This document shows positions 1 through 64,000 of a DNA stretch of 64,000 nt, piece after piece (the stretch's first letter is position 1; each line of letters opens with the position of its first letter). The stretch spans positions 7,240 through 71,239 of the forward strand of contig CADCCQ010000027.1 of NCBI GenBank assembly GCA_902799955.1. The letters run 5' to 3'. Under the pieces are notes generated by a model. That model was not told where the DNA came from and made no database searches. It saw only the letters and a program-made list of their open reading frames with translations. Both the position numbers and the translations under genes were made by a program. The DNA is from an uncultured bacterium. GTDB taxonomy: Bacteria; Verrucomicrobiota; Kiritimatiellia; RFP12; UBA1067.

Positions 1-59
1 TCCCTTCCTTCCCTTTCCCAATTTTTTATGCGATTTTGGTTTATTTTTCCGCGTAATTA

Positions 60-68
60 TGGTATAAT
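60..68 (+). promoter_or_regulatory. extended -10 promoter element upstream of secA
   Basis: TGGTATAAT (TGn-TATAAT) at 60-68 in an AT-rich stretch about 75 bp before the secA ATG. Confidence 0.55.
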
Positions 69-143
69 ATATGGAAATGCTGTGACAATGGAAGACAGCG
101 CAACGAAAAAGGGAACACGACGCCGGGATGGCGGCCAAGCACA

Positions 144-3187
<3,044 letters not shown>

Positions 3188-3191
<4 letters not shown>

Positions 3192-3856
3192 CTACGGCCA
3201 TAATTGTCGCCGCCGGGAAGTCCCAGCGGATGGGGGCGGGGACGGACAAGGCGTTCCTGAGCCTGGTGAACAAGCCCGTTGTGGCGTGGTCGCTGCTCGC
3301 GTTCGAGCGCTGCGCCGACATCGACGCCATCGTCCTGGTCGTCCGCAAGGACCAGCTCGTCGCGTCGAAGGCGGTCGCGAGGATGTTCGGCATCTCCAAG
3401 CTGCGCGCCATCGTGCCTGGGGGCGCGAGGAGGCAGGACTCCGTCAGGGCCGGCCTCGCCGCGTGCGACCCCAACACGCGCTACGTCGTCGTGCACGACG
3501 GCGCCAGGCCGTGCGTCACGTCCGCGCTGATCTCCGATGTCGTCAAGGCCGTGTCCCGCGCGCCCGCCGTCGCGGTCGGGCGCAGGATAACGGACACGGT
3601 GAAGCGCGTCGAGAAGGGCGCCGCGGTCGCCGCCACGGAGGACCGCGAGAAGCTCTGGGTCGTGCAGACCCCGCAGGCCTTCCTGCTCAAGACGATCCGG
3701 GCCGCCTACGAGGCGCTCGGCAAGAGGGACGTCACCGACGACTGCCAGGCGGTGGAGCTGGCCGGCGAGCCGGTGAAGATACTCGAGTCCCGCGCGCCCA
3801 ACTTCAAGATAACGACAGTAGAGGACCTTCAGCTGGCAGGAGCACTGCTCAAGTGA
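3188..3856 (+). CDS. ispD: 2-C-methyl-D-erythritol 4-phosphate cytidylyltransferase
   Basis: ATGA overlap with the secA stop; MTTAIIVAAGKSQRMG, GGARRQDSV, VHDGARP, QTPQAF, NFKITTVEDL; it is the 3' part of track ORF 365..3856. Confidence 0.95.
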
Positions 3857-3857
3857 G

Positions 3858-6834
<2,977 letters not shown>

Positions 6835-6875
6835 ACGGCATGCCCATCACGAAAACAACGCAACCAGGTGAAAAG

Positions 6876-8144
6876 ATGAAATTCTTCGAAGAGCTGAAGG
6901 CCAGGGGCCTCGTCGAGGCGGTGACGGACCCGGAGATCGAGAAGGCGGTCGAGAGCCCCATGACCGTGTACTGCGGATTCGACCCGTCAGCCCGGAGCCT
7001 CCAGGCCGGCAACCTCGTCTCCATAATGGTCCTGAAGCGGTTCCAGCAGGCTGGGCACCGCGTGATCGCCCTCGTCGGCGGCGCGACGGGCCTCATCGGC
7101 GACCCCAGCGGGAAGTCCGCCGAGCGCAACATGCTCACGGTCGAGCAGGTCGAGGAGAACAAGAGGGGCATCAGGGAGAACCTCTCTCGCATCCTCGACT
7201 TCGACGGGCCCAACGCCGCGGTCATGGTCGACAACTACGACTGGTACAAGGGCACGAGCGCGATAGAGTTCCTGCGCGACATAGCGATCAACTTCCGCGT
7301 ACCGCAGATGCTCGCGAAGGAGTCCGTCAAGAAGCGCCTCGAGGCGAGCGAGGGCGCGCTTACGTTCACGGAGTTCTCCTACCAGATCCTGCAGGGCAAC
7401 GACTTCCTCCACCTCTACGACAACTTCGGCTGCACGATGGAGGTCGGCGGCGCGGACCAGTGGGGCAACATCACGGCCGGGACCGACCTCGTGCGCAAGA
7501 TGCGCGGCAAGTCCGCCTTCGGGCTCACGTTCCCGCTCCTCCTCGATTCGTCCGGCAGGAAGTTCGGCAAGTCCGAGGGCAACGCGCTCTTCATGGACGC
7601 ATCGTTGACGAGCGTCTACGACTGGTACCAGTACTTCCTCAGGTCCGCCGACGCAGACGTAATCCGCTACCTGAAGGTCTTCTCCCTGCGTCCGCTCGAC
7701 GAGATCGCGGCGCTCGAGGAGGCGACCAGGGCGCATCCCGAGGAGCGCGCCGCGCAGAAGGCGCTCGCCGAGGAGCTGACGCGGCTCGTCCACGGCGAGG
7801 CGGGCCTCGCGACCGCGCAGGGCGCGACGAAGACGCTCTTCGGCGGCGACGTCGCCGGGAAGTCCGCGGCCGAGCTCGAGGAGATATTCAGGGACGTCAA
7901 GAGCGCCGAGGTCTCGGCGGCCGAGGTCGTCGGCAGGCCGGTCTACGCCGTCGCCGCCGCGGCCGGCATGTTCAAGTCGAACGGCGAGGCGCGCCGGATG
8001 GCCGCCCAGGGCGGGCTCTACGTCAACGGCGAGAAGGCCGACGACAAGCGCGTGTTCGCCGACTCCGACCTCATCGACGGGCGCATCGCCGTCCTCCGCC
8101 AGGGCCGCAAGGCGAACTTCCTCCTGAAGGCGTCGCGGGGATAG
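6876..8144 (+). CDS. tyrS: tyrosine--tRNA ligase
   Basis: YCGFDPSA, GGATGLIGDPSGK, FSYQILQGND, GGADQWGNI, KFGKS, C-terminal S4-like domain; start at ATG 6876 (track starts at 6840). Confidence 0.96.
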   Translation: MKFFEELKARGLVEAVTDPEIEKAVESPMTVYCGFDPSARSLQAGNLVSIMVLKRFQQAGHRVIALVGGATGLIGDPSGKSAERNMLTVEQVEENKRGIRENLSRILDFDGPNAAVMVDNYDWYKGTSAIEFLRDIAINFRVPQMLAKESVKKRLEASEGALTFTEFSYQILQGNDFLHLYDNFGCTMEVGGADQWGNITAGTDLVRKMRGKSAFGLTFPLLLDSSGRKFGKSEGNALFMDASLTSVYDWYQYFLRSADADVIRYLKVFSLRPLDEIAALEEATRAHPEERAAQKALAEELTRLVHGEAGLATAQGATKTLFGGDVAGKSAAELEEIFRDVKSAEVSAAEVVGRPVYAVAAAAGMFKSNGEARRMAAQGGLYVNGEKADDKRVFADSDLIDGRIAVLRQGRKANFLLKASRG

Positions 8145-8183
8145 CCCCGCGGGCGCTGACACCAACCAACCGCACACGAAGTC

Positions 8184-9275
8184 GTGAAGGCAATCGAGAG
8201 ATACGTTTTCAGTTCGCTCCTGTCGAGCTTCCTGCTCGCGTTCCTCGTGCTCAGCTTCGTGCTGACGATCGGGCTGCTCGTCCAGATCGTCGGCTACATC
8301 ATCGACGGCATATTCCCGGCCCTCGTCGGGCGCTTCGCGGCGGTCAGCTTCCCGGAGACGCTCCAGTGGACGATCCCGCTCGCGCTGCTCGTCTCGAGCG
8401 TCCTCGTGTTCTCCCGCCTATCCGCCGACGGCGAGATCGCCGCGATGCGCGCCTGCGGCATCAACCTGCTCTCCGTCATGAAGTGGCCCGTCCTCTTCGC
8501 CCTCGCCTGCTCCGCCGTCGGCGCGTGGATCAACAACGAGATCGTCCCGAGGGGTCACGAGGTCAGGCGTACCCTCGCCTCCAGGCTCTCGGTCGGCGAC
8601 GCCGTGGACCTGATCGAGCCGGGGCGCAAGGTGACGGACTTCCCCAACATCACGCTCTACGTCGCGCGCAAGGAGGGCCGCTGGCTCTACGACGTCACCG
8701 CGACCGACACCTCCGAGACGAACGTCGTCAGGACCATCCACGCCGAGAAGGCGCGCGCCGTCGGCACGGGGCGCGACATGGCGCTCGACCTCTACAACGT
8801 CACGGTCGACCCCGTGTACAAGGACAAGGGCGGAGTGGCCAGCGGACGCTACGTACACTATCCGCTCAAGACCAAGGAGTCCCAGTACACCAAGAAGGGC
8901 AAGGACCTCAGGTTCTTCGAGCTGCTCGCCAAGATCCGCGAGGAGTCGGCGGACATAAAGAGCGGCGCGGACAGCCGCAAGGCGGCGAAGAAGGGGCTGT
9001 CGAAGTACAAGGTCGAGCTGTCCAAGCGCTTCGTGTTCGCCATGGCGTCCGTCTGCTTCGTCCTCGTCGGCATACCGCTTGGAATCCGCGCGCAGCGCCG
9101 CGAGTCCACGATAGGCATGGCGATCTCCCTCGCCATCGCGATCGGCTACTACCTCTTCACGATGCTGATGATAAGCATGCAGAAGGCGTACCAGCTCCAT
9201 CCGGAGTTCCTTATATGGGCCCCGGTGGCGGCGTGCCTGATGCTGTCGGTCTGGTTCGTGAGGCGGAATCTCTAG
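8184..9275 (+). CDS. LptF/LptG family LPS export permease
   Basis: three N-terminal TM helices, RLSADGEIAAMRACGI motif, periplasmic domain, three C-terminal TM helices; GTG start. Confidence 0.85.
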   Translation: MKAIERYVFSSLLSSFLLAFLVLSFVLTIGLLVQIVGYIIDGIFPALVGRFAAVSFPETLQWTIPLALLVSSVLVFSRLSADGEIAAMRACGINLLSVMKWPVLFALACSAVGAWINNEIVPRGHEVRRTLASRLSVGDAVDLIEPGRKVTDFPNITLYVARKEGRWLYDVTATDTSETNVVRTIHAEKARAVGTGRDMALDLYNVTVDPVYKDKGGVASGRYVHYPLKTKESQYTKKGKDLRFFELLAKIREESADIKSGADSRKAAKKGLSKYKVELSKRFVFAMASVCFVLVGIPLGIRAQRRESTIGMAISLAIAIGYYLFTMLMISMQKAYQLHPEFLIWAPVAACLMLSVWFVRRNL

Positions 9276-9283
9276 AACAGAAT

Positions 9284-9305
9284 GGCGGCCCGCCGGCGGG
9301 CCGCC
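9284..9305. repeat. perfect 22-bp GC-rich palindrome
   Basis: GGCGGCCCGCC|GGCGGGCCGCC between lptF and lpxA; no U-tract follows. Confidence 0.6.
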
Positions 9306-9325
9306 GCATGGAAAGGAAGAACGTC

Positions 9326-10105
9326 ATGGCAAAGATCCATCAAACGGCAATCGTCGAGGACGGCGCGAGGCTGGGCGCGGACGTCGAGGTCGGCCCGTAT
9401 GCGCACGTCGGCGCGGACGTCGTGATCGGCGACGGCGTGAAGATCGCCCAGGGCGCGATCATCGACGGGCACACGACCATCGGCGAATCATGCCAGATAT
9501 TCCCATACGCGCTGATCGGGATGAAGACGCAGGACCTCAAGTACAAGGAGGGCTCCGTCAGCTACGTCGAGATCGGCCCGCGCACCGTGATCCGCGAGTT
9601 CGCGACCGTCCACCTCGGCACCGCCGACGGCGAGAGGACCGTCATCGGCGCGGACTGCCTCTTCATGGCGTACTGCCACGCCGCGCACGGCTGCATCCTC
9701 GGCGACCACGTCATCTGCTCCAACTCCGTCCAGCTCGCGGGCGACGTCCACATCCAGGACTACGCCATCATCGGCGGCTGCGCGGCGTCCCACCAGTTCT
9801 GCACCGTCGGGGCCCACTCGATGGTCGGCGGGATGAGCAAGATACGCCAGGACTTCCCGCCGTACATGCTCGGCGACATGGTGGAGGGCTCCCTGAAGGT
9901 CATCGGCCCCAACGTCGTCGGCCTCACTAGGCGCGGGTTCTCGCGCGAGGTCATCCACGCCCTCAAGGAGGCCCACCGGTTCATCTACCGCGACGGACTC
10001 AACCGCACGCAGGCCCTCGACCGCGTCGAGAACGACGTCGAGCAGTTCGACGAGATAAAGCGGCTCGTCGCGTTCTACAGGAACTCGCAGCGCGGCGTCG
10101 CCTGA
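9326..10105 (+). CDS. lpxA: acyl-ACP--UDP-N-acetylglucosamine O-acyltransferase
   Basis: MAKIHQTAIVEDGA, hexapeptide repeats, QDLKY, IREFATVHLGT, LAGDVHI, HQFC, NVVGLTRRGF; GAAAGGA upstream; 3' part of track ORF 7460..10105. Confidence 0.95.
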   Translation: MAKIHQTAIVEDGARLGADVEVGPYAHVGADVVIGDGVKIAQGAIIDGHTTIGESCQIFPYALIGMKTQDLKYKEGSVSYVEIGPRTVIREFATVHLGTADGERTVIGADCLFMAYCHAAHGCILGDHVICSNSVQLAGDVHIQDYAIIGGCAASHQFCTVGAHSMVGGMSKIRQDFPPYMLGDMVEGSLKVIGPNVVGLTRRGFSREVIHALKEAHRFIYRDGLNRTQALDRVENDVEQFDEIKRLVAFYRNSQRGVA

Positions 10106-10121
10106 CGAAGGGAGGCGGGAC

Positions 10122-10742
10122 ATGGCGCGTAAGATCGACCACGAGGAGCGCAAGAACAGGATCGTCTCGGAGAGCCTGAGGCTCTTCGGGCAGCTGGGCT
10201 ACGACGCCGTGAACTTCGGCATGATCGCCGACGCCTGCAAGATCTCCCGGACGCTGCTCTACGCGTATTTCAAGGACAAGCGCGCCATCTTCAACGAGGC
10301 CATCGACAAGGCCACGTCGCGTATCGAGGCCAAGTACTCTGAAATCGTCCATTCGCGCCATTCTGCGGACGCCAAGCTCCGCCAGATCTGCATAACCGTG
10401 CTCTCCATCCTCTTCGACTACCGCGACTTCGTCTGCGTCATCTCCGACTACCTCGGCCGGCTCAGACGGCTTGGCGAGACGCCCATCACGTACATAAAAC
10501 GCCACACGATCGGCCTGAAGCGCATCATGCACTCGCTGATAATAGAGGCGAAGAGGCGCGGCGAGTACGATCCATCCATAAACCCTACCAGGGCGATCGC
10601 GCTTCTCTATTCGCAGTTCGAGGCGACGGCCGTGCGCATCACCACGACCGGCGGCGCGGACCTCTCGGAGGCCGTCGACCGCACGAACGCGATCCTCGCC
10701 GTGATGCGAGCCCCGGACGCCCCGGCGCGACTCTTCAACTGA
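10122..10742 (+). CDS. TetR/AcrR family transcriptional regulator
   Basis: N-terminal HTH: LFGQLGYDAVNFGMIADACKISRTLLYAYFKDKRAI; GGAGG RBS. Confidence 0.9.
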   Translation: MARKIDHEERKNRIVSESLRLFGQLGYDAVNFGMIADACKISRTLLYAYFKDKRAIFNEAIDKATSRIEAKYSEIVHSRHSADAKLRQICITVLSILFDYRDFVCVISDYLGRLRRLGETPITYIKRHTIGLKRIMHSLIIEAKRRGEYDPSINPTRAIALLYSQFEATAVRITTTGGADLSEAVDRTNAILAVMRAPDAPARLFN

Positions 10743-10752
10743 CGGTTCCGCA

Positions 10753-10857
10753 GGGACAGTCCCCACAGCCCCCGGGGGAACTTCTGCGGGGAGTGTCCCC
10801 ACAAAAGTGCCCGCAGCCCCCAGGGGAACTTCTGCGGGGAGTGTCCCCACAAAAGTG
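10753..10857. repeat. 48-bp tandem duplication carrying GGGGAGTGTCCCC palindromes
   Basis: 10766-10809 and 10814-10857 differ at one base; preceded by GGGACAGTCCC. Confidence 0.85.
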
Positions 10858-10872
10858 TAATTGAGGCAAGGC

Positions 10873-12003
10873 ATGAAACTTATGAAAAACAGCGATACAA
10901 GCACGGAAAGAATCGTATTTCTCGACTATCTCAGGTTCATCGCCTGCTTCATGGTCATGACGATACACGCCTGCGAGCCGTTCTACCTTGGCGGGACGGA
11001 GCCCAACGTGACAAGCATCGCGAGCGTCTGGGACATGCTCTGGATCACCATCACCGAATGCGTATGCCGAGTGTGCGTGCCGCTGTTTGTGATAGCGTCG
11101 TCCTACCTGCTCTTCCCGGTGAACAGGCCGACGGGGGAGTTCTTCAGGAGGAGGCTTGCGAGAGTCGCGGTTCCGTTCCTGGTCTGGTCCGCGCTTTACG
11201 TCGCCTTTTCGCGCCATGGCCTGGGCGCGTGGGGCCGGATGCTCTTCAACTTCCCGGACGAGGGCGGGCATCTCTGGTTCGTGCCCATGCTCCTCGGGCT
11301 CTACATCCTGATGCCGCTGCTTTCGCCGTGGGCCGAGAGGGTCGGCGAGAGGGAGCTTCGCGGATGGATCGTCCTGTGGCTCGCGACTACGCTTTTCCCG
11401 TTCCTCAGGCAGATATGGGGTGTCCTCTTCGGAGATCCGTCGTTCGGCGCGGTGCCGTATCTCTACGGCGAGTGCCCGTGGAACGGCTTCGGGGCGTTCC
11501 ACTACGTCAGCGGATTCATAGGCTACATGCTGATCGGCCTCTGGTTCCGCAAGTTCGCGCCGCGCCTTGACCGGGGCGGGACGCTGAAGGTCGCCATCCC
11601 GCTGTGGATCGCTGGCGTCGCGATAATAGGAGTTCCGTTCTTCCTCCGCGTCAGGCAGTTCCCGTTTGCCGCGCCGTACTCGTTCGCCGTCGTGATGGAG
11701 ACGAGCATAGAGTACTGCTCGCTCGGCGTCGCGCTGGCCACGGTCGCGGCGTTCATGGTCCTTCGCAGGCTCGAGTTCGGCGGATGGCTGTACAAGTGGG
11801 TCGTCGGGCCGGTGGCGAAGGCGTCTTTCGGGATGTACCTCATGCACATGTTCATCCTGAACGAGGTGTTCGCCGCGTTGAGCCCCCGCCTCCCGACGCC
11901 GCTGACGATCGTCCTGACAGCGGTCGCGACGTTTTCGCTCTCCGCGGTCGCCGCGCTCGTCCTTCGCCGCGTTCCGTTCGTCGGCAGGTGGCTCTGCGGC
12001 TGA
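10873..12003 (+). CDS. acyltransferase-3 family membrane O-acyltransferase
   Basis: RIVFLDYLRFIACFMVMTIH, VPLFVIASSYLL, FFRRRLARVAVPF, HLWFV, SFGMYLMH; alternative start 10882. Confidence 0.88.
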   Translation: MKLMKNSDTSTERIVFLDYLRFIACFMVMTIHACEPFYLGGTEPNVTSIASVWDMLWITITECVCRVCVPLFVIASSYLLFPVNRPTGEFFRRRLARVAVPFLVWSALYVAFSRHGLGAWGRMLFNFPDEGGHLWFVPMLLGLYILMPLLSPWAERVGERELRGWIVLWLATTLFPFLRQIWGVLFGDPSFGAVPYLYGECPWNGFGAFHYVSGFIGYMLIGLWFRKFAPRLDRGGTLKVAIPLWIAGVAIIGVPFFLRVRQFPFAAPYSFAVVMETSIEYCSLGVALATVAAFMVLRRLEFGGWLYKWVVGPVAKASFGMYLMHMFILNEVFAALSPRLPTPLTIVLTAVATFSLSAVAALVLRRVPFVGRWLCG

Positions 12004-12004
12004 C

Positions 12005-13396
12005 TCAGATCTTCCAGCCGTAGAGGATGCGGCATACCTCGGAGACGAGGATCGCCAGCACCAGAAGCGGCGCGATGAACTTGACCATCACCGCGTAGAA
12101 CGTCTTGAACCAGACTGAGCTGCCGTCGCGGCGGCACTCCGCAAGTATGCGCTTCGGGCGCAGGACCCATCCCGCGAAGACGCAGATGAGCGCGGCGACG
12201 ATCGGCGTGAGGACGTTCATCGAGTTGTCGAAGAAGTCGAGCGCCGGGAGGCCGCACGGCTTGAAGCCCGACCAGCGCCCGTATCCAAACGCGGAGAGCG
12301 AGCCGAGCGCGACGGACCACGCGCATACCGCCGCGACCGACGCGTTCCTCCTGACGTGGAGGAAGTCGCATACCGCCGCCACGCACGCCTCGGTCATCGA
12401 GATCGCGCTCGTGAGCGCGGCGAACAGCACGAGCGTGAAGAACGCAAGCCCGATCCACGCGCCCGTCGCGCCGAACTCAGCGAACACCTTCGGGAGCGTG
12501 ACGAACATGAGGCCCGGCCCGGCGTCGACGGCGGCGCGGCCCGCGCCCGACTTCGCGGCGAACATCATCACGAACGGTATGATCATGAAGCCGGAGAGCA
12601 CCGCGACGAAGGTGTCCGCCGCCACTATCCTCACCGCCGCCTTTGGCACGGAGTCCCTCCTGCGCATGTAGCTGCCGTACGTTATCATTATCCCCATCGC
12701 GAGCGAGAGCGAGTAGAACATCTGCCCCATCGCGCCGAGCACCACCTTGCCGATGTTGTCGCACGACGAGAAGTCCGGCACCAGGTAGAACTTGATGCCC
12801 TCGCCCGCGCCGGGGAGGCAGGCGACGTACACCGCGAGTCCGACGGCCATCAGGAGCAGCAGCGGCATCATCACGATGTTCGACTTCTCGATCCCGTTCT
12901 TGACGCCCATCACGATCACGGCGCACGTCACGACGGTGAACACGACCATGCAGACGAACGGGTCCCACGGCGCGGTCACGAACGAGTTGAAGAACGTCTG
13001 CGGGTTTTCTATGGACGAGCCGCCGCCCGCGGCGAGCTTGAGGTAGGCGACGAAGTACTTGACGACCCATCCGCCGATGACGTTGTAGTACGGGAGGATG
13101 AAGAGCGGGACGACCGTCGCCAGGATGCCGAGGAAGTTCCATTTCGGGTGCCCGAGTTTGTTGAACGCGGTGAGCTGGCTCTGCCGAGAGTAGCGCCCGA
13201 TCGCGATCTCCGTCACCAGCAGCGTGAAGCCGAGCGTGAGGGAAAGGGCGAGGTAGACGGCGATGAACACGCCGCCGCCGTACTTCGCCGCCAGGTACGG
13301 GAACCTCCACAGGTTCCCGAGGCCGATCGCGGACGCCGCCGCCGCCAGAACAAACGCGAGCTGTCCCGACCAGCTCGCCCTGTCGCCCTTGTGCAT
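12005..13396 (-). CDS. sodium-dependent transporter (NSS/SNF family)
   Basis: SAIGLGNLWRFPY, GGGVF, QMFYSLSLAMGIMITYGSY, GPGLMFVTLP; multiple TM helices. Confidence 0.93.
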   Translation of the reverse strand: MHKGDRASWSGQLAFVLAAAASAIGLGNLWRFPYLAAKYGGGVFIAVYLALSLTLGFTLLVTEIAIGRYSRQSQLTAFNKLGHPKWNFLGILATVVPLFILPYYNVIGGWVVKYFVAYLKLAAGGGSSIENPQTFFNSFVTAPWDPFVCMVVFTVVTCAVIVMGVKNGIEKSNIVMMPLLLLMAVGLAVYVACLPGAGEGIKFYLVPDFSSCDNIGKVVLGAMGQMFYSLSLAMGIMITYGSYMRRRDSVPKAAVRIVAADTFVAVLSGFMIIPFVMMFAAKSGAGRAAVDAGPGLMFVTLPKVFAEFGATGAWIGLAFFTLVLFAALTSAISMTEACVAAVCDFLHVRRNASVAAVCAWSVALGSLSAFGYGRWSGFKPCGLPALDFFDNSMNVLTPIVAALICVFAGWVLRPKRILAECRRDGSSVWFKTFYAVMVKFIAPLLVLAILVSEVCRILYGWKI

Positions 13397-13440
13397 TCCC
13401 CGTCACTCTCCTTTCGTTGCCTGTTCGCACATGACTATTG

Positions 13441-13526
13441 AGTATACCACAACAAAACAACGTTGCCGCGGCCTCCGCGAATCTAGCATCTTCGTCAGAA
13501 TAAACACTTGCGAATATTTTACCACA
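13441..13526 (-). repeat. 75-bp promoter-bearing repeat unit (copy upstream of the NSS transporter)
   Basis: minus strand TGTGGTAAAATATTCGCAAGTG..CTGACGAAGATGC..TTTTGTTGTGGTATACT; TGTGG recurs at 75-bp spacing. Confidence 0.75.
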
Positions 13527-13637
13527 TGCCCCGCCGTCGCGCAAGTCCCAATCTCCATTATTCGGTTTTGCGGGTGCATCTCCATTTTTCACCCATGCGT
13601 TTTGAGATTGAAAACAACCAGAACAACTTTTTCTTCT

Positions 13638-13757
13638 CGTCGCGCAACTGCGCGGCGTTCTTAAGCCGGCTGGCTGTTGCCCGCCGTGAAATGAAGTTGT
13701 TTCAAATAGTTGTTTCCAATCAACAGAAGACGAGGCGGTGAATTATAGAGATGCGCC
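13638..13757 (-). repeat. ~120-bp two-hairpin dispersed element, copy 1
   Basis: reverse complement aligns by eye with 26025-26145: TATAAT, two GAAACAACT, two GC-rich hairpins. Confidence 0.8.
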
Positions 13758-13838
13758 ATGGTTTTGCCGACCTGCACATTTGCGTTCCTATGCACGGAAA
13801 TGAAGACAACAGCCTTTTGTTGTGATATAATATTCGCC

Positions 13839-14198
13839 ATGGGAGTAGACAGACTAGAAAGAGTGAACTCGCTTCTGAAGCGCGTGATCGCGGAGGCGAT
13901 GTTCTCGGTGATGCAGGGCGACTCGGTCGCCCCGGGGCTTTTCACCGTCACGGGCGTGAGGTGCGGGAAGGACCTCCGGGACGCCACGGTGTACGTCTCG
14001 GTGTTCGGCGACGACGCCCTGAAGGAGACGGGCATAAGGCATCTTGCGCACAACGCCAGGCGTTTCCAGCAGATCATAAACAGGGAGGTCCGGCTCAAGT
14101 TCACGCCGAAGCTCCTGTTCAAGCTCGACAGGTCGCTCGAGGCCGGGGATTCCGTCCTGGCCATCCTCGACAAGCTGCCGGCGCCGGCGGAGGGCTGA
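13839..14198 (+). CDS. rbfA: 30S ribosome-binding factor RbfA
   Basis: RLERVNSLLKRVIA, VTGVRCGKDLRDATVYVS, LKFTPKLLFKLDRSLE; start 13839 lies 7 nt after TATAAT. Confidence 0.93.
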   Translation: MGVDRLERVNSLLKRVIAEAMFSVMQGDSVAPGLFTVTGVRCGKDLRDATVYVSVFGDDALKETGIRHLAHNARRFQQIINREVRLKFTPKLLFKLDRSLEAGDSVLAILDKLPAPAEG

Positions 14199-14201
14199 CA
14201 A

Positions 14202-14948
14202 ATGGCGAATCTTGTTCAGCTCAAGGTGCTGGAGGAGCTCGACGGCGTTCTCCTGGTGGACAAGCCGGCGGGGATTGCGTTCACAACCGTTGTCAAGGCC
14301 GTCAAGCGCAGGTTCAATCTCGTGAAGGTGGGGCACGGAGGCTCGCTGGACGCCATGGCGTCCGGCCTCTTCGTCCTGCTCATAAACGACGCCAACCGCC
14401 AGGTGGGCGACGTGATGGGCGCGGACAGGTCGTACACCGGGACGATGAGGCTCGGCCTTGCGACGAACACCCACGACGTGCACGGCGAGCCCGTCGGTAC
14501 GCCGTTCCCCGTCGCCGCCTCCGCCGTCACGCCGGAGGCGGTGTCCGCCGCGCTCGCGGAGTTCAGGGGCGACGTTTTCCAGACGGAGAGCCGCTGGTGT
14601 TCCATCCGCCGCGAAGGGGCCGCCGACTACGAAGTCGCCGACACGGGCGAGCACAAGCCGTTTCTCGCGCACGTCTACAGGTTCGACGTCGGGGAGGAGC
14701 GCGAGGCGAGGCCCGACGGCACCGTCAGGGTCCCGTTCGCGCTTTCCGCGACGAAGGGCGTCATTCCCCGGACGCTCGTCAACGACTTCGGCGCGGCGCT
14801 TCGCTGCGGCGCGGCGCTCGAGGGCCTGAGGCGCGTCAAGGTGGGGCGATTCTCAGTCGACGACGCGGTCGCGTTCGACGCGGTGCTCGCGACGGAACCC
14901 GTCGACTTCCCGGCGCTTGTGAAGCCGCTTTCCAGGGCGTTCCTGTGA
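14202..14948 (+). CDS. truB: tRNA pseudouridine(55) synthase TruB, divergent
   Basis: GVLLVDKPAG, KVGHGGSLD, LGLATNTHD, LRRVKVG; rbfA-truB-ribF synteny. Confidence 0.82.
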   Translation: MANLVQLKVLEELDGVLLVDKPAGIAFTTVVKAVKRRFNLVKVGHGGSLDAMASGLFVLLINDANRQVGDVMGADRSYTGTMRLGLATNTHDVHGEPVGTPFPVAASAVTPEAVSAALAEFRGDVFQTESRWCSIRREGAADYEVADTGEHKPFLAHVYRFDVGEEREARPDGTVRVPFALSATKGVIPRTLVNDFGAALRCGAALEGLRRVKVGRFSVDDAVAFDAVLATEPVDFPALVKPLSRAFL

Positions 14949-15799
14949 TGCGGGGTGTCGTTGCCGCTGGGTTCTTCGACGGTGTCCATCTCGGCCACCG
15001 CGGGATACTCGATGGCGCGGACTGCGCCCTGACGTTCCGGAACCATCCCATCGCCGTCCTGCACCCCGACCTCGCGCCGCCGCTTCTGATGTCGTACGAG
15101 GAGCGCGAGGCCGCGATCCGCTCGTGCGGCGTGAAGGAGGTCGTCGCGCTGGATTTCACCCCGGCACTCGCCGCCACTTCAGCTGAGGAGTTCGCCCGGA
15201 AATGGCTTGCCGACGCCGCCACCGTGAGATGCGGCGGGAACTGGCGCTTCGGCGCGGGCGGACGCGGCGACGCGAATCTTCTTCGGGCCATGGGCGTGCA
15301 CGTCGAGGTCGCCCCGTATTCCATGTTCGGCGGCTCGCGCATTTCGTCCACGCGGATCCGCGAGGCGATCGCGGAAGGGGACATGCCGCTTGCCGCAGGC
15401 ATGCTCGGTCGCCCCTGGACAGTCACGGGCGAGGTGTTCCCCGGCAAGGGGCTTGGGCGCGGCCTCGGCTTCCCGACGCTGAACATACGACCCGACGCGG
15501 CGCTGCAGCGTCCGCCGCGCGGTGTCTACGAAGTCGAGATGTGCTCCCGCCGCGCCGTCGCGAACTGGGGCGTCGCGCCGACGATGGGCGGCGACGCTTG
15601 GCGCGAGGGCGTCCTGGAGGTCCACTTCGACGGGGCGCCGCCGTCGGACGCCCCGGCGCCTGGCGGCCGCGCGAAGGTCGCGATTCTGCGCTTCATCAGG
15701 CCCGAGCGCCGCTTTGATTCTGTCGACGAGCTGAAGGCCGCGATGGCGGCGGACTGCGCGGCGGTGTTCGGCATTATGACGAATTGCGGAAGGCCTTGA
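14948..15799 (+). CDS. ribF: bifunctional riboflavin kinase/FAD synthetase
   Basis: TGATG overlap; GFFDGVHLGH, ISSTRIR, GRGLGFPTLNI, LEVH, RFIRPERRF; 3' part of track ORF 13961..15799. Confidence 0.93.
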   Translation: MRGVVAAGFFDGVHLGHRGILDGADCALTFRNHPIAVLHPDLAPPLLMSYEEREAAIRSCGVKEVVALDFTPALAATSAEEFARKWLADAATVRCGGNWRFGAGGRGDANLLRAMGVHVEVAPYSMFGGSRISSTRIREAIAEGDMPLAAGMLGRPWTVTGEVFPGKGLGRGLGFPTLNIRPDAALQRPPRGVYEVEMCSRRAVANWGVAPTMGGDAWREGVLEVHFDGAPPSDAPAPGGRAKVAILRFIRPERRFDSVDELKAAMAADCAAVFGIMTNCGRP

Positions 15800-15814
15800 A
15801 AAAGGCAAAACCCA

Positions 15815-15844
15815 TTGACAACTGACACTGGATTATGCTATAAT
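15815..15844 (+). promoter_or_regulatory. consensus sigma70-type promoter
   Basis: TTGACA (15815-20), 18 bp, TATAAT (15839-44) with TGn extension. Confidence 0.75.
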
Positions 15845-15887
15845 AAACGAAATCTTCAATGAAATAGTGAAATAGAAAGGCCATGAC

Positions 15888-18212
15888 ATGACCACTATCC
15901 ATTCACGGAAACTTTTTCTCATGCTCGCAGCTTCGCTGGGGTTGACCTCGGCGTACGCCCTCGAAACCGAGCAGTTCGTCTATTCGGTGGAGAACGGCGA
16001 GGCGAGAGTGACCGGTCTCACCGACGCCGGCAAGGCTGCGGAGATGCTATCCATACCCGAGAAGACGGTCGACGGCACCCCGGTGACCAGGATCTCCGGC
16101 TATGCGATGCGCGACGCGGCGTGCTACGGCATCACGATTCCGAATTCCGTGAGATATATCGCAGACTATACCTTTTATAGGTGTCCGAATCTCATTTACC
16201 TTGAGATTCCGCCGTCGGTCACGAATGACATCCCGACCGCGTTAGTTTACGACTGTCCGAATCTCGGCGAGGTCGCCTTCTGCCTCACGAACGAAACCTC
16301 CGCCGTGAAGATCGGCAACAATTGCCTGGGTGCGGTTCCGGCGCTCACGAACGTCGTGGTGCGCGGCAACGGCGCGATGACGCTCGGCTATTCCGCATTC
16401 TACGAGCTGGCGTCTATCCAGATGGCCACGCTCCAGGGCGTTGTGGAAATCGAGGGCTCGAGCTCTTCGGGCACCGGCGCGTTCAACGGCTGCGCGAATC
16501 TCGAGCAGGTGACGCTGATCGACTCGCCGCTTCGGAATATTGGCGCTCGCGCCTTCCTGAACTGTGCCGCGCTCGCGTCGTTCGCGATTCCCAGCACAGT
16601 CACGAACATCGGCGACTACGCCTTCAAAGGGTGCGCGGCGCTCAAATCGGCGACGCTTTCCGAGGGGTTGCTGTCGATGGGGCTTGAAAGCTTCGCCAAC
16701 TGTACGTCGCTCGGCGAGGCGACGCTGCCGGATTCGCTCCGCGAGATGGCGGGAAACTACGCCTATTCCTATGGCTATTTCGCGGGCTGCACGTCTATGA
16801 CGAATCTCGTGATCGGGAGCGGGATTCCCGTAGTGAAGAAGTTCTATCTGCCGTTCGCCAGCACGAACGCCTTCACCGTGACGGTGAACGGCTCGGGCGC
16901 GACCGTGATCGACTGCAACGCCTTCAAGAGCACGAAGGTGGGGAGCGTCGTCCTGAACGGCGTCGCGAGCATCGAGGGGACATCGTCCAGCAACGACGGC
17001 GCGTTCCTCGACTGCACGTCGCTCACGGAGGTCGTCTTCGGCGACGGACTCGCCGAGATCGGCGGTCAGGCCTTTAGGAGATGCAGCGCACTCAGGTCGG
17101 TCGCGCTCCCGAACACCGTCACCAACCTCGGGTCCTACGCGTTCAGCGGCTGCGCGTCGCTGAGGACGGCGACACTGAACGAGGGGCTTCGCACCATCGG
17201 TTTCTACGCCTTCAACAACTGCACGTCGCTGACGGAGATGACGCTCCCTGATTCGCTCGTCGCCACCGGCAACGAGAACGAAGGTGATGGCATTTTCGCG
17301 GGCTGCACGTCTATGACGAATCTCGTGATCGGGAGCGGAATCGCCGAAGTGACGCGGTTCTTCGTGCCGATCGCCAGCACGAACGCCTTTACCGTGACGG
17401 TGAACGGCTCGGGCGCGACCGTGATCGACTGCAACGCCTTCAAGGACACGAAGGTGGGGAGCGTCGTCCTGAACGGCGTCGCGAGCATCGAGGGGACAAT
17501 ATCGAGCGGCGCCGGCGCGTTCTGCGGCTGCACGTTGCTGACCAACATCGTCCTCGGCGCGGGGCTCGTCGAGGTCGGCGGCCGGGCGTTTACGGGATGC
17601 AGAGCACTCAAGTCGGTCGCGCTCCCGAACACCGTCACCGACCTCGGGTCCTACGCGTTCAGCGGCACTACGGCGCTCACGAACATCGTCTTCCAGGGCG
17701 AGACGGCGCCCGCCCTCGGCAACTGGGCTTTTAGCGGCACCTCCGCAGTCATCACCGTGCCTTTCGACGGCACGGGCTACGGCGTCGAGAACGGCGCGAC
17801 CGGCAACTGGGCGACGATCGCCGCGGAGAAGGTTCAATACACAGGCGGCGCGGAGAGCGGATATGGCGCATGGGCCGTCTCGGCCGGGATCGCCGGGAAG
17901 GGAACTGCGGCCAAGATGGGCGGATACGGGCTGGACGACAAGGTCGCGAACGCCTTCATCTACGCCTTTGGCGACGCGGCGACAAATGCGCCGCTGATGA
18001 CGATTTCCTTTGACGAGAACGGCAAGCCCGTCATCACGACGCCGTCGCTGGTCCGCACGGAAGGCATGACGGTGAAGCTGCTTTCTTCCGTCGATATCGG
18101 TGATTGGACGTCCGCCGGGGAATTCGAGATCAAGTCCGGTTCTGGTGGCAACATTGTCGCTTTCCCGTCCGAGACGTCGAGCCGCAAGTTCTACAAACTC
18201 GTGGCAGAGTAG
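15888..18212 (+). CDS. secreted BspA-type leucine-rich repeat (LRR_5) surface protein
   Basis: signal peptide; repeated IPxxVTxIGxxAFxxCxxL units; 516-bp internal duplication. Confidence 0.88.
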   Translation: MTTIHSRKLFLMLAASLGLTSAYALETEQFVYSVENGEARVTGLTDAGKAAEMLSIPEKTVDGTPVTRISGYAMRDAACYGITIPNSVRYIADYTFYRCPNLIYLEIPPSVTNDIPTALVYDCPNLGEVAFCLTNETSAVKIGNNCLGAVPALTNVVVRGNGAMTLGYSAFYELASIQMATLQGVVEIEGSSSSGTGAFNGCANLEQVTLIDSPLRNIGARAFLNCAALASFAIPSTVTNIGDYAFKGCAALKSATLSEGLLSMGLESFANCTSLGEATLPDSLREMAGNYAYSYGYFAGCTSMTNLVIGSGIPVVKKFYLPFASTNAFTVTVNGSGATVIDCNAFKSTKVGSVVLNGVASIEGTSSSNDGAFLDCTSLTEVVFGDGLAEIGGQAFRRCSALRSVALPNTVTNLGSYAFSGCASLRTATLNEGLRTIGFYAFNNCTSLTEMTLPDSLVATGNENEGDGIFAGCTSMTNLVIGSGIAEVTRFFVPIASTNAFTVTVNGSGATVIDCNAFKDTKVGSVVLNGVASIEGTISSGAGAFCGCTLLTNIVLGAGLVEVGGRAFTGCRALKSVALPNTVTDLGSYAFSGTTALTNIVFQGETAPALGNWAFSGTSAVITVPFDGTGYGVENGATGNWATIAAEKVQYTGGAESGYGAWAVSAGIAGKGTAAKMGGYGLDDKVANAFIYAFGDAATNAPLMTISFDENGKPVITTPSLVRTEGMTVKLLSSVDIGDWTSAGEFEIKSGSGGNIVAFPSETSSRKFYKLVAE

Positions 18213-18305
18213 TCTGGCCTAATGCCGCGCAACACCACGATCATGATCCATGCCATTCCACTAAATTCTTTGACGAATTTTTTTTGATTTTGTTCTCTAG
18301 CCGTA

Positions 18306-18334
18306 TTGACTAACGGCGTTTTTTTTGGTATTAT
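18306..18334 (+). promoter_or_regulatory. promoter for the tRNA pair
   Basis: TTGACT-N17-TATTAT ending 11 bp before tRNA-Ser. Confidence 0.7.
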
Positions 18335-18345
18335 ATATGTCTGTT

Positions 18346-18437
18346 GGAGAGATGGCAGAGCCTGGTTGAATGCACATGACTCGAAATCATGCATACCCGC
18401 AAGGGTATCGGGGGTTCGAATCCCTCTCTCTCCGCCA
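18346..18437 (+). tRNA. tRNA-Ser(CGA)
   Basis: GGAGAGA/TCTCTCC acceptor stem, CATGA-CTCGAAA-TCATG anticodon arm, long variable arm, GGTTCGAATCC, encoded CCA. Confidence 0.95.
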
Positions 18438-18449
18438 AGGGTGTTATAT

Positions 18450-18523
18450 GCGGGCGTAATTCAATGGCAGAATAGGAGCTTCCCAAGCTTCTTACGTGGG
18501 TTCGATTCCCATCGCCCGCTCCA
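18450..18523 (+). tRNA. tRNA-Gly(CCC)
   Basis: GCGGGCG/CGCCCGC acceptor stem, GGAGC-TTCCCAA-GCTTC anticodon arm, GGTTCGATTCC, TCCA end. Confidence 0.95.
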
Positions 18524-18566
18524 CTTGGCATTCCCATAAATATACGGCAAGCCGCTAGTGTATAAG

Positions 18567-21500
18567 CTATAGGTCAGGTGGGGCAGTGAAGGAAATGCCG
18601 ATGCGGTAGAAACGCCGGGCGCCGTCGCGCTGCTTGACGGCCGTTGGCCCGTCCATTGCCTCCCCGGCCGATGGCCAGTTCGATAGGTCGTCGGTCGAGT
18701 AGAGCGTGAACACCGTCTTGACCGTCGTCACGTCGGGCGCGTTCAAAAGGGCGTCGGCCACCGACACCACCACGCGCCCTTGCTCGTCGAAGCTGATTGT
18801 CGCCCGTACCTTCGCGTTGGGGTCGTATGTGCTCATTCCCAGCAGGTAGTTGATCCAGTTCGCGTATTCGTTCTCGCCGTTCTCGGAAAGGAAGTCCTGC
18901 CACGTCGCGCCGGGGTTGTTCTCCTCGTACATCCAGAAGTTCTGCTCGTCGAGCCAGTCGTCGAGCGCGGCGTCGTGCGTGATGTATGCCTCGGTTCCGG
19001 GTACGTCGAAGCGGTCTTTGGGCTTTACGATCAGTCCATTGGCGGTCTTGCAGAGTTCCCAGTTCGCGGCAAGCGCGGCGTTTGCGAAAGCGAAGGTGCC
19101 AGCAGGGGCCGGACTTCCGTCCGGCCACAGGACGAGCGTCTTTCCGCCGGAAGGCGAGACGCCACTGCCGAACGCGACGCTCACGGTGCCGCTGGAGAAG
19201 GAGAAGTTCGTGAGGCATGTGAGCACGGCGTCCGCAGAATCAAAGCGAAGCGTCGCGCCGCCCGTCAGCTTGACGCCCATCGCACCCGCGGAATGACAGC
19301 TGAGCGTCGCGTTCGCGCCTTTGACGAGCAATGTACCGGCGATCTCCACGCCGTGGTACGCGTACCATGTCGCATTCGCGCCAATCGCCGCCACTGCGCC
19401 GGACTTCACCGTAATCGAGGCCGACTGCGTCGGTAGGTCCTGCGTCGATGCCGTCGTGCCGAACACGACGCGACGCCCTTGCGCAACATTGCCGTTGTAC
19501 CATCCGTGCTGGACGTTTATGGAACCGGTGAAGTTCGTCGCCGTGTTGAAGACGTACCACTGCATCGGCTTGTCGAGGAACGTCATCGTGCCGTTGCCCT
19601 CCAGTGCGCCGAATATGGAGTAGTTGTTCGAATAGCCGTCCTTGATCGTCAGCGCCGAATCTCCGTCCAGCACAACCGTCCCCGCGAACGTCGCGTTGTT
19701 GTTCTTGAGATACGGTATCTTGCAGTTGGTGAACTGCACCTTGGACTGGGCGTTGCCGTATTTCTCCGCCTGGAAGTCCTTCGCGACGTTCTCGTTGTTG
19801 AAGTTCCTGAACGCGACAGTTCCACTCCATGTCTCGCTGGTCAGTCCGTATCCCTTCGTCGGAAGCGTCGCGTCGCAGACCAGCGTTCCCTCGCCCGTGA
19901 TCGTCTCGATGACTGAAGCGACATCCGAAAGGTTGGTGCTTGTCCCGTAGGGTATGTTGAGCACCGTCGAAACGGCATCGGCCAGGACAAGATCCTTCAG
20001 CCACACCGCGTCGTCGGCCTCCGGCGCGCCGTCCTTGTAGTCCCTTGGATTGTTCATCGCAAAGCGCTGCGAGAAGACGAACACGACCTCGTGGGTTCCA
20101 TCGGGGATGTCCACGTGCGCATCCGTCCAGCTGTTCGTACACTCCGTCTGCGCAAGGACGGGCGAATCGTCCAGGAGAACGTCGAAATGCGAATAGTTGT
20201 TGCCCGCGACGCTCGCGCCGCCGAAGTACGACTTGTGCTTGAAGCGCAGCGTCTTCGGACCCGTGATTGTCGCCCTGAGCGGAGTCGTGCACTGATACGT
20301 GTAAGTGGTCTGATTGAAGCTGCGGAGAACGCCGTTGCCGTCGGCAGACCACGGGTAGCGCACGCTCGTCTGCAACGTGGCACCATCCAGCGCCATGCCG
20401 TCAAGGGCAACGGCCGCGCCGTCCCGCCACTTGGCCACTTCGCCGCATGTCTCCCTCAAGACTCTGGCGTTGTCGTTGGTCGCGTCGCCAAGCGTAAAGC
20501 CGAACTCACTGGACGAGGTCGAGAAATACCAGGAGGCGTCGTTGTCCCCGCCGTATGCCATGATCGTGTGGCGCGTCACATTGCCATCCCTGAAGTAGTA
20601 GCCTCTTCCATACGGGAACGGGGAATTGATAATGCTCTGAGCCCGTGCGTGTCCGCACCCCATGTTGTGCGCGTTCTCGTGGATCATTGTATGCTGCTTG
20701 CCGGTGTCTACCGCCCGGATGCTGCACACGCTGAACGCGCATTCATGCTGGCTGGCCACATCGTTTGGCGAGTTGAGCGGTGAGCTGTTGCCCAGCGTGT
20801 TGCCGGACACGTCCACCAGCAGCGTCACCGTGTCCGCGCCATACAGCTCTCGCGCGGCGCGCAGGCTCACCGCCGCCCCCGCGCCCGCCGCGATCAAGGC
20901 AGGCGCCGTGTCAATGTTGTCGTACACGCCATCCACCTTGCACACGCCCGCGAGGCGGTACGAGTAGTACCTGTCCAGCCTGTTGGTGACGAGCACGTCG
21001 TTCATCTTGCCGATCTGCGTCTGGGCAAACGCCTCGAGCGTCAGGCCCTTGTTGGACACATACGCCTGCGCCCCGTTGTCGAACGCGACGAGGACATCGA
21101 CCGTCGGCTTCTCACCCGCGGCGACGACCTTTGCGTAGAGCGTGCCGTTTTCTTCTTCCACGGTCCATGCAAGGCCGCTGGCGAGCGCGGGCATGCCGTC
21201 CGTTTTGACGCCCGCGACGCCGGAGAGTCCGCCGGACGACGAAAGAACCGGATAGGAAGCGCCTTCGGATAACGCGCCAGCGCCTTCCAGGACAAGGTTC
21301 ACGCCGTCAAGTCCCACGGCGGCAGTGACGGCGAGCGGCGCGGTGGCCGTCGCCGGCAGCACAAGCGTCGCGCCGCTGTCAAGCGCCAGCGTCGGGACCT
21401 TCAGCGAACAGCCGCTTTTCACCTTCAGCGTCGCGCCGTCCGCAACGATCCAGCCGAGACCGTAAACCGTCGAGCCAGACGAAAAACCAACCTCAAGCGA

Positions 21501-24059
21501 ACCTCCCTCGATGTCGGTGACGCCGGAATGTTTCAACTCTCCGTTGGCTACAAGCGTTCCGCCGCCGCGTTTGATGATGCCCCAACCGGAAGTGTCGCTT
21601 CTGTTGTCCGTCTGCGTGCCTAGATTGAGTGTGAGCGTCTTCCCGGCGGATACATTCACTTCTGAATCGGAATCACGAATCAGCACATAGCCACCACCGG
21701 CGTTTTCGATTGAAGAGTCGTCGGTCACGAAGATGCCTGGGTTGCTCATCAAGTCGAATCGTTTGGCGTAGATCGTGCCGCCATTCAGGTAGAGCGTCCG
21801 CCGCAAATGCTCCATGTCGTTGAACGTCACGGTTCCACCCTGCTCCACGGTCAGCGAGGTGTTGTTCATTTCATAGCCAGTTCCGCCGCCCATGTTGAAC
21901 ACCAGCGCGCCGCCAGTGCCGACTTCGAGGCGGGTTCTGCCGATTACGCCCGCGCCGCCGTTGATCGCACCGGTAAAGACGACCGTGCCTTCGCCGACGC
22001 GGAACGTCGATGTGCCGGCGTACCAGCCGACGTTGTTGAGCTTTTCCAAGGTCTGCGTCTTGCCGACGCCGGGCGCGACGGTCAGCGTGCCGTAGGGGCC
22101 GATGTTGACCATGCCCGTGAATGTTCCGCCAGACGAATCGACTGACTGTCCGAACGGCGCATTGAACGCAAGCGCGCATCCCGTCATGTTCGTGAACGCC
22201 GTCGCGGAAAGCTGCACGGGCGCATTGAACGTCACGTCGCCCGCCGGCGCGAAGTTGGCGTCGGGGATCGTGATCTTTGCCCCGTCGTCGCCGCCATCAA
22301 ACGTGTACGCCGTCTCGCAGGCAGAAAACGCAACCGAACCGGGCGCAACCGCGCCCTTTACCGTCACGGTCGCGCACGAGACGCCGGCCAGGTCGCCAAA
22401 CATTACAGCGTCGCCGTTGCCGAAAAACTCGCCGCTCCACGGACGCACGGAGCTGTCGTTTTTGAGCCAAAGGCCGTTGCCATTTGCGTCGCCCGCCCAA
22501 ACGAGCCCGTCGTGCAGGGTTATGGATCGAATGGATTGCGCCTTGCCATCTACAACAGCACAAGCGGTAAGTGTTCTCGGACCGTTTACGAGGTACATGT
22601 ACACGTTTGTCCAAGAGCCGCAGTGAAAGGATTCTGCCGTTGGGATGGATCCGTCAAGTGTATAGTAGATTTCGGCCTCGGGATTCTCATTCGTCAACGT
22701 TACATTGTACGACCCGTAAAAGTACGCACCGTCCGGGATGTCCTTGCCGTTGTCGTCCACGAACCGCACGTCCCAGTCGTATGGCAGGACATGCTCGCGC
22801 AGCGAGGCGATGTCGGCATGGGTGAGCGTCAGTGTCCGCCTGTTGTCGTTGACGCCCGCCACGCCCAAGGCGCAGCCATACTCAGCTGGCGAGATGTCCG
22901 GCGCGGAAAAGTATGGAGCGGGATTGTAGTAGTTGTTGTCGTCACCCGTGTATGTGTAGGCCATGACCGTGCCGCGCCTCACGTTGTTGGTGTCGGTGAA
23001 ATGGTAGCCGCAGGAATCGGAATATCGTCCGGGGCCGGAATTGCTGCCTTGTCTGTTGCTGTGCCCGCAGCCCATGTTGTGTCCCGTTTCGTGGCTCATG
23101 GTGTAGCGGCTGTGAACCGTGTTGATGTCGCACACGTTGCAGGCGTAGTTCATGCTGTTGAAGAATTCGAGGGTCTTGCCGGCATTGCCGGAATACTCGA
23201 ATCCGATGCCGGAGGTGTTGCCGCTCGTGCGGTTGACGAGGAGCGTAATCGTGTCGGCGCCGCAATTGTCCCTCAGCTGCGAGAGCTTCGCGAAGCTGCC
23301 TTCGCGGGCACGCATGCTCAGCAGCAATTCATTGTTGATCGCCGACCACGTGCCGTCTATTTCCACGACTCCGGCCAGGCGATAGCAAAACTGGTCGTCG
23401 AGCTGCGAATTGGCAAGCACCGTGTTCATCTTGCCGACGGCATAGTCGGCGAAATCATCCATGTCGTCGAAACCAAGCTCCACGCACTTCGCCTTCGCGC
23501 CCTGGTCGAAGGCGACGAGGATGTCGACGATGCTCTTCTGCGCGGCGAGTTGGAAAGGCGTGCCAGCGGCCAAACGCAGTTTGGCCGTCGAGGCTTTTTG
23601 AGTCGTGGCGCCGATAGTTGGCGTGGGCTCGGGTAGAGGCAGACCCTCGCCGCAGGTGGCGCAGGAATCGGCGGGGGCGGAGGATGTATCGCGCACGGTG
23701 AACGACGCGTGGCCGTTCTTGATGCGGATGCCGAAGGCGCGGGCGTTGGAAAAGTCGTCGATGGAGATGCGCATCCCGCCACCGGAGAGCGGCTTTAGGA
23801 CTGCGGCGGCACCGGACGCCGCGTCGCGCGCAATGAAGGAAGGGCCTGCGATTCCGGCGGGCGGCGCGGCGGATATCAGGAGAGAAAACGCGATGCCGTC
23901 AGGCAGCGACACGGCAACGGTGTCGCCGACCTGAATGCCTGTCGGCGCGGCGACGGCGGAGCCGTTGCCCTGCGTCAGGTCGCAGGTGAAGGACGCGGCA
24001 GATGCGCGCATCGCGATGGAGAAGGCGGCGAAAGCCGAAAGCAAGGCATGTGTTTTCAT
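18567..24059 (-). CDS. large secreted protein with two metzincin (M12B/reprolysin-like) zinc-protease domains and autotransporter-type beta-strand repeats
   Basis: signal peptide; HETGHNMGCGH..TVMAY and HENAHNMGCGH..TIMAY; IYYTLDGSIPT (FN3-associated/chitobiase-like); IIKRGGGTL repeat; start 24059 or 24065. Confidence 0.85.
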   Translation of the reverse strand: MKTHALLSAFAAFSIAMRASAASFTCDLTQGNGSAVAAPTGIQVGDTVAVSLPDGIAFSLLISAAPPAGIAGPSFIARDAASGAAAVLKPLSGGGMRISIDDFSNARAFGIRIKNGHASFTVRDTSSAPADSCATCGEGLPLPEPTPTIGATTQKASTAKLRLAAGTPFQLAAQKSIVDILVAFDQGAKAKCVELGFDDMDDFADYAVGKMNTVLANSQLDDQFCYRLAGVVEIDGTWSAINNELLLSMRAREGSFAKLSQLRDNCGADTITLLVNRTSGNTSGIGFEYSGNAGKTLEFFNSMNYACNVCDINTVHSRYTMSHETGHNMGCGHSNRQGSNSGPGRYSDSCGYHFTDTNNVRRGTVMAYTYTGDDNNYYNPAPYFSAPDISPAEYGCALGVAGVNDNRRTLTLTHADIASLREHVLPYDWDVRFVDDNGKDIPDGAYFYGSYNVTLTNENPEAEIYYTLDGSIPTAESFHCGSWTNVYMYLVNGPRTLTACAVVDGKAQSIRSITLHDGLVWAGDANGNGLWLKNDSSVRPWSGEFFGNGDAVMFGDLAGVSCATVTVKGAVAPGSVAFSACETAYTFDGGDDGAKITIPDANFAPAGDVTFNAPVQLSATAFTNMTGCALAFNAPFGQSVDSSGGTFTGMVNIGPYGTLTVAPGVGKTQTLEKLNNVGWYAGTSTFRVGEGTVVFTGAINGGAGVIGRTRLEVGTGGALVFNMGGGTGYEMNNTSLTVEQGGTVTFNDMEHLRRTLYLNGGTIYAKRFDLMSNPGIFVTDDSSIENAGGGYVLIRDSDSEVNVSAGKTLTLNLGTQTDNRSDTSGWGIIKRGGGTLVANGELKHSGVTDIEGGSLEVGFSSGSTVYGLGWIVADGATLKVKSGCSLKVPTLALDSGATLVLPATATAPLAVTAAVGLDGVNLVLEGAGALSEGASYPVLSSSGGLSGVAGVKTDGMPALASGLAWTVEEENGTLYAKVVAAGEKPTVDVLVAFDNGAQAYVSNKGLTLEAFAQTQIGKMNDVLVTNRLDRYYSYRLAGVCKVDGVYDNIDTAPALIAAGAGAAVSLRAARELYGADTVTLLVDVSGNTLGNSSPLNSPNDVASQHECAFSVCSIRAVDTGKQHTMIHENAHNMGCGHARAQSIINSPFPYGRGYYFRDGNVTRHTIMAYGGDNDASWYFSTSSSEFGFTLGDATNDNARVLRETCGEVAKWRDGAAVALDGMALDGATLQTSVRYPWSADGNGVLRSFNQTTYTYQCTTPLRATITGPKTLRFKHKSYFGGASVAGNNYSHFDVLLDDSPVLAQTECTNSWTDAHVDIPDGTHEVVFVFSQRFAMNNPRDYKDGAPEADDAVWLKDLVLADAVSTVLNIPYGTSTNLSDVASVIETITGEGTLVCDATLPTKGYGLTSETWSGTVAFRNFNNENVAKDFQAEKYGNAQSKVQFTNCKIPYLKNNNATFAGTVVLDGDSALTIKDGYSNNYSIFGALEGNGTMTFLDKPMQWYVFNTATNFTGSINVQHGWYNGNVAQGRRVVFGTTASTQDLPTQSASITVKSGAVAAIGANATWYAYHGVEIAGTLLVKGANATLSCHSAGAMGVKLTGGATLRFDSADAVLTCLTNFSFSSGTVSVAFGSGVSPSGGKTLVLWPDGSPAPAGTFAFANAALAANWELCKTANGLIVKPKDRFDVPGTEAYITHDAALDDWLDEQNFWMYEENNPGATWQDFLSENGENEYANWINYLLGMSTYDPNAKVRATISFDEQGRVVVSVADALLNAPDVTTVKTVFTLYSTDDLSNWPSAGEAMDGPTAVKQRDGARRFYRIGISFTAPPDL

Positions 24060-24098
24060 GTGCATAGTATATCAAAATACGGAGGTTGAGAGAAGCCG

Positions 24099-25907
24099 TT
24101 ACTGTTTGGCGTTCAGACTCCAGGTCTTGCCGGGGGAGAGGAAGAAAAAACCGGGGATGCCGGCGACGTCGAGGCTGGCGTCCTCGAAATGCCCCTTGGT
24201 GGGTTTTTGCATCGTCACCTTCCATAGGCCGGACTGCGGGTTGCCGCTTACGACGGCGCGTTCCCAGATGGAGATGTTGTCGCTGTCCCATCTGCAGATG
24301 CCCTGCGGATCTGTGAGAGTGACACGCACGCGCTCCTCGCCTGCACCAGATGCGTAAAGCGCGAACTTCTCCGTCTTCGGCGGCACAGAGAGCCATAACG
24401 AACCGACGCTGTAGATGAAGCCCTGCGCGTGCGCGGTCGCGTCGATTGCCACCGGGGCGTCCGCCTCCGCAAGCCAGAACGCGACGCGGCCAACATCTAC
24501 GGACATCCGGTAGAAGCCCGGCGCGGGGGCGTTGAACGAGAACGCCGTTTCGTCAAAGCCCGGAAGAGGGATTTTCGCGATCTTCCTCCCCTGCGAGTCT
24601 GTGACGACGATTGGCTTGGCGCCGGGCTCGTAGCGCCCGACTCGCATCTGGCGGCCCTTGAAGCGGAGCGTGCGCGCTGCGTTCGCGTACACGATGTAGG
24701 TGGCGGTGTTGCGCACGTTGAGCGGCGAGAGACGGACGGGTTTTCCGGGCGCGTCGTCGAACACCTCTGCGCCCGCTAGGTCTGGGGCGGCGACGTGCGG
24801 GATGGGCGGCGTGGCGTCCGCCGACAGCGGCAGGTGTATCTTTCGCCAGGCCGCGTCCATCGGCGTGACGACTTCCTCGCCGACGGCGTTCGTGCTGACG
24901 ATGCGGCAGTTGTCGATGGAGACAAAAGTCGCGGAGTAGGGGTTTTCGCGGATGTTGATGGCGTGGCCGGATTCCGGATTGTCGAACGAGCAGTTGGAGA
25001 GGGCGAGCGTGGCGCGCACGCTGCGTCCGCGCCGGCTGTCCGTGGCGAAGAAGAACGCGCTGCGGTTGCCCAATGCAGTGCAGTTCTCGAAGCGGAGGTC
25101 GATGGGCTCGCTCGAGGCGTTGAGCTGTCCGGCCCAGGTGGCGTAGCCGGCGCCCTGGTTGCGGATGGCGCGGCAGTTGCGCATCACGCAGTTCTTCAGC
25201 ACCTCGGAGGGGTGGTTGGGCTCGAAGTCGATGCCTGCCGCCGGAGGCGTTCCGAACGTCCCGCGCATGACGGTGTTCTCGATGAGCAGGTTTTCGGCGG
25301 AGATCACGCTGATGCCCTGTCGGTGGTTGCGGTCGCAGAGGACGTCGCGGATCGTCACGTTCACGTTGCGGTGCGGCGCACCGTGGCAGCCGAGGTAGAT
25401 GCCGTCGCCGCCGGAGTCCGCGAGCGTGAGGCCCTCGACGAGCACGTTGCGGCAGCTGCGGATGCAGAGGGCGTGTCGCCATTCGGACTTCTCGTAGGGC
25501 GGCTTCATGTAGTCCTCGTGCCTCATTCGCAGCGTCGCGCCGTAGCCCACGATGTGGATGTTAGTGCAGCCGGCGAAGGTGAGAAGGCACGCGCCCTTCG
25601 GACGGAACTCGCCGGGCTTCGCCTGTATCTCGACGCCGGGCTCGAGGACGAGCTCCAGGTTCGACGCGCCCTTGAGCGGGGTGACGACCCAGGGCGAGGG
25701 CATCTTGTCGACTACGAGCCGCGCGACGCCGGACGTTAGCGCGGCCTGAAGCTGCGCGGTGGAGTCGGCGGGGTCGAAGCCCCACCACGAGGCGCGCGCC
25801 TCGGTGCAAGTTCCTGCGCGGACCTGCGCCACGAGGTCGGGACGTTCACCGGCTGATGCCGCCAACGCGCCTGCGATGGCGCACAGTTGAATGACGAGTC
25901 TTTTCAT
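24099..25907 (-). CDS. secreted right-handed parallel beta-helix protein (pectin-lyase fold)
   Basis: signal peptide MKRLVIQLCAIAGALAASA; DSTAQLQAAL, SGGDGIYL, NHRQGISVIS, AGIDFEPN. Confidence 0.8.
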   Translation of the reverse strand: MKRLVIQLCAIAGALAASAGERPDLVAQVRAGTCTEARASWWGFDPADSTAQLQAALTSGVARLVVDKMPSPWVVTPLKGASNLELVLEPGVEIQAKPGEFRPKGACLLTFAGCTNIHIVGYGATLRMRHEDYMKPPYEKSEWRHALCIRSCRNVLVEGLTLADSGGDGIYLGCHGAPHRNVNVTIRDVLCDRNHRQGISVISAENLLIENTVMRGTFGTPPAAGIDFEPNHPSEVLKNCVMRNCRAIRNQGAGYATWAGQLNASSEPIDLRFENCTALGNRSAFFFATDSRRGRSVRATLALSNCSFDNPESGHAINIRENPYSATFVSIDNCRIVSTNAVGEEVVTPMDAAWRKIHLPLSADATPPIPHVAAPDLAGAEVFDDAPGKPVRLSPLNVRNTATYIVYANAARTLRFKGRQMRVGRYEPGAKPIVVTDSQGRKIAKIPLPGFDETAFSFNAPAPGFYRMSVDVGRVAFWLAEADAPVAIDATAHAQGFIYSVGSLWLSVPPKTEKFALYASGAGEERVRVTLTDPQGICRWDSDNISIWERAVVSGNPQSGLWKVTMQKPTKGHFEDASLDVAGIPGFFFLSPGKTWSLNAKQ

Positions 25908-26024
25908 GATGCATACAGAATAGCACATTGGATTCGACAAGGCAAGGAATTATTGCTTTTTCTTCACGCACGTCTGGGCCTAATTGTGGTGCAATGCTCG
26001 CAAGTGCGCGTCCTGACGAAGGGG

Positions 26025-26145
26025 GGCGCATCTGTATAATTCATCACCACATCCTCTAATGATGGGAAACAACTTGTCTGAAACAACTTCCCTTTGCGGC
26101 GGGCAACCGCCCGCCGATTCAAGAACGCCGCGTAGTTACGCGGCG
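26025..26145 (+). repeat. ~120-bp two-hairpin dispersed element, copy 2
   Basis: TATAAT 26035-40; GAAACAACT at 26066 and 26080; hairpins 26097-26116 and 26126-26145. Confidence 0.8.
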
Positions 26146-26160
26146 GATGAAAATGCAGAT

Positions 26161-26260
26161 GCGTCCTGACGAAGAGGGATGGTCCACGGAAGCCGTGACA
26201 ACACGATTTTGTTGTGGTAAAATATTCGTAGGTGCGCGTCATGACGAAGATGCAAGATGC
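26161..26260 (+). repeat. 75-bp promoter-bearing repeat units upstream of rph
   Basis: GCGTC(C/A)TGACGAAGA at 26161 and 26236 (75 apart); TGTGGTAAAAT at 26213-23; partial copy at 25985-26021. Confidence 0.75.
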
Positions 26261-26315
26261 ATGGGAGTTGAGGCGGCAATCATTTGCGTCGCGGGAGACT
26301 GCAGGAGAAACTAAG

Positions 26316-27026
26316 ATGAGCAAACAGGCAAAACGCAAAAGCGACCAGCTGCGTCCGATTGAGTTCGTGCGCAGCTTCACGAAGCACGCGGCGGGAAGCG
26401 TGCTTGTGAAATGGGGCGACACGTGGGTCCTCTGCACGGCGAGCGTGGAGGACAAGGTGCCGCCGTTCCTGAAGGACACCGGCCGGGGCTGGGTGACGGC
26501 GGAGTATTCGATGCTTCCGTCGTCGACGGGCGGCGGACGCAAGGAGCGCGACATCAAGAAGCTGCGGCTTGACGCCCGCTCGACGGAGATCCAGCGGCTG
26601 ATCGGGCGCTCGCTCCGCGCGGCGGTCGACATGTCGAAGCTCGGCGAACGCCAGATCACGGTCGACTGCGACGTTCTGCAGGCGGACGGCGGGACGCGGT
26701 GCGCGTCGATAACGGGCGGCATGGTCGCGCTCGAGGACGCGATTGCGAAGCTCGTGGCCGACGGGACTCTCGCCGAGAGCCCGATCGTCCATCGCGTCGC
26801 GGCGGTTTCCGTCGGCGTGTGCGACGGCGTCCCGACGCTCGACCTCGACTATGCGCACGACTCGACGGCGGAGGTCGACCTGAACGTCGTGATGACCGAC
26901 GACGGACGCTACGTCGAGCTCCAGGGCACGGCGGAACACAAGCCGTTCACGGAGGAGTCGCTGGACGCCCTGCGCGCGCTTGCCCGCAAGGGCCTCAAGA
27001 GGATATTCAGGGCAATGGGGAAGTGA
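26316..27026 (+). CDS. rph: ribonuclease PH
   Basis: [48 protein letters not shown]; AGGAG RBS before ATG 26316. Confidence 0.96.
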
Positions 27027-27102
27027 CGTCGGAAAGGGCGGGCACGCAGGGAGGAAGGCGGACGTCCGAGAAGTGGCCAAGCCAACAGGAGGGACGGCGA
27101 AA

Positions 27103-29709
27103 ATGAAGTGCATTGTGCTTTGCGGGATTGCGTGCGCGGCGATCGCGGCCGGCGCGGCGACGGTGACGGAGACGACGCTGGAGATGCCGACGTATCCGTT
27201 TTCCGACCCGGACCCCGTGCCGGCGACGTCCGTCTCGCGCTATCCGTACTTCTTCTTCCACGGGACGAGCGCGAAGAGCGCGCCGCGGAAATGGAAGGCC
27301 GTGGTCCTCGAGAGCGACAGGATGAAGGTGACTATACTCCCCGAGATCGGGGGGAAGATATGGGGCGCGGTCGACAAGGTGACCGGGCGCGAGTTCATCT
27401 ACTTCAACCACGCCGTCAAGTTCCGGAACATCGCGCAGCGCGGCCCGTGGTGCTCCGGGGGAATAGAGCTGAACTTCGGAATATACGGCCATTCGCCCTC
27501 GACGGCCACGCCCGTATCGTACGCCTTCTATGTGCACACCAACGGGGACGGCGCCGTCAGCTGCTTCCTCTCCGACACGGAGCTCGTCTGCCGCACGACG
27601 TGGCAGGTGGAGGTGCGCCTCGAGGACGGCAAGGACTACTTCACCACGCGCACGACGTGGTTCAACGGCTCCGGCTTCTTCACTCCGTTCTACCACTGGA
27701 TGAACGCCGGATACTCCGTGCGCGGCAATCCGGAGTTCTTCTTCCCAGGCGCGTCGTACATAGGCCACGCCGGCGACTCGCACGCCTGGCCTGTTGACGA
27801 GAAGGGGCGCAACCTCGCCAGGTACGCGGAGAACGCCTTCGGGCGCAACAAGTCGTACCATGTCCTTGACGGCGACAGTAGTTTCTATGGGATCTGGTGG
27901 CCGGAGGCGGGCGTCGGCTCGTACCACGAAACGCCAGTCGGGCAGAAGTACGGGCGCAAGATATGGCTGTGGGCGCTCTCCCGCGAGGGCGGCATCTGGG
28001 AGGACCTGCTCACAGACAGCGACGGGCAGTACGCCGAGCTCCAGAGCGGGCTCTTCTTCAACCAGCCCGCCGACACGCTGAAGACGCCGTTCAAACACAC
28101 CGCGTTCGCGCCCGGCGCGACGGAGACGTTCGAGGAGAAATGGGGCGTCGCGCGCAGCCGCGCCGAGCTTGAGAGCCGCATGAACCCGACGAACTTCGTC
28201 AGGCGTCCGCAGACGATGCCGGCGGATTTCGACTGGACGAGCGCGTACGGACTCTACCTGAAGGGCCGGCAGTTCATCCGCCGCCGCATGGACCGCGACG
28301 GGGAGAAGGCGCTCAAGGAGTGCCTCGCGAAGGAGCCGTACTACGTACCCGCCCTTGAAGAGCTGGCGTCCCTTTTGGTGAGGCGCGGCAAGTATGCCGA
28401 GGCGCACGACTTCGCGCAGAGGGCGCTCGCCGTAGACACCTACGCGCCGGGGGCGAACTACGCGGACGGTCAGGCGTTCTTCGCGGAGGGGGACATGCGC
28501 TCGGCGAAGGAGCGGCTCGGGATGGCCGCGCGCTCGCCGGAGCTTCGGTCCGCCGCGCTCGTCCTCGTCGCGAAGGCGGAGCTGCGCGAGGGGAACTGGG
28601 ATGCTGCTGCCGATCTCGCCGGGAGGGCGTTCGGCGCGAACGCGGGCAACCTCGACGCCAGGCTCGTCTGGGTGGTCGCCGCGCGCAAGAAGGGCGGGCG
28701 TGCAAATTCCGCCGTGTTCTCGGCGAAGTGGATACTCGACAACGTCCCCTTGTTCCACGCGGCACGCTACGAGCTGAACCTCGCGGACCCGAAGTCGGAG
28801 CCGATGGAGAAGTACGTGCGCTGCGAGTTGCCGCAGGAGGTCTACCTGGAAATCGGCACGTGGTACGAGGATGCGGGGCTGCTTGAGGATGCGGTTGCGC
28901 TCTTCCGCAGGGCGTCCGCCGCGACTCCGGTCGGCGGCATACGCCTGGCGTTCGCCCTCCACCGCGCCGGTGACGCCGGCGCGGCGAAGGAGGCGCTTGA
29001 CGCGGCGGCGGCGATGCCGGTTGCGTTCGCGATGCCGTTCCGGCGCGAGTCCCTGCCGGCCCTGCGCTGGGCGGCGCAGACGCGCCCGGAGTGGAAGTTC
29101 AAGTATCTTTACGCGGTATGCCTCGCGGCAAACGCCTGGGACGCCGAGGCGGACGCGCTTCTCGCCGCCTGCGGCGACGACCCCGACGACGTTGTCTTCT
29201 ACCTCTACCGGGCGTCCAGGGAGAAGGGAACCGCGCGTCTGCGGGACCTCCGCCTCGCCGTGAAGCACGACGGAGGCGCCTCTTGGCGGCCTGGATACGC
29301 GCTGTACCGCCATTTCGCCGAGGCGGCGGACTGGGAGGGTGCGCTGAGGGAGATCGAGCCGTATGTCGCGAGGTTCCCGGACGCCAATCTCGTGAAGATT
29401 GCGTATGCGAACGCGCTTGCGAGGAGCGGACGCCACGAAAAGGCAGTCACGTACCTCAAGGGAATCACGATTCTGCCGTCGGAGAACGGGGACGACGCGC
29501 TTGCCGCGTGGGTGTACGCCTGGCGGGGCATTGCGCTTGACGCTCTGGCATGCGGGAACAAGGCGGTGGCGAAGAAGGCGGTGGAGAAGGCGCTTTCCTT
29601 CCCGGAGAACCTCGGGCGGGGCAAGCCCTACGATCCTCCCGGGCGCGGCACGCCTGAAAAGCCAGGCCTTCTCGCCGACTGGCCCGACTCTCTGATGGAG
29701 CTTTTGTGA
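27103..29709 (+). CDS. DUF5107-domain protein with TPR repeats, secreted
   Basis: signal peptide; PTYPFSDPDP, ILPEIGGKIW, GPWCSGGIELNF, TPR-like helices, PENLGRGKPY tail. Confidence 0.82.
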   Translation: MKCIVLCGIACAAIAAGAATVTETTLEMPTYPFSDPDPVPATSVSRYPYFFFHGTSAKSAPRKWKAVVLESDRMKVTILPEIGGKIWGAVDKVTGREFIYFNHAVKFRNIAQRGPWCSGGIELNFGIYGHSPSTATPVSYAFYVHTNGDGAVSCFLSDTELVCRTTWQVEVRLEDGKDYFTTRTTWFNGSGFFTPFYHWMNAGYSVRGNPEFFFPGASYIGHAGDSHAWPVDEKGRNLARYAENAFGRNKSYHVLDGDSSFYGIWWPEAGVGSYHETPVGQKYGRKIWLWALSREGGIWEDLLTDSDGQYAELQSGLFFNQPADTLKTPFKHTAFAPGATETFEEKWGVARSRAELESRMNPTNFVRRPQTMPADFDWTSAYGLYLKGRQFIRRRMDRDGEKALKECLAKEPYYVPALEELASLLVRRGKYAEAHDFAQRALAVDTYAPGANYADGQAFFAEGDMRSAKERLGMAARSPELRSAALVLVAKAELREGNWDAAADLAGRAFGANAGNLDARLVWVVAARKKGGRANSAVFSAKWILDNVPLFHAARYELNLADPKSEPMEKYVRCELPQEVYLEIGTWYEDAGLLEDAVALFRRASAATPVGGIRLAFALHRAGDAGAAKEALDAAAAMPVAFAMPFRRESLPALRWAAQTRPEWKFKYLYAVCLAANAWDAEADALLAACGDDPDDVVFYLYRASREKGTARLRDLRLAVKHDGGASWRPGYALYRHFAEAADWEGALREIEPYVARFPDANLVKIAYANALARSGRHEKAVTYLKGITILPSENGDDALAAWVYAWRGIALDALACGNKAVAKKAVEKALSFPENLGRGKPYDPPGRGTPEKPGLLADWPDSLMELL

Positions 29710-29710
29710 T

Positions 29711-29767
29711 TGTGGAATTATGGAATTGTGGAATTGCGGAATTATGGAATTACGGAATTTAGGGAAT
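29711..29767. repeat. octamer tandem repeat T(A/G)(T/C)GGAAT, about 7 units
   Basis: tgtggaat tatggaat tgtggaat tgcggaat tatggaat tacggaat ttagggaat. Confidence 0.9.
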
Positions 29768-29793
29768 GATCAACTTTCAACTTAGCGGCAAGC

Positions 29794-30038
29794 CTAGAAT
29801 TCTAGGAACCTAGTAGCCTAGAAATCTAGAATTCTAGTAATCTAGCGACTTAGTAACATAACGATCTAGTGATCTAGAAAGCTAGAAATCTAGAATTCTA
29901 GTAGCCTAGTAACCTAGCAACCCTAGCAACTCTAGACAACCTAGCAAATCTAGCAACTCAAGTGACTCTAGCAACCCTAGCCAATCTAGTCAACCTAGAA
30001 ACCTAGAAACCTAGAAGCCTAGAATTCTAGAAACCTAG
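29794..30038. repeat. CTAG-core tandem array (8-9 bp units)
   Basis: 27 CTAG counted by eye, separated by variable 4- or 5-nt spacers, plus 3 degenerate units. Confidence 0.95.
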
Positions 30039-30139
30039 AAAAGTCTAAGGCCAGGAGCCAAAAGCCGAAAACACAAGATTTTGCGATTTGTCATTTTTCC
30101 ACTAGCAATGCATACATATATATGGTATAATACTCAACT

Positions 30140-31699
30140 ATGACTGAAAAGACTAGACACATCACAAAGAGCGTATGTGTCGCCACACTGCTGGCGTCAC
30201 TTGCACTGCTTTTCCCCGGATGCCCCGGATGCCGCGACAAGGACGACAACCAGACAGGGGAGGATGAGGAAGAGGTTGTCATCACCCCCAGGCGAACTCC
30301 AAAGAACGTCGACGAGCGCAATTTCTCCCCGCTTTCACCGCGGTTCAAGCCTTCTGACGCGATTATCCGCGTCAACGGGCGCGACATAACAAAAGCTGAA
30401 TACGACCTTTTCTGTAACCTCCAGGGCCAGATATACTGCCTTAAGCGTAGCTATCCCCTGAAGGGGAAGCGCAACAAGGAGCTAGACCGCTATCTCAAGA
30501 ACCTCGCGACTAAGGCAATTCAGGCGCTCGTGCGGCGCGAGCAGATGCGTCAGGCGGCGGAGAAGGCGGGCGTTACGGCGTCGGAGGAGAACATCAAGCG
30601 GGTCAAAAGGGATTTCATGATGTCTATCGGGCGTCCAAAGGAAACCTTCGAGTCCGTCGTGAAGCGACTTGGTCCGAAGTTCGGCCCTGCGCTCGAGGCG
30701 TCGATTTTGTCGGACGCCCGGGACGTGACGTATCTTGAGAAGTGGTCTCCCACCAACCTGACTGTCGTCACTCAGGAGGAGATAGACAAACAGAAGGCGT
30801 TCAACATCGAGTTCAACAAGCAGATAGCCGAGATGAACGCCGCCAGCCACCGCAAGGCCGAGGAGGCGCGCAAGGAGATCATCGAGAAGAACCGTCTCTT
30901 CAAGGACGTGGCGAAGGAGCGCGCGGAGCTGTTCCCGGAGCAGGGTGAGCACTGGGATGTCGTGGAACTTGCCGAGCTGGAGGCGTCCGATCCGTTCGCG
31001 CAGTGGCTTGTCAAGGCTGAAGTCGGCGACATTTCGCAGCCGATTGACTTCGACGACGGTCTTGCAATCGTCGGGCTCGTCTCGAAGGTGAAGTCAGACA
31101 GCAGCATCCACCCCGGGGAGGAGGCCGACATGTACGAGGTGGTACGCGTTTTGTTCAAGGCGTACGTGCCGCGCGAAATGCTGGAGACGGACGAAGAGTG
31201 GCGCGAGGCCATACTTGAATACCGCAGGAACGAGGCGCGTCGGGCGCTTGGTGCGGAGCTGAGCGCCAATGTGCAGATAGAGTTCCCCAACGGCGAATCG
31301 ATTTTCAACGTGAAGCCCAAGAAAAAGCCTGGCAAGGCCAAGCCCGCTCCTAATAATAAAAAGAAAGGTCCTGCGGGCAAGAAGCCGATGAAGCCGACGT
31401 CGAAAAACGCAAAGTCTGCGCCAAATGCGGCGGCGAAACCAGCTGCGGCGCCTGCGCCAGCTCCTGCGCCTGCGCCGAAATCTGTTGCGACTCCTTCACC
31501 TTCACCTTCACCTTCACCTGCGGCGAAGCCCGTTGCGGCACCCACTCCTAAACCTTCACCTTCACCTGCTCCTGCGGCGAAGCCCGCCCCTGCTGCGGCA
31601 CCTGCGCCCGCTCCTGCGCCCGCCCCAAAGCCAGAGGTAGGGAAAATTTCCGAACCCAAACCTGTAGATTCCGCGGCGGCGCCGCGTTCTAGCAAGTAG
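30140..31699 (+). CDS. SurA/PrsA-like (parvulin-type) chaperone lipoprotein with Lys- and Pro/Ala-rich tail
   Basis: hydrophobic leader ending LLFPGC; IIRVNGRDIT, QAAEKAGVTAS, FKDVAKE, VGDISQPI; PA/PS repeats at the C-terminus. Confidence 0.72.
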   Translation: MTEKTRHITKSVCVATLLASLALLFPGCPGCRDKDDNQTGEDEEEVVITPRRTPKNVDERNFSPLSPRFKPSDAIIRVNGRDITKAEYDLFCNLQGQIYCLKRSYPLKGKRNKELDRYLKNLATKAIQALVRREQMRQAAEKAGVTASEENIKRVKRDFMMSIGRPKETFESVVKRLGPKFGPALEASILSDARDVTYLEKWSPTNLTVVTQEEIDKQKAFNIEFNKQIAEMNAASHRKAEEARKEIIEKNRLFKDVAKERAELFPEQGEHWDVVELAELEASDPFAQWLVKAEVGDISQPIDFDDGLAIVGLVSKVKSDSSIHPGEEADMYEVVRVLFKAYVPREMLETDEEWREAILEYRRNEARRALGAELSANVQIEFPNGESIFNVKPKKKPGKAKPAPNNKKKGPAGKKPMKPTSKNAKSAPNAAAKPAAAPAPAPAPAPKSVATPSPSPSPSPAAKPVAAPTPKPSPSPAPAAKPAPAAAPAPAPAPAPKPEVGKISEPKPVDSAAAPRSSK

Positions 31700-31791
31700 G
31701 GGGTCAGAAAGTAAAAAAAAGATGTAACCTAGGCAGAAGACAAGTGTAAACAGACTGAGACATGTACCAACCAAGAAGGAAAACTAAGAAC

Positions 31792-34700
31792 ATGAAGAAA
31801 GTAGTATACGCACTGGTTGCCGCGCTGGCGGCATCCGTCGTCCAGGCTGGCCCCACAGCCGACTTCCTGAAGAGTGTCCTTGGCAAGTCCGCGGCGGCGA
31901 CGCCCGGACGCTGGAACTCTGACTTCAATAAGTGCAAGAAATACTGCGAAGACAACGGAGTTCCGTTCGTTGCCGTGTGGTCCAACGGCGATGCGTGCGG
32001 ACACTGCACGGCGTTCGAGAAGGCATGCGAGAAGTCGTATTTCAAGACATGGCAGAAGAAGTCGGGGATCGTCTTCTGGTTTGGCTGCCCGAGTAACGGC
32101 TTCAAGATGGACGACGCGGTGGCCGCCTTCAAGTGGACGCGCGCGAACTCCGGCCGCCTGTCGTACACAAGCGGCGGACCGCAGACGGCGTTCCCGTTCG
32201 TGCGAATCTACTGGCCTAAGGGCAAGGTCGACGTCTCGACCGTCGGCGACACGATGCGCGGCGGATTCAGCAGCAACGCCGACACGAGCGCCAAGAAGAT
32301 CACGCAGTTCATCGACGGCAAGCTGAAGGTCGGCAAGGCCGGCGGCTGGACGCCTGCGGGCGAGACGCCCAAGTACCTCGGCGGCGTCTTCGACCCGAAG
32401 ATCGACAACGTCGAGGGCGCGCGCATGGAGATCGAGACCGGCCTCACGACGAACATCACCATCACTCTCGTGCGTACGAACGCCAACTCGGTCGCGCATA
32501 CGGCGACGAACTTCCTGCACGCCGCCGGCTCGACGCTCGCGGGCGGGCAGAAGGAGATATACTGGGCGTCCGGCGTAGACACGATAGGAATGGTGCTTCC
32601 CATTGCGGCCAACGGCACGGGCGACCTTGTGGTTACGCTCTACGACAAGGACAACTCGACTTTGAAGGACACGTTCACCGTCAAGCGCGTGGCAAAGAAG
32701 GAGAACTCTCCCGAGAACCCGCTCTTCGTCGGCAAGGAGAGCGAGGGCCTCGGATGGGGCCAGTGGTCGATGGACCTTGACAAGGTGACGAACAAGGTCG
32801 CCTCCGCGAACGGCGGCCTGACGTCCGGCAAGCCTCGCCTCGGCGTGTCGCCTGCGTACGCGGCGGTGCTCTTCGGCGGCGCGATGTGGTGCCCCGACTG
32901 CGCGAAGAGCGACGAGTACTTCTTCAAGTCCACCGAATTCAAGAACTGGGCCGTCGACAACAAGATCGCGCTTGGCGTCGTCGACATCCCGAACCTGCCC
33001 AACCAGACAAACTCGCCGTGCCTGCTGACGACGATCTCCGCGACGACTGGCGCCGGGAATTTCCACGGCTACAGCAAGAGAAGCGGCCTCGACTACCTGA
33101 CGAGGCACATGATCTCTGCCGACGAGGCGCAGGTCGTGTACGACCGCAATGTGCAGCTCGCCTCGCACAACGTGCTGAACGGCGGATGGAATCGCCCCGA
33201 GCGCGCCAACCAGAACCGCCCCGGCGTGCCGATTCTGCTGCTCCTGCGCGGCGACGGCTCCATCGCCGGACGCTTCACCGCCCTTGCCAGCGTGAGCCCG
33301 ACCAGCACGGCCAACAACGCCGCGTACATCAAGAGGCTCAACGAGCTCCTCGAGCAGGCGAAGGACGACACCGAGGAGTCCAGCGACGGCGTGAAGACCA
33401 CCACCGGCCTCGAGGCCAGCCGCCGCTCGGAGAACAACGGCTCCATCTCGTGCAACGACGAGCGCGACATATACAGGATCGGCGCGGACTCCGCCGGGCT
33501 GAGGCTCCAGATGTGCTTCACCGCGGCCGACGCCGTCAACAACGACGCCGTCGTGGACTGCAGTGTCATCAACTCGAACGGAACGATAATGACGACGGCG
33601 AAGGGCGTCATCGGAGAGGGAGTCACGCTCGACTACATCGTCCCCACGGAAGGCGAGTACTTCGTGCAGATCGCGCAGGGCTTCCACCAGGAGACCGTCA
33701 ACGGCCGACCGACGTCCGTCCTCGACTCGCAGCTCTTCAACGCTACGAACCCGGCGTCGTCCGTCGTGAAGTACACGCTCGAGACCGACTTCGTGCTGGT
33801 GCCCAGGGAGAGGCGCGACGAGCGCGAGGGCGTCGGCGACAACATGGTGAAGATGTACCTCGAGGAGGGCGAGGAGTATTTCTTCGACGGCACGGTCAAC
33901 GCCGCCTCGATGACCGACGTGTTCGAGGAGGCCGGCCTGAACGCGGCGTCTAAGCCGATCTACAGGTCGAAGGTGACGGGCGTCGTCGACGTCTCGATCC
34001 CCGGGACGACTGTCGTCTACCAGAAGTGGCGCTGCGGCGCCGTCGGGTTCGGCGCGAAGGCCGCGACCGTATCCGAGTCCACCAAGCAGTTCGACATCCA
34101 AGTCGTCAGGACCGGCGGCGTCTCCGGCACGGCCGAGTACAAGGTCCAGTACGTCGGCGCGTTCAGGAACGGCAGCCCCTGCGACTTCGACAGGGACACG
34201 CTCCTGAAGGCTGAGTGGGACCTCGACGCGGGCACGGTCCTCTCGTGGGGCGACGGCGAGGGTGACGTCAAGACGGTCACGGTAACGGTTGTCGACAACC
34301 AGTTCGCCGACGGTACGGTCTCGTACCGCTTCGTCGGCACGACGGTCGGCGGTGACGCCACCGCGGACGAGGAGATGAAGAACTTCTCGCTGAACGTGAA
34401 GGACAACGACCGCAAGGTGCCGGGCGTGCTGGCGATCGCGGACAAAACGCCGAAGTTCTCGAAGACGATGACGATCATGGCAAAAGAGAACACGTCGGTC
34501 AGCCTGTTCGTGAAGCGCGAGGGCGGCGCCGACGGCGATTTCTCGGCGAAGCTGAAGACGAGTGCGGGTCAGTTCGAGGGCGGCGTCACCGAGACGACCC
34601 ACGACTGGGGCTCGCGCGACGACAGCCCGTGGGAGGTGGAGTTGACGCTTCCCAGCCGCGCCACCGCGAAGAGCGTGACGGTCGACCTCTCCCCGGCGAC

Positions 34701-36543
34701 GTCCGCCACCAAGGTGAAGACAGCCGCCAAGAGGCTCACGATCACGGTCCTCCCCGGAACGGTCCCGGAGTTCGTGAACAGTGGCGCGAACGTCGACGCG
34801 TTCTGCAACGTCACGCTCTCCACGGAGGTCGCCAGGGCCAGGACCGGGACCTATTCGAACCCGGCCAACCTGAAGTACAAGAAGGTGTCCGGCGCGCTGC
34901 CCGCGGGGCTCTCCGCCGTCGCGGACGAGGGCAACCCCGGCAAGCTGTACGTCGTCGGCACGCCCACGAAGAAGGGGACGTACACCGCCGTCTACAGGAT
35001 ATTCGACGGCGACGTGGGCGGCACCACGGTCTCCGTCACGGTCGCCGTCGGCGACCCGACGAAGGACACGTTCTACGCGGCGGACGCCGACCTCGACACG
35101 CCGCGCGCGGTCGTCCCGAACCCCGCGATGTCCGCCGGGAAGACGTACTACGACATCATGGTCAAGGACGGCGGGCACCTGATGGGCCTCGTCACCCTCT
35201 CCCTGCCCGCGAACGGCAAGGCGAGCGCCAAGTACCGCTCGGCGAACGGAACGGTCTCGCTCTCGGCCAAGAGCTGGTACGAGTTCGACCCGGAGACGGG
35301 CATCGCCGAGGCGTACCTCAAGGGCACGGGCGCGGCGGCCGACTACAGGCTGTATGCGAAGGTCAAGCCCGACGGGACGTTCGCCATCCTCGAGCTCACA
35401 GACCCGGAGGCCGGCAAGACCTACTCCGACCTCGAGGCCTTTGGCGGGTGGACCAAGGCCAGGCCCGCGACGGACTACAAGGGCTACTACACCGTCAGCC
35501 TCCCGGGCGTGGGCTCGGCCGGCCCGAACAACGAGACGCAGATCATAGACGGCGACCCGATCGCGCTTGGTGACGGCTACATGACGCTGAAGATGGACAC
35601 CGCCGCGGCGATGAACCAGGGCAAGTTCGCGTACGCGGGCCTGCTGCCGAACGGCAAGGCGGTCTCCGGCTCGGCGATCCTGACGCCTCTCTACAGCGGC
35701 GCCGCGACGAACGAGACGCACACGTACTGGGGCGTGGTTCCGTTCGTGAACGTCTCCGACACCGACGTCTTCACCGGCGCGGTGAAGATCCGCCCGAGGA
35801 CGGCGTTCGCGGGCGTCGAGGACGGCGCGACCAAGGACGGCGCCTACTACACCGGGTGCCGCGAAGGCGAGTACTGCGGCTACGACATCATCCGCAGGTC
35901 CGTCTACCAGTACGAGGCCGCCAAGCCGCTCTGGCAGCACTCTGAGCTGAACTACGACCCCGCGGACGAGGACAAGGTCTGCTACGACGTCGAGCTCGAC
36001 GCGTTCGGCACGTACTACAACGCGAAGGAGAACTTCAAGTCGGTGTTCGACAACTCGCTGCAGGCTAACGTGTTCTTCCATGTACTTGGTGGCGGAACCT
36101 GGGGGCTCGTGGACACCAAGTACGGCGACTTCGCCGGATGGGATCCCACGAAGCTCGGGGTGAAGGTCGCGACGACCGTGGACAAGAAGGGCGTCGTGAC
36201 GGCGAACGCGATCACGCTGGTGAACGCCACCAACCCGCGCGCGCTCACGTTCTCGTTCGCGTCCGCGACGGGCATCGTCACCGGCAAGTTCAAGCTCCCG
36301 ATGGAGTTCGGCGACGTGACGGTGAACTACAAGGCGATAGTCCTGCCGGGCTTCGGCAACAGCGGCTGCGACTGCGGGCTCGACTTCTCCGACGCGAAGA
36401 ACCGTCCGTTCATATCCGGCACGGCGTGGTTCGACGACGACGGCTCGTTCGACTACACCTACGGCCCCAAGGCCAACAAGCAGAAGATGCTGAAGGTCAG
36501 GAGGTCGTGCCCGGTCTCCGTCGGAACGGAGGCCGGCAAGTGA
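31792..36543 (+). CDS. giant secreted protein: two thioredoxin-like CxxC domains, Calx-beta-like and Ig-like domains, PVC-type C-terminal domain
   Basis: signal peptide; VAVWSNGDACGHC and FGGAMWCPDC; VVRTGGVSG..LSWGDGEGDVKTVTV; SGALPAGL; start at ATG 31792 (track 31762). Confidence 0.75.
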   Translation: MKKVVYALVAALAASVVQAGPTADFLKSVLGKSAAATPGRWNSDFNKCKKYCEDNGVPFVAVWSNGDACGHCTAFEKACEKSYFKTWQKKSGIVFWFGCPSNGFKMDDAVAAFKWTRANSGRLSYTSGGPQTAFPFVRIYWPKGKVDVSTVGDTMRGGFSSNADTSAKKITQFIDGKLKVGKAGGWTPAGETPKYLGGVFDPKIDNVEGARMEIETGLTTNITITLVRTNANSVAHTATNFLHAAGSTLAGGQKEIYWASGVDTIGMVLPIAANGTGDLVVTLYDKDNSTLKDTFTVKRVAKKENSPENPLFVGKESEGLGWGQWSMDLDKVTNKVASANGGLTSGKPRLGVSPAYAAVLFGGAMWCPDCAKSDEYFFKSTEFKNWAVDNKIALGVVDIPNLPNQTNSPCLLTTISATTGAGNFHGYSKRSGLDYLTRHMISADEAQVVYDRNVQLASHNVLNGGWNRPERANQNRPGVPILLLLRGDGSIAGRFTALASVSPTSTANNAAYIKRLNELLEQAKDDTEESSDGVKTTTGLEASRRSENNGSISCNDERDIYRIGADSAGLRLQMCFTAADAVNNDAVVDCSVINSNGTIMTTAKGVIGEGVTLDYIVPTEGEYFVQIAQGFHQETVNGRPTSVLDSQLFNATNPASSVVKYTLETDFVLVPRERRDEREGVGDNMVKMYLEEGEEYFFDGTVNAASMTDVFEEAGLNAASKPIYRSKVTGVVDVSIPGTTVVYQKWRCGAVGFGAKAATVSESTKQFDIQVVRTGGVSGTAEYKVQYVGAFRNGSPCDFDRDTLLKAEWDLDAGTVLSWGDGEGDVKTVTVTVVDNQFADGTVSYRFVGTTVGGDATADEEMKNFSLNVKDNDRKVPGVLAIADKTPKFSKTMTIMAKENTSVSLFVKREGGADGDFSAKLKTSAGQFEGGVTETTHDWGSRDDSPWEVELTLPSRATAKSVTVDLSPATSATKVKTAAKRLTITVLPGTVPEFVNSGANVDAFCNVTLSTEVARARTGTYSNPANLKYKKVSGALPAGLSAVADEGNPGKLYVVGTPTKKGTYTAVYRIFDGDVGGTTVSVTVAVGDPTKDTFYAADADLDTPRAVVPNPAMSAGKTYYDIMVKDGGHLMGLVTLSLPANGKASAKYRSANGTVSLSAKSWYEFDPETGIAEAYLKGTGAAADYRLYAKVKPDGTFAILELTDPEAGKTYSDLEAFGGWTKARPATDYKGYYTVSLPGVGSAGPNNETQIIDGDPIALGDGYMTLKMDTAAAMNQGKFAYAGLLPNGKAVSGSAILTPLYSGAATNETHTYWGVVPFVNVSDTDVFTGAVKIRPRTAFAGVEDGATKDGAYYTGCREGEYCGYDIIRRSVYQYEAAKPLWQHSELNYDPADEDKVCYDVELDAFGTYYNAKENFKSVFDNSLQANVFFHVLGGGTWGLVDTKYGDFAGWDPTKLGVKVATTVDKKGVVTANAITLVNATNPRALTFSFASATGIVTGKFKLPMEFGDVTVNYKAIVLPGFGNSGCDCGLDFSDAKNRPFISGTAWFDDDGSFDYTYGPKANKQKMLKVRRSCPVSVGTEAGK

Positions 36544-36589
36544 CCGGCGGCAGAGGATTGACAGAAGGAGCGATCTAACAGAAAGGCAC

Positions 36590-39500
36590 ATGAAGATGAT
36601 GAAAAAGACGATAGTGACGTTTCTCGCGGCGATAACCGCTTTCAGCGTGTGGGCCGCCAAGACGGGAAGCCGCATGGAGGACGCCAAGAAGATCAAGGTC
36701 GGCGGATCCGCTACGGTGAAGCTGGTCGCGGAGTACGACGAGTTCGACAAGTCGTACGACTCCGACAGCGGCGTTTACTGGCTCAAGGTCCAGCTGAACA
36801 GGGGCTCTTCCTACACGGTCTGGATCCAGGGCGGGTCCGCCGGGACGGTCGGCATGGACATCGACACGGCGGACACCGAGGACGACGACGACGTTCCCGG
36901 CGCTTCGTTCGACGACGTCGTGAGCGCCACCTACAACGGCGCGCCGATCCAGTACGCCCACATGGCGGCCGACGCCTGGGACTCGGAGGACCCCTCCAAG
37001 TTCTACTACGCGATCTGCATCACCGGCGACGTCGGCAACCAGACGACGGTGTACGTGCAGTCCGGCATCCGTAACTTCTCCCAGAAGGGCGACGAGAACA
37101 GCCCCGAGGCGGTGTCCTTCACGACCGGCTGGAAGTCGGTGACGAGGAAGCTCATCGACGGCAACTACTACCTCAAGGCGACGCTCAGCGCTGGGTGCAA
37201 GTACCGCGTCCGCACCCTGAAGGGCACCGTCGCGAAGCCACTCGACCTCGCGGTCGACACGGCCAGCGACGAGCTGACATACGACGACTGGTCGGACCCG
37301 CTCTATGTGAAGGACTCCAACTACACCAAGACGCAGAATGTCGCGACGGTCATTGTCCCGGACTCGAAGGGCACGTTCCTCTTCGAGGTCTCCGACGCCA
37401 CCAAGGCGGGCTCCAACCTCAACGGGCAGTTCACCTTCTCGTTCAAGAGGGTCCCGGCGCTTGCGATCGGCTCGCACAAGGCCGTCACCCTCAGCCCGGA
37501 GAACGGCTGGTCGCACCAGTTCGTCCCCGGCAGGATCTCCGCCGACGAGAACTACTACGACAGCATCATCGACGAGAACCTCTGCGTGATCTCGCTCGCC
37601 AAGGGCGACCGCGTGGTCTTCGACACCGACGACGCGTTCGACGCGACGTACGAGATGATCGTGTACAACCCGTCCGGCAAGATCATCGGCAGGAACACCA
37701 CCGTCGGCAACGGCAGCTACGACATGCGCGTGGCGATCCAGGCCGACGTGGCGGGCAAGTACTACGTCGGCGTGTACGACACGACGCTCGACGTGGGCGA
37801 CAGGCCGCCCGCCGAGGCGACGCCCCTGACCCTCACCGCGTACTTCGCGGACGACAAGTTCGGCCCGGCCGACGCGGCCGACCCCGTGGACGACGTGTTC
37901 TCGGGCGCTACCGAGCTCGTCCCCGCGCCGCTATCCTACGGACAGGACGTCCTTGTCGGCGGCTCCCAGAGCGAGGTACACGCGTTCAACGGCGGCGACT
38001 GGCGCGACTGGTACAAGGTCGCCTGCCGCGCCGGGCAGACCTACCAGTTCAAGGCGGAGTACGCCAGCGACGAGACGACGGACATCGTCCTCGGCTACGA
38101 GATATGCACGCTCAACTCCAAGGGCGTCCCCGCAAGGGTCACGTACGCGTCCGGCACGAAGACGTACGTCGAGGGCGATACGCTCGAGGACGGCGTGACG
38201 CTCAACGCGACGAAGAACGCGATGTACTACATCAGGGTGTTCCCCGCGCTCACCGACGGTACGAACGTCATCGAGACGGCGGGCCTGGACTACCCGGACT
38301 ACAGGGTCCGCTCGGGCGTCACGAAGGTCAAGGCGTTCAACGCCGCGACCGACGTGGTCACCGACCCGGTTACGGGCGAGAAGGTCACCAACGTGGTCGA
38401 CATCGCGCTCGGCAAGCTCGTCGTGAAGTCGACCGGCGTGGCAGGCACATATTCGCTGGGCACCGAGACGACGACGTACCCGACAGGCACCTCCCTTGAG
38501 CTCGCCGCCAACAGCTACACGGTCAAGTACACCCCGCCGACCGGATTCAAGGCCACCCTCGCCTCCGAGGTCGCCGCGATCGAGGCCTGGGACACGAACT
38601 CCTCGACGAGGGTCGTCGCCGACCAGCCCGTGACCACGCTGACCGCGCGCTTCTACGACATCTACGACCAGAAGTACGTGATGTCCACGACGAAGAAGAC
38701 CACGACGAAGACGGTGAACGGCAAGAAGACGACCGTCACGACGACAGTGAACAACTACTCGCCAGAGACGGGCGACAACACGATGGAGGGCGCGTTCGCG
38801 CTGCCTGCGCCGACCAACACGACGAAGACCGTCCGCCGCTCGCTCTACGTGGAGGACACCACGGACTTCTTCAAGTTCACGGCCGTGGCAGGCCGCGCAT
38901 ACACGCTCTCGCTCGCCGACTACGTAGACGGCGGCGCGACGGGCGCGGTGATGACGCTCATCCACGCGAGCAACGGCGTGCTGCCGCAGTTCTCGAAGGT
39001 GAAGACCGTCGACAAGGCGCTGCTCCCCGCCGGCGTGATCTACGTCCAGGTCGAGCACGCCGAGGGCTGCGAGGACAAGGACTCCTCCTATGCGCTCTCC
39101 TACCAGGCGATGAACGTCGGCACCGTCGGCTTCACCGCGGCGAACTTCAACGCCGCGGAGTCCGGCGAGTACGCCACGCTCACGCTGAAGCGCACGGCGA
39201 AGCAGGGCGCCGTCTCGGTCAACTACACGACCGTGGCCGGCACGGCGCAGCCGGGCAGCGAGTACTACCCCGCGAGCGGCGTCGTCAAGTGGGCGTCCGG
39301 CGACATGGCCAACAAGACGATCAAGATAAGGCTCATCCCCGACCTTGAGCCGACCTGGGAGTCGAACAAGGTGTTCACCGTCAGGCTGTGGGAGGCCGAG
39401 AGGGCCGACTTCGCCGCCGGCGACTACCCGGTGGGATTCATCGCCGGGCGCGACTCCGCCACTGTGACGATCACCGAGGCGACCGCGGTTAAGGCGGGCA

Positions 39501-42500
39501 CGGTCTCCATCACCGGCTACGGCCCGAGCGAGTCCGAGATCACGCCCGTCGCCAACCTCAAGGCGCCGGTGGTCTCCGGCCAGGTCGGCGCGCCGCTCGT
39601 CCTCAGGCTGTCGCGCACTGGCGGCACCAACGGCATCGTCGGCGTGAAGTTCGCGTTCCCCGGCAAGAACGGCAAGGTGGTCGACACCGCCGTGAAGGCG
39701 AAGGACTACGTGGCGCGTGCCGAGACTGACGACGTCGTCAACACCGTCGTCTGGGAGAACTTCGACGCGACCGACAAGTACGTCACGATCAACACCCTCA
39801 TGACGACGAACTACACGCTCTCCAAGCAGTTCACGTTCACCCTCGCGGCGCTCACGACGAAGGGTTACGCAAAGCCCGCGCTCTCCGCCGCGACCGGGAC
39901 CGCGAAGCTCATCAACAACACCGTCGGCACCACCGCCGCGTCGTTCGCGAACACCGTCAAGGCGGTGGGCGGCATCACGCAGGCCGTGACCGGCACGTGG
40001 TACGTCGACAGGAACGACGGCGAGTTCAAGAGTTCGCCGGCGAACGCCACGCTCACCTACACGCTCACGGGCCCTGGCTTCTTCGCCATCAAGCCGCGCC
40101 TCAACGACGGCGGCGACGCCGAGACGCCGTCCACCGCGACGCTCAAGCTCCAGATCGGCACGCTCAACGCGAAGAAGGCCTTCGTCGCGTCCGAGACGAT
40201 CGACTGCCTGGCGGAGGGCGCGCCCGAGAGGATCGAGAGGCTGATCGCCGGCTCGAAGGTCGTCAAGCTCACGTTCGCCGGCGGCAACAAGAAGGAGTTC
40301 GTCGAGCTCGAGAACGACGCCGACACCGGCCTGCCGTTCAAGTGGGTGAGGTTCGCCACCGTGGCGGCCGACAGGCCCATGGCCAAGTCCGTCGTCACGA
40401 CGAACGGCCTCGAGTCGCTCAGGTGGAAGGTTCCCGCGGCGCTGCAGGACGAGAACATAAAGGTCGTCGCGAGGTTCGGCACGGTCGCCAAGCTCGCCGC
40501 CGCCCACGACCTCGTCACCAACGATGTGGACGTGGCCAGCGCCCCGATCGCGGAGGGGACGCTCCTGCCCGCCAAGACATACTACTGGACGCTTGCGTTC
40601 GGCCTCGGCGACGAGCCGGAGACCTGGATCGCCCATCCGACGACGTGGAGCTTCTCTGTCATCAAGGACGGCTTCCCGGAGACATCCTTTGGCGGCCTTG
40701 ACCCGTGGGGCGACAACATTTCCCTGAAGATCGCGAAGGAGGAGCCGATCACGCTGATCCAGACGCTCAAGGCGCCGCTCACGCTCACCGGCACGGCGTC
40801 CGCGAACCGCTTCAGGCTTGCCGGCGGCAAGCTGCCCCCGGGGCTCGCCATCAACGCGACGACCGGCAAGCTCACCGGCGCGCCGTCGACGCCCGGCGAA
40901 TACGATGCGCTGCTCCAGGCCTACTACTACAAGCAGACGACCAAGACCGTGAACAGGAAGAAGGTCACGACCACGACGACGAACTACGGCACGACCCAGC
41001 AGGTCAAGTTCATCGTCGAACCGGCGGGCCTTGCGATCGGCACGTTCAGGGGCGCCCTCGTTGAGACCGGCGCGCAGGTGTCGAAGAACTCCGCCAAGAC
41101 CGGCCTCGTGACCGTCTCCACGACGTCCGCCGGCAAGATCACCGCGACCGTCAAGGTCTCCGGCAACTCCTACACGTTCACCGGCACGGGCTATGACGAG
41201 CTGACCGACGAGAAGGACGACGGCGGGCTCGGCCGCGAGTTCTCGGTGAAGCTCAGGAACATCACCTCGCTCGTGAAGACGACGACGAAGACCGTGAACG
41301 GCAAGAAGACGACCGTCAAGACGTCGACGCCGTACACCAACGAGCTCGAGCTCGTCGTCTGGGACGGCTCCGTCACCAACGCCACCGCCATCGGCGAGTC
41401 GATCGGCTCGGCGAGGCTCGTGATGAACGTGCCCAACACGCTTGTCGCGAAGGCGACGACGATGGAAGGCGGCATCGAGTACAACGCGGAGCTCTTCCGC
41501 GCCTGCGGCGGCACGGACGTCGGCAAGGCGGCCCTCGCGCCGTTCGCCGGGTACTATACGATCGCCCTTGCGCCAAGCGGAGTCTCCGCGGCCGACGGCG
41601 TCCCGCTCGGCAACGGCTACCTCACGATGACGCTCTCGGAGACGGGCGGCGCGACGTTCGCCGGAATGCTCGCGGACGGCGCGGCGGTCTCCGTCTCCTC
41701 CGCGGCGTCGGTGCAGGGCGCGGACGTCCTCGACCCCGACCAGTGCGTGGTTTGCATACCGTTCCACTTCTCCGCCGACATCCGCTCGGTCACCGGCGTC
41801 ATGAAGCTCGTCTACGCGACCGACGGCGACGGCAACGCCGCGCCGGTCGTGGACTCGACGTCCATGTTCCTCTGGAGCCGCGACAAGGCGGCGGCCGCTT
41901 CGCTCGACGGCCTCGGCTACGCCATCGACGTCGCGCCGACGGGCGGCTGGTACAACAAGACGTGGAACGTCCAGCGCTACTACCTCGACAGCGACCTCGC
42001 CATACAGGCCGCCGGCGCGGAGGAGCTCGCCGCCGTCGCCGACGCGACCGGCACCCTCGGCACGGGCTACGAGTTCAAGCCGTACTGCACGCCGACCGAC
42101 CTCTCGGTCAAGCTGACGAACAACGGCGTGTCGGTCGACAAGCGCGCTCTCGTGAAGGAGTCGTCGACGCTCCTCTACGACCTCGCCAAGAGCGTCAACC
42201 CGTGGGCGGCCACGTACTCCTACGCCAGGGCGACCGGCCTTGTCTCCGGCACGTTCTCCGCCTGGAAGGAGACCCCGGCGACGACGAAGCAGGGCGAGAT
42301 CAAGAGCATCGCCCACAAGGGCGTGATGATCTTCTTCCGCGACGACGCTTCGCCGCTGGACGAGAACGCCTGGTCCGCCGGTTACTACCTGATCCAGGCC
42401 ACCAAGAACTGGAAGGCGTCGCTGCCGTTCAACGTGATCGCCACGCCGATCAGCGGCGGGCGCGACTGGAACGAGACGCCCGTCCCCGGCGAGGAACCTG

Positions 42501-42511
42501 ACGGGGACTGA
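36590..42511 (+). CDS. giant secreted protein with Calx-beta-like and Ig-like domains and the same C-terminal domain as the upstream gene
   Basis: signal peptide; VSVNYTTVAGTAQPGSEY..SGVVKWASGD; GGKLPPGLAINATTGKLTGAP; GYYTIAL..GNGYLTMTL; three TTKTVN(G/R)KK motifs. Confidence 0.75.
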   Translation: MKMMKKTIVTFLAAITAFSVWAAKTGSRMEDAKKIKVGGSATVKLVAEYDEFDKSYDSDSGVYWLKVQLNRGSSYTVWIQGGSAGTVGMDIDTADTEDDDDVPGASFDDVVSATYNGAPIQYAHMAADAWDSEDPSKFYYAICITGDVGNQTTVYVQSGIRNFSQKGDENSPEAVSFTTGWKSVTRKLIDGNYYLKATLSAGCKYRVRTLKGTVAKPLDLAVDTASDELTYDDWSDPLYVKDSNYTKTQNVATVIVPDSKGTFLFEVSDATKAGSNLNGQFTFSFKRVPALAIGSHKAVTLSPENGWSHQFVPGRISADENYYDSIIDENLCVISLAKGDRVVFDTDDAFDATYEMIVYNPSGKIIGRNTTVGNGSYDMRVAIQADVAGKYYVGVYDTTLDVGDRPPAEATPLTLTAYFADDKFGPADAADPVDDVFSGATELVPAPLSYGQDVLVGGSQSEVHAFNGGDWRDWYKVACRAGQTYQFKAEYASDETTDIVLGYEICTLNSKGVPARVTYASGTKTYVEGDTLEDGVTLNATKNAMYYIRVFPALTDGTNVIETAGLDYPDYRVRSGVTKVKAFNAATDVVTDPVTGEKVTNVVDIALGKLVVKSTGVAGTYSLGTETTTYPTGTSLELAANSYTVKYTPPTGFKATLASEVAAIEAWDTNSSTRVVADQPVTTLTARFYDIYDQKYVMSTTKKTTTKTVNGKKTTVTTTVNNYSPETGDNTMEGAFALPAPTNTTKTVRRSLYVEDTTDFFKFTAVAGRAYTLSLADYVDGGATGAVMTLIHASNGVLPQFSKVKTVDKALLPAGVIYVQVEHAEGCEDKDSSYALSYQAMNVGTVGFTAANFNAAESGEYATLTLKRTAKQGAVSVNYTTVAGTAQPGSEYYPASGVVKWASGDMANKTIKIRLIPDLEPTWESNKVFTVRLWEAERADFAAGDYPVGFIAGRDSATVTITEATAVKAGTVSITGYGPSESEITPVANLKAPVVSGQVGAPLVLRLSRTGGTNGIVGVKFAFPGKNGKVVDTAVKAKDYVARAETDDVVNTVVWENFDATDKYVTINTLMTTNYTLSKQFTFTLAALTTKGYAKPALSAATGTAKLINNTVGTTAASFANTVKAVGGITQAVTGTWYVDRNDGEFKSSPANATLTYTLTGPGFFAIKPRLNDGGDAETPSTATLKLQIGTLNAKKAFVASETIDCLAEGAPERIERLIAGSKVVKLTFAGGNKKEFVELENDADTGLPFKWVRFATVAADRPMAKSVVTTNGLESLRWKVPAALQDENIKVVARFGTVAKLAAAHDLVTNDVDVASAPIAEGTLLPAKTYYWTLAFGLGDEPETWIAHPTTWSFSVIKDGFPETSFGGLDPWGDNISLKIAKEEPITLIQTLKAPLTLTGTASANRFRLAGGKLPPGLAINATTGKLTGAPSTPGEYDALLQAYYYKQTTKTVNRKKVTTTTTNYGTTQQVKFIVEPAGLAIGTFRGALVETGAQVSKNSAKTGLVTVSTTSAGKITATVKVSGNSYTFTGTGYDELTDEKDDGGLGREFSVKLRNITSLVKTTTKTVNGKKTTVKTSTPYTNELELVVWDGSVTNATAIGESIGSARLVMNVPNTLVAKATTMEGGIEYNAELFRACGGTDVGKAALAPFAGYYTIALAPSGVSAADGVPLGNGYLTMTLSETGGATFAGMLADGAAVSVSSAASVQGADVLDPDQCVVCIPFHFSADIRSVTGVMKLVYATDGDGNAAPVVDSTSMFLWSRDKAAAASLDGLGYAIDVAPTGGWYNKTWNVQRYYLDSDLAIQAAGAEELAAVADATGTLGTGYEFKPYCTPTDLSVKLTNNGVSVDKRALVKESSTLLYDLAKSVNPWAATYSYARATGLVSGTFSAWKETPATTKQGEIKSIAHKGVMIFFRDDASPLDENAWSAGYYLIQATKNWKASLPFNVIATPISGGRDWNETPVPGEEPDGD

Positions 42512-42516
42512 GCGAG

Positions 42517-44445
42517 ATGAAGCCATACCGCCTTGCCCTTGTGGCAGCGCTCCTCGGAGGGTCGCTTCTTGCGGCCCCCGGGGAGTTCCCGCTTTCATCG
42601 GCGTACATCGCGCCGGCAAACCAGATCTTCTACCGCCTCAGGCACGAGAACGGACTCTACCGCGAGTTCCAGCGCGACATTGAGACGCCGCAGCTGATGC
42701 TTGGCGCTGGCGGATGGAAGGGCTTTTTCGAAGGCGGGCACATCGTCATCCAGGCGCCCGGCAAGGCGAATGGCGAGGTCCCCCCGACGTGGGTATTCCT
42801 CAACGGACGCGTCACGCGGTTCATCGCGCCCGGCGTCACGAACGACATTCCGTACAACGCCGCGCGCAAGGCCCCCGAGGGCGTCGCGCCGCCGTACTTC
42901 TTCGGCACCAGGCAGGAGGCGGCAGCCGTCGGCGCGAAGAAGGCGAAGAAGGACGCGAAGAACATAACGAAGAACCTCTTCAAGAACAAGTGGGACGGCA
43001 AGGAGCGCCTGACATGGCCTTTCGCGAACCCCAACGAGAACGGCTTCCTCTTCGCCGGGTTCGCGATTCTCGCGTTCGCCCTCCTGCTCAACGGCGAAAG
43101 GCCGATAAAGGCGCTGATTCGCCCCGGCACCGACGCGCTCGTCGTCGTGGTCGTGGTTAAGGTCGTGGGCGCGGTGCTTTTCGCCGGTTTCAGCGGACTT
43201 ATGTTCCTGACGTTCTCCAGGGGCGCGTTCCTCGCCGCCTTTGTCGGCTGCATTGCAGTCGCAGGCTTCGGGTTCAGGAGCTTCAAGTGCAAGGCCACCC
43301 TGATCGCCGTCGCCGTCATCGCCGGGGTGATGCTCGCCGGCGCGGCCGGCGTCGTGTGCCATCGCGGCGTGGACAATATGAAGAAGGTCCTCTTCCGGGG
43401 CTTCAACGGCAAGTCCTCCTGGTCCAACCAGGTTCGCTACGACATGTGGAAGGCCGCGCCCAGGATGATGCTCGACGCCCCGTATGGATGGGAGGGCGTG
43501 AACGTCGGGCGGGCCTATCTCGACTGGTACGAGCAGGTCGACATCCTCACCGCGCCGGGGTCCCTCATGAACGACCACCTGACGCGCATGACGCGCTACG
43601 GGTGGAGGGGACGCTCCGTCTATGCGTTTTCGTGGCTCGCCCTGCTTGCCGCGCTTGCGATGTGGGGCGCGAGGAAGGGCAACGGCGCGCCGTTCGGGGC
43701 GGTCCTGGCATTCGGCGTCGCCGCATGGTTCAACCCCGTGATGCCGAATCCATACCTGTGGGCCGTTCCGGTGCTGTCGCTTCTTGTCGTCGCCGCCGAC
43801 GCCTGGCGCTGGCGCGGAAAGGCGACGGTGTACTGCCTGTCGGCGGCGTCCCTCTTCGGAGCAGCCGCGACAGGCGTGGTCGCATGGTCCATATACCTCA
43901 AAGGCGAGGGCGCCAGGGCGGAGGCCCGCAAGGCAAGGCCGGACGTCTCGGTCAGGGTCGAGCGGACCGGTGCCGTGCTGGTGAAGAACCTGAAGAACCC
44001 GTCGATCTGGGTCCTCGACGACGGGAACACGCTTGGCGGGATCTTCACCTGCAAAGAGATACGAAGCACGTACATGCGCGGGAAGTCCATCCCCGGAATC
44101 GCCTACGCGAGGCGCGTCGACCAGCTTCCGGAGAAGGGCGTGAAGAGGCTCGTGCTGGGCGGCGAGGTCGGCGACGAATGGCTCAAGAAGGTCGCGAAGG
44201 ACGAGAACGCCCGCAAGAACCTGCCGCCGGAGGTCGTGTTCATCTCCCCGCCGTTCCCGCCGTCGGCCATCCCGACCGCGCTTCTGGACGAATGCAACGT
44301 GAAATACGTCACAGGCGAGTTCAACGCGCGCCACTACCCCGAGATCACCGGCCCGGAGGCCAGCCCTCCGCCGTGGGTGGAGGTAGAGAGGGGTATGGAG
44401 CTCTACATCATGGGCTGGATGCGCTACGCCATCGGGCGGTGGTAA
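42517..44445 (+). CDS. O-antigen ligase-like (Wzy_C) membrane protein with soluble N- and C-terminal extensions
   Basis: FANPNENG, FLTFSRGAFLA, loop with VRYDMWKAA, several TM helices. Confidence 0.68.
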   Translation: MKPYRLALVAALLGGSLLAAPGEFPLSSAYIAPANQIFYRLRHENGLYREFQRDIETPQLMLGAGGWKGFFEGGHIVIQAPGKANGEVPPTWVFLNGRVTRFIAPGVTNDIPYNAARKAPEGVAPPYFFGTRQEAAAVGAKKAKKDAKNITKNLFKNKWDGKERLTWPFANPNENGFLFAGFAILAFALLLNGERPIKALIRPGTDALVVVVVVKVVGAVLFAGFSGLMFLTFSRGAFLAAFVGCIAVAGFGFRSFKCKATLIAVAVIAGVMLAGAAGVVCHRGVDNMKKVLFRGFNGKSSWSNQVRYDMWKAAPRMMLDAPYGWEGVNVGRAYLDWYEQVDILTAPGSLMNDHLTRMTRYGWRGRSVYAFSWLALLAALAMWGARKGNGAPFGAVLAFGVAAWFNPVMPNPYLWAVPVLSLLVVAADAWRWRGKATVYCLSAASLFGAAATGVVAWSIYLKGEGARAEARKARPDVSVRVERTGAVLVKNLKNPSIWVLDDGNTLGGIFTCKEIRSTYMRGKSIPGIAYARRVDQLPEKGVKRLVLGGEVGDEWLKKVAKDENARKNLPPEVVFISPPFPPSAIPTALLDECNVKYVTGEFNARHYPEITGPEASPPPWVEVERGMELYIMGWMRYAIGRW

Positions 44446-44467
44446 ATTTCTGCAGAGTTGCCCGATT

Positions 44468-44553
44468 TGTGGCATTATACCTGTATGCGGGCGTTCTGAC
44501 GAAGAGGAATGATTCACGGCGGCATTGAAAACCTTGTTTTGTTGTGGTATAAT
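44468..44553 (+). repeat. 75-bp promoter-bearing repeat unit upstream of the HzsA-like cluster
   Basis: TGTGG at 44468 and 44543; GCGTTCTGACGAAGA; TTTTGTTGTGGTATAAT ends 7 nt before ATG 44561. Confidence 0.75.
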
Positions 44554-44560
44554 TTCCTCC

Positions 44561-47500
44561 ATGAGGAAAATGACATTCACTGCAGTTCGCGCGCGACTGG
44601 CCTTCCTGGCCGTGGTCGCAGCCACGGCTACGATTAGTGCTGAGCCGACGGCGTTGAAGGACGCCGCGTTCAGGCTAGACGCGGCGAACGCCGCGACGCT
44701 CACTGTCGACGAGGGCGGGCGCGTCCTGGAATGGCGTTCCTGCGCGGGCGGCGGCGCGGCGACTCCGCGCGCCAAGTTCGGCAAGCCCGTCCTGAAGAAG
44801 GACGCCGCGGGGCGCCCGTTCGTCGATTTCGGCGCGCAGGGCAGCTGCATCGACCTGGCGTTCCCCAGGGTCGAGGGGATACGCACCGTGTTCGCGGTCG
44901 GGAAGTTCGCAGAGTCGAACTACTGCCACGTCCTCTGCGACGGCGTGGAGTACAACTTCCACCGCGGCGACGACGGCGCGTATGCGTCCGCTGATTGGTC
45001 TAAGATCGCGAAGGCGTGGGACGGCACGAACGAGGTGGTGTGCATCCACTCCGAAATCATGCCGTCCGACGGCGTCAGGGTCTTCTGCCTGGAGATGCGC
45101 GAGCCGAGTTTCGCCGACAGGCTCACGGGCGACAGGGACTTCGCCGATCGCAACGGCGGGCGCGAGCTTCGCGAGGTCGTCGTCTTCCGCCGCGTACTCT
45201 CCGACGCCGAGCGCCTCGAGGTGACGCGGCACCTCTCCGGCAAGTGGCATGCCCTCGACACGCCGCCCGCCAGGCGCTCGTTGAACACTGACTGGCGGCT
45301 CATCAGGCGCGACATCGACAACTGGCACCGACTGCCCACAAACACCCTGGACACTTCCGCCAACGCCGCCGCCTGCATCCTCCCCTGCGACGCCGACCCG
45401 CTCGTGGTGGCGCTGCGCCGCACGCGCGCGCTCATCGACGACCTCGCGCCGTCGGTCGACCTCGCCGCCGAGCGCGCGGAGTTCGCCGGCCTTGCGGCGG
45501 ACGCCTTTGCCGCCATCGACGAGACGTCCCGATGGGAGCTCTTCGCGCGCGTAATGGCGCTCAACCGCCGCGTCGCCCTGAAGAACCCGCTACTCAAGGG
45601 AATTGACCGACTGCTCTTCGTCACGCACGAGCCGTGCGGTTTCAACGAGTGGCGCGACGGTTCGCACATGTGCGACCAGTACTACGGCTTCCACGGCACG
45701 CAGAACGGCATCTCGCGTGGCGACGGACTCTACATCCTGGAAAACCCGTTCTCCGAGAAGCCGGTCGCGCGCAACATCCTCGCCGGCAAGGTAATCGAGT
45801 CGGGCGCGTGGAAGGGGCAGACCCTCGACGGCTGCGCGATTATTTCGCCGGACATCGACTGGGACGGCAGGCGCATCGCGTTCGCCGCCGTGAAGAACAA
45901 CAGCAAGCTCGACAAGTGGGAGGACGGCACATGCTACCACGTGTTCACGTGCAACCTCGACGGCTCGAACCTGCGCCAGCTCACCAGCGGGCCGTGGAAC
46001 GAGTTTGATCCGTGCTGGCTGCCGAACGGGCGAATCGCGTTCATCTCCGAGCGGCGTGGCGGCTACGTGCGCTGCTCGGGAAATCGTCCCGTACCGTCCT
46101 TCACGCTCCACACGATGTTCGACGACGGCACGGACATCGTGCGCCTCTCGCACCACGAGACGAACGAGTGGCATCCGAGCGTGAACAACGACGGCATGAT
46201 CGTCTACACGCGCTGGGACTACGTCGATCGCGGTTCCGGCCAGGCGCACCACGCATGGACGTGTTTCCCCGATGGACGCGACCCGCGCGAGCTGAACGGC
46301 AACACGCGCATCAACTCGAAAACCACGCCCCGGATGGAGATGAACATCCGCCAGATTCCGGGTTCGCGCAAGTACGTCTCCACCGCCACGCCACACCATG
46401 GCTGGGCGGCTGGTTCGCTCATCGTGATTGATCCCTCGGTGCCAGACGACGGCGAGATGAGCGCCATCCGCCGCATCACGCCGGAACAGCCGTTTCCCGA
46501 GGCGGAGCAGAACACTTTCCGCAACCGCAACAGCGGCTCGTATGCGACGGCGTGGCCGCTCAGCGAGAAGTACTTCATCTGCGCCTACGACGGCGACGCG
46601 AACGGAATGTACAAGGTGCCGATGCGCGGGCGCCGCTATGCGATCACTCTCGTCGACGTCTTCGGCAACAAGACGCGGCTCTACACGCACCCCGGGACGT
46701 CGTGCCTCGACCCGATGCCGCTGATGGCGAGAAAACGGCCGCCGGTGATCCCCCACAAGACGCTCGAAGGCGCGCCCAGGGGATGGGTTTATCCGGAAAA
46801 TCCGGTGAAGACGGGCGAGATCGGCCTCATCAACGTCTACGACACGCGCATCCCGTTCCCGACGAACGAGACAATCACCGCCCTGCGCGTGTGGCAGCTC
46901 TTCCCGAAGGTGAAGCCGCTGCAGCAGAAACCGTGGCTCGGTGCAGAAGTCCACCAGACCGGACGCCAGTGCCTCGGCACGGTGCCGGTGGAGGCGGACG
47001 GCAGCGCGTATTTCACCGCGCCCGTGGGCGTGCCCATTTTCTTCCAGGCGCTCCGTGCTGACGGTTGCGCCGTGCAGAGCATGCGCAGCGACACGTACCT
47101 GCACCCCGGCGAACGGCTTTTGTGCGCAGGGTGCCACGAGCCCAAGGAGAACACGCGCCGCACGGCGTTTTCATCCCTCCCGCTTGCGATGCGCCGCGTG
47201 CCAAGCGCGATCAAGCCAGGGCCCGACGGCTCAGCGCCGTTCAACTACGCGCGTCTCGTGCAGCCCGTCCTCGACAGGAAGTGCGTTTCCTGCCACGGGG
47301 AGAAGCGCAAGCCGAAGGCGCCCGATCTCCGCGCGGGCGACTGGCGCAAGGACAAGTGGGGCTTCTCGACGAGCTGGAGCAATCTCGTACATCGCACCAA
47401 CTACTTTGCCTGGGAAATGGTCGAGAGGAAGCGAACGGATTGGGCGTTCTTCACGCCCGCCTATACGGAGCCTGGCCGCTATCTTGCGATGAACGCCCCG

Positions 47501-47662
47501 CTCAGGAAGATGCTCGACGCGGGCCACCACGGCGTGAAGCTCACGCCCGAGGAGCGCGAGCGTCTGATCCTCTGGATGGACTCCAACGGACAGTACATCG
47601 CGCACGACCACGATCCCGATGCCCAGCGCGACGGGAAGATCGTAAAGCCTTCGCTGGAGTGA
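44561..47662 (+). CDS. HzsA-related secreted protein 1: LamG-like N-domain, PD40 beta-propeller, HZS-alpha middle domain, two CxxCH
   Basis: FDPCWLPNGRIAFISER, YTRWDYVDR, LGTVPVEADGSAYFTAP..FFQAL..MRS, CAGCH, CVSCH. Confidence 0.85.
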   Translation: MRKMTFTAVRARLAFLAVVAATATISAEPTALKDAAFRLDAANAATLTVDEGGRVLEWRSCAGGGAATPRAKFGKPVLKKDAAGRPFVDFGAQGSCIDLAFPRVEGIRTVFAVGKFAESNYCHVLCDGVEYNFHRGDDGAYASADWSKIAKAWDGTNEVVCIHSEIMPSDGVRVFCLEMREPSFADRLTGDRDFADRNGGRELREVVVFRRVLSDAERLEVTRHLSGKWHALDTPPARRSLNTDWRLIRRDIDNWHRLPTNTLDTSANAAACILPCDADPLVVALRRTRALIDDLAPSVDLAAERAEFAGLAADAFAAIDETSRWELFARVMALNRRVALKNPLLKGIDRLLFVTHEPCGFNEWRDGSHMCDQYYGFHGTQNGISRGDGLYILENPFSEKPVARNILAGKVIESGAWKGQTLDGCAIISPDIDWDGRRIAFAAVKNNSKLDKWEDGTCYHVFTCNLDGSNLRQLTSGPWNEFDPCWLPNGRIAFISERRGGYVRCSGNRPVPSFTLHTMFDDGTDIVRLSHHETNEWHPSVNNDGMIVYTRWDYVDRGSGQAHHAWTCFPDGRDPRELNGNTRINSKTTPRMEMNIRQIPGSRKYVSTATPHHGWAAGSLIVIDPSVPDDGEMSAIRRITPEQPFPEAEQNTFRNRNSGSYATAWPLSEKYFICAYDGDANGMYKVPMRGRRYAITLVDVFGNKTRLYTHPGTSCLDPMPLMARKRPPVIPHKTLEGAPRGWVYPENPVKTGEIGLINVYDTRIPFPTNETITALRVWQLFPKVKPLQQKPWLGAEVHQTGRQCLGTVPVEADGSAYFTAPVGVPIFFQALRADGCAVQSMRSDTYLHPGERLLCAGCHEPKENTRRTAFSSLPLAMRRVPSAIKPGPDGSAPFNYARLVQPVLDRKCVSCHGEKRKPKAPDLRAGDWRKDKWGFSTSWSNLVHRTNYFAWEMVERKRTDWAFFTPAYTEPGRYLAMNAPLRKMLDAGHHGVKLTPEERERLILWMDSNGQYIAHDHDPDAQRDGKIVKPSLE

Positions 47663-47668
47663 CGGACC

Positions 47669-50122
47669 ATGAGGAAAGCCGCCTTGCTGCTCCTGAACGG
47701 AATCCTCCTCGCGTCGTTCGCGCTCGCGCGCGAATGGCCCGACGCGGGCGGCGAGCACGAGTACGCCGTCCTGGACTGGAATCTCATCGAGCGCGACATA
47801 AAGGGCTGGGGGCGGCTGCCGCGGCTGTCGACGACGCAGAGCGTGAACACCGCCGCGTGCATCCTGCCCGGCGACAAAGACCCGACAGGCGTCGTCATCC
47901 GCCGCACGCGCGCTCTCATCGCAGACCTCGCGGCGGAGGGCGTCGACCTCTCCGAGGAGAAGAGGGAGCTCGACGAGCTTGCGGCGCATTACGCCAAGCT
48001 GAACAACAGCACCGCCGAGACTCGCTTCGCGGCGTTTGCGGCTGTTCACGCCCTCAACCGCAGAGTGTCCCTGCGGAATCCGCTGCTGAAGGGCATTCGG
48101 CGACTCGTCTTCGTCGGGCACGAGGCTACGCCGGTTGGCCCCCATGGCGACGGCTGGCACATGTGCGACCAGTACTTCGGCTTCAACGCCACGTGCTACG
48201 GATCCACCATCGGCGACGGGCTGTACATACTGGAAAACCCGTTCTCCGACCATCCCGTCGCGCGCGACATAACGTCCCTGGGCCCTGGCGGATACCTCTC
48301 GCCGGACGTTTCCTGGGACGGCTCGACCATCGCCTTCGCCTACACCCGCTGCGAACGCGGCGGCAAGAGGAAAAGGTGGGAGGAGGGGACGTGCTACCAC
48401 ATCTTCACGTGCGCGACGGACGGCTCGAATCTCCGCAAGCTCACGAGCGGGCCGTGGAACGACTTCGACCCATGCTGGCTCCCGAACGGACGCATAGCCT
48501 TCATTTCCGAGCGGCGCGGCGGATACGGGCGCTGTCACGGGCGCCCCGTGCCGACGTATACCCTGCATTCGATGTTCGACGACGGCACTGACATCGTGCG
48601 GCTCTCGCACCACGAGACCAACGAATGGCATCCGAGCGTCGACGCCAACGGAATGATCGTCTACACGCGCTGGGACTACGTCGACCGCGGCGCCGGGCAG
48701 GCGCACCACGCCTGGACGACGTATCCCGACGGACGCGACCCGCGCGAGGTGAACGGCAACACGCGCCTCCACGCCTACACCACCCCGAAGATGGAGATGA
48801 ACGTGCGGCAGATCCCCGGCTCGCGCAAGTACGTCGCCGTGGCGACGCCGCACCACGGCTGGGCCGCGGGCTCCCTGATCATGATTGACCCGTCCGTTCC
48901 GGACGATGGCGAGATGAGCGCCGTGAGGCGCATAACGCCCGAGCATCCGTTCGCCGAGAGCGAGACGGGGACCGTCGGGGGGTACGCTACGCCGTGGCCG
49001 CTCAGCGAGAAGTACTTCATCTGCGTCTACGACGGCAACGCCAACAGCAAGTACGGCGAGTCGGCGATCCGCCACTACGTCATCACGCTCGTGGACGTAT
49101 TCGGCAACAAGACGCGCCTCTACTCTCACCCGACAATCTCGTGCCTCGACCCGATGCCGCTCCAGGCGCGGGAGAGGCCGCCGGTTCTGGCGCACCAGAC
49201 GCTGGAGGGCAGGCCGGAAAAAACGGGAAGTCCGGCGGGTGCGGACCGCGATTCGCAGTTGCCCAAGACGGGCGAGATCGGCCTCGTCAACGTCTACGAC
49301 ACGCGCATTCCGTTCCCGACGAACGAGACGATAACCGCGCTCAGGGTGTGGCAGCTGTTTCCGAAGACTCAGCCGCTGCAGCAGCATCCGTGGCTAGGGC
49401 CCGACCAGCGGCAGATCGGCCGCCAGTGCCTCGGGACCGTCCCCGTCGAGAAGGACGGCAGCGCGTACTTCACCGCGCCGGTCGGCGTTCCGCTCTTCTT
49501 CCAGGCGCTCCGCGCCGACGGCTGCGCCGTGCAGAACATGAGAAGCGACACGTACCTGCACCCGGGCGAGAGGCTGATGTGCGCCGGGTGCCACGAGCCG
49601 AAGGAGAACACGCGCCGCACGGCGTCCTCGGCCCTCCCCGCCGCGATGCGCCGCGAGCCAAGCGCGATCAAGCCCGGGCCTGACGGCTCCGCGCCGTTCA
49701 ACTACGCCCGCCTCGTCCAGCCCGTCCTCGACGCGAAGTGCGTCTCATGCCACGGCGAGAGGCGCAGCCCCAAGGCGCCGGACCTGCGCGCCGGCGACTG
49801 GCGCAAGGACGAGTGGGGCTTTTCGACGAGCTGGAAGAGCCTTTTGCCGTACTCGAACTACTTCGTGAAGGGGATAATCGACAGCGGGAAAAGGCTTGAC
49901 TGGGAGTTCTTCGAGCCAGCGTACACAATGCCCGGCAGGCATCTCGCGATCGGTGCGCCTCTCAGGAAGATGCTCGACGCCGGGCACCACGGCGTGAAGC
50001 TCACCCACGAGGAGCGCGAGAGGCTGGTCCTGTGGATGGACTCCAACGCCCAGTACATCGCGCACGACACAGACCCCGAGGCTCAGCGCGACGGCAAGAC
50101 CGTAAAACCCGAATTGGAGTGA
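47669..50122 (+). CDS. HzsA-related secreted di-heme beta-propeller protein 2
   Basis: paralog of 44561..47662 without the LamG-like domain; CAGCH, CVSCH; signal peptide. Confidence 0.85.
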   Translation: MRKAALLLLNGILLASFALAREWPDAGGEHEYAVLDWNLIERDIKGWGRLPRLSTTQSVNTAACILPGDKDPTGVVIRRTRALIADLAAEGVDLSEEKRELDELAAHYAKLNNSTAETRFAAFAAVHALNRRVSLRNPLLKGIRRLVFVGHEATPVGPHGDGWHMCDQYFGFNATCYGSTIGDGLYILENPFSDHPVARDITSLGPGGYLSPDVSWDGSTIAFAYTRCERGGKRKRWEEGTCYHIFTCATDGSNLRKLTSGPWNDFDPCWLPNGRIAFISERRGGYGRCHGRPVPTYTLHSMFDDGTDIVRLSHHETNEWHPSVDANGMIVYTRWDYVDRGAGQAHHAWTTYPDGRDPREVNGNTRLHAYTTPKMEMNVRQIPGSRKYVAVATPHHGWAAGSLIMIDPSVPDDGEMSAVRRITPEHPFAESETGTVGGYATPWPLSEKYFICVYDGNANSKYGESAIRHYVITLVDVFGNKTRLYSHPTISCLDPMPLQARERPPVLAHQTLEGRPEKTGSPAGADRDSQLPKTGEIGLVNVYDTRIPFPTNETITALRVWQLFPKTQPLQQHPWLGPDQRQIGRQCLGTVPVEKDGSAYFTAPVGVPLFFQALRADGCAVQNMRSDTYLHPGERLMCAGCHEPKENTRRTASSALPAAMRREPSAIKPGPDGSAPFNYARLVQPVLDAKCVSCHGERRSPKAPDLRAGDWRKDEWGFSTSWKSLLPYSNYFVKGIIDSGKRLDWEFFEPAYTMPGRHLAIGAPLRKMLDAGHHGVKLTHEERERLVLWMDSNAQYIAHDTDPEAQRDGKTVKPELE

Positions 50123-50227
50123 CCCGCAATGAAGAGCACGACAGCCTTGCCCCCATTGCGGCGGGGAAAGAAAAATGGTATAATTCTCAATGGCGGGCCG
50201 GGGAAGGACTTCTCGGCAATGTGAACT

Positions 50228-52774
50228 ATGAAAGCATCTACTTGTAACCTCGTAATGAGCACGGCTACCTCCATAAGTCTCTGCGCCGCCGCAGCTGCGT
50301 TCCTCGCGTTGCCTGCCGCGGCAGGTGAATGGCCGGACGCCGGCGGCGCGCACGAGTACGCGCGTCTCGACTGGGAACTCATCGAACGCGACATCAAGAA
50401 CTGGGGCGGCCTGCCGGCGCTCACCGCGTCGCAGAGCGTGGACACCGCCGCCTGCATCCTTCCGGGGGACAAGGACCCCCTCGACGTGCTGATCCGCCGC
50501 ACGCGCGCGCTCATCGCCGACCTCTCCGCCGCCGGGGTCGACCTTTCCGCCGAGACGCGCGAACTTGACGGGATCGCCGCGCGCGCGGTGGCGTCCCGCC
50601 GCGACTGGCGCGAGACGCGCTTCCCAGCATTCTCCGCCGTGCACGCCCTCAACCGCCGCGTCGCGCTCAAGAATCCGCTCCTGAAGGGGATCGACCGCCT
50701 CGTGTTCGTCGGGCACGAGGCCCTGCCCCTTGACGAGTTCAACGGCGGCTGGCACATGTGCGACCAGTACTTCGGCTTCCACGCCACGATGCACGGCGCG
50801 ACGGTGGGCGACGGGCTCTACGTGCTGGAGAATCCGTTCTCCGACCACCCCGTCGCGCGCGACATCCTCGACGGGCGCGTTGTGGAGGACGGCGACTGGA
50901 AAGGGCAGACCCTCGGCCCTGGCGGATACCTCTCGCCCGACGTCTCGTGGGACGGGAAGTCCATCGCCTTCGCCTACACGCGCGGCAAGCCGGAGATACG
51001 CAAGTGGAACGACAACACCGTCTACCACGTCTTCACCTGCGCCGCGGACGGCTCGTCGCTCCGCCAGCTCACGACGGGCTGCGTCAACGACTTCGACCCT
51101 TGCTGGCTGCCCAACGGGCGCCTCGCATTCATCTCCGAGCGGCGCGGCGGGTTCGGGCGCTGCCACGGGCGCCCCGTGCCGACGTTCACGCTGCACACCA
51201 TGTTCCCCGACGGGACTGACATCGTGCAGCTGAGCCCCCACGAGACGAACGAGTGGCATCCCAGCGTAGACCACGACGGCATGATCCTCTACACTCGCTG
51301 GGACTACGTCGACCGCGGCTTCAGCCAGGCGCACCACCTCTGGCGGACGACGCCCGACGGACGCGACCCGCGCGCGGTGAACGGCAACACGCGCGAGAAG
51401 CATTCCGGGTCCAGCCCCCTGATGGAGATGAGCGGGCGCGCCGTGCCGGGTTCTCGCCTCTACTCCGCCGTCGCCGCGCCGCACCACGGCTGCGCCTACG
51501 GCTCGATCATCCTGGTCGACCCCGCGAAGCGCGACGACGACAGGATGTCGCAGGTGCGCCGCGTCACGCCTGAGCAGCCGCTCCCAGAAAGCGAGACGCG
51601 CGGCGGCGGGCAGACCAGCGGCGCGTACGCGACGCCGTGGCCGCTGAGCGAAAAATACTTCATCTGCGTCTATGACGGCTTCGCCAACGGGAAGTACAAC
51701 GTGCGCTCCGTCAGGCGGTATGCGATAACGCTCGTGGACGTATTCGGCAACAAGACGCGGCTCTACACCCATCCCACCATCTCGTGCCTCGACCCGATGC
51801 CGCTCATGGCGCGCACAAGGCCGCCGATCCTCGCTCACCAGACGCTCGTCGGGAGGCCGGCCAACCCCGACGGCACGCGCCCCGCGGTCATCCCGCCGGA
51901 CGCGCTTCCCAGGACGGCGCAGATTGGCCTCGTTAATGTCTACGACAGCAAGATCCCGTTCCCGTCCGATGCAAAGGTCTCGGCGCTGCGCATCTGGCAG
52001 GTGCTGCCGAAGTTCAGCCCGCTCAACAGCCGTCCGCGCCTCGGCGCGGAGACGCAGCAGGTGGCGCGCCAGTGCCTGGGGACGGTCCCCGTCGAGGCGG
52101 ACGGCAGCGCGTTCTTCGAGGCTCCGGTAGACGTCCCGCTCTATTTCCAGGCGCTCGACGCGGAGGGGTGCACCGTGCAGAACATGCGAAGCGACACATA
52201 CGTCCACCCAGGCGAGAAGCTGATGTGCAACGGCTGCCACGAGGAGCGCACGACCGCCGCCCGCAAGCCAGGCGCCGACCTCCCGGCCGCGATGCGCCGC
52301 GCGCCGAGCCGCATCAAGCCCGCTCCCGAGGGGGCGAAGCCGTACAGCTTCGCGCGCCTCGTGCAGCCCGTCCTGGACGCCAGGTGCGTCTCGTGCCACG
52401 GCGAGAGGCGCGCCCCGAAGGCGCCGGACCTGCGCGCCGGCGACTGGCGCAAGGACCCGAACGGCTTTTCGACGTCGTTCAACTCGCTGATGCCGTACGT
52501 CCACTTCTTCGCGTACGACTACGTGGTTACGCACAAGCGCCGCGGACACTACCAGTCGTTCTTCGAGCCGGCCTACACCGCCCCGCGCACGACGGGCGCG
52601 TACGCCTCGCCGCTCTACGCGATGCTGAAGAAGGGGCACCACGGCGTGAAGCTCACGCCGGAGGAATGGGAGCGACTCCTCGTGTTCATGGGCTCGAACG
52701 CCCAGTACGTCGGCCACGACCACAAGGTGGAGGAACAACGCGACGGCAAGATCGTCCCCCCGCCTTTCGAGTGA
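50228..52774 (+). CDS. HzsA-related secreted di-heme beta-propeller protein 3
   Basis: third paralog; CNGCH, CVSCH; own TGGTATAAT at 50176-84; alternative start 50255. Confidence 0.85.
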   Translation: MKASTCNLVMSTATSISLCAAAAAFLALPAAAGEWPDAGGAHEYARLDWELIERDIKNWGGLPALTASQSVDTAACILPGDKDPLDVLIRRTRALIADLSAAGVDLSAETRELDGIAARAVASRRDWRETRFPAFSAVHALNRRVALKNPLLKGIDRLVFVGHEALPLDEFNGGWHMCDQYFGFHATMHGATVGDGLYVLENPFSDHPVARDILDGRVVEDGDWKGQTLGPGGYLSPDVSWDGKSIAFAYTRGKPEIRKWNDNTVYHVFTCAADGSSLRQLTTGCVNDFDPCWLPNGRLAFISERRGGFGRCHGRPVPTFTLHTMFPDGTDIVQLSPHETNEWHPSVDHDGMILYTRWDYVDRGFSQAHHLWRTTPDGRDPRAVNGNTREKHSGSSPLMEMSGRAVPGSRLYSAVAAPHHGCAYGSIILVDPAKRDDDRMSQVRRVTPEQPLPESETRGGGQTSGAYATPWPLSEKYFICVYDGFANGKYNVRSVRRYAITLVDVFGNKTRLYTHPTISCLDPMPLMARTRPPILAHQTLVGRPANPDGTRPAVIPPDALPRTAQIGLVNVYDSKIPFPSDAKVSALRIWQVLPKFSPLNSRPRLGAETQQVARQCLGTVPVEADGSAFFEAPVDVPLYFQALDAEGCTVQNMRSDTYVHPGEKLMCNGCHEERTTAARKPGADLPAAMRRAPSRIKPAPEGAKPYSFARLVQPVLDARCVSCHGERRAPKAPDLRAGDWRKDPNGFSTSFNSLMPYVHFFAYDYVVTHKRRGHYQSFFEPAYTAPRTTGAYASPLYAMLKKGHHGVKLTPEEWERLLVFMGSNAQYVGHDHKVEEQRDGKIVPPPFE

Positions 52775-52797
52775 AGTAAAATTCCCAAAATTCCCTC

Positions 52798-52827
52798 TTG
52801 CGCATTTCGGGTAAAATATAGTATAAT
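52798..52827 (+). promoter_or_regulatory. sigma70-type promoter of fusA
   Basis: TTGCGC-N18-TATAAT; GGAG RBS before ATG 52873. Confidence 0.55.
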
Positions 52828-52872
52828 ATATCCTCAAACCCAAAAGAAAGAAAAATTGGAGATAAGTCAAAA

Positions 52873-54871
52873 ATGGCAAAGCGCGACATACCCCTCGAAA
52901 GAGTGAGGAACTTCGGCATCATGGCCCACATCGACGGCGGCAAGACGACGACGTCCGAGCGTATACTTTACTATTCCGGCAAGAACTACAAGATCGGCGA
53001 GGTGCATGACGGCGCCGCGACGATGGACTTCATGGTTCAGGAGCAGGAGCGTGGCATCACGATCCAGTCCGCCGCGACGTGCGTCCAGTGGGGCGACTAC
53101 CGCCTCTCGCTGATCGACACCCCCGGACACGTGGACTTCACGGCCGAGGTGGAGCGCTCGCTGCGTGTCCTCGACGGCGCGGTGGCGCTCTACTGCGCTG
53201 TCGGCGGCGTCCAGCCGCAGTCCGAGCAGGTCTGGCGCCAGAGCGAGAAGTACAAGGTGCCCAAGATCGCGTTCGTCAACAAGATGGACCGCGTCGGCGC
53301 GAATTTCTACGGCGTCATGGAGCAGATGAAGAGCCAGCTCGGCGCGAACCCCGTCCCGATGGTCATCCCGATCGGCGCGGCGGAGACGTTCGACGGCGTC
53401 ATCGACCTCGTCAAGATGAAGGCCCTCTACTTCGACATGAAGAGCCTCGGCAAGACGGTCATCGAGAAGGACATCCCCGAGGAGTACGTCGAGAAGGCGA
53501 AGGAGTGGCGCCAGAAGATGGTCGAGAGCGCCGCCGAGCAGGACGACGCGCTCATGGAGAAGTTCTTCGCGGGCGAGGAGCTGACGGTCGACGAGATCAA
53601 GAAGGCGATCCGCAAGGGCTGCCTCGCGAGGACCATCACCCCGGCGTTCTGCGGCACGGCGTTCAAGGACAAGGGCATCCAGCCTCTCCTCGACGCGGTC
53701 TGCGACTACCTTCCGTCCCCGCTCGACACCGGCGCGGCGGTTTCCGCCGACGACCCCACGCAGAAGCGCGAGCCGAGCGACAACGAGCCGTTCTGCGGCC
53801 TCGCGTTCAAGATCATGAACGACCCGAAGTCCGGCGGCAAGATCACGTTCGTGCGCGTCTACTCGGGCACGCTCAAGCTCGGCGCGGAGCTTCTCGACTC
53901 CACGATCTCCAAGGAGCAGCGCATCTCCCGCCTCTTCCGCATGCACGCCGCGAAGCAGGAGCCTCTCGACGAGGCCCACGCTGGCGACATCGTCGCGTGC
54001 GTCGGCCTCACCGACACGCGCACGGGCGACACGCTCTGCGACCCCGACCATCCGATCACGCTCGAGTCCATCGACTTCCCGGCGCCGGTCATCTCGGTCG
54101 CCGTCAAGCCGAAGAGCCGCGGCGACAACGAGAAGCTCGGCGCGGCGCTCCACGCGCTAGCGATGGAGGACCCGACGTTCGTCGTCACCTTCGACCAGGA
54201 GACGAGCGAGACGATCATCGCCGGCATGGGCGAGCTCTACCTCGAGGTCATCGTCGACCGCCTGAAGCGCGAGTTCAACGTCCCGGCGGCCGCGGCCAGT
54301 ACGCCCACGTCTGCCTCCGCCTCGAGCCGCAGGAGCCCGGCAAGGGCTTCGAGTTCGTCAACGAGGTCAAGGGCGGCGTCATCCCGACGGAGTACATCCC
54401 GGCGGTCGAGAAGGGCGTGCGCAAGGCGCTCGAGTCCGGCCCGCTCGCGGGCTTCCCGGTCGTGGACGTCAAGGCGACGGTGTACTTCGGCTCGTACCAC
54501 GAGGTCGACTCGAACGAATTCGCGTTCATCACCTGCGCGATGCAGTGCAGGCGAAGCCGCAGCTCCTCGAGCCGATGATGGACGTCGAGGTCGTCGTCCC
54601 CGAGCAGTACATGGGCGCCGCCAACGGCTCCATCAACCAGCGGCGCGGACGCGTCGAGGGCATGGACGACCGCGCGGGAGTCAAGCTCATCAAGGCGACG
54701 GTCCCGCTCGGCGAGATGTTCGGCTACTCGAACGCGATCCGCACCGTGACGCAGGGCCGCGGCTCGTTCACGATGATCTTCAAGCAGTACGAGGCCGTTC
54801 CCAAGAACATCGCCCAGGAGGTCATCGAGAAGCGCATCAAGGAAGGCAAGGTCCGTCCTTCCGCAGAGTGA
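52873..54871 (+). pseudogene. fusA: elongation factor G disrupted by two frameshifting deletions
   Basis: [37 protein letters not shown] in frame 1 up to KREFNV (54282); [17 protein letters not shown] in a second frame; [14 protein letters not shown] in a third, stop at 54871. Confidence 0.85.
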
Positions 54872-54878
54872 TCTGTAA

Positions 54879-56000
54879 ATGACAACCAGGTCATTCAGGC
54901 CGTCCGCGCTGGCCGCGCCGCTATTCGCGGCGCTCGCCGTCACGCGGGCGGCCTTCGCTTTGAATCTGCCGTCCGCGCCGTCGCCGCGCGTCAACATCGC
55001 CGGCATCGCCCACCTGCAGTTCGACGCCGCCGCGTTCGTCGAGGGCGTCCCGCTCGCGGTGAAGGGGCTTGCCATAATGCGCAATGCCGCCGCCAGGGAG
55101 GCGAAGCACAACGCCGAGCTCGCGGCGAAGGGGATCGCGGAGGTCCCGATGTCCCGCGCCGCCGTGAAGTACGACCTCGACACCCACGGCCTCGGGGACC
55201 TGCTCTTCGACGACTGGGGCGAGCTGTACATAGACCGCCGCTTCGTCACCGACGAGGAGATGAAGACGATACAGGAGATCGAGGCGTTCGTCTGGAACCA
55301 CATCCTCGGCCCGATGCAGCAGGCGGGGGTCCTCCCCTCGCAGCCGAAGGGGGCGAAGGGCAGGCCCGGCGCCGCGCCTGCGGTGCGCGCAGGCGTCCGC
55401 AAGCCGCGCGCCAGCGCGGGCGGCAAGGGGCTCCCCGTGTTCCGGGGCTTCGAGGACGCCCGCTACCAGCGGCACGACGCTCTCATAGCCAAGATGACCG
55501 CCGAGTTCAACGCCGACAAGGCGAAGTGGTGCGGCGGCACGACGAACCAGATTGCGAAGATCGCCGACCTCACGCCCGCGCAGGTGAAGTCCCACATGAT
55601 CGAGGAGTCCGGCGGCAACGGCCCGCGCTCCAAGGCCGCGTGGGCGGTGGACCCGCTCCAGGTGAACGTCCCGGGCGACTGGGGGCGCGAGAAGGAGCTC
55701 GTCGGGCTGGTCAAGCCAACGAAGCGCAACGAGGGCACGGCGGAGCAGAACGTCCGCGCCGCCATCATGTACCTTTCCCGCAAGGGGTTCGGCGCTTCCG
55801 GACGCCCCGCCTCCGAACGCCCGAAGGGCTTCTTCGACGGATGGCAGAAGGCCCTCCAGCGCTACAACGGACGCCGCGACCGCACGGACACCGACCGCTG
55901 GTACAGCGACGAATACGCGGACAAGATCATCCGCCGCGCAAACAACCCAGACCTGTTCGTCCCCATCGAGATCAAGCTCGCGGCGAAGAAGGCGAATTGA
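54879..56000 (+). CDS. secreted protein with C-terminal lysozyme-like (lytic transglycosylase-type) domain
   Basis: signal peptide; [36 protein letters not shown] resemble SLT motifs. Confidence 0.55.
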
Positions 56001-56002
56001 AG

Positions 56003-56806
56003 ATGTGTCCGTCTGCTCGCAAGCCGCAAACGGGAATTGTCGCCGCAAGAGACATTGAGACGCCCCAGCCAATGAATAATTCCGCTATTCCACAATTCCA
56101 TAATTCCACAATTCCACAATCTCAAACGGGAATTGTCGCCGCAAGAGCCATCGAGACGCCCCAGCCAATGAATAATTCCGCTATTCCACAATTCCATAAT
56201 TCCACAATTCCACAATCTCAAACGGTGATCCTCGCCGCGGGTTCGTTTCCCCGCAAGGGCGGCGTGCCCTGGCGCATCCTCGCGTCCGCCGGGCGCGTCG
56301 TCTGCTGCGACGGTGCCGCGGACGCTTACAGCCGCCGGTTCGGCAGGGAGCCCGATGTTGTCGTCGGCGACTGCGACTCCCTCCGTGGACGCTTCCGCAA
56401 CGTGGTGAAGGTCGCCGAGCAGGAGACGAACGACCTCTGCAAGGCGTATCGCCACTGCGTCTCAAATGGCTGGTCCGACCCAGTCGTCCTCGGCGCGACC
56501 GGCAGGCGCGAAGACCACACCCTCGCCAACGTCTTCCTCGCGCTCGACCTGGGACTGACCGTTGTCACGGACTATGGGCGCTTCGTCCCAGTCGAAGGCG
56601 ACGCCGCGTTCCATGTCGGCGTCGGCACCCCGATCTCCGTCTTCGCCCCAGACCCCGCGACGCGCATGACCTCCAGGGGCCTTGAATGGCCGCTTGACGG
56701 ACACGTCTTCGCGAACCTCTATTCCGCCGCCCTCAACCGCGCTTCGGCGGAGATTGTGGAGCTCGTCTCTTCGCAGAGGGTGTATGTGTACGTGGCGTTC
56801 GCCTGA
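56003..56806 (+). CDS. thiN: thiamine diphosphokinase with repeat-derived N-terminal extension
   Basis: VCCDGAAD, VVGDCDS, EQETNDLCKA, LGATGRREDHTLAN, GLEWPL; start uncertain (56003, 56072 or 56168). Confidence 0.88.
   Translation: MCPSARKPQTGIVAARDIETPQPMNNSAIPQFHNSTIPQSQTGIVAARAIETPQPMNNSAIPQFHNSTIPQSQTVILAAGSFPRKGGVPWRILASAGRVVCCDGAADAYSRRFGREPDVVVGDCDSLRGRFRNVVKVAEQETNDLCKAYRHCVSNGWSDPVVLGATGRREDHTLANVFLALDLGLTVVTDYGRFVPVEGDAAFHVGVGTPISVFAPDPATRMTSRGLEWPLDGHVFANLYSAALNRASAEIVELVSSQRVYVYVAFA
56027..56225. repeat. 96-bp tandem duplication containing AATTCCA(C/T) octamers
   Basis: copies start at 56027 and 56123, third CAAACGG at 56219; two substitutions between copies. Confidence 0.92.
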
Positions 56807-56862
56807 AATCAGCTAGGGATTTTGTTTGCGCGTTGCGCAGACGCAAAGGCTCTGCTAGGCCT

Positions 56863-56925
56863 ATTCCCTCATTTCCCTCAATTCCTCTATTCCATAATTG
56901 CATAATTCCACAATTCCATAATTTC
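56863..56925. repeat. AATTCCA(C/T)-type octamer array
   Basis: reverse complement of the 29711-29767 octamer family. Confidence 0.8.
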
Positions 56926-56970
56926 AAAGTGTTGCGGGGTCTGTCCCCACGGGGTTGGCTCGGCGTAATA

Positions 56971-57022
56971 GTACAACGGGCAGCCTGCCCTTTGCGGTGA
57001 ACGGGCTAGCAGCCCGTTCTAC
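56971..57022. repeat. inverted pair of GTAG-type REP-like palindromes
   Basis: GTACAACGGGC-AGCCT-GCCCTTT on + and GTAGAACGGGC-TGCTA-GCCCGTT on -. Confidence 0.6.
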
Positions 57023-57155
57023 GAACCTTTCACTGTTTCCACATAAATTATGCCGTGCGCTCAAGTTTTATTATTTTTCCTCTTGCGGCAAGGTATAAAA
57101 CTGTGATATAATATCTACTGTCAGGCCGAGAGGGGGCTGGCAAAAGGAAGAAATC

Positions 57156-57451
57156 ATGCCTGTAGAGACATTGACATTGCCGAAAGACATCGTCGCGGCG
57201 GCGCGAGCGTATGCCGCCCGCGAGGAAAAAGCATTGTTGAGCTGTTCACGGACTGGCTGAAGCAGAGCTTCGGCTTCTGCCGCGTTAATGTCGTTGACCA
57301 TGCGACTCATCGTCATGAGATGATGGACGGGCTTGATCCACATGTTCAAGCTCTGTACGGAAGTCTTCGCCTTCCACCAGAATTTGAGGGGAAGTCAGAC
57401 GATGAATTTAAAGGTGAATACTTCAAGGAAAAATATGGAGTGTTCACGTGA
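57156..57451 (+). pseudogene. frameshifted antitoxin-like gene (DUF6364/RHH-like)
   Basis: MPVETLTLPKDIVAAARAYAAREEK, then SIVELFTDWL..LPPEF..EYFKEKYG if one A is restored at A5 57226-30; TTGCGG-N18-TATAAT and AAGGA upstream. Confidence 0.6.
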
Positions 57452-57472
57452 AGATATTTCTGACTTTGGGGG

Positions 57473-57501
57473 TTGCAATTGGGATTTTTTTCTGATATAA
57501 T
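57473..57501 (+). promoter_or_regulatory. sigma70-type promoter
   Basis: TTGCAA-N17-TATAAT with TGn. Confidence 0.65.
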
Positions 57502-57563
57502 GTTCTGCAACGGTGGAAAAGGTTTCTGCCGGAATGCAAAGTGACCATGCAGAAGGAGACCAA

Positions 57564-60500
57564 ATGCTAAATATCAGAAATCGCAGGGGGTCGGGTAGGA
57601 TTGCAAGTTATATTTGCACCGCGTTTGCAATCGCAATTGGCGCGTCGCAAATCGCAACGGCGGCAACTACGCAGTCGTTCCTTTTTTATGGGCAGAGTAG
57701 CGGTAAAAGCTATTGGAGCGATGGAAGTTCATGGCGTTACACTAATGGAGGTTCCAGTTCCAGCGGCAATTGGAAAACAACGAGTGGCAATCCGGGTGGA
57801 TTTGATTATGATGTATATTTTCGGTCGCCTATGAAAGCGCCGAACAACAACTCGTGTTCCTACAACAGCAGTTGGGACCATGAGGTGACTTTTTCTGGTG
57901 CAGAACGAATAGGAAAAACGGCCACTTCTGGTCAACCCCTGCACATTGACGCGGGGTCGTCCGCTGCAAATCCAATCGTGTTCACTGCCACGCAGAGCGA
58001 TTACGGGTTGACGAGCAGCAGCACTCTGAACATCGCAGAAGAGGCGGATGGATATCTGACGATCGATTCGGGGACCTACTCGTTCGGTTATGTTATTCTG
58101 GGCAATGGTTCAGGCAAGACCGGCGTACTGACGATGAACGGCGGAACGTTGAAGATCCTGAGTAATTATACACGTCTCGGGAATAACGGCAGTATGGGAA
58201 TATTGACAGTAAAGACCGGCGCGGTCTTCGACACCAGCGAAGCCTCCGGCAACGGTAAGAACATGACGCTTGGACAGTCAGGCGGTTCGACCGGAATATT
58301 GAATGTCGAGGGCGGCGACGTGACGATTGCCGGTAATCTTAACGTAAACTACAATGGCAGCTCGAAAAACTCCGCCGTAAACATTACGGACGGAGGCGTT
58401 CTTACCGTTGGTAACATAACTTTTGGCGGAACAGTCGCGAATACGGTAACAATCGACAACGGCACAATCAAGGCGCATAACGACCATGCGAACTTCATCC
58501 CCGATAATTCCATCCTGACGTTCACTGTCGGCGCGGGTGGCGGTACTATCGACAACAACGGTTACAGTATCACCATCGGCGCGGCGATTGGCGGCACAGG
58601 CGGCATGACGTTCAAGGGCAACGGCACGACAACGCTGAACGGAACCCCGTCCTACACCGGTGGCACGACGAACGTTGCAGGGACTGTCCTTTCGCTCACA
58701 GCAGCGGCCAAGGCCGCGCTCGTAGCATATCCTATCGCCGTCGAGATTCCCCCTGAGGGCGCGGCCGATGGCAGGTCGGTGTTTGAAATCAACGACGGCA
58801 ACGGCACGTTCACGCAGGCCGAGGTGGATGCGATGGTGGTTACGGGAACCAATGTGAGCCGCTACAGACTGGCCCTTGCAGACAACGGCGCGAAGGTCGT
58901 CGTCGCGGACACTCTCGCGGGCGAATACATATGGAACGACGGCGCGTCCGGCGCGAGCTGGCGCGCGACCGGCAAGTGGTCGAAAAACGGCGTCGCGGGC
59001 GACTGGTACGATTCGACGGCTGCGGTGTTCGCGAATGCAGGCGACAAGGCGACGGTCGATTCAGCGGTCACGGCGGCGGCCGTCACGTTCCGCGCCGATG
59101 CGACAGTTGACGGTTCGGCGATGCTTACAGTTCCTGTGGTTGCCGTGTCCAACGGCGTCTCGGCGGCCATCAATGCACCTCTGGCGGGCACGGTCGAAAA
59201 GATCGGTGCTGGAACGCTGACGCTCTCGCAGAGCCGCACGGAAAAGACGGTTGTCACGGAAGGAGCGCTTGTCATGTCCGGCGCCGGTGCGACAATCCCT
59301 TGGGACAGTGTCTTGCTCGGCACAGAGGCAGGGAAGACGGCCGTCCTGAAATTCGAGAACGGCGCCACGCTTGCGTCCAGCCCGTGGAACATAAGCCTTG
59401 GACATGACACCAGTGGGTCTGTTGGCGAAGGCGTCACGGTTGAGCTGTACAAAGACGGCGACGACTGGAATGTGAGAAACAGATTCACGATTGGCTGGAA
59501 CAGCGGCGATGCCGGCAAGTTCTACCACAACGGCGGTTCCATGACTGTTGCCGAGCAGTTCAGGGTGAGTTCCCAGGTGGATTCTTCCGGCGAGTTCACG
59601 ATGAACGGCGGAAACGTGACCGTGAGCAACAACCTGTACGTCGGTTGCAATCAGGATGTGGCGAAGGGCGTGTTCAACATGAACGGAGGCTCGTTCACCT
59701 GCATTGGCACGACGTATGTTCCGTTCTCCAAGAACAACTATCCCTCCGAACTTCACATAAACGGCGGAACCTTCAAGGCCGTCGGCACGTTCATCGCCGG
59801 CAACGGACACAGTGCGTCCGAGGCCGTGATAGACCTAAATGCATCCGGCGATTCGTATGGCGTACTTGAGACGAAAGGCCTGACATTAGGGAGCGGAAGT
59901 GCTACGCTGACATTCAACGGCGGCGAGTTGAAGGCGGTTGGAGATTTGGAGTCCAGCGGACTGATCGACGGCGGGATTACGGTGCGCGTCGGCGCAAACG
60001 GCGGAGTCGTCAACGCAAACGGCAAGTCCGTTTCGATCCCTGCGGCAATCGGAGCCGTCGGCGACACGGGCGGGATGACATACAAGGGCGGCGGAACGAT
60101 TACGCTTTCCGCCCAGCCCGCCTACTCCGGCACGACGACTGTTGAGCTTGGAACGACGCTCGTCGTTCCCTCCGCAATTGCGGGCGCAAACCTCGTGATT
60201 ACAGTTCCCGAAGTCCTTGATCTTGCCACTGGTTTTTACAAGGTCGTCGCAGTCTCCGGCGACGGAGCGTTCGCAAGCGACGTCCTTTCCTCAGCGACGC
60301 TTCCTTCGGGCTTGAACGCCCGTTTCTCCCTCGAAAACGGCGGCAAGGAAATCTGGTGCTATTATTTGGCCGATGTCAGCGACCACGTTTGGATCGGCGG
60401 ATCGGAGGGAAGTCTTAACGAAGGCGCGAACTGGCTCTCGGGAAGCGTCCCAGAAAGCGGAACGGCAATAATCGGAAATCCTGTCGCGGCGGCGTTGACA

Positions 60501-61958
60501 AACCCCGAGGGGAGTTACTTTGCGGCGACGACGATTATCGTTCCGAACGGTTCCGCGCCCGTGACGATTTCCGGTGCGAAGTTCTCCAATGTGTCAAGTG
60601 TCACGAACAACTCTTCGAGTACAATCGAATTCGAGAACGCCGTCGAGTTCTCTGGCAATGTCGATGTGGTGCAGAGTACGGGTGCGGTCAAGTTCACCGG
60701 CGGCGCAACTGGCACTTGGCTTGCGAGAGCCACCGACATCCACGGTACCTACAACTTCACCGGTTCCGGCGATAGGACTGAACATGGCGGAACGACAGTG
60801 AAGAGCGATGGCGTTTACAATCTTCCCAACGCCACGTTCTACAAGCACAACGGCGACTTCCACATGGAAGCTGGCAGCCGGGCCGAAGTGAAAGCCGCGA
60901 AGATTCGCACTAAGGATTCCGATAAGAAACTTCTTGGCACTTTCAATGGTGAATTCAAGGTCAATGGCGAATTCGTGGTGTCTGCGCCTGATGGGGATAA
61001 TCCGACGCATTATACCTGTAGTAGCGGCAACGGCACGTTCATTGTAGACAAGATTCGCGTTAACCAGAACGCTTGCATCGTTCCATGCAATAAGACGATC
61101 ATGGGGCCAGGTGGAATTATTCGCGGGGCCGGCTATGTCCGTGTCGTGAACTCTGGCTCTCACGAGTTCGGCTCTTACGCAGACTGGACGATGTATTATA
61201 ACAATCTCGGCAACACGACAACACCCAATTTTGTGCTCTACAAGCGCAGCAGTTCGGGCTCATGGTCAACCGTTACGTTTGACACGACCGACTACTACGA
61301 CAATACGGTTGGTCGCACAATCACGAGCGAGGCGCAGATCGGCGCGGAGGATGCCGCATCGGCGGCGAAGTTTGGCGTGACGGTGAAGGGCATCGGCAAG
61401 TTCGTCTTCGCAAACACGCATGATGACGCAGCTGATGACAAAAAAATCTTCTCCGGCGGGTTGACAGTCACCAATTCCGCGACGGTCGAGGTTATGGCAA
61501 ACTCCTGTCCGGGGACGGGCCCCGTCACGCTGAACGGCACCTCCACGCTTCTCCTGCATACGGGCGGCAACAAGGCGCGGACAGGTGTGATTGTGGTCAA
61601 CGACGGCGCGACGCTGAAAGTCGCGGAGTCCGGCACCGTCAAGCTTGGCGGCGATCTGAGACTCAACGACGGCGCGACGTTGGCGTTCAACTTCACGGAT
61701 CGCAAGAATGCCCCCTTCCTCGATTTGACGGACGGGTCGGTGACGTTCGGCACCGAGGCGCAAGTCAAGGTGTCGCTTTCCGGAGCGCGTCCTAATGGCG
61801 GAAGACACATCCTCACCTCTGGCAGCCAGATTGAGGGCATGGCGTCCTTCGTCAAGGCGGACGATTGCCCGAAATGGGTGAAAAGGTTTGGCGTTGACGG
61901 CGACGGCAACCTCTACGCCGAAGTATTCGCGAACGGCATGGTGATTATCTGCCAGTGA
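57564..61958 (+). CDS. large secreted Gly/Thr/Asn-rich protein with autotransporter-associated beta-strand repeats
   Basis: GGMTFKGNGTTTL..SYTGGT, VEKIGAGTLTLS, GGMTYKGGGTITLS..YSGTT, FSGGLTV; AAGGAG RBS before ATG 57564; no C-terminal beta-barrel. Confidence 0.8.
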   Translation: MLNIRNRRGSGRIASYICTAFAIAIGASQIATAATTQSFLFYGQSSGKSYWSDGSSWRYTNGGSSSSGNWKTTSGNPGGFDYDVYFRSPMKAPNNNSCSYNSSWDHEVTFSGAERIGKTATSGQPLHIDAGSSAANPIVFTATQSDYGLTSSSTLNIAEEADGYLTIDSGTYSFGYVILGNGSGKTGVLTMNGGTLKILSNYTRLGNNGSMGILTVKTGAVFDTSEASGNGKNMTLGQSGGSTGILNVEGGDVTIAGNLNVNYNGSSKNSAVNITDGGVLTVGNITFGGTVANTVTIDNGTIKAHNDHANFIPDNSILTFTVGAGGGTIDNNGYSITIGAAIGGTGGMTFKGNGTTTLNGTPSYTGGTTNVAGTVLSLTAAAKAALVAYPIAVEIPPEGAADGRSVFEINDGNGTFTQAEVDAMVVTGTNVSRYRLALADNGAKVVVADTLAGEYIWNDGASGASWRATGKWSKNGVAGDWYDSTAAVFANAGDKATVDSAVTAAAVTFRADATVDGSAMLTVPVVAVSNGVSAAINAPLAGTVEKIGAGTLTLSQSRTEKTVVTEGALVMSGAGATIPWDSVLLGTEAGKTAVLKFENGATLASSPWNISLGHDTSGSVGEGVTVELYKDGDDWNVRNRFTIGWNSGDAGKFYHNGGSMTVAEQFRVSSQVDSSGEFTMNGGNVTVSNNLYVGCNQDVAKGVFNMNGGSFTCIGTTYVPFSKNNYPSELHINGGTFKAVGTFIAGNGHSASEAVIDLNASGDSYGVLETKGLTLGSGSATLTFNGGELKAVGDLESSGLIDGGITVRVGANGGVVNANGKSVSIPAAIGAVGDTGGMTYKGGGTITLSAQPAYSGTTTVELGTTLVVPSAIAGANLVITVPEVLDLATGFYKVVAVSGDGAFASDVLSSATLPSGLNARFSLENGGKEIWCYYLADVSDHVWIGGSEGSLNEGANWLSGSVPESGTAIIGNPVAAALTNPEGSYFAATTIIVPNGSAPVTISGAKFSNVSSVTNNSSSTIEFENAVEFSGNVDVVQSTGAVKFTGGATGTWLARATDIHGTYNFTGSGDRTEHGGTTVKSDGVYNLPNATFYKHNGDFHMEAGSRAEVKAAKIRTKDSDKKLLGTFNGEFKVNGEFVVSAPDGDNPTHYTCSSGNGTFIVDKIRVNQNACIVPCNKTIMGPGGIIRGAGYVRVVNSGSHEFGSYADWTMYYNNLGNTTTPNFVLYKRSSSGSWSTVTFDTTDYYDNTVGRTITSEAQIGAEDAASAAKFGVTVKGIGKFVFANTHDDAADDKKIFSGGLTVTNSATVEVMANSCPGTGPVTLNGTSTLLLHTGGNKARTGVIVVNDGATLKVAESGTVKLGGDLRLNDGATLAFNFTDRKNAPFLDLTDGSVTFGTEAQVKVSLSGARPNGGRHILTSGSQIEGMASFVKADDCPKWVKRFGVDGDGNLYAEVFANGMVIICQ

Positions 61959-61959
61959 A

Positions 61960-63117
61960 ATGACAAAGGCCACTGCGATATTTGCATTGGCTACGGCGGC
62001 GGCGCTATCTGCGTCCGCCGCCTTTGACGCTACCTTCCAGGTGCGGACGGCAAGCTACAACATCAGGTGCCAGACGACAGAAAGCGACAGCACGAACAAC
62101 TGGGACAACCGCAAGGTCGACTTCATCAATCTCGTAAAGACCATCGCGCCGGACGTCGTCGGATTTCAGGAGGTGAAAAACGCCCAGTACACGTATCTAA
62201 GAGGGCAGCTGTCCGACTATACATTCGTCGGCGAGATGCGTGCCGGCGGCTCCAACCCCGAGGCGACGCCAGTCGCGTTCCGCACAAGCCGCTTCGCGTT
62301 GCTAGACAGCGGGACGTTCTGGCTTTCTGCGACGCCGAACGTCTCCGGCTCGACGGCGTGGGGCAACGGCATCGAGGATTCTGGTTATCCGCGAATCTGC
62401 TCGTGGACGCTTTTGAAGGACAGGACGAGCGGAGGCGTGTTCTGCTTCGCCTCGACTCATCTGGACCTCAATGCCGGGCCGCGCCTGGCGGGGATACGCC
62501 TTATCCTTTCGCTGCTCGTTGCGAAGTACGAGGCCGTGGATGTCCCGGTTGTCCTTGTCGGCGATATGAACGCCCTGGAGACGGAGGATTCCATGTTTGA
62601 AGCGTCGATTGCCATGCAAGACGCGCTTCTCGTCTCGAAGACCACGCCGACCGGCTCGTGGCGCACCTTCAACGGTTTCAGCTGGAAAGACGACGAAGTC
62701 TCCAGCGCGAGCGCGCTTGCCGACTACACGGCGGCACAGCGGTCGGCGAACGTGGCGACGCTTGGCAAGCGGATTGACTACATCTTCACGTCGTTCGGGG
62801 CGGAGGTTGAGTCGTTCGCGACGCGCAACGACGCAAGGCCGGGGAAGCAGTACTATCCGAGCGACCACTATCCCGTTGTCGCCGATCTGCGACTCCCACG
62901 CGCGAACAGCTTTTACACCGGCAAGGTACGCATCGAGATCGGCAAGAGCGTGGAGCGCGTCGGCCATGGGCGGTATGTCCTTACGCGAGGGGCGAATCTG
63001 CCAAACGCCGACAATCTCGAGTTCGTGCTTCCCAATTGGGTCGAACGCGCGGCGGTGGAGGACGGCGAGATCGTGATCTACGCCAAGCCCGCCCCGTTCT
63101 TCCTGAGGATCAGGTGA
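61960..63117 (+). CDS. secreted endonuclease/exonuclease/phosphatase (EEP) family protein
   Basis: SYNIR, PDVVGFQE, GTFWLS, STHLD, GDMN, RIDYIF, PSDHYPV; extra ~70-aa C-terminal module. Confidence 0.9.
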   Translation: MTKATAIFALATAAALSASAAFDATFQVRTASYNIRCQTTESDSTNNWDNRKVDFINLVKTIAPDVVGFQEVKNAQYTYLRGQLSDYTFVGEMRAGGSNPEATPVAFRTSRFALLDSGTFWLSATPNVSGSTAWGNGIEDSGYPRICSWTLLKDRTSGGVFCFASTHLDLNAGPRLAGIRLILSLLVAKYEAVDVPVVLVGDMNALETEDSMFEASIAMQDALLVSKTTPTGSWRTFNGFSWKDDEVSSASALADYTAAQRSANVATLGKRIDYIFTSFGAEVESFATRNDARPGKQYYPSDHYPVVADLRLPRANSFYTGKVRIEIGKSVERVGHGRYVLTRGANLPNADNLEFVLPNWVERAAVEDGEIVIYAKPAPFFLRIR

Positions 63118-63169
63118 TTCGACAAATAATCCCTAGCGGAAATTGGATGTTTGTGGTAAAATATTCATC

Positions 63170-63763
63170 ATGAAAACGAATACAACAATACTTGTCGTTG
63201 CGACCGCGTTGACAGCGGCGGTCGCGTCCGCCCAGGGAGTGGTCGTTCCGGCACCCGTAGCGCCGCATCCTGTAGCGCACAGGACCGTTCTGCCCAACGG
63301 GACGGTGATGCCCGTCGGCGCGAAGATATGTTCCCACTGCGGAGGCACTGGCGTGCGTGAGCACACCTTCAAGAGGGATACTAAATGCCGCCACTGCGAT
63401 GGCTACGGCTATCGCATGAACGATTCCGTCGTGGTAGTGCCGCCCCCGCCCCCGAAGCCGGCGGTCGTCGTCCCGCCGCCGCCGAAGCCCGTGGTCGTCG
63501 CGCCTCCCGCTCCAGTCGTGACGCCGTCGGCGCCGGTGGTCGTTGCGCCTCCGCCGCCGCGCCGCCCCGTGGGGACGGTTCTCCCCAACGGGACGGTCAT
63601 GCCAGTCGGCGCGAAGATATGCTCCCACTGCGGCGGCACCGGCATACGCGAGCACACCTTCAAGGACAAGAAGTGCCACCACTGCAACGGCTACGGCTAC
63701 CGCACGAAGGACGACTTCGACGAGCCGAGTCCGCACAAGAAGCACTCTAAACACCACCATTGA
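63170..63763 (+). CDS. secreted Pro/Val-rich protein with duplicated CxxCxGxG zinc-finger-like domains
   Basis: signal peptide; two copies of [23 protein letters not shown]..KCxHCxGYGYR; His-rich tail. Confidence 0.7.
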
Positions 63764-63774
63764 TCCAAAACGCC

Positions 63775-64000
63775 ATGAAGTGGACTAAGACTCTCATACA
63801 GACGCTCCGCGAGAACCCCGGCGACGCGGAGATAGATTCGCACAAGCTGTTGATCCGCGCCGGGCTTGCAAGGAAGGTCGCCGGCGGGCTCTACGCCTAC
63901 CTTCCGCTCGGCATGAGGTCGCTGAAGAAGATCCAGCAGATCGTCCGCGAGGAGATGGACCGCGCGGGCGCGCAAGAGATCGTCTCGCCGATCCTCCAGC
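63775..64000 (+). CDS. proS: proline--tRNA ligase (5' part, runs off window)
   Basis: [54 protein letters not shown]. Confidence 0.93.

Follow-up and report, generated by a model that had tools for sequence, protein, structure and literature searches.

Gene content of the locus

Four open reading frames, P0001 to P0004, lie on the + strand of the source genome (G000) within the window, the whole 64,000-nt stretch of DNA analysed. The genes and the features assigned to them are:

30123..30131, + strand: extended -10-like motif TGGTATAAT, read directly from the sequence, 8 nt 5' of the P0001 ATG
30140..31699, + strand: P0001, predicted parvulin chaperone of 519 aa (Pfam Rotamase and SurA_N_3)
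31762..36543, + strand: P0002, predicted secreted protein of 1593 aa (translation; locus-derived HMMs; homologues match Pfam Thioredoxin_7)
31885..32322, + strand: Trx1 domain of P0002, aa 42-187, with CGHC at aa 79-82
32743..33360, + strand: Trx2 domain of P0002, aa 328-533, with CPDC at aa 377-380
35470..36441, + strand: shared C-terminal domain (Cdom) of P0002, aa 1237-1560 (BLASTP to P0003; 21-sequence alignment)
36590..42511, + strand: P0003, predicted secreted protein of 1973 aa (Pfam Calx-beta, He_PIG, PPC-like; same C-terminal domain)
41528..42475, + strand: C-terminal domain of P0003, aa 1647-1962
42517..44445, + strand: P0004, 642-aa membrane protein of the WaaL/PglL superfamily (Pfam Wzy_C; alignment; AF2 model; WaaL structural match)
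44525..44553, + strand: strong promoter-like site, 11/12 positions with TG (promoter scan), 3' of the operon

The initial annotation had described four co-oriented, closely spaced genes, and its coordinates and gaps were reproduced. Intergenic gaps are 62 or 92, 46 and 5 bp, the first depending on whether P0002 starts at 31762 (1593 aa) or at an internal ATG at 31792 (~1580 aa); the internal start accounts for the length of ~1580 aa and the 92-bp gap given originally. The motif TGGTATAAT, a consensus match that may serve as a promoter, was missing from the promoter-scan output because no -35 box fits. The site at 44525..44553 likely marks the start of a separate downstream unit. No paralogues of P0001-P0004 were found elsewhere in G000. 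RNA contigs from four libraries, assembled from strains 95-99% identical, cover the operon genes, though not every part of the operon, and the P0003/P0004 junction was bridged in 3/4 runs. As DNA can occur in RNA libraries and a bridging contig is not proof of one transcript, we regard expression of the operon as possible.

P0001 matched Pfam Rotamase (29.7 bits, cut-off 21.7) and SurA_N_3 (27.8 bits, cut-off 27.2), by which it is a predicted PpiD/PrsA-like parvulin chaperone with a SurA_N-like domain. Its match to the NCBIfam peptidylprolyl isomerase PRK00059 (E 4.9e-10) scored 39.3 bits, far under the equivalog cut-off of 303, so we give it no orthologue name. Comparison of N-termini placed a Cys, in 'LFPGC', at the position where about half of the homologues show (A/V/S)GC; P0001 is probably a lipoprotein, and its original description as a parvulin-like lipoprotein is plausible. 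The tail (aa ~390-519), rich in Pro/Ala/Ser, occurs in the source genome only.

A thioredoxin-headed giant and a Calx-beta giant

Locus-derived HMMs ordered P0002 as a Trx1 head, a Trx2 head, a middle region and the shared C-terminal domain. The two heads, each with a conserved CxxC, are the key feature that the initial annotation overlooked. P0002 itself had no Pfam match at E<=0.01, and the Calx-beta/Ig-like domains first attributed to both giants are therefore established for the 1973-aa P0003 only. Homologues of P0002 matched Pfam Thioredoxin_7 (for example, at 33.4 and 35.0 bits, cut-off 27), and aa 367-417, within Trx2, gave a weak NCBIfam DsbH match. A phmmer search of P0002 against PDB sequences returned chance-level matches only (E>=0.098). 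The CxxC was retained in 34/34 homologous Trx1 domains and in 25/25 Trx2 domains (C-P-x-C in 24, CLWC in 1), and across 25 aligned Trx1 heads both Cys and a Pro at the expected cis-Pro-loop position were invariant. By motif and Pro position, rather than by a computed fold, the heads are putative thioredoxin-fold oxidoreductases, and the retention of these residues speaks for redox activity. The G000 genome, 92% complete, has a DsbD-like gene; DsbA, DsbB and VKOR were not found in it.

In P0003, Calx-beta (PF03160) scored 44.4 bits (cut-off 27) and He_PIG 25.8 bits, with a weak PPC match. Apart from these, the Pfam scans listed nothing for either giant, and the readings 'surface layer' and 'two-subunit structure' drew no direct support from this analysis. 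The homology proposed between the C-terminal regions of the giants is real and distant: BLASTP gave 24% identity over 285 aa (E 2e-6), and profiles built from each copy also matched the other. An AF2 model of Cdom (pLDDT 72.7) has two predicted beta-barrel halves. Because its Foldseek matches, to two-barrel enzymes and DUF3598, were low-scoring (TM ~0.2), we claim no fold family for it.

P0004 is a shortened member of the WaaL/PglL superfamily

P0004 matched Pfam Wzy_C (PF04932) at 34.7 bits (cut-off 31.7), in agreement with its first description as a Wzy_C-like membrane protein, and Wzy_C was matched by 17/17 members of its family. The protein comprises a signal peptide, an N-terminal beta domain (aa 27-114), a core (aa 172-473) and a C-terminal alpha/beta domain (aa 479-637). 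In an AF2 model (pLDDT 82.9) the core has 8 TM helices, compared with 12 in WaaL. The top match of the model was WaaL of Cupriavidus metallidurans (PDB 7tpg/7tpj), both by VIA (Z 11.8, rmsd 5.4, 249 residues) and by Foldseek (E 6e-4), and WaaL was also the sole PDB sequence match (E 0.0023). Residues 162-434 of the model aligned to positions 137-407 of the WaaL chain, its C-terminal two thirds; the N-terminal ~136 residues of WaaL have no counterpart. Searches of the ESM Atlas returned generic O-antigen-ligase clusters only.

R235, R307 and H354 were invariant in the alignment of 17/17 family members, and the two Arg align with the Wzy_C-motif Arg at chain positions 191 and 265 of 7tpg (HMM alignment, hand-counted). 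The spacing of the three residues, 72/47, compares with 73/50 for the conserved periplasmic-loop residues R215, R288 and H338 of Escherichia coli WaaL, as named in PMC3643930; H354 is equated with the WaaL His by spacing only. The two extra domains are conserved in the P0004 family only and are probably both periplasmic, on a topology read from the model by the positive-inside rule rather than from a computed prediction. The C-terminal one resembles alpha/beta-hydrolase-like folds (Z ~6); we propose no hydrolase triad there, as the domain has no invariant His. The idea that the N-terminal beta domain is a copy of Cdom was also dropped (probability 0.1 when the profile of the P0004 family was compared with that of Cdom).

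The initial annotation had suggested a comparison with WaaL and PglL. The PglL side of it found no marker motifs: PglL_A (PF15864) and Wzy_C_2 (PF11846) were matched by 0/17 family members at E<=10. On the WaaL side, the 8 helices, the two added domains, the presence in 29/117 genomes of the genus and three other Wzy_C genes in G000 set the protein apart from a housekeeping WaaL, as had been proposed. P0004 is thus a shortened superfamily member, distinct both from PglL and from an ordinary WaaL.

Several known systems share features with it. PglL, PilO (TfpO) and PglS, like P0004, have Wzy_C with the same conserved Arg/Arg/His positions, and, according to PMC3643930, their genes are likewise co-oriented, directly 3' of secreted candidate substrates and outside LPS loci; the same source gives adjacency to the substrate gene in 21/31 cases. 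Unlike these enzymes, the P0004 family lacks PglL_A and Wzy_C_2, has 8 rather than ~12-13 TM helices, carries the family-specific N-terminal beta and C-terminal alpha/beta domains, and neighbours thioredoxin-headed giants and a parvulin instead of pilins. WaaL, its best structural match, differs in its full 12-helix architecture and its place in LPS clusters. A further Wzy_C member is TacL (PMC5727136), which ligates lipoteichoic acid in Streptococcus pneumoniae; it transfers an Und-PP-linked chain onto a non-LPS acceptor and shows the broad acceptor range of the family. It differs in its Gram-positive host, its glycolipid acceptor and its lack of known thioredoxin or parvulin partners.

Conservation of the gene set

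We examined 30 ligase-like genes, in 26 non-redundant loci with a median pairwise identity of 31%. The parvulin gene was present in 24/26 of these loci, and a Trx1-headed P0002-related protein likewise in 24/26, an arrangement that exceeds chance. Synteny in relatives, on which the initial annotation had staked its proposal, thus holds for three of the genes, P0001, P0002 and P0004. It does not hold for the two giants as a fixed pair: the Calx-beta giant is accessory (5/26 loci). Where a P0003-like gene occurs, it is always directly 3' of the P0002-like gene (these five loci and 4/12 ligase-less ones). Several loci have 4-bp overlaps of the ligase-like gene with whichever of the parvulin and thioredoxin-headed genes precedes it, and on a quick tree of the ligase-like proteins, loci of one gene-order class group together (7 changes, shuffled mean 16.4).

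At E<=1e-30, the P0004 family numbers 425 representative clusters. Among 301 genomes sampled from the phylum, only G000 gave a full-length match, and in the 9 other genomes with a match it was confined to the TM core; a search of genome contigs with a 10-sequence ligase alignment yielded 2 loci only. The Trx1 head is present in 56/117 genomes of the genus, and in 29 of those 56 the thioredoxin/parvulin core occurs without the transferase. Among 12 loci fetched from Trx1-positive, ligase-negative genomes, all lacked the ligase-like gene, all 12 kept the giant and 11 kept the parvulin gene. The giants can therefore do without the ligase-like gene, which is an add-on, dispensable to the parvulin/thioredoxin-giant core, that joins about half of its carriers.

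The thioredoxin-headed proteins and the parvulin could also be partners of the transferase instead of its substrates, forming a periplasmic machine that would glycosylate many exported proteins. By analogy with Ost3/Ost6, disulfide handling and prolyl isomerization would then be coupled to glycosylation. We consider this improbable. The invariant CxxC and Pro residues, the failure to find DsbA, DsbB or VKOR in G000 alongside a DsbD-like gene, and the 4-bp overlaps between ligase-like and partner genes fit such a machine, but the proteins that bear the heads have 420-1640 aa and adhesin-like domains and are not membrane subunits, and the core so often occurs without a transferase. Eukaryotic oligosaccharyltransferase has the thioredoxin-fold subunits Ost3/Ost6 and a GT-C catalytic subunit, STT3. 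The likeness lies in a lipid-linked-glycan transferase alongside CxxC thioredoxin domains on the exoplasmic side; the catalytic fold is unrelated, the thioredoxin domains here head soluble giants, and their association with the transferase is one of gene linkage.

Sugar-related neighbours and an apparent transferase swap

The initial annotation saw no sugar genes nearby. None flank the operon within the window, but in several relatives a phosphoglycosyl transferase gene abuts the ligase-like gene. Such a Bac_transf gene occurred in 5/26 non-redundant ligase-bearing loci, all from a few related sub-clades, and abutted the ligase-like gene in 3; it was absent from the fetched flanks in the other 21. 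In one relative (G386) it is followed by genes for a cytidylyltransferase, a Wzx-type flippase, a Polysacc_synt_2 dehydratase, a DegT aminotransferase and NeuB. G000 has a 67%-identical Bac_transf gene elsewhere, unlinked, among housekeeping genes on contig C40. No Pfam glycosyltransferase family was found among the ORFs scanned between and beside the module genes.

Pfam Wzy_C also includes polymerases. P0004 might accordingly be a Wzy-type polymerase of a Wzx/Wzy-dependent polysaccharide, with the giants as mere neighbours in a surface-structure island, and the Bac_transf and flippase genes 3' of the ligase-like gene in G386 would suit that. This seems very unlikely to us, given the 21 loci without Bac_transf, the lack of glycosyltransferases among the scanned ORFs, and a linkage to parvulin and thioredoxin-headed genes that persists at a median identity of 31%.

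In 4/12 ligase-less loci, a split gene pair lies directly 3' of the giant, in the position of P0004. Its first ORF matched Pfam PMT_2 (GT-C) in both loci scanned, at 28 bits, just over the cut-off of 26.1; the pair is not homologous to P0004, and tblastn found none in G000. This apparent swap suggests that one periplasmic transferase acting from a polyprenol-linked sugar can stand in for another. ArnT, a PMT_2-family member, modifies lipid A. Lipid A-core is the target of both archetypes, WaaL and ArnT, so an LPS acceptor would explain the positional replacement just as well.

A serious rival, to which we assign an appreciable likelihood, though a lower one than to the reading favoured below, is that P0004 is a lipid-directed, WaaL- or TacL-like ligase whose glycan acceptor is lipid A-core or some other glycolipid. 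The giants would bind the resulting glycoconjugate without a covalent bond, their C-terminal beta-barrel domain being one possible site, and the sugar would build an anchor rather than decorate a protein. WaaL as the closest solved structure and only PDB sequence match, the missing PglL marker and the swap all agree with it, as do weak matches of the Cdom model to ligand-binding beta-barrel proteins. It accounts less well for a gene that lies outside LPS/O-antigen loci here and is patchy in the genus, for a protein that lacks part of WaaL and has gained two family-only domains, and for the strict linkage to secreted proteins and a protein chaperone.

Discussion

The operon represents one form of an accessory envelope module that is conserved in a genus of Kiritimatiellae from the rumen/gut. 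Its core is a PpiD/PrsA-like parvulin with at least one large, Sec-exported, Cys-rich thioredoxin-headed protein, in which predicted C(G/S)xC and CPxC domains come first and the shared, putatively beta-barrel-rich C-terminal domain last. Our favoured explanation, held tentatively and at rather less than an even chance, is a dedicated transfer of glycan, in the periplasm, to the proteins encoded alongside P0004. P0001-P0003 are the candidate acceptors by gene linkage, an assignment that we hold just as tentatively. The dedicated folding-and-glycosylation pathway first proposed is partly supported: it keeps its synteny, foldase and ligase linkage, with glycosylation itself as the inferred part.

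From gene content, synteny, fold, the conserved catalytic and CxxC residues, and the sugar-donor genes adjacent in relatives, we infer a topology, donor, acceptor and series of enzymatic steps. The phosphoglycosyl transferase encoded on contig C40 would start a short glycan on undecaprenyl phosphate, and the lipid-linked glycan would be flipped to the periplasmic face. There, the WaaL-type Arg/Arg/His site of P0004, in a periplasmic loop, would transfer it to hydroxyls of the co-encoded secreted proteins, which the two family-specific periplasmic domains may recognize. The giant, disulfide-rich chains would be kept foldable by the parvulin and by the thioredoxin heads that they carry themselves.

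Against this favoured reading stand the absence of PglL_A and Wzy_C_2, the LPS-compatible transferase swap, the ligase-less loci and a Bac_transf adjacency confined to few clades.

A more speculative and, in our estimate, unlikely version would make the module a bacterial counterpart of the folding-and-glycosylation station of the ER, with a WaaL-fold transferase, a prolyl isomerase and thioredoxin domains of PDI-type (CGHC) and DsbA-type (CPxC) motif in one complex. Glycan attachment would be coupled to disulfide formation and prolyl isomerization as the chains emerge from Sec, in an anaerobe without detected DsbA, DsbB or VKOR and with interchangeable WaaL-like and PMT-like transferases.

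O-antigen-ligase-family enzymes act on LPS, glycolipids or proteins, and few protein-directed classes have been described. The P0004 family is large, unnamed and of a new architecture, and our literature searches found no paper describing the module. Its partner genes being constant, a guess at the acceptor is open to direct test. Should the reading be true, glycoengineering could take an interest in a new transferase of this O-linking kind, whose substrates would be defined. For the biology of these rumen anaerobes, in which DsbA, DsbB and VKOR were not detected, the module presents Sec-exported giants that carry their own PDI-like and DsbA-like heads, and the apparent exchange of WaaL-like and PMT_2-like enzymes at one position amounts to a natural experiment on the purpose of the sugar.

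Operon organization and genomic setting

All four co-oriented open reading frames (ORFs) of the initial annotation were recovered at the same coordinates. Pfam assigned the first product (P0001, 519 aa) to parvulin/SurA_N, the third (P0003, 1,973 aa) to Calx-beta/He_PIG and the last (P0004, 642 aa) to Wzy_C membrane proteins. The Calx-beta domains previously proposed for both giant proteins were thus confirmed in P0003, but the other giant (P0002, 1,593 aa) had no Pfam match at E ≤ 0.01. The proposed homology between the C termini of the giants proved distant but genuine: their last ~300 residues are related (BLASTP E = 2e-6), and a profile built from either copy matches the other. The window is chromosomal, carrying secA, gyrB, tyrS and lptF/G.

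Features of the operon and its flanks (window positions)
15888–18212 (+): upstream, 774-aa BspA-type LRR protein
18567–24065 (−): upstream, 1,832-aa M12-like metallopeptidase with CHB_HEX_C domains
29709–29759: upstream, intergenic, 6.4 copies of an 8-bp ATTATGGA unit
29793–30041: upstream, following the ATTATGGA repeats, an 8-bp CCTAGAAA-like unit repeated about 30 times
30123–30131: TGGTATAAT, 8 nt before the start codon of the first gene
31310–31699: long Pro/Ala/Ser/Lys-rich tail of P0001 (aa ~390–519)
44525–44553: strong promoter-like site from the promoter scan
44525–52774: immediately downstream, three tandem paralogues (about 1,045, 817 and 848 aa) with their own promoter-like site and matches to PD40 and the HZS_alpha middle domain
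57513–61958 (+): 1,481-aa ORF with no Pfam match, in a stretch of lower GC (0.54–0.58)

If TGGTATAAT were used, its distance from the start codon would leave the first gene nearly leaderless; the sites listed by the promoter scan did not include it. The promoter-like site at 44525–44553 probably marks the start of the next unit downstream of the operon. CTAG is rare in the window's genome (0.51 per kb) but gathers in dense arrays, 15 in all, on 12 contigs that include the window's. At one related locus (L031), a fragment resembling the M12-like metallopeptidase adjoins a copy of the module.

The ligase-like protein belongs to an unnamed family

None of the 15 close relatives of P0004 carries a name. 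Its family is likewise unnamed and sizeable, comprising 425 representative clusters (E ≤ 1e-30), almost all of 570–630 aa and matched over their full length. The AF2 model (pLDDT 82.9) comprises a signal peptide, a beta domain (aa 30–110), eight core helices (aa 172–473) and an alpha/beta domain (aa 479–642); by the positive-inside rule, read off the sequence by eye, the two extra domains are predicted to be periplasmic.

WaaL was both the best structural match (Foldseek E = 6e-4) and the sole sequence match in the PDB (E = 0.0023). Residues 162–434 of the model superposed on WaaL 137–407 (VIA, Z = 11.8, 249 residues), so the first ~136 residues of WaaL have no counterpart in P0004. The HMM alignment, counted by hand, pairs R235 with Arg 191 and R307 with Arg 265 of the WaaL chain, and H354 agrees with the spacing of the Escherichia coli WaaL residues named R215, R288 and H338 in PMC3643930. 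The three positions were invariant in 17 of 17 family members, none of which matched the PglL_A or Wzy_C_2 models. With its WaaL-like core and invariant Arg/Arg/His positions, P0004 is therefore a plausible catalytic member of the superfamily, yet it is not a classical WaaL, nor is it a PglL. As for the chemistry, the fold, the conserved residues and the donor genes of relatives make it reasonable to infer that a glycan is transferred from a polyprenol carrier; that this Wzy_C protein instead acts as a polymerase appears very improbable.

The family was found in 29 of 117 genomes of the window's genus (7 of the 32 of high quality), and two named records assign it to Kiritimatiellae MAGs. When 301 genomes were sampled evenly across the phylum, a full-length match was confined to the window's genome, and nine others matched the transmembrane core only. 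The window's genome has three additional Wzy_C genes, and none of the four operon genes has a paralogue in it. The stretch itself occurs in gut metagenomes of cattle, sheep and other animals (20 runs, 11 studies). RNA-library contigs from four libraries of four studies (95–99% identity) partly cover P0002, P0003 and P0004 and, among the pieces listed, span the P0003/P0004 junction in three of four runs and the P0002/P0003 junction in one, although contigs of this kind are no proof of transcription or of a single transcript.

The gene neighbourhood is conserved

Mapping of 28 loci around P0004 family members with locus-derived HMMs gave 30 ligase-like genes, the window's included, or 26 non-redundant ones once an identical contig and two groups sharing ≥91% identity had been merged. 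Median pairwise identity among the 26 was 31%. A parvulin gene and a protein headed by the first P0002 domain (Trx1, described below) were each encoded at 24 of the 26 loci, the exceptions in both cases being one contig end and locus L019. A P0003-like giant occurred at five, always directly 3′ of the P0002-like gene. A small Cys-rich secreted protein of ~260 aa without a Pfam match (c3) was counted by hand at 19 and is absent from the window.

Three gene orders recurred. In the first, the parvulin gene is followed by the giant, optionally a second giant, and then the ligase-like gene. In the second, the ligase-like gene lies between those for a small Trx1 protein and a Trx2 protein, again behind the parvulin gene. 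In the third, the ligase-like gene follows the parvulin gene and precedes that for a Trx1 protein, with a Trx2 protein encoded farther along. Gene order clustered on a quick maximum-likelihood tree built from the ligase-like proteins, with 7 changes versus a shuffled mean of 16.4. The conserved neighbourhood and this clustering answer the objection that the genes might not be syntenic in relatives, and functional linkage of the module genes is well supported. One genome (G409) has three ligase-like copies, two of them in divergently arranged modules of differing gene order, 10 kb apart on one contig.

The initial annotation noted no sugar genes nearby. None flank the window's operon, but a Bac_transf phosphoglycosyl transferase gene lies downstream at five of the 26 non-redundant loci and abuts or overlaps the ligase-like gene at three. 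In G386, a related genome, it is followed on the same strand by genes for a cytidylyltransferase, a Wzx-type flippase, a Polysacc_synt_2 dehydratase, a DegT aminotransferase and NeuB. The window's genome encodes a 67%-identical Bac_transf on another contig (C40), amid housekeeping genes.

The first giant protein carries two thioredoxin-fold heads

The initial picture of P0002 overlooked two N-terminal thioredoxin-fold domains, Trx1 (CGHC, aa 79–82) and Trx2 (CPDC, aa 377–380), whose motifs we take to be similar to those of PDI/DsbC (CGHC, CGYC) and DsbA (CPHC). P0002 homologues match Pfam Thioredoxin_7. With HMMs built from related loci, CxxC was kept in 34/34 Trx1 and 25/25 Trx2 domains, counts that take in two near-identical locus pairs; in an alignment of 25 Trx1 heads, both cysteines and a proline at the position expected for the cis-Pro loop were invariant. 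These heads, encoded beside a parvulin, bear on the possibility that the module is a folding-coupled general machine, a reading we consider improbable.

No DsbA, DsbB or VKOR model matched in the 92%-complete genome, even though the secreted proteins of the module are rich in cysteine (P0002 has 21); there were two DsbD_TM matches. One of the two is on contig C70 (L042, 5698–8730), where a second Wzy_C protein (536 aa) immediately precedes a DsbD_TM and thioredoxin protein (458 aa) within a dxr–rseP–ispG housekeeping row, a further adjacency of ligase-family and thiol-redox genes in this genome.

The long P0001 tail was confined to the window's genome among the 27 homologues listed, the remainder ending in short Lys-rich tails. 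Low-complexity stretches of this kind are described in PMC3643930 as typical acceptor regions in PglL-type systems.

The putative transferase is an add-on to a folding and giant-protein core

The Trx1 head occurred in 56 of the 117 genomes of the genus, including 27 of the 29 ligase-positive ones; 29 genomes had the head without the ligase family. We sampled 12 loci from such ligase-negative genomes. All encoded the thioredoxin giant, and most had the parvulin gene (11/12) and c3 (10/12); a P0003-like giant (4/12) and Bac_transf (2/12) were less frequent, and the ligase-core HMM matched none at E ≤ 1e-3. Four loci (L048, L050, L052 and L057) had a conserved split gene pair directly 3′ of the giant, adjacent ORFs of ~242 and ~260–308 aa. 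The pair was present as two ORFs in all four genomes, with differing relative frames, and the first ORF matched Pfam PMT_2 (28 bits, cut-off 26.1) in both loci in which the correct ORF was scanned. Judged by sequence, it looks like a split GT-C transferase.

The apparent swap of transferases fits either kind of acceptor, because each enzyme family counts both LPS-directed and protein-directed members among its archetypes. We tentatively favour the co-encoded proteins as acceptors, with transfer to LPS or a glycolipid anchor as a less likely but serious rival. The initial label of a surface layer was unsupported, and literature searches, with supplements left aside, returned no publication that describes the module.

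Within the module, the ligase-like gene is an optional addition. From the content of the ligase-less loci, one position seems to hold either a WaaL-like or a GT-C transferase, or to stay empty, which argues that the core of folding factors and giant proteins can be supplemented, but need not be, by periplasmic transfer of a polyprenol-linked sugar.
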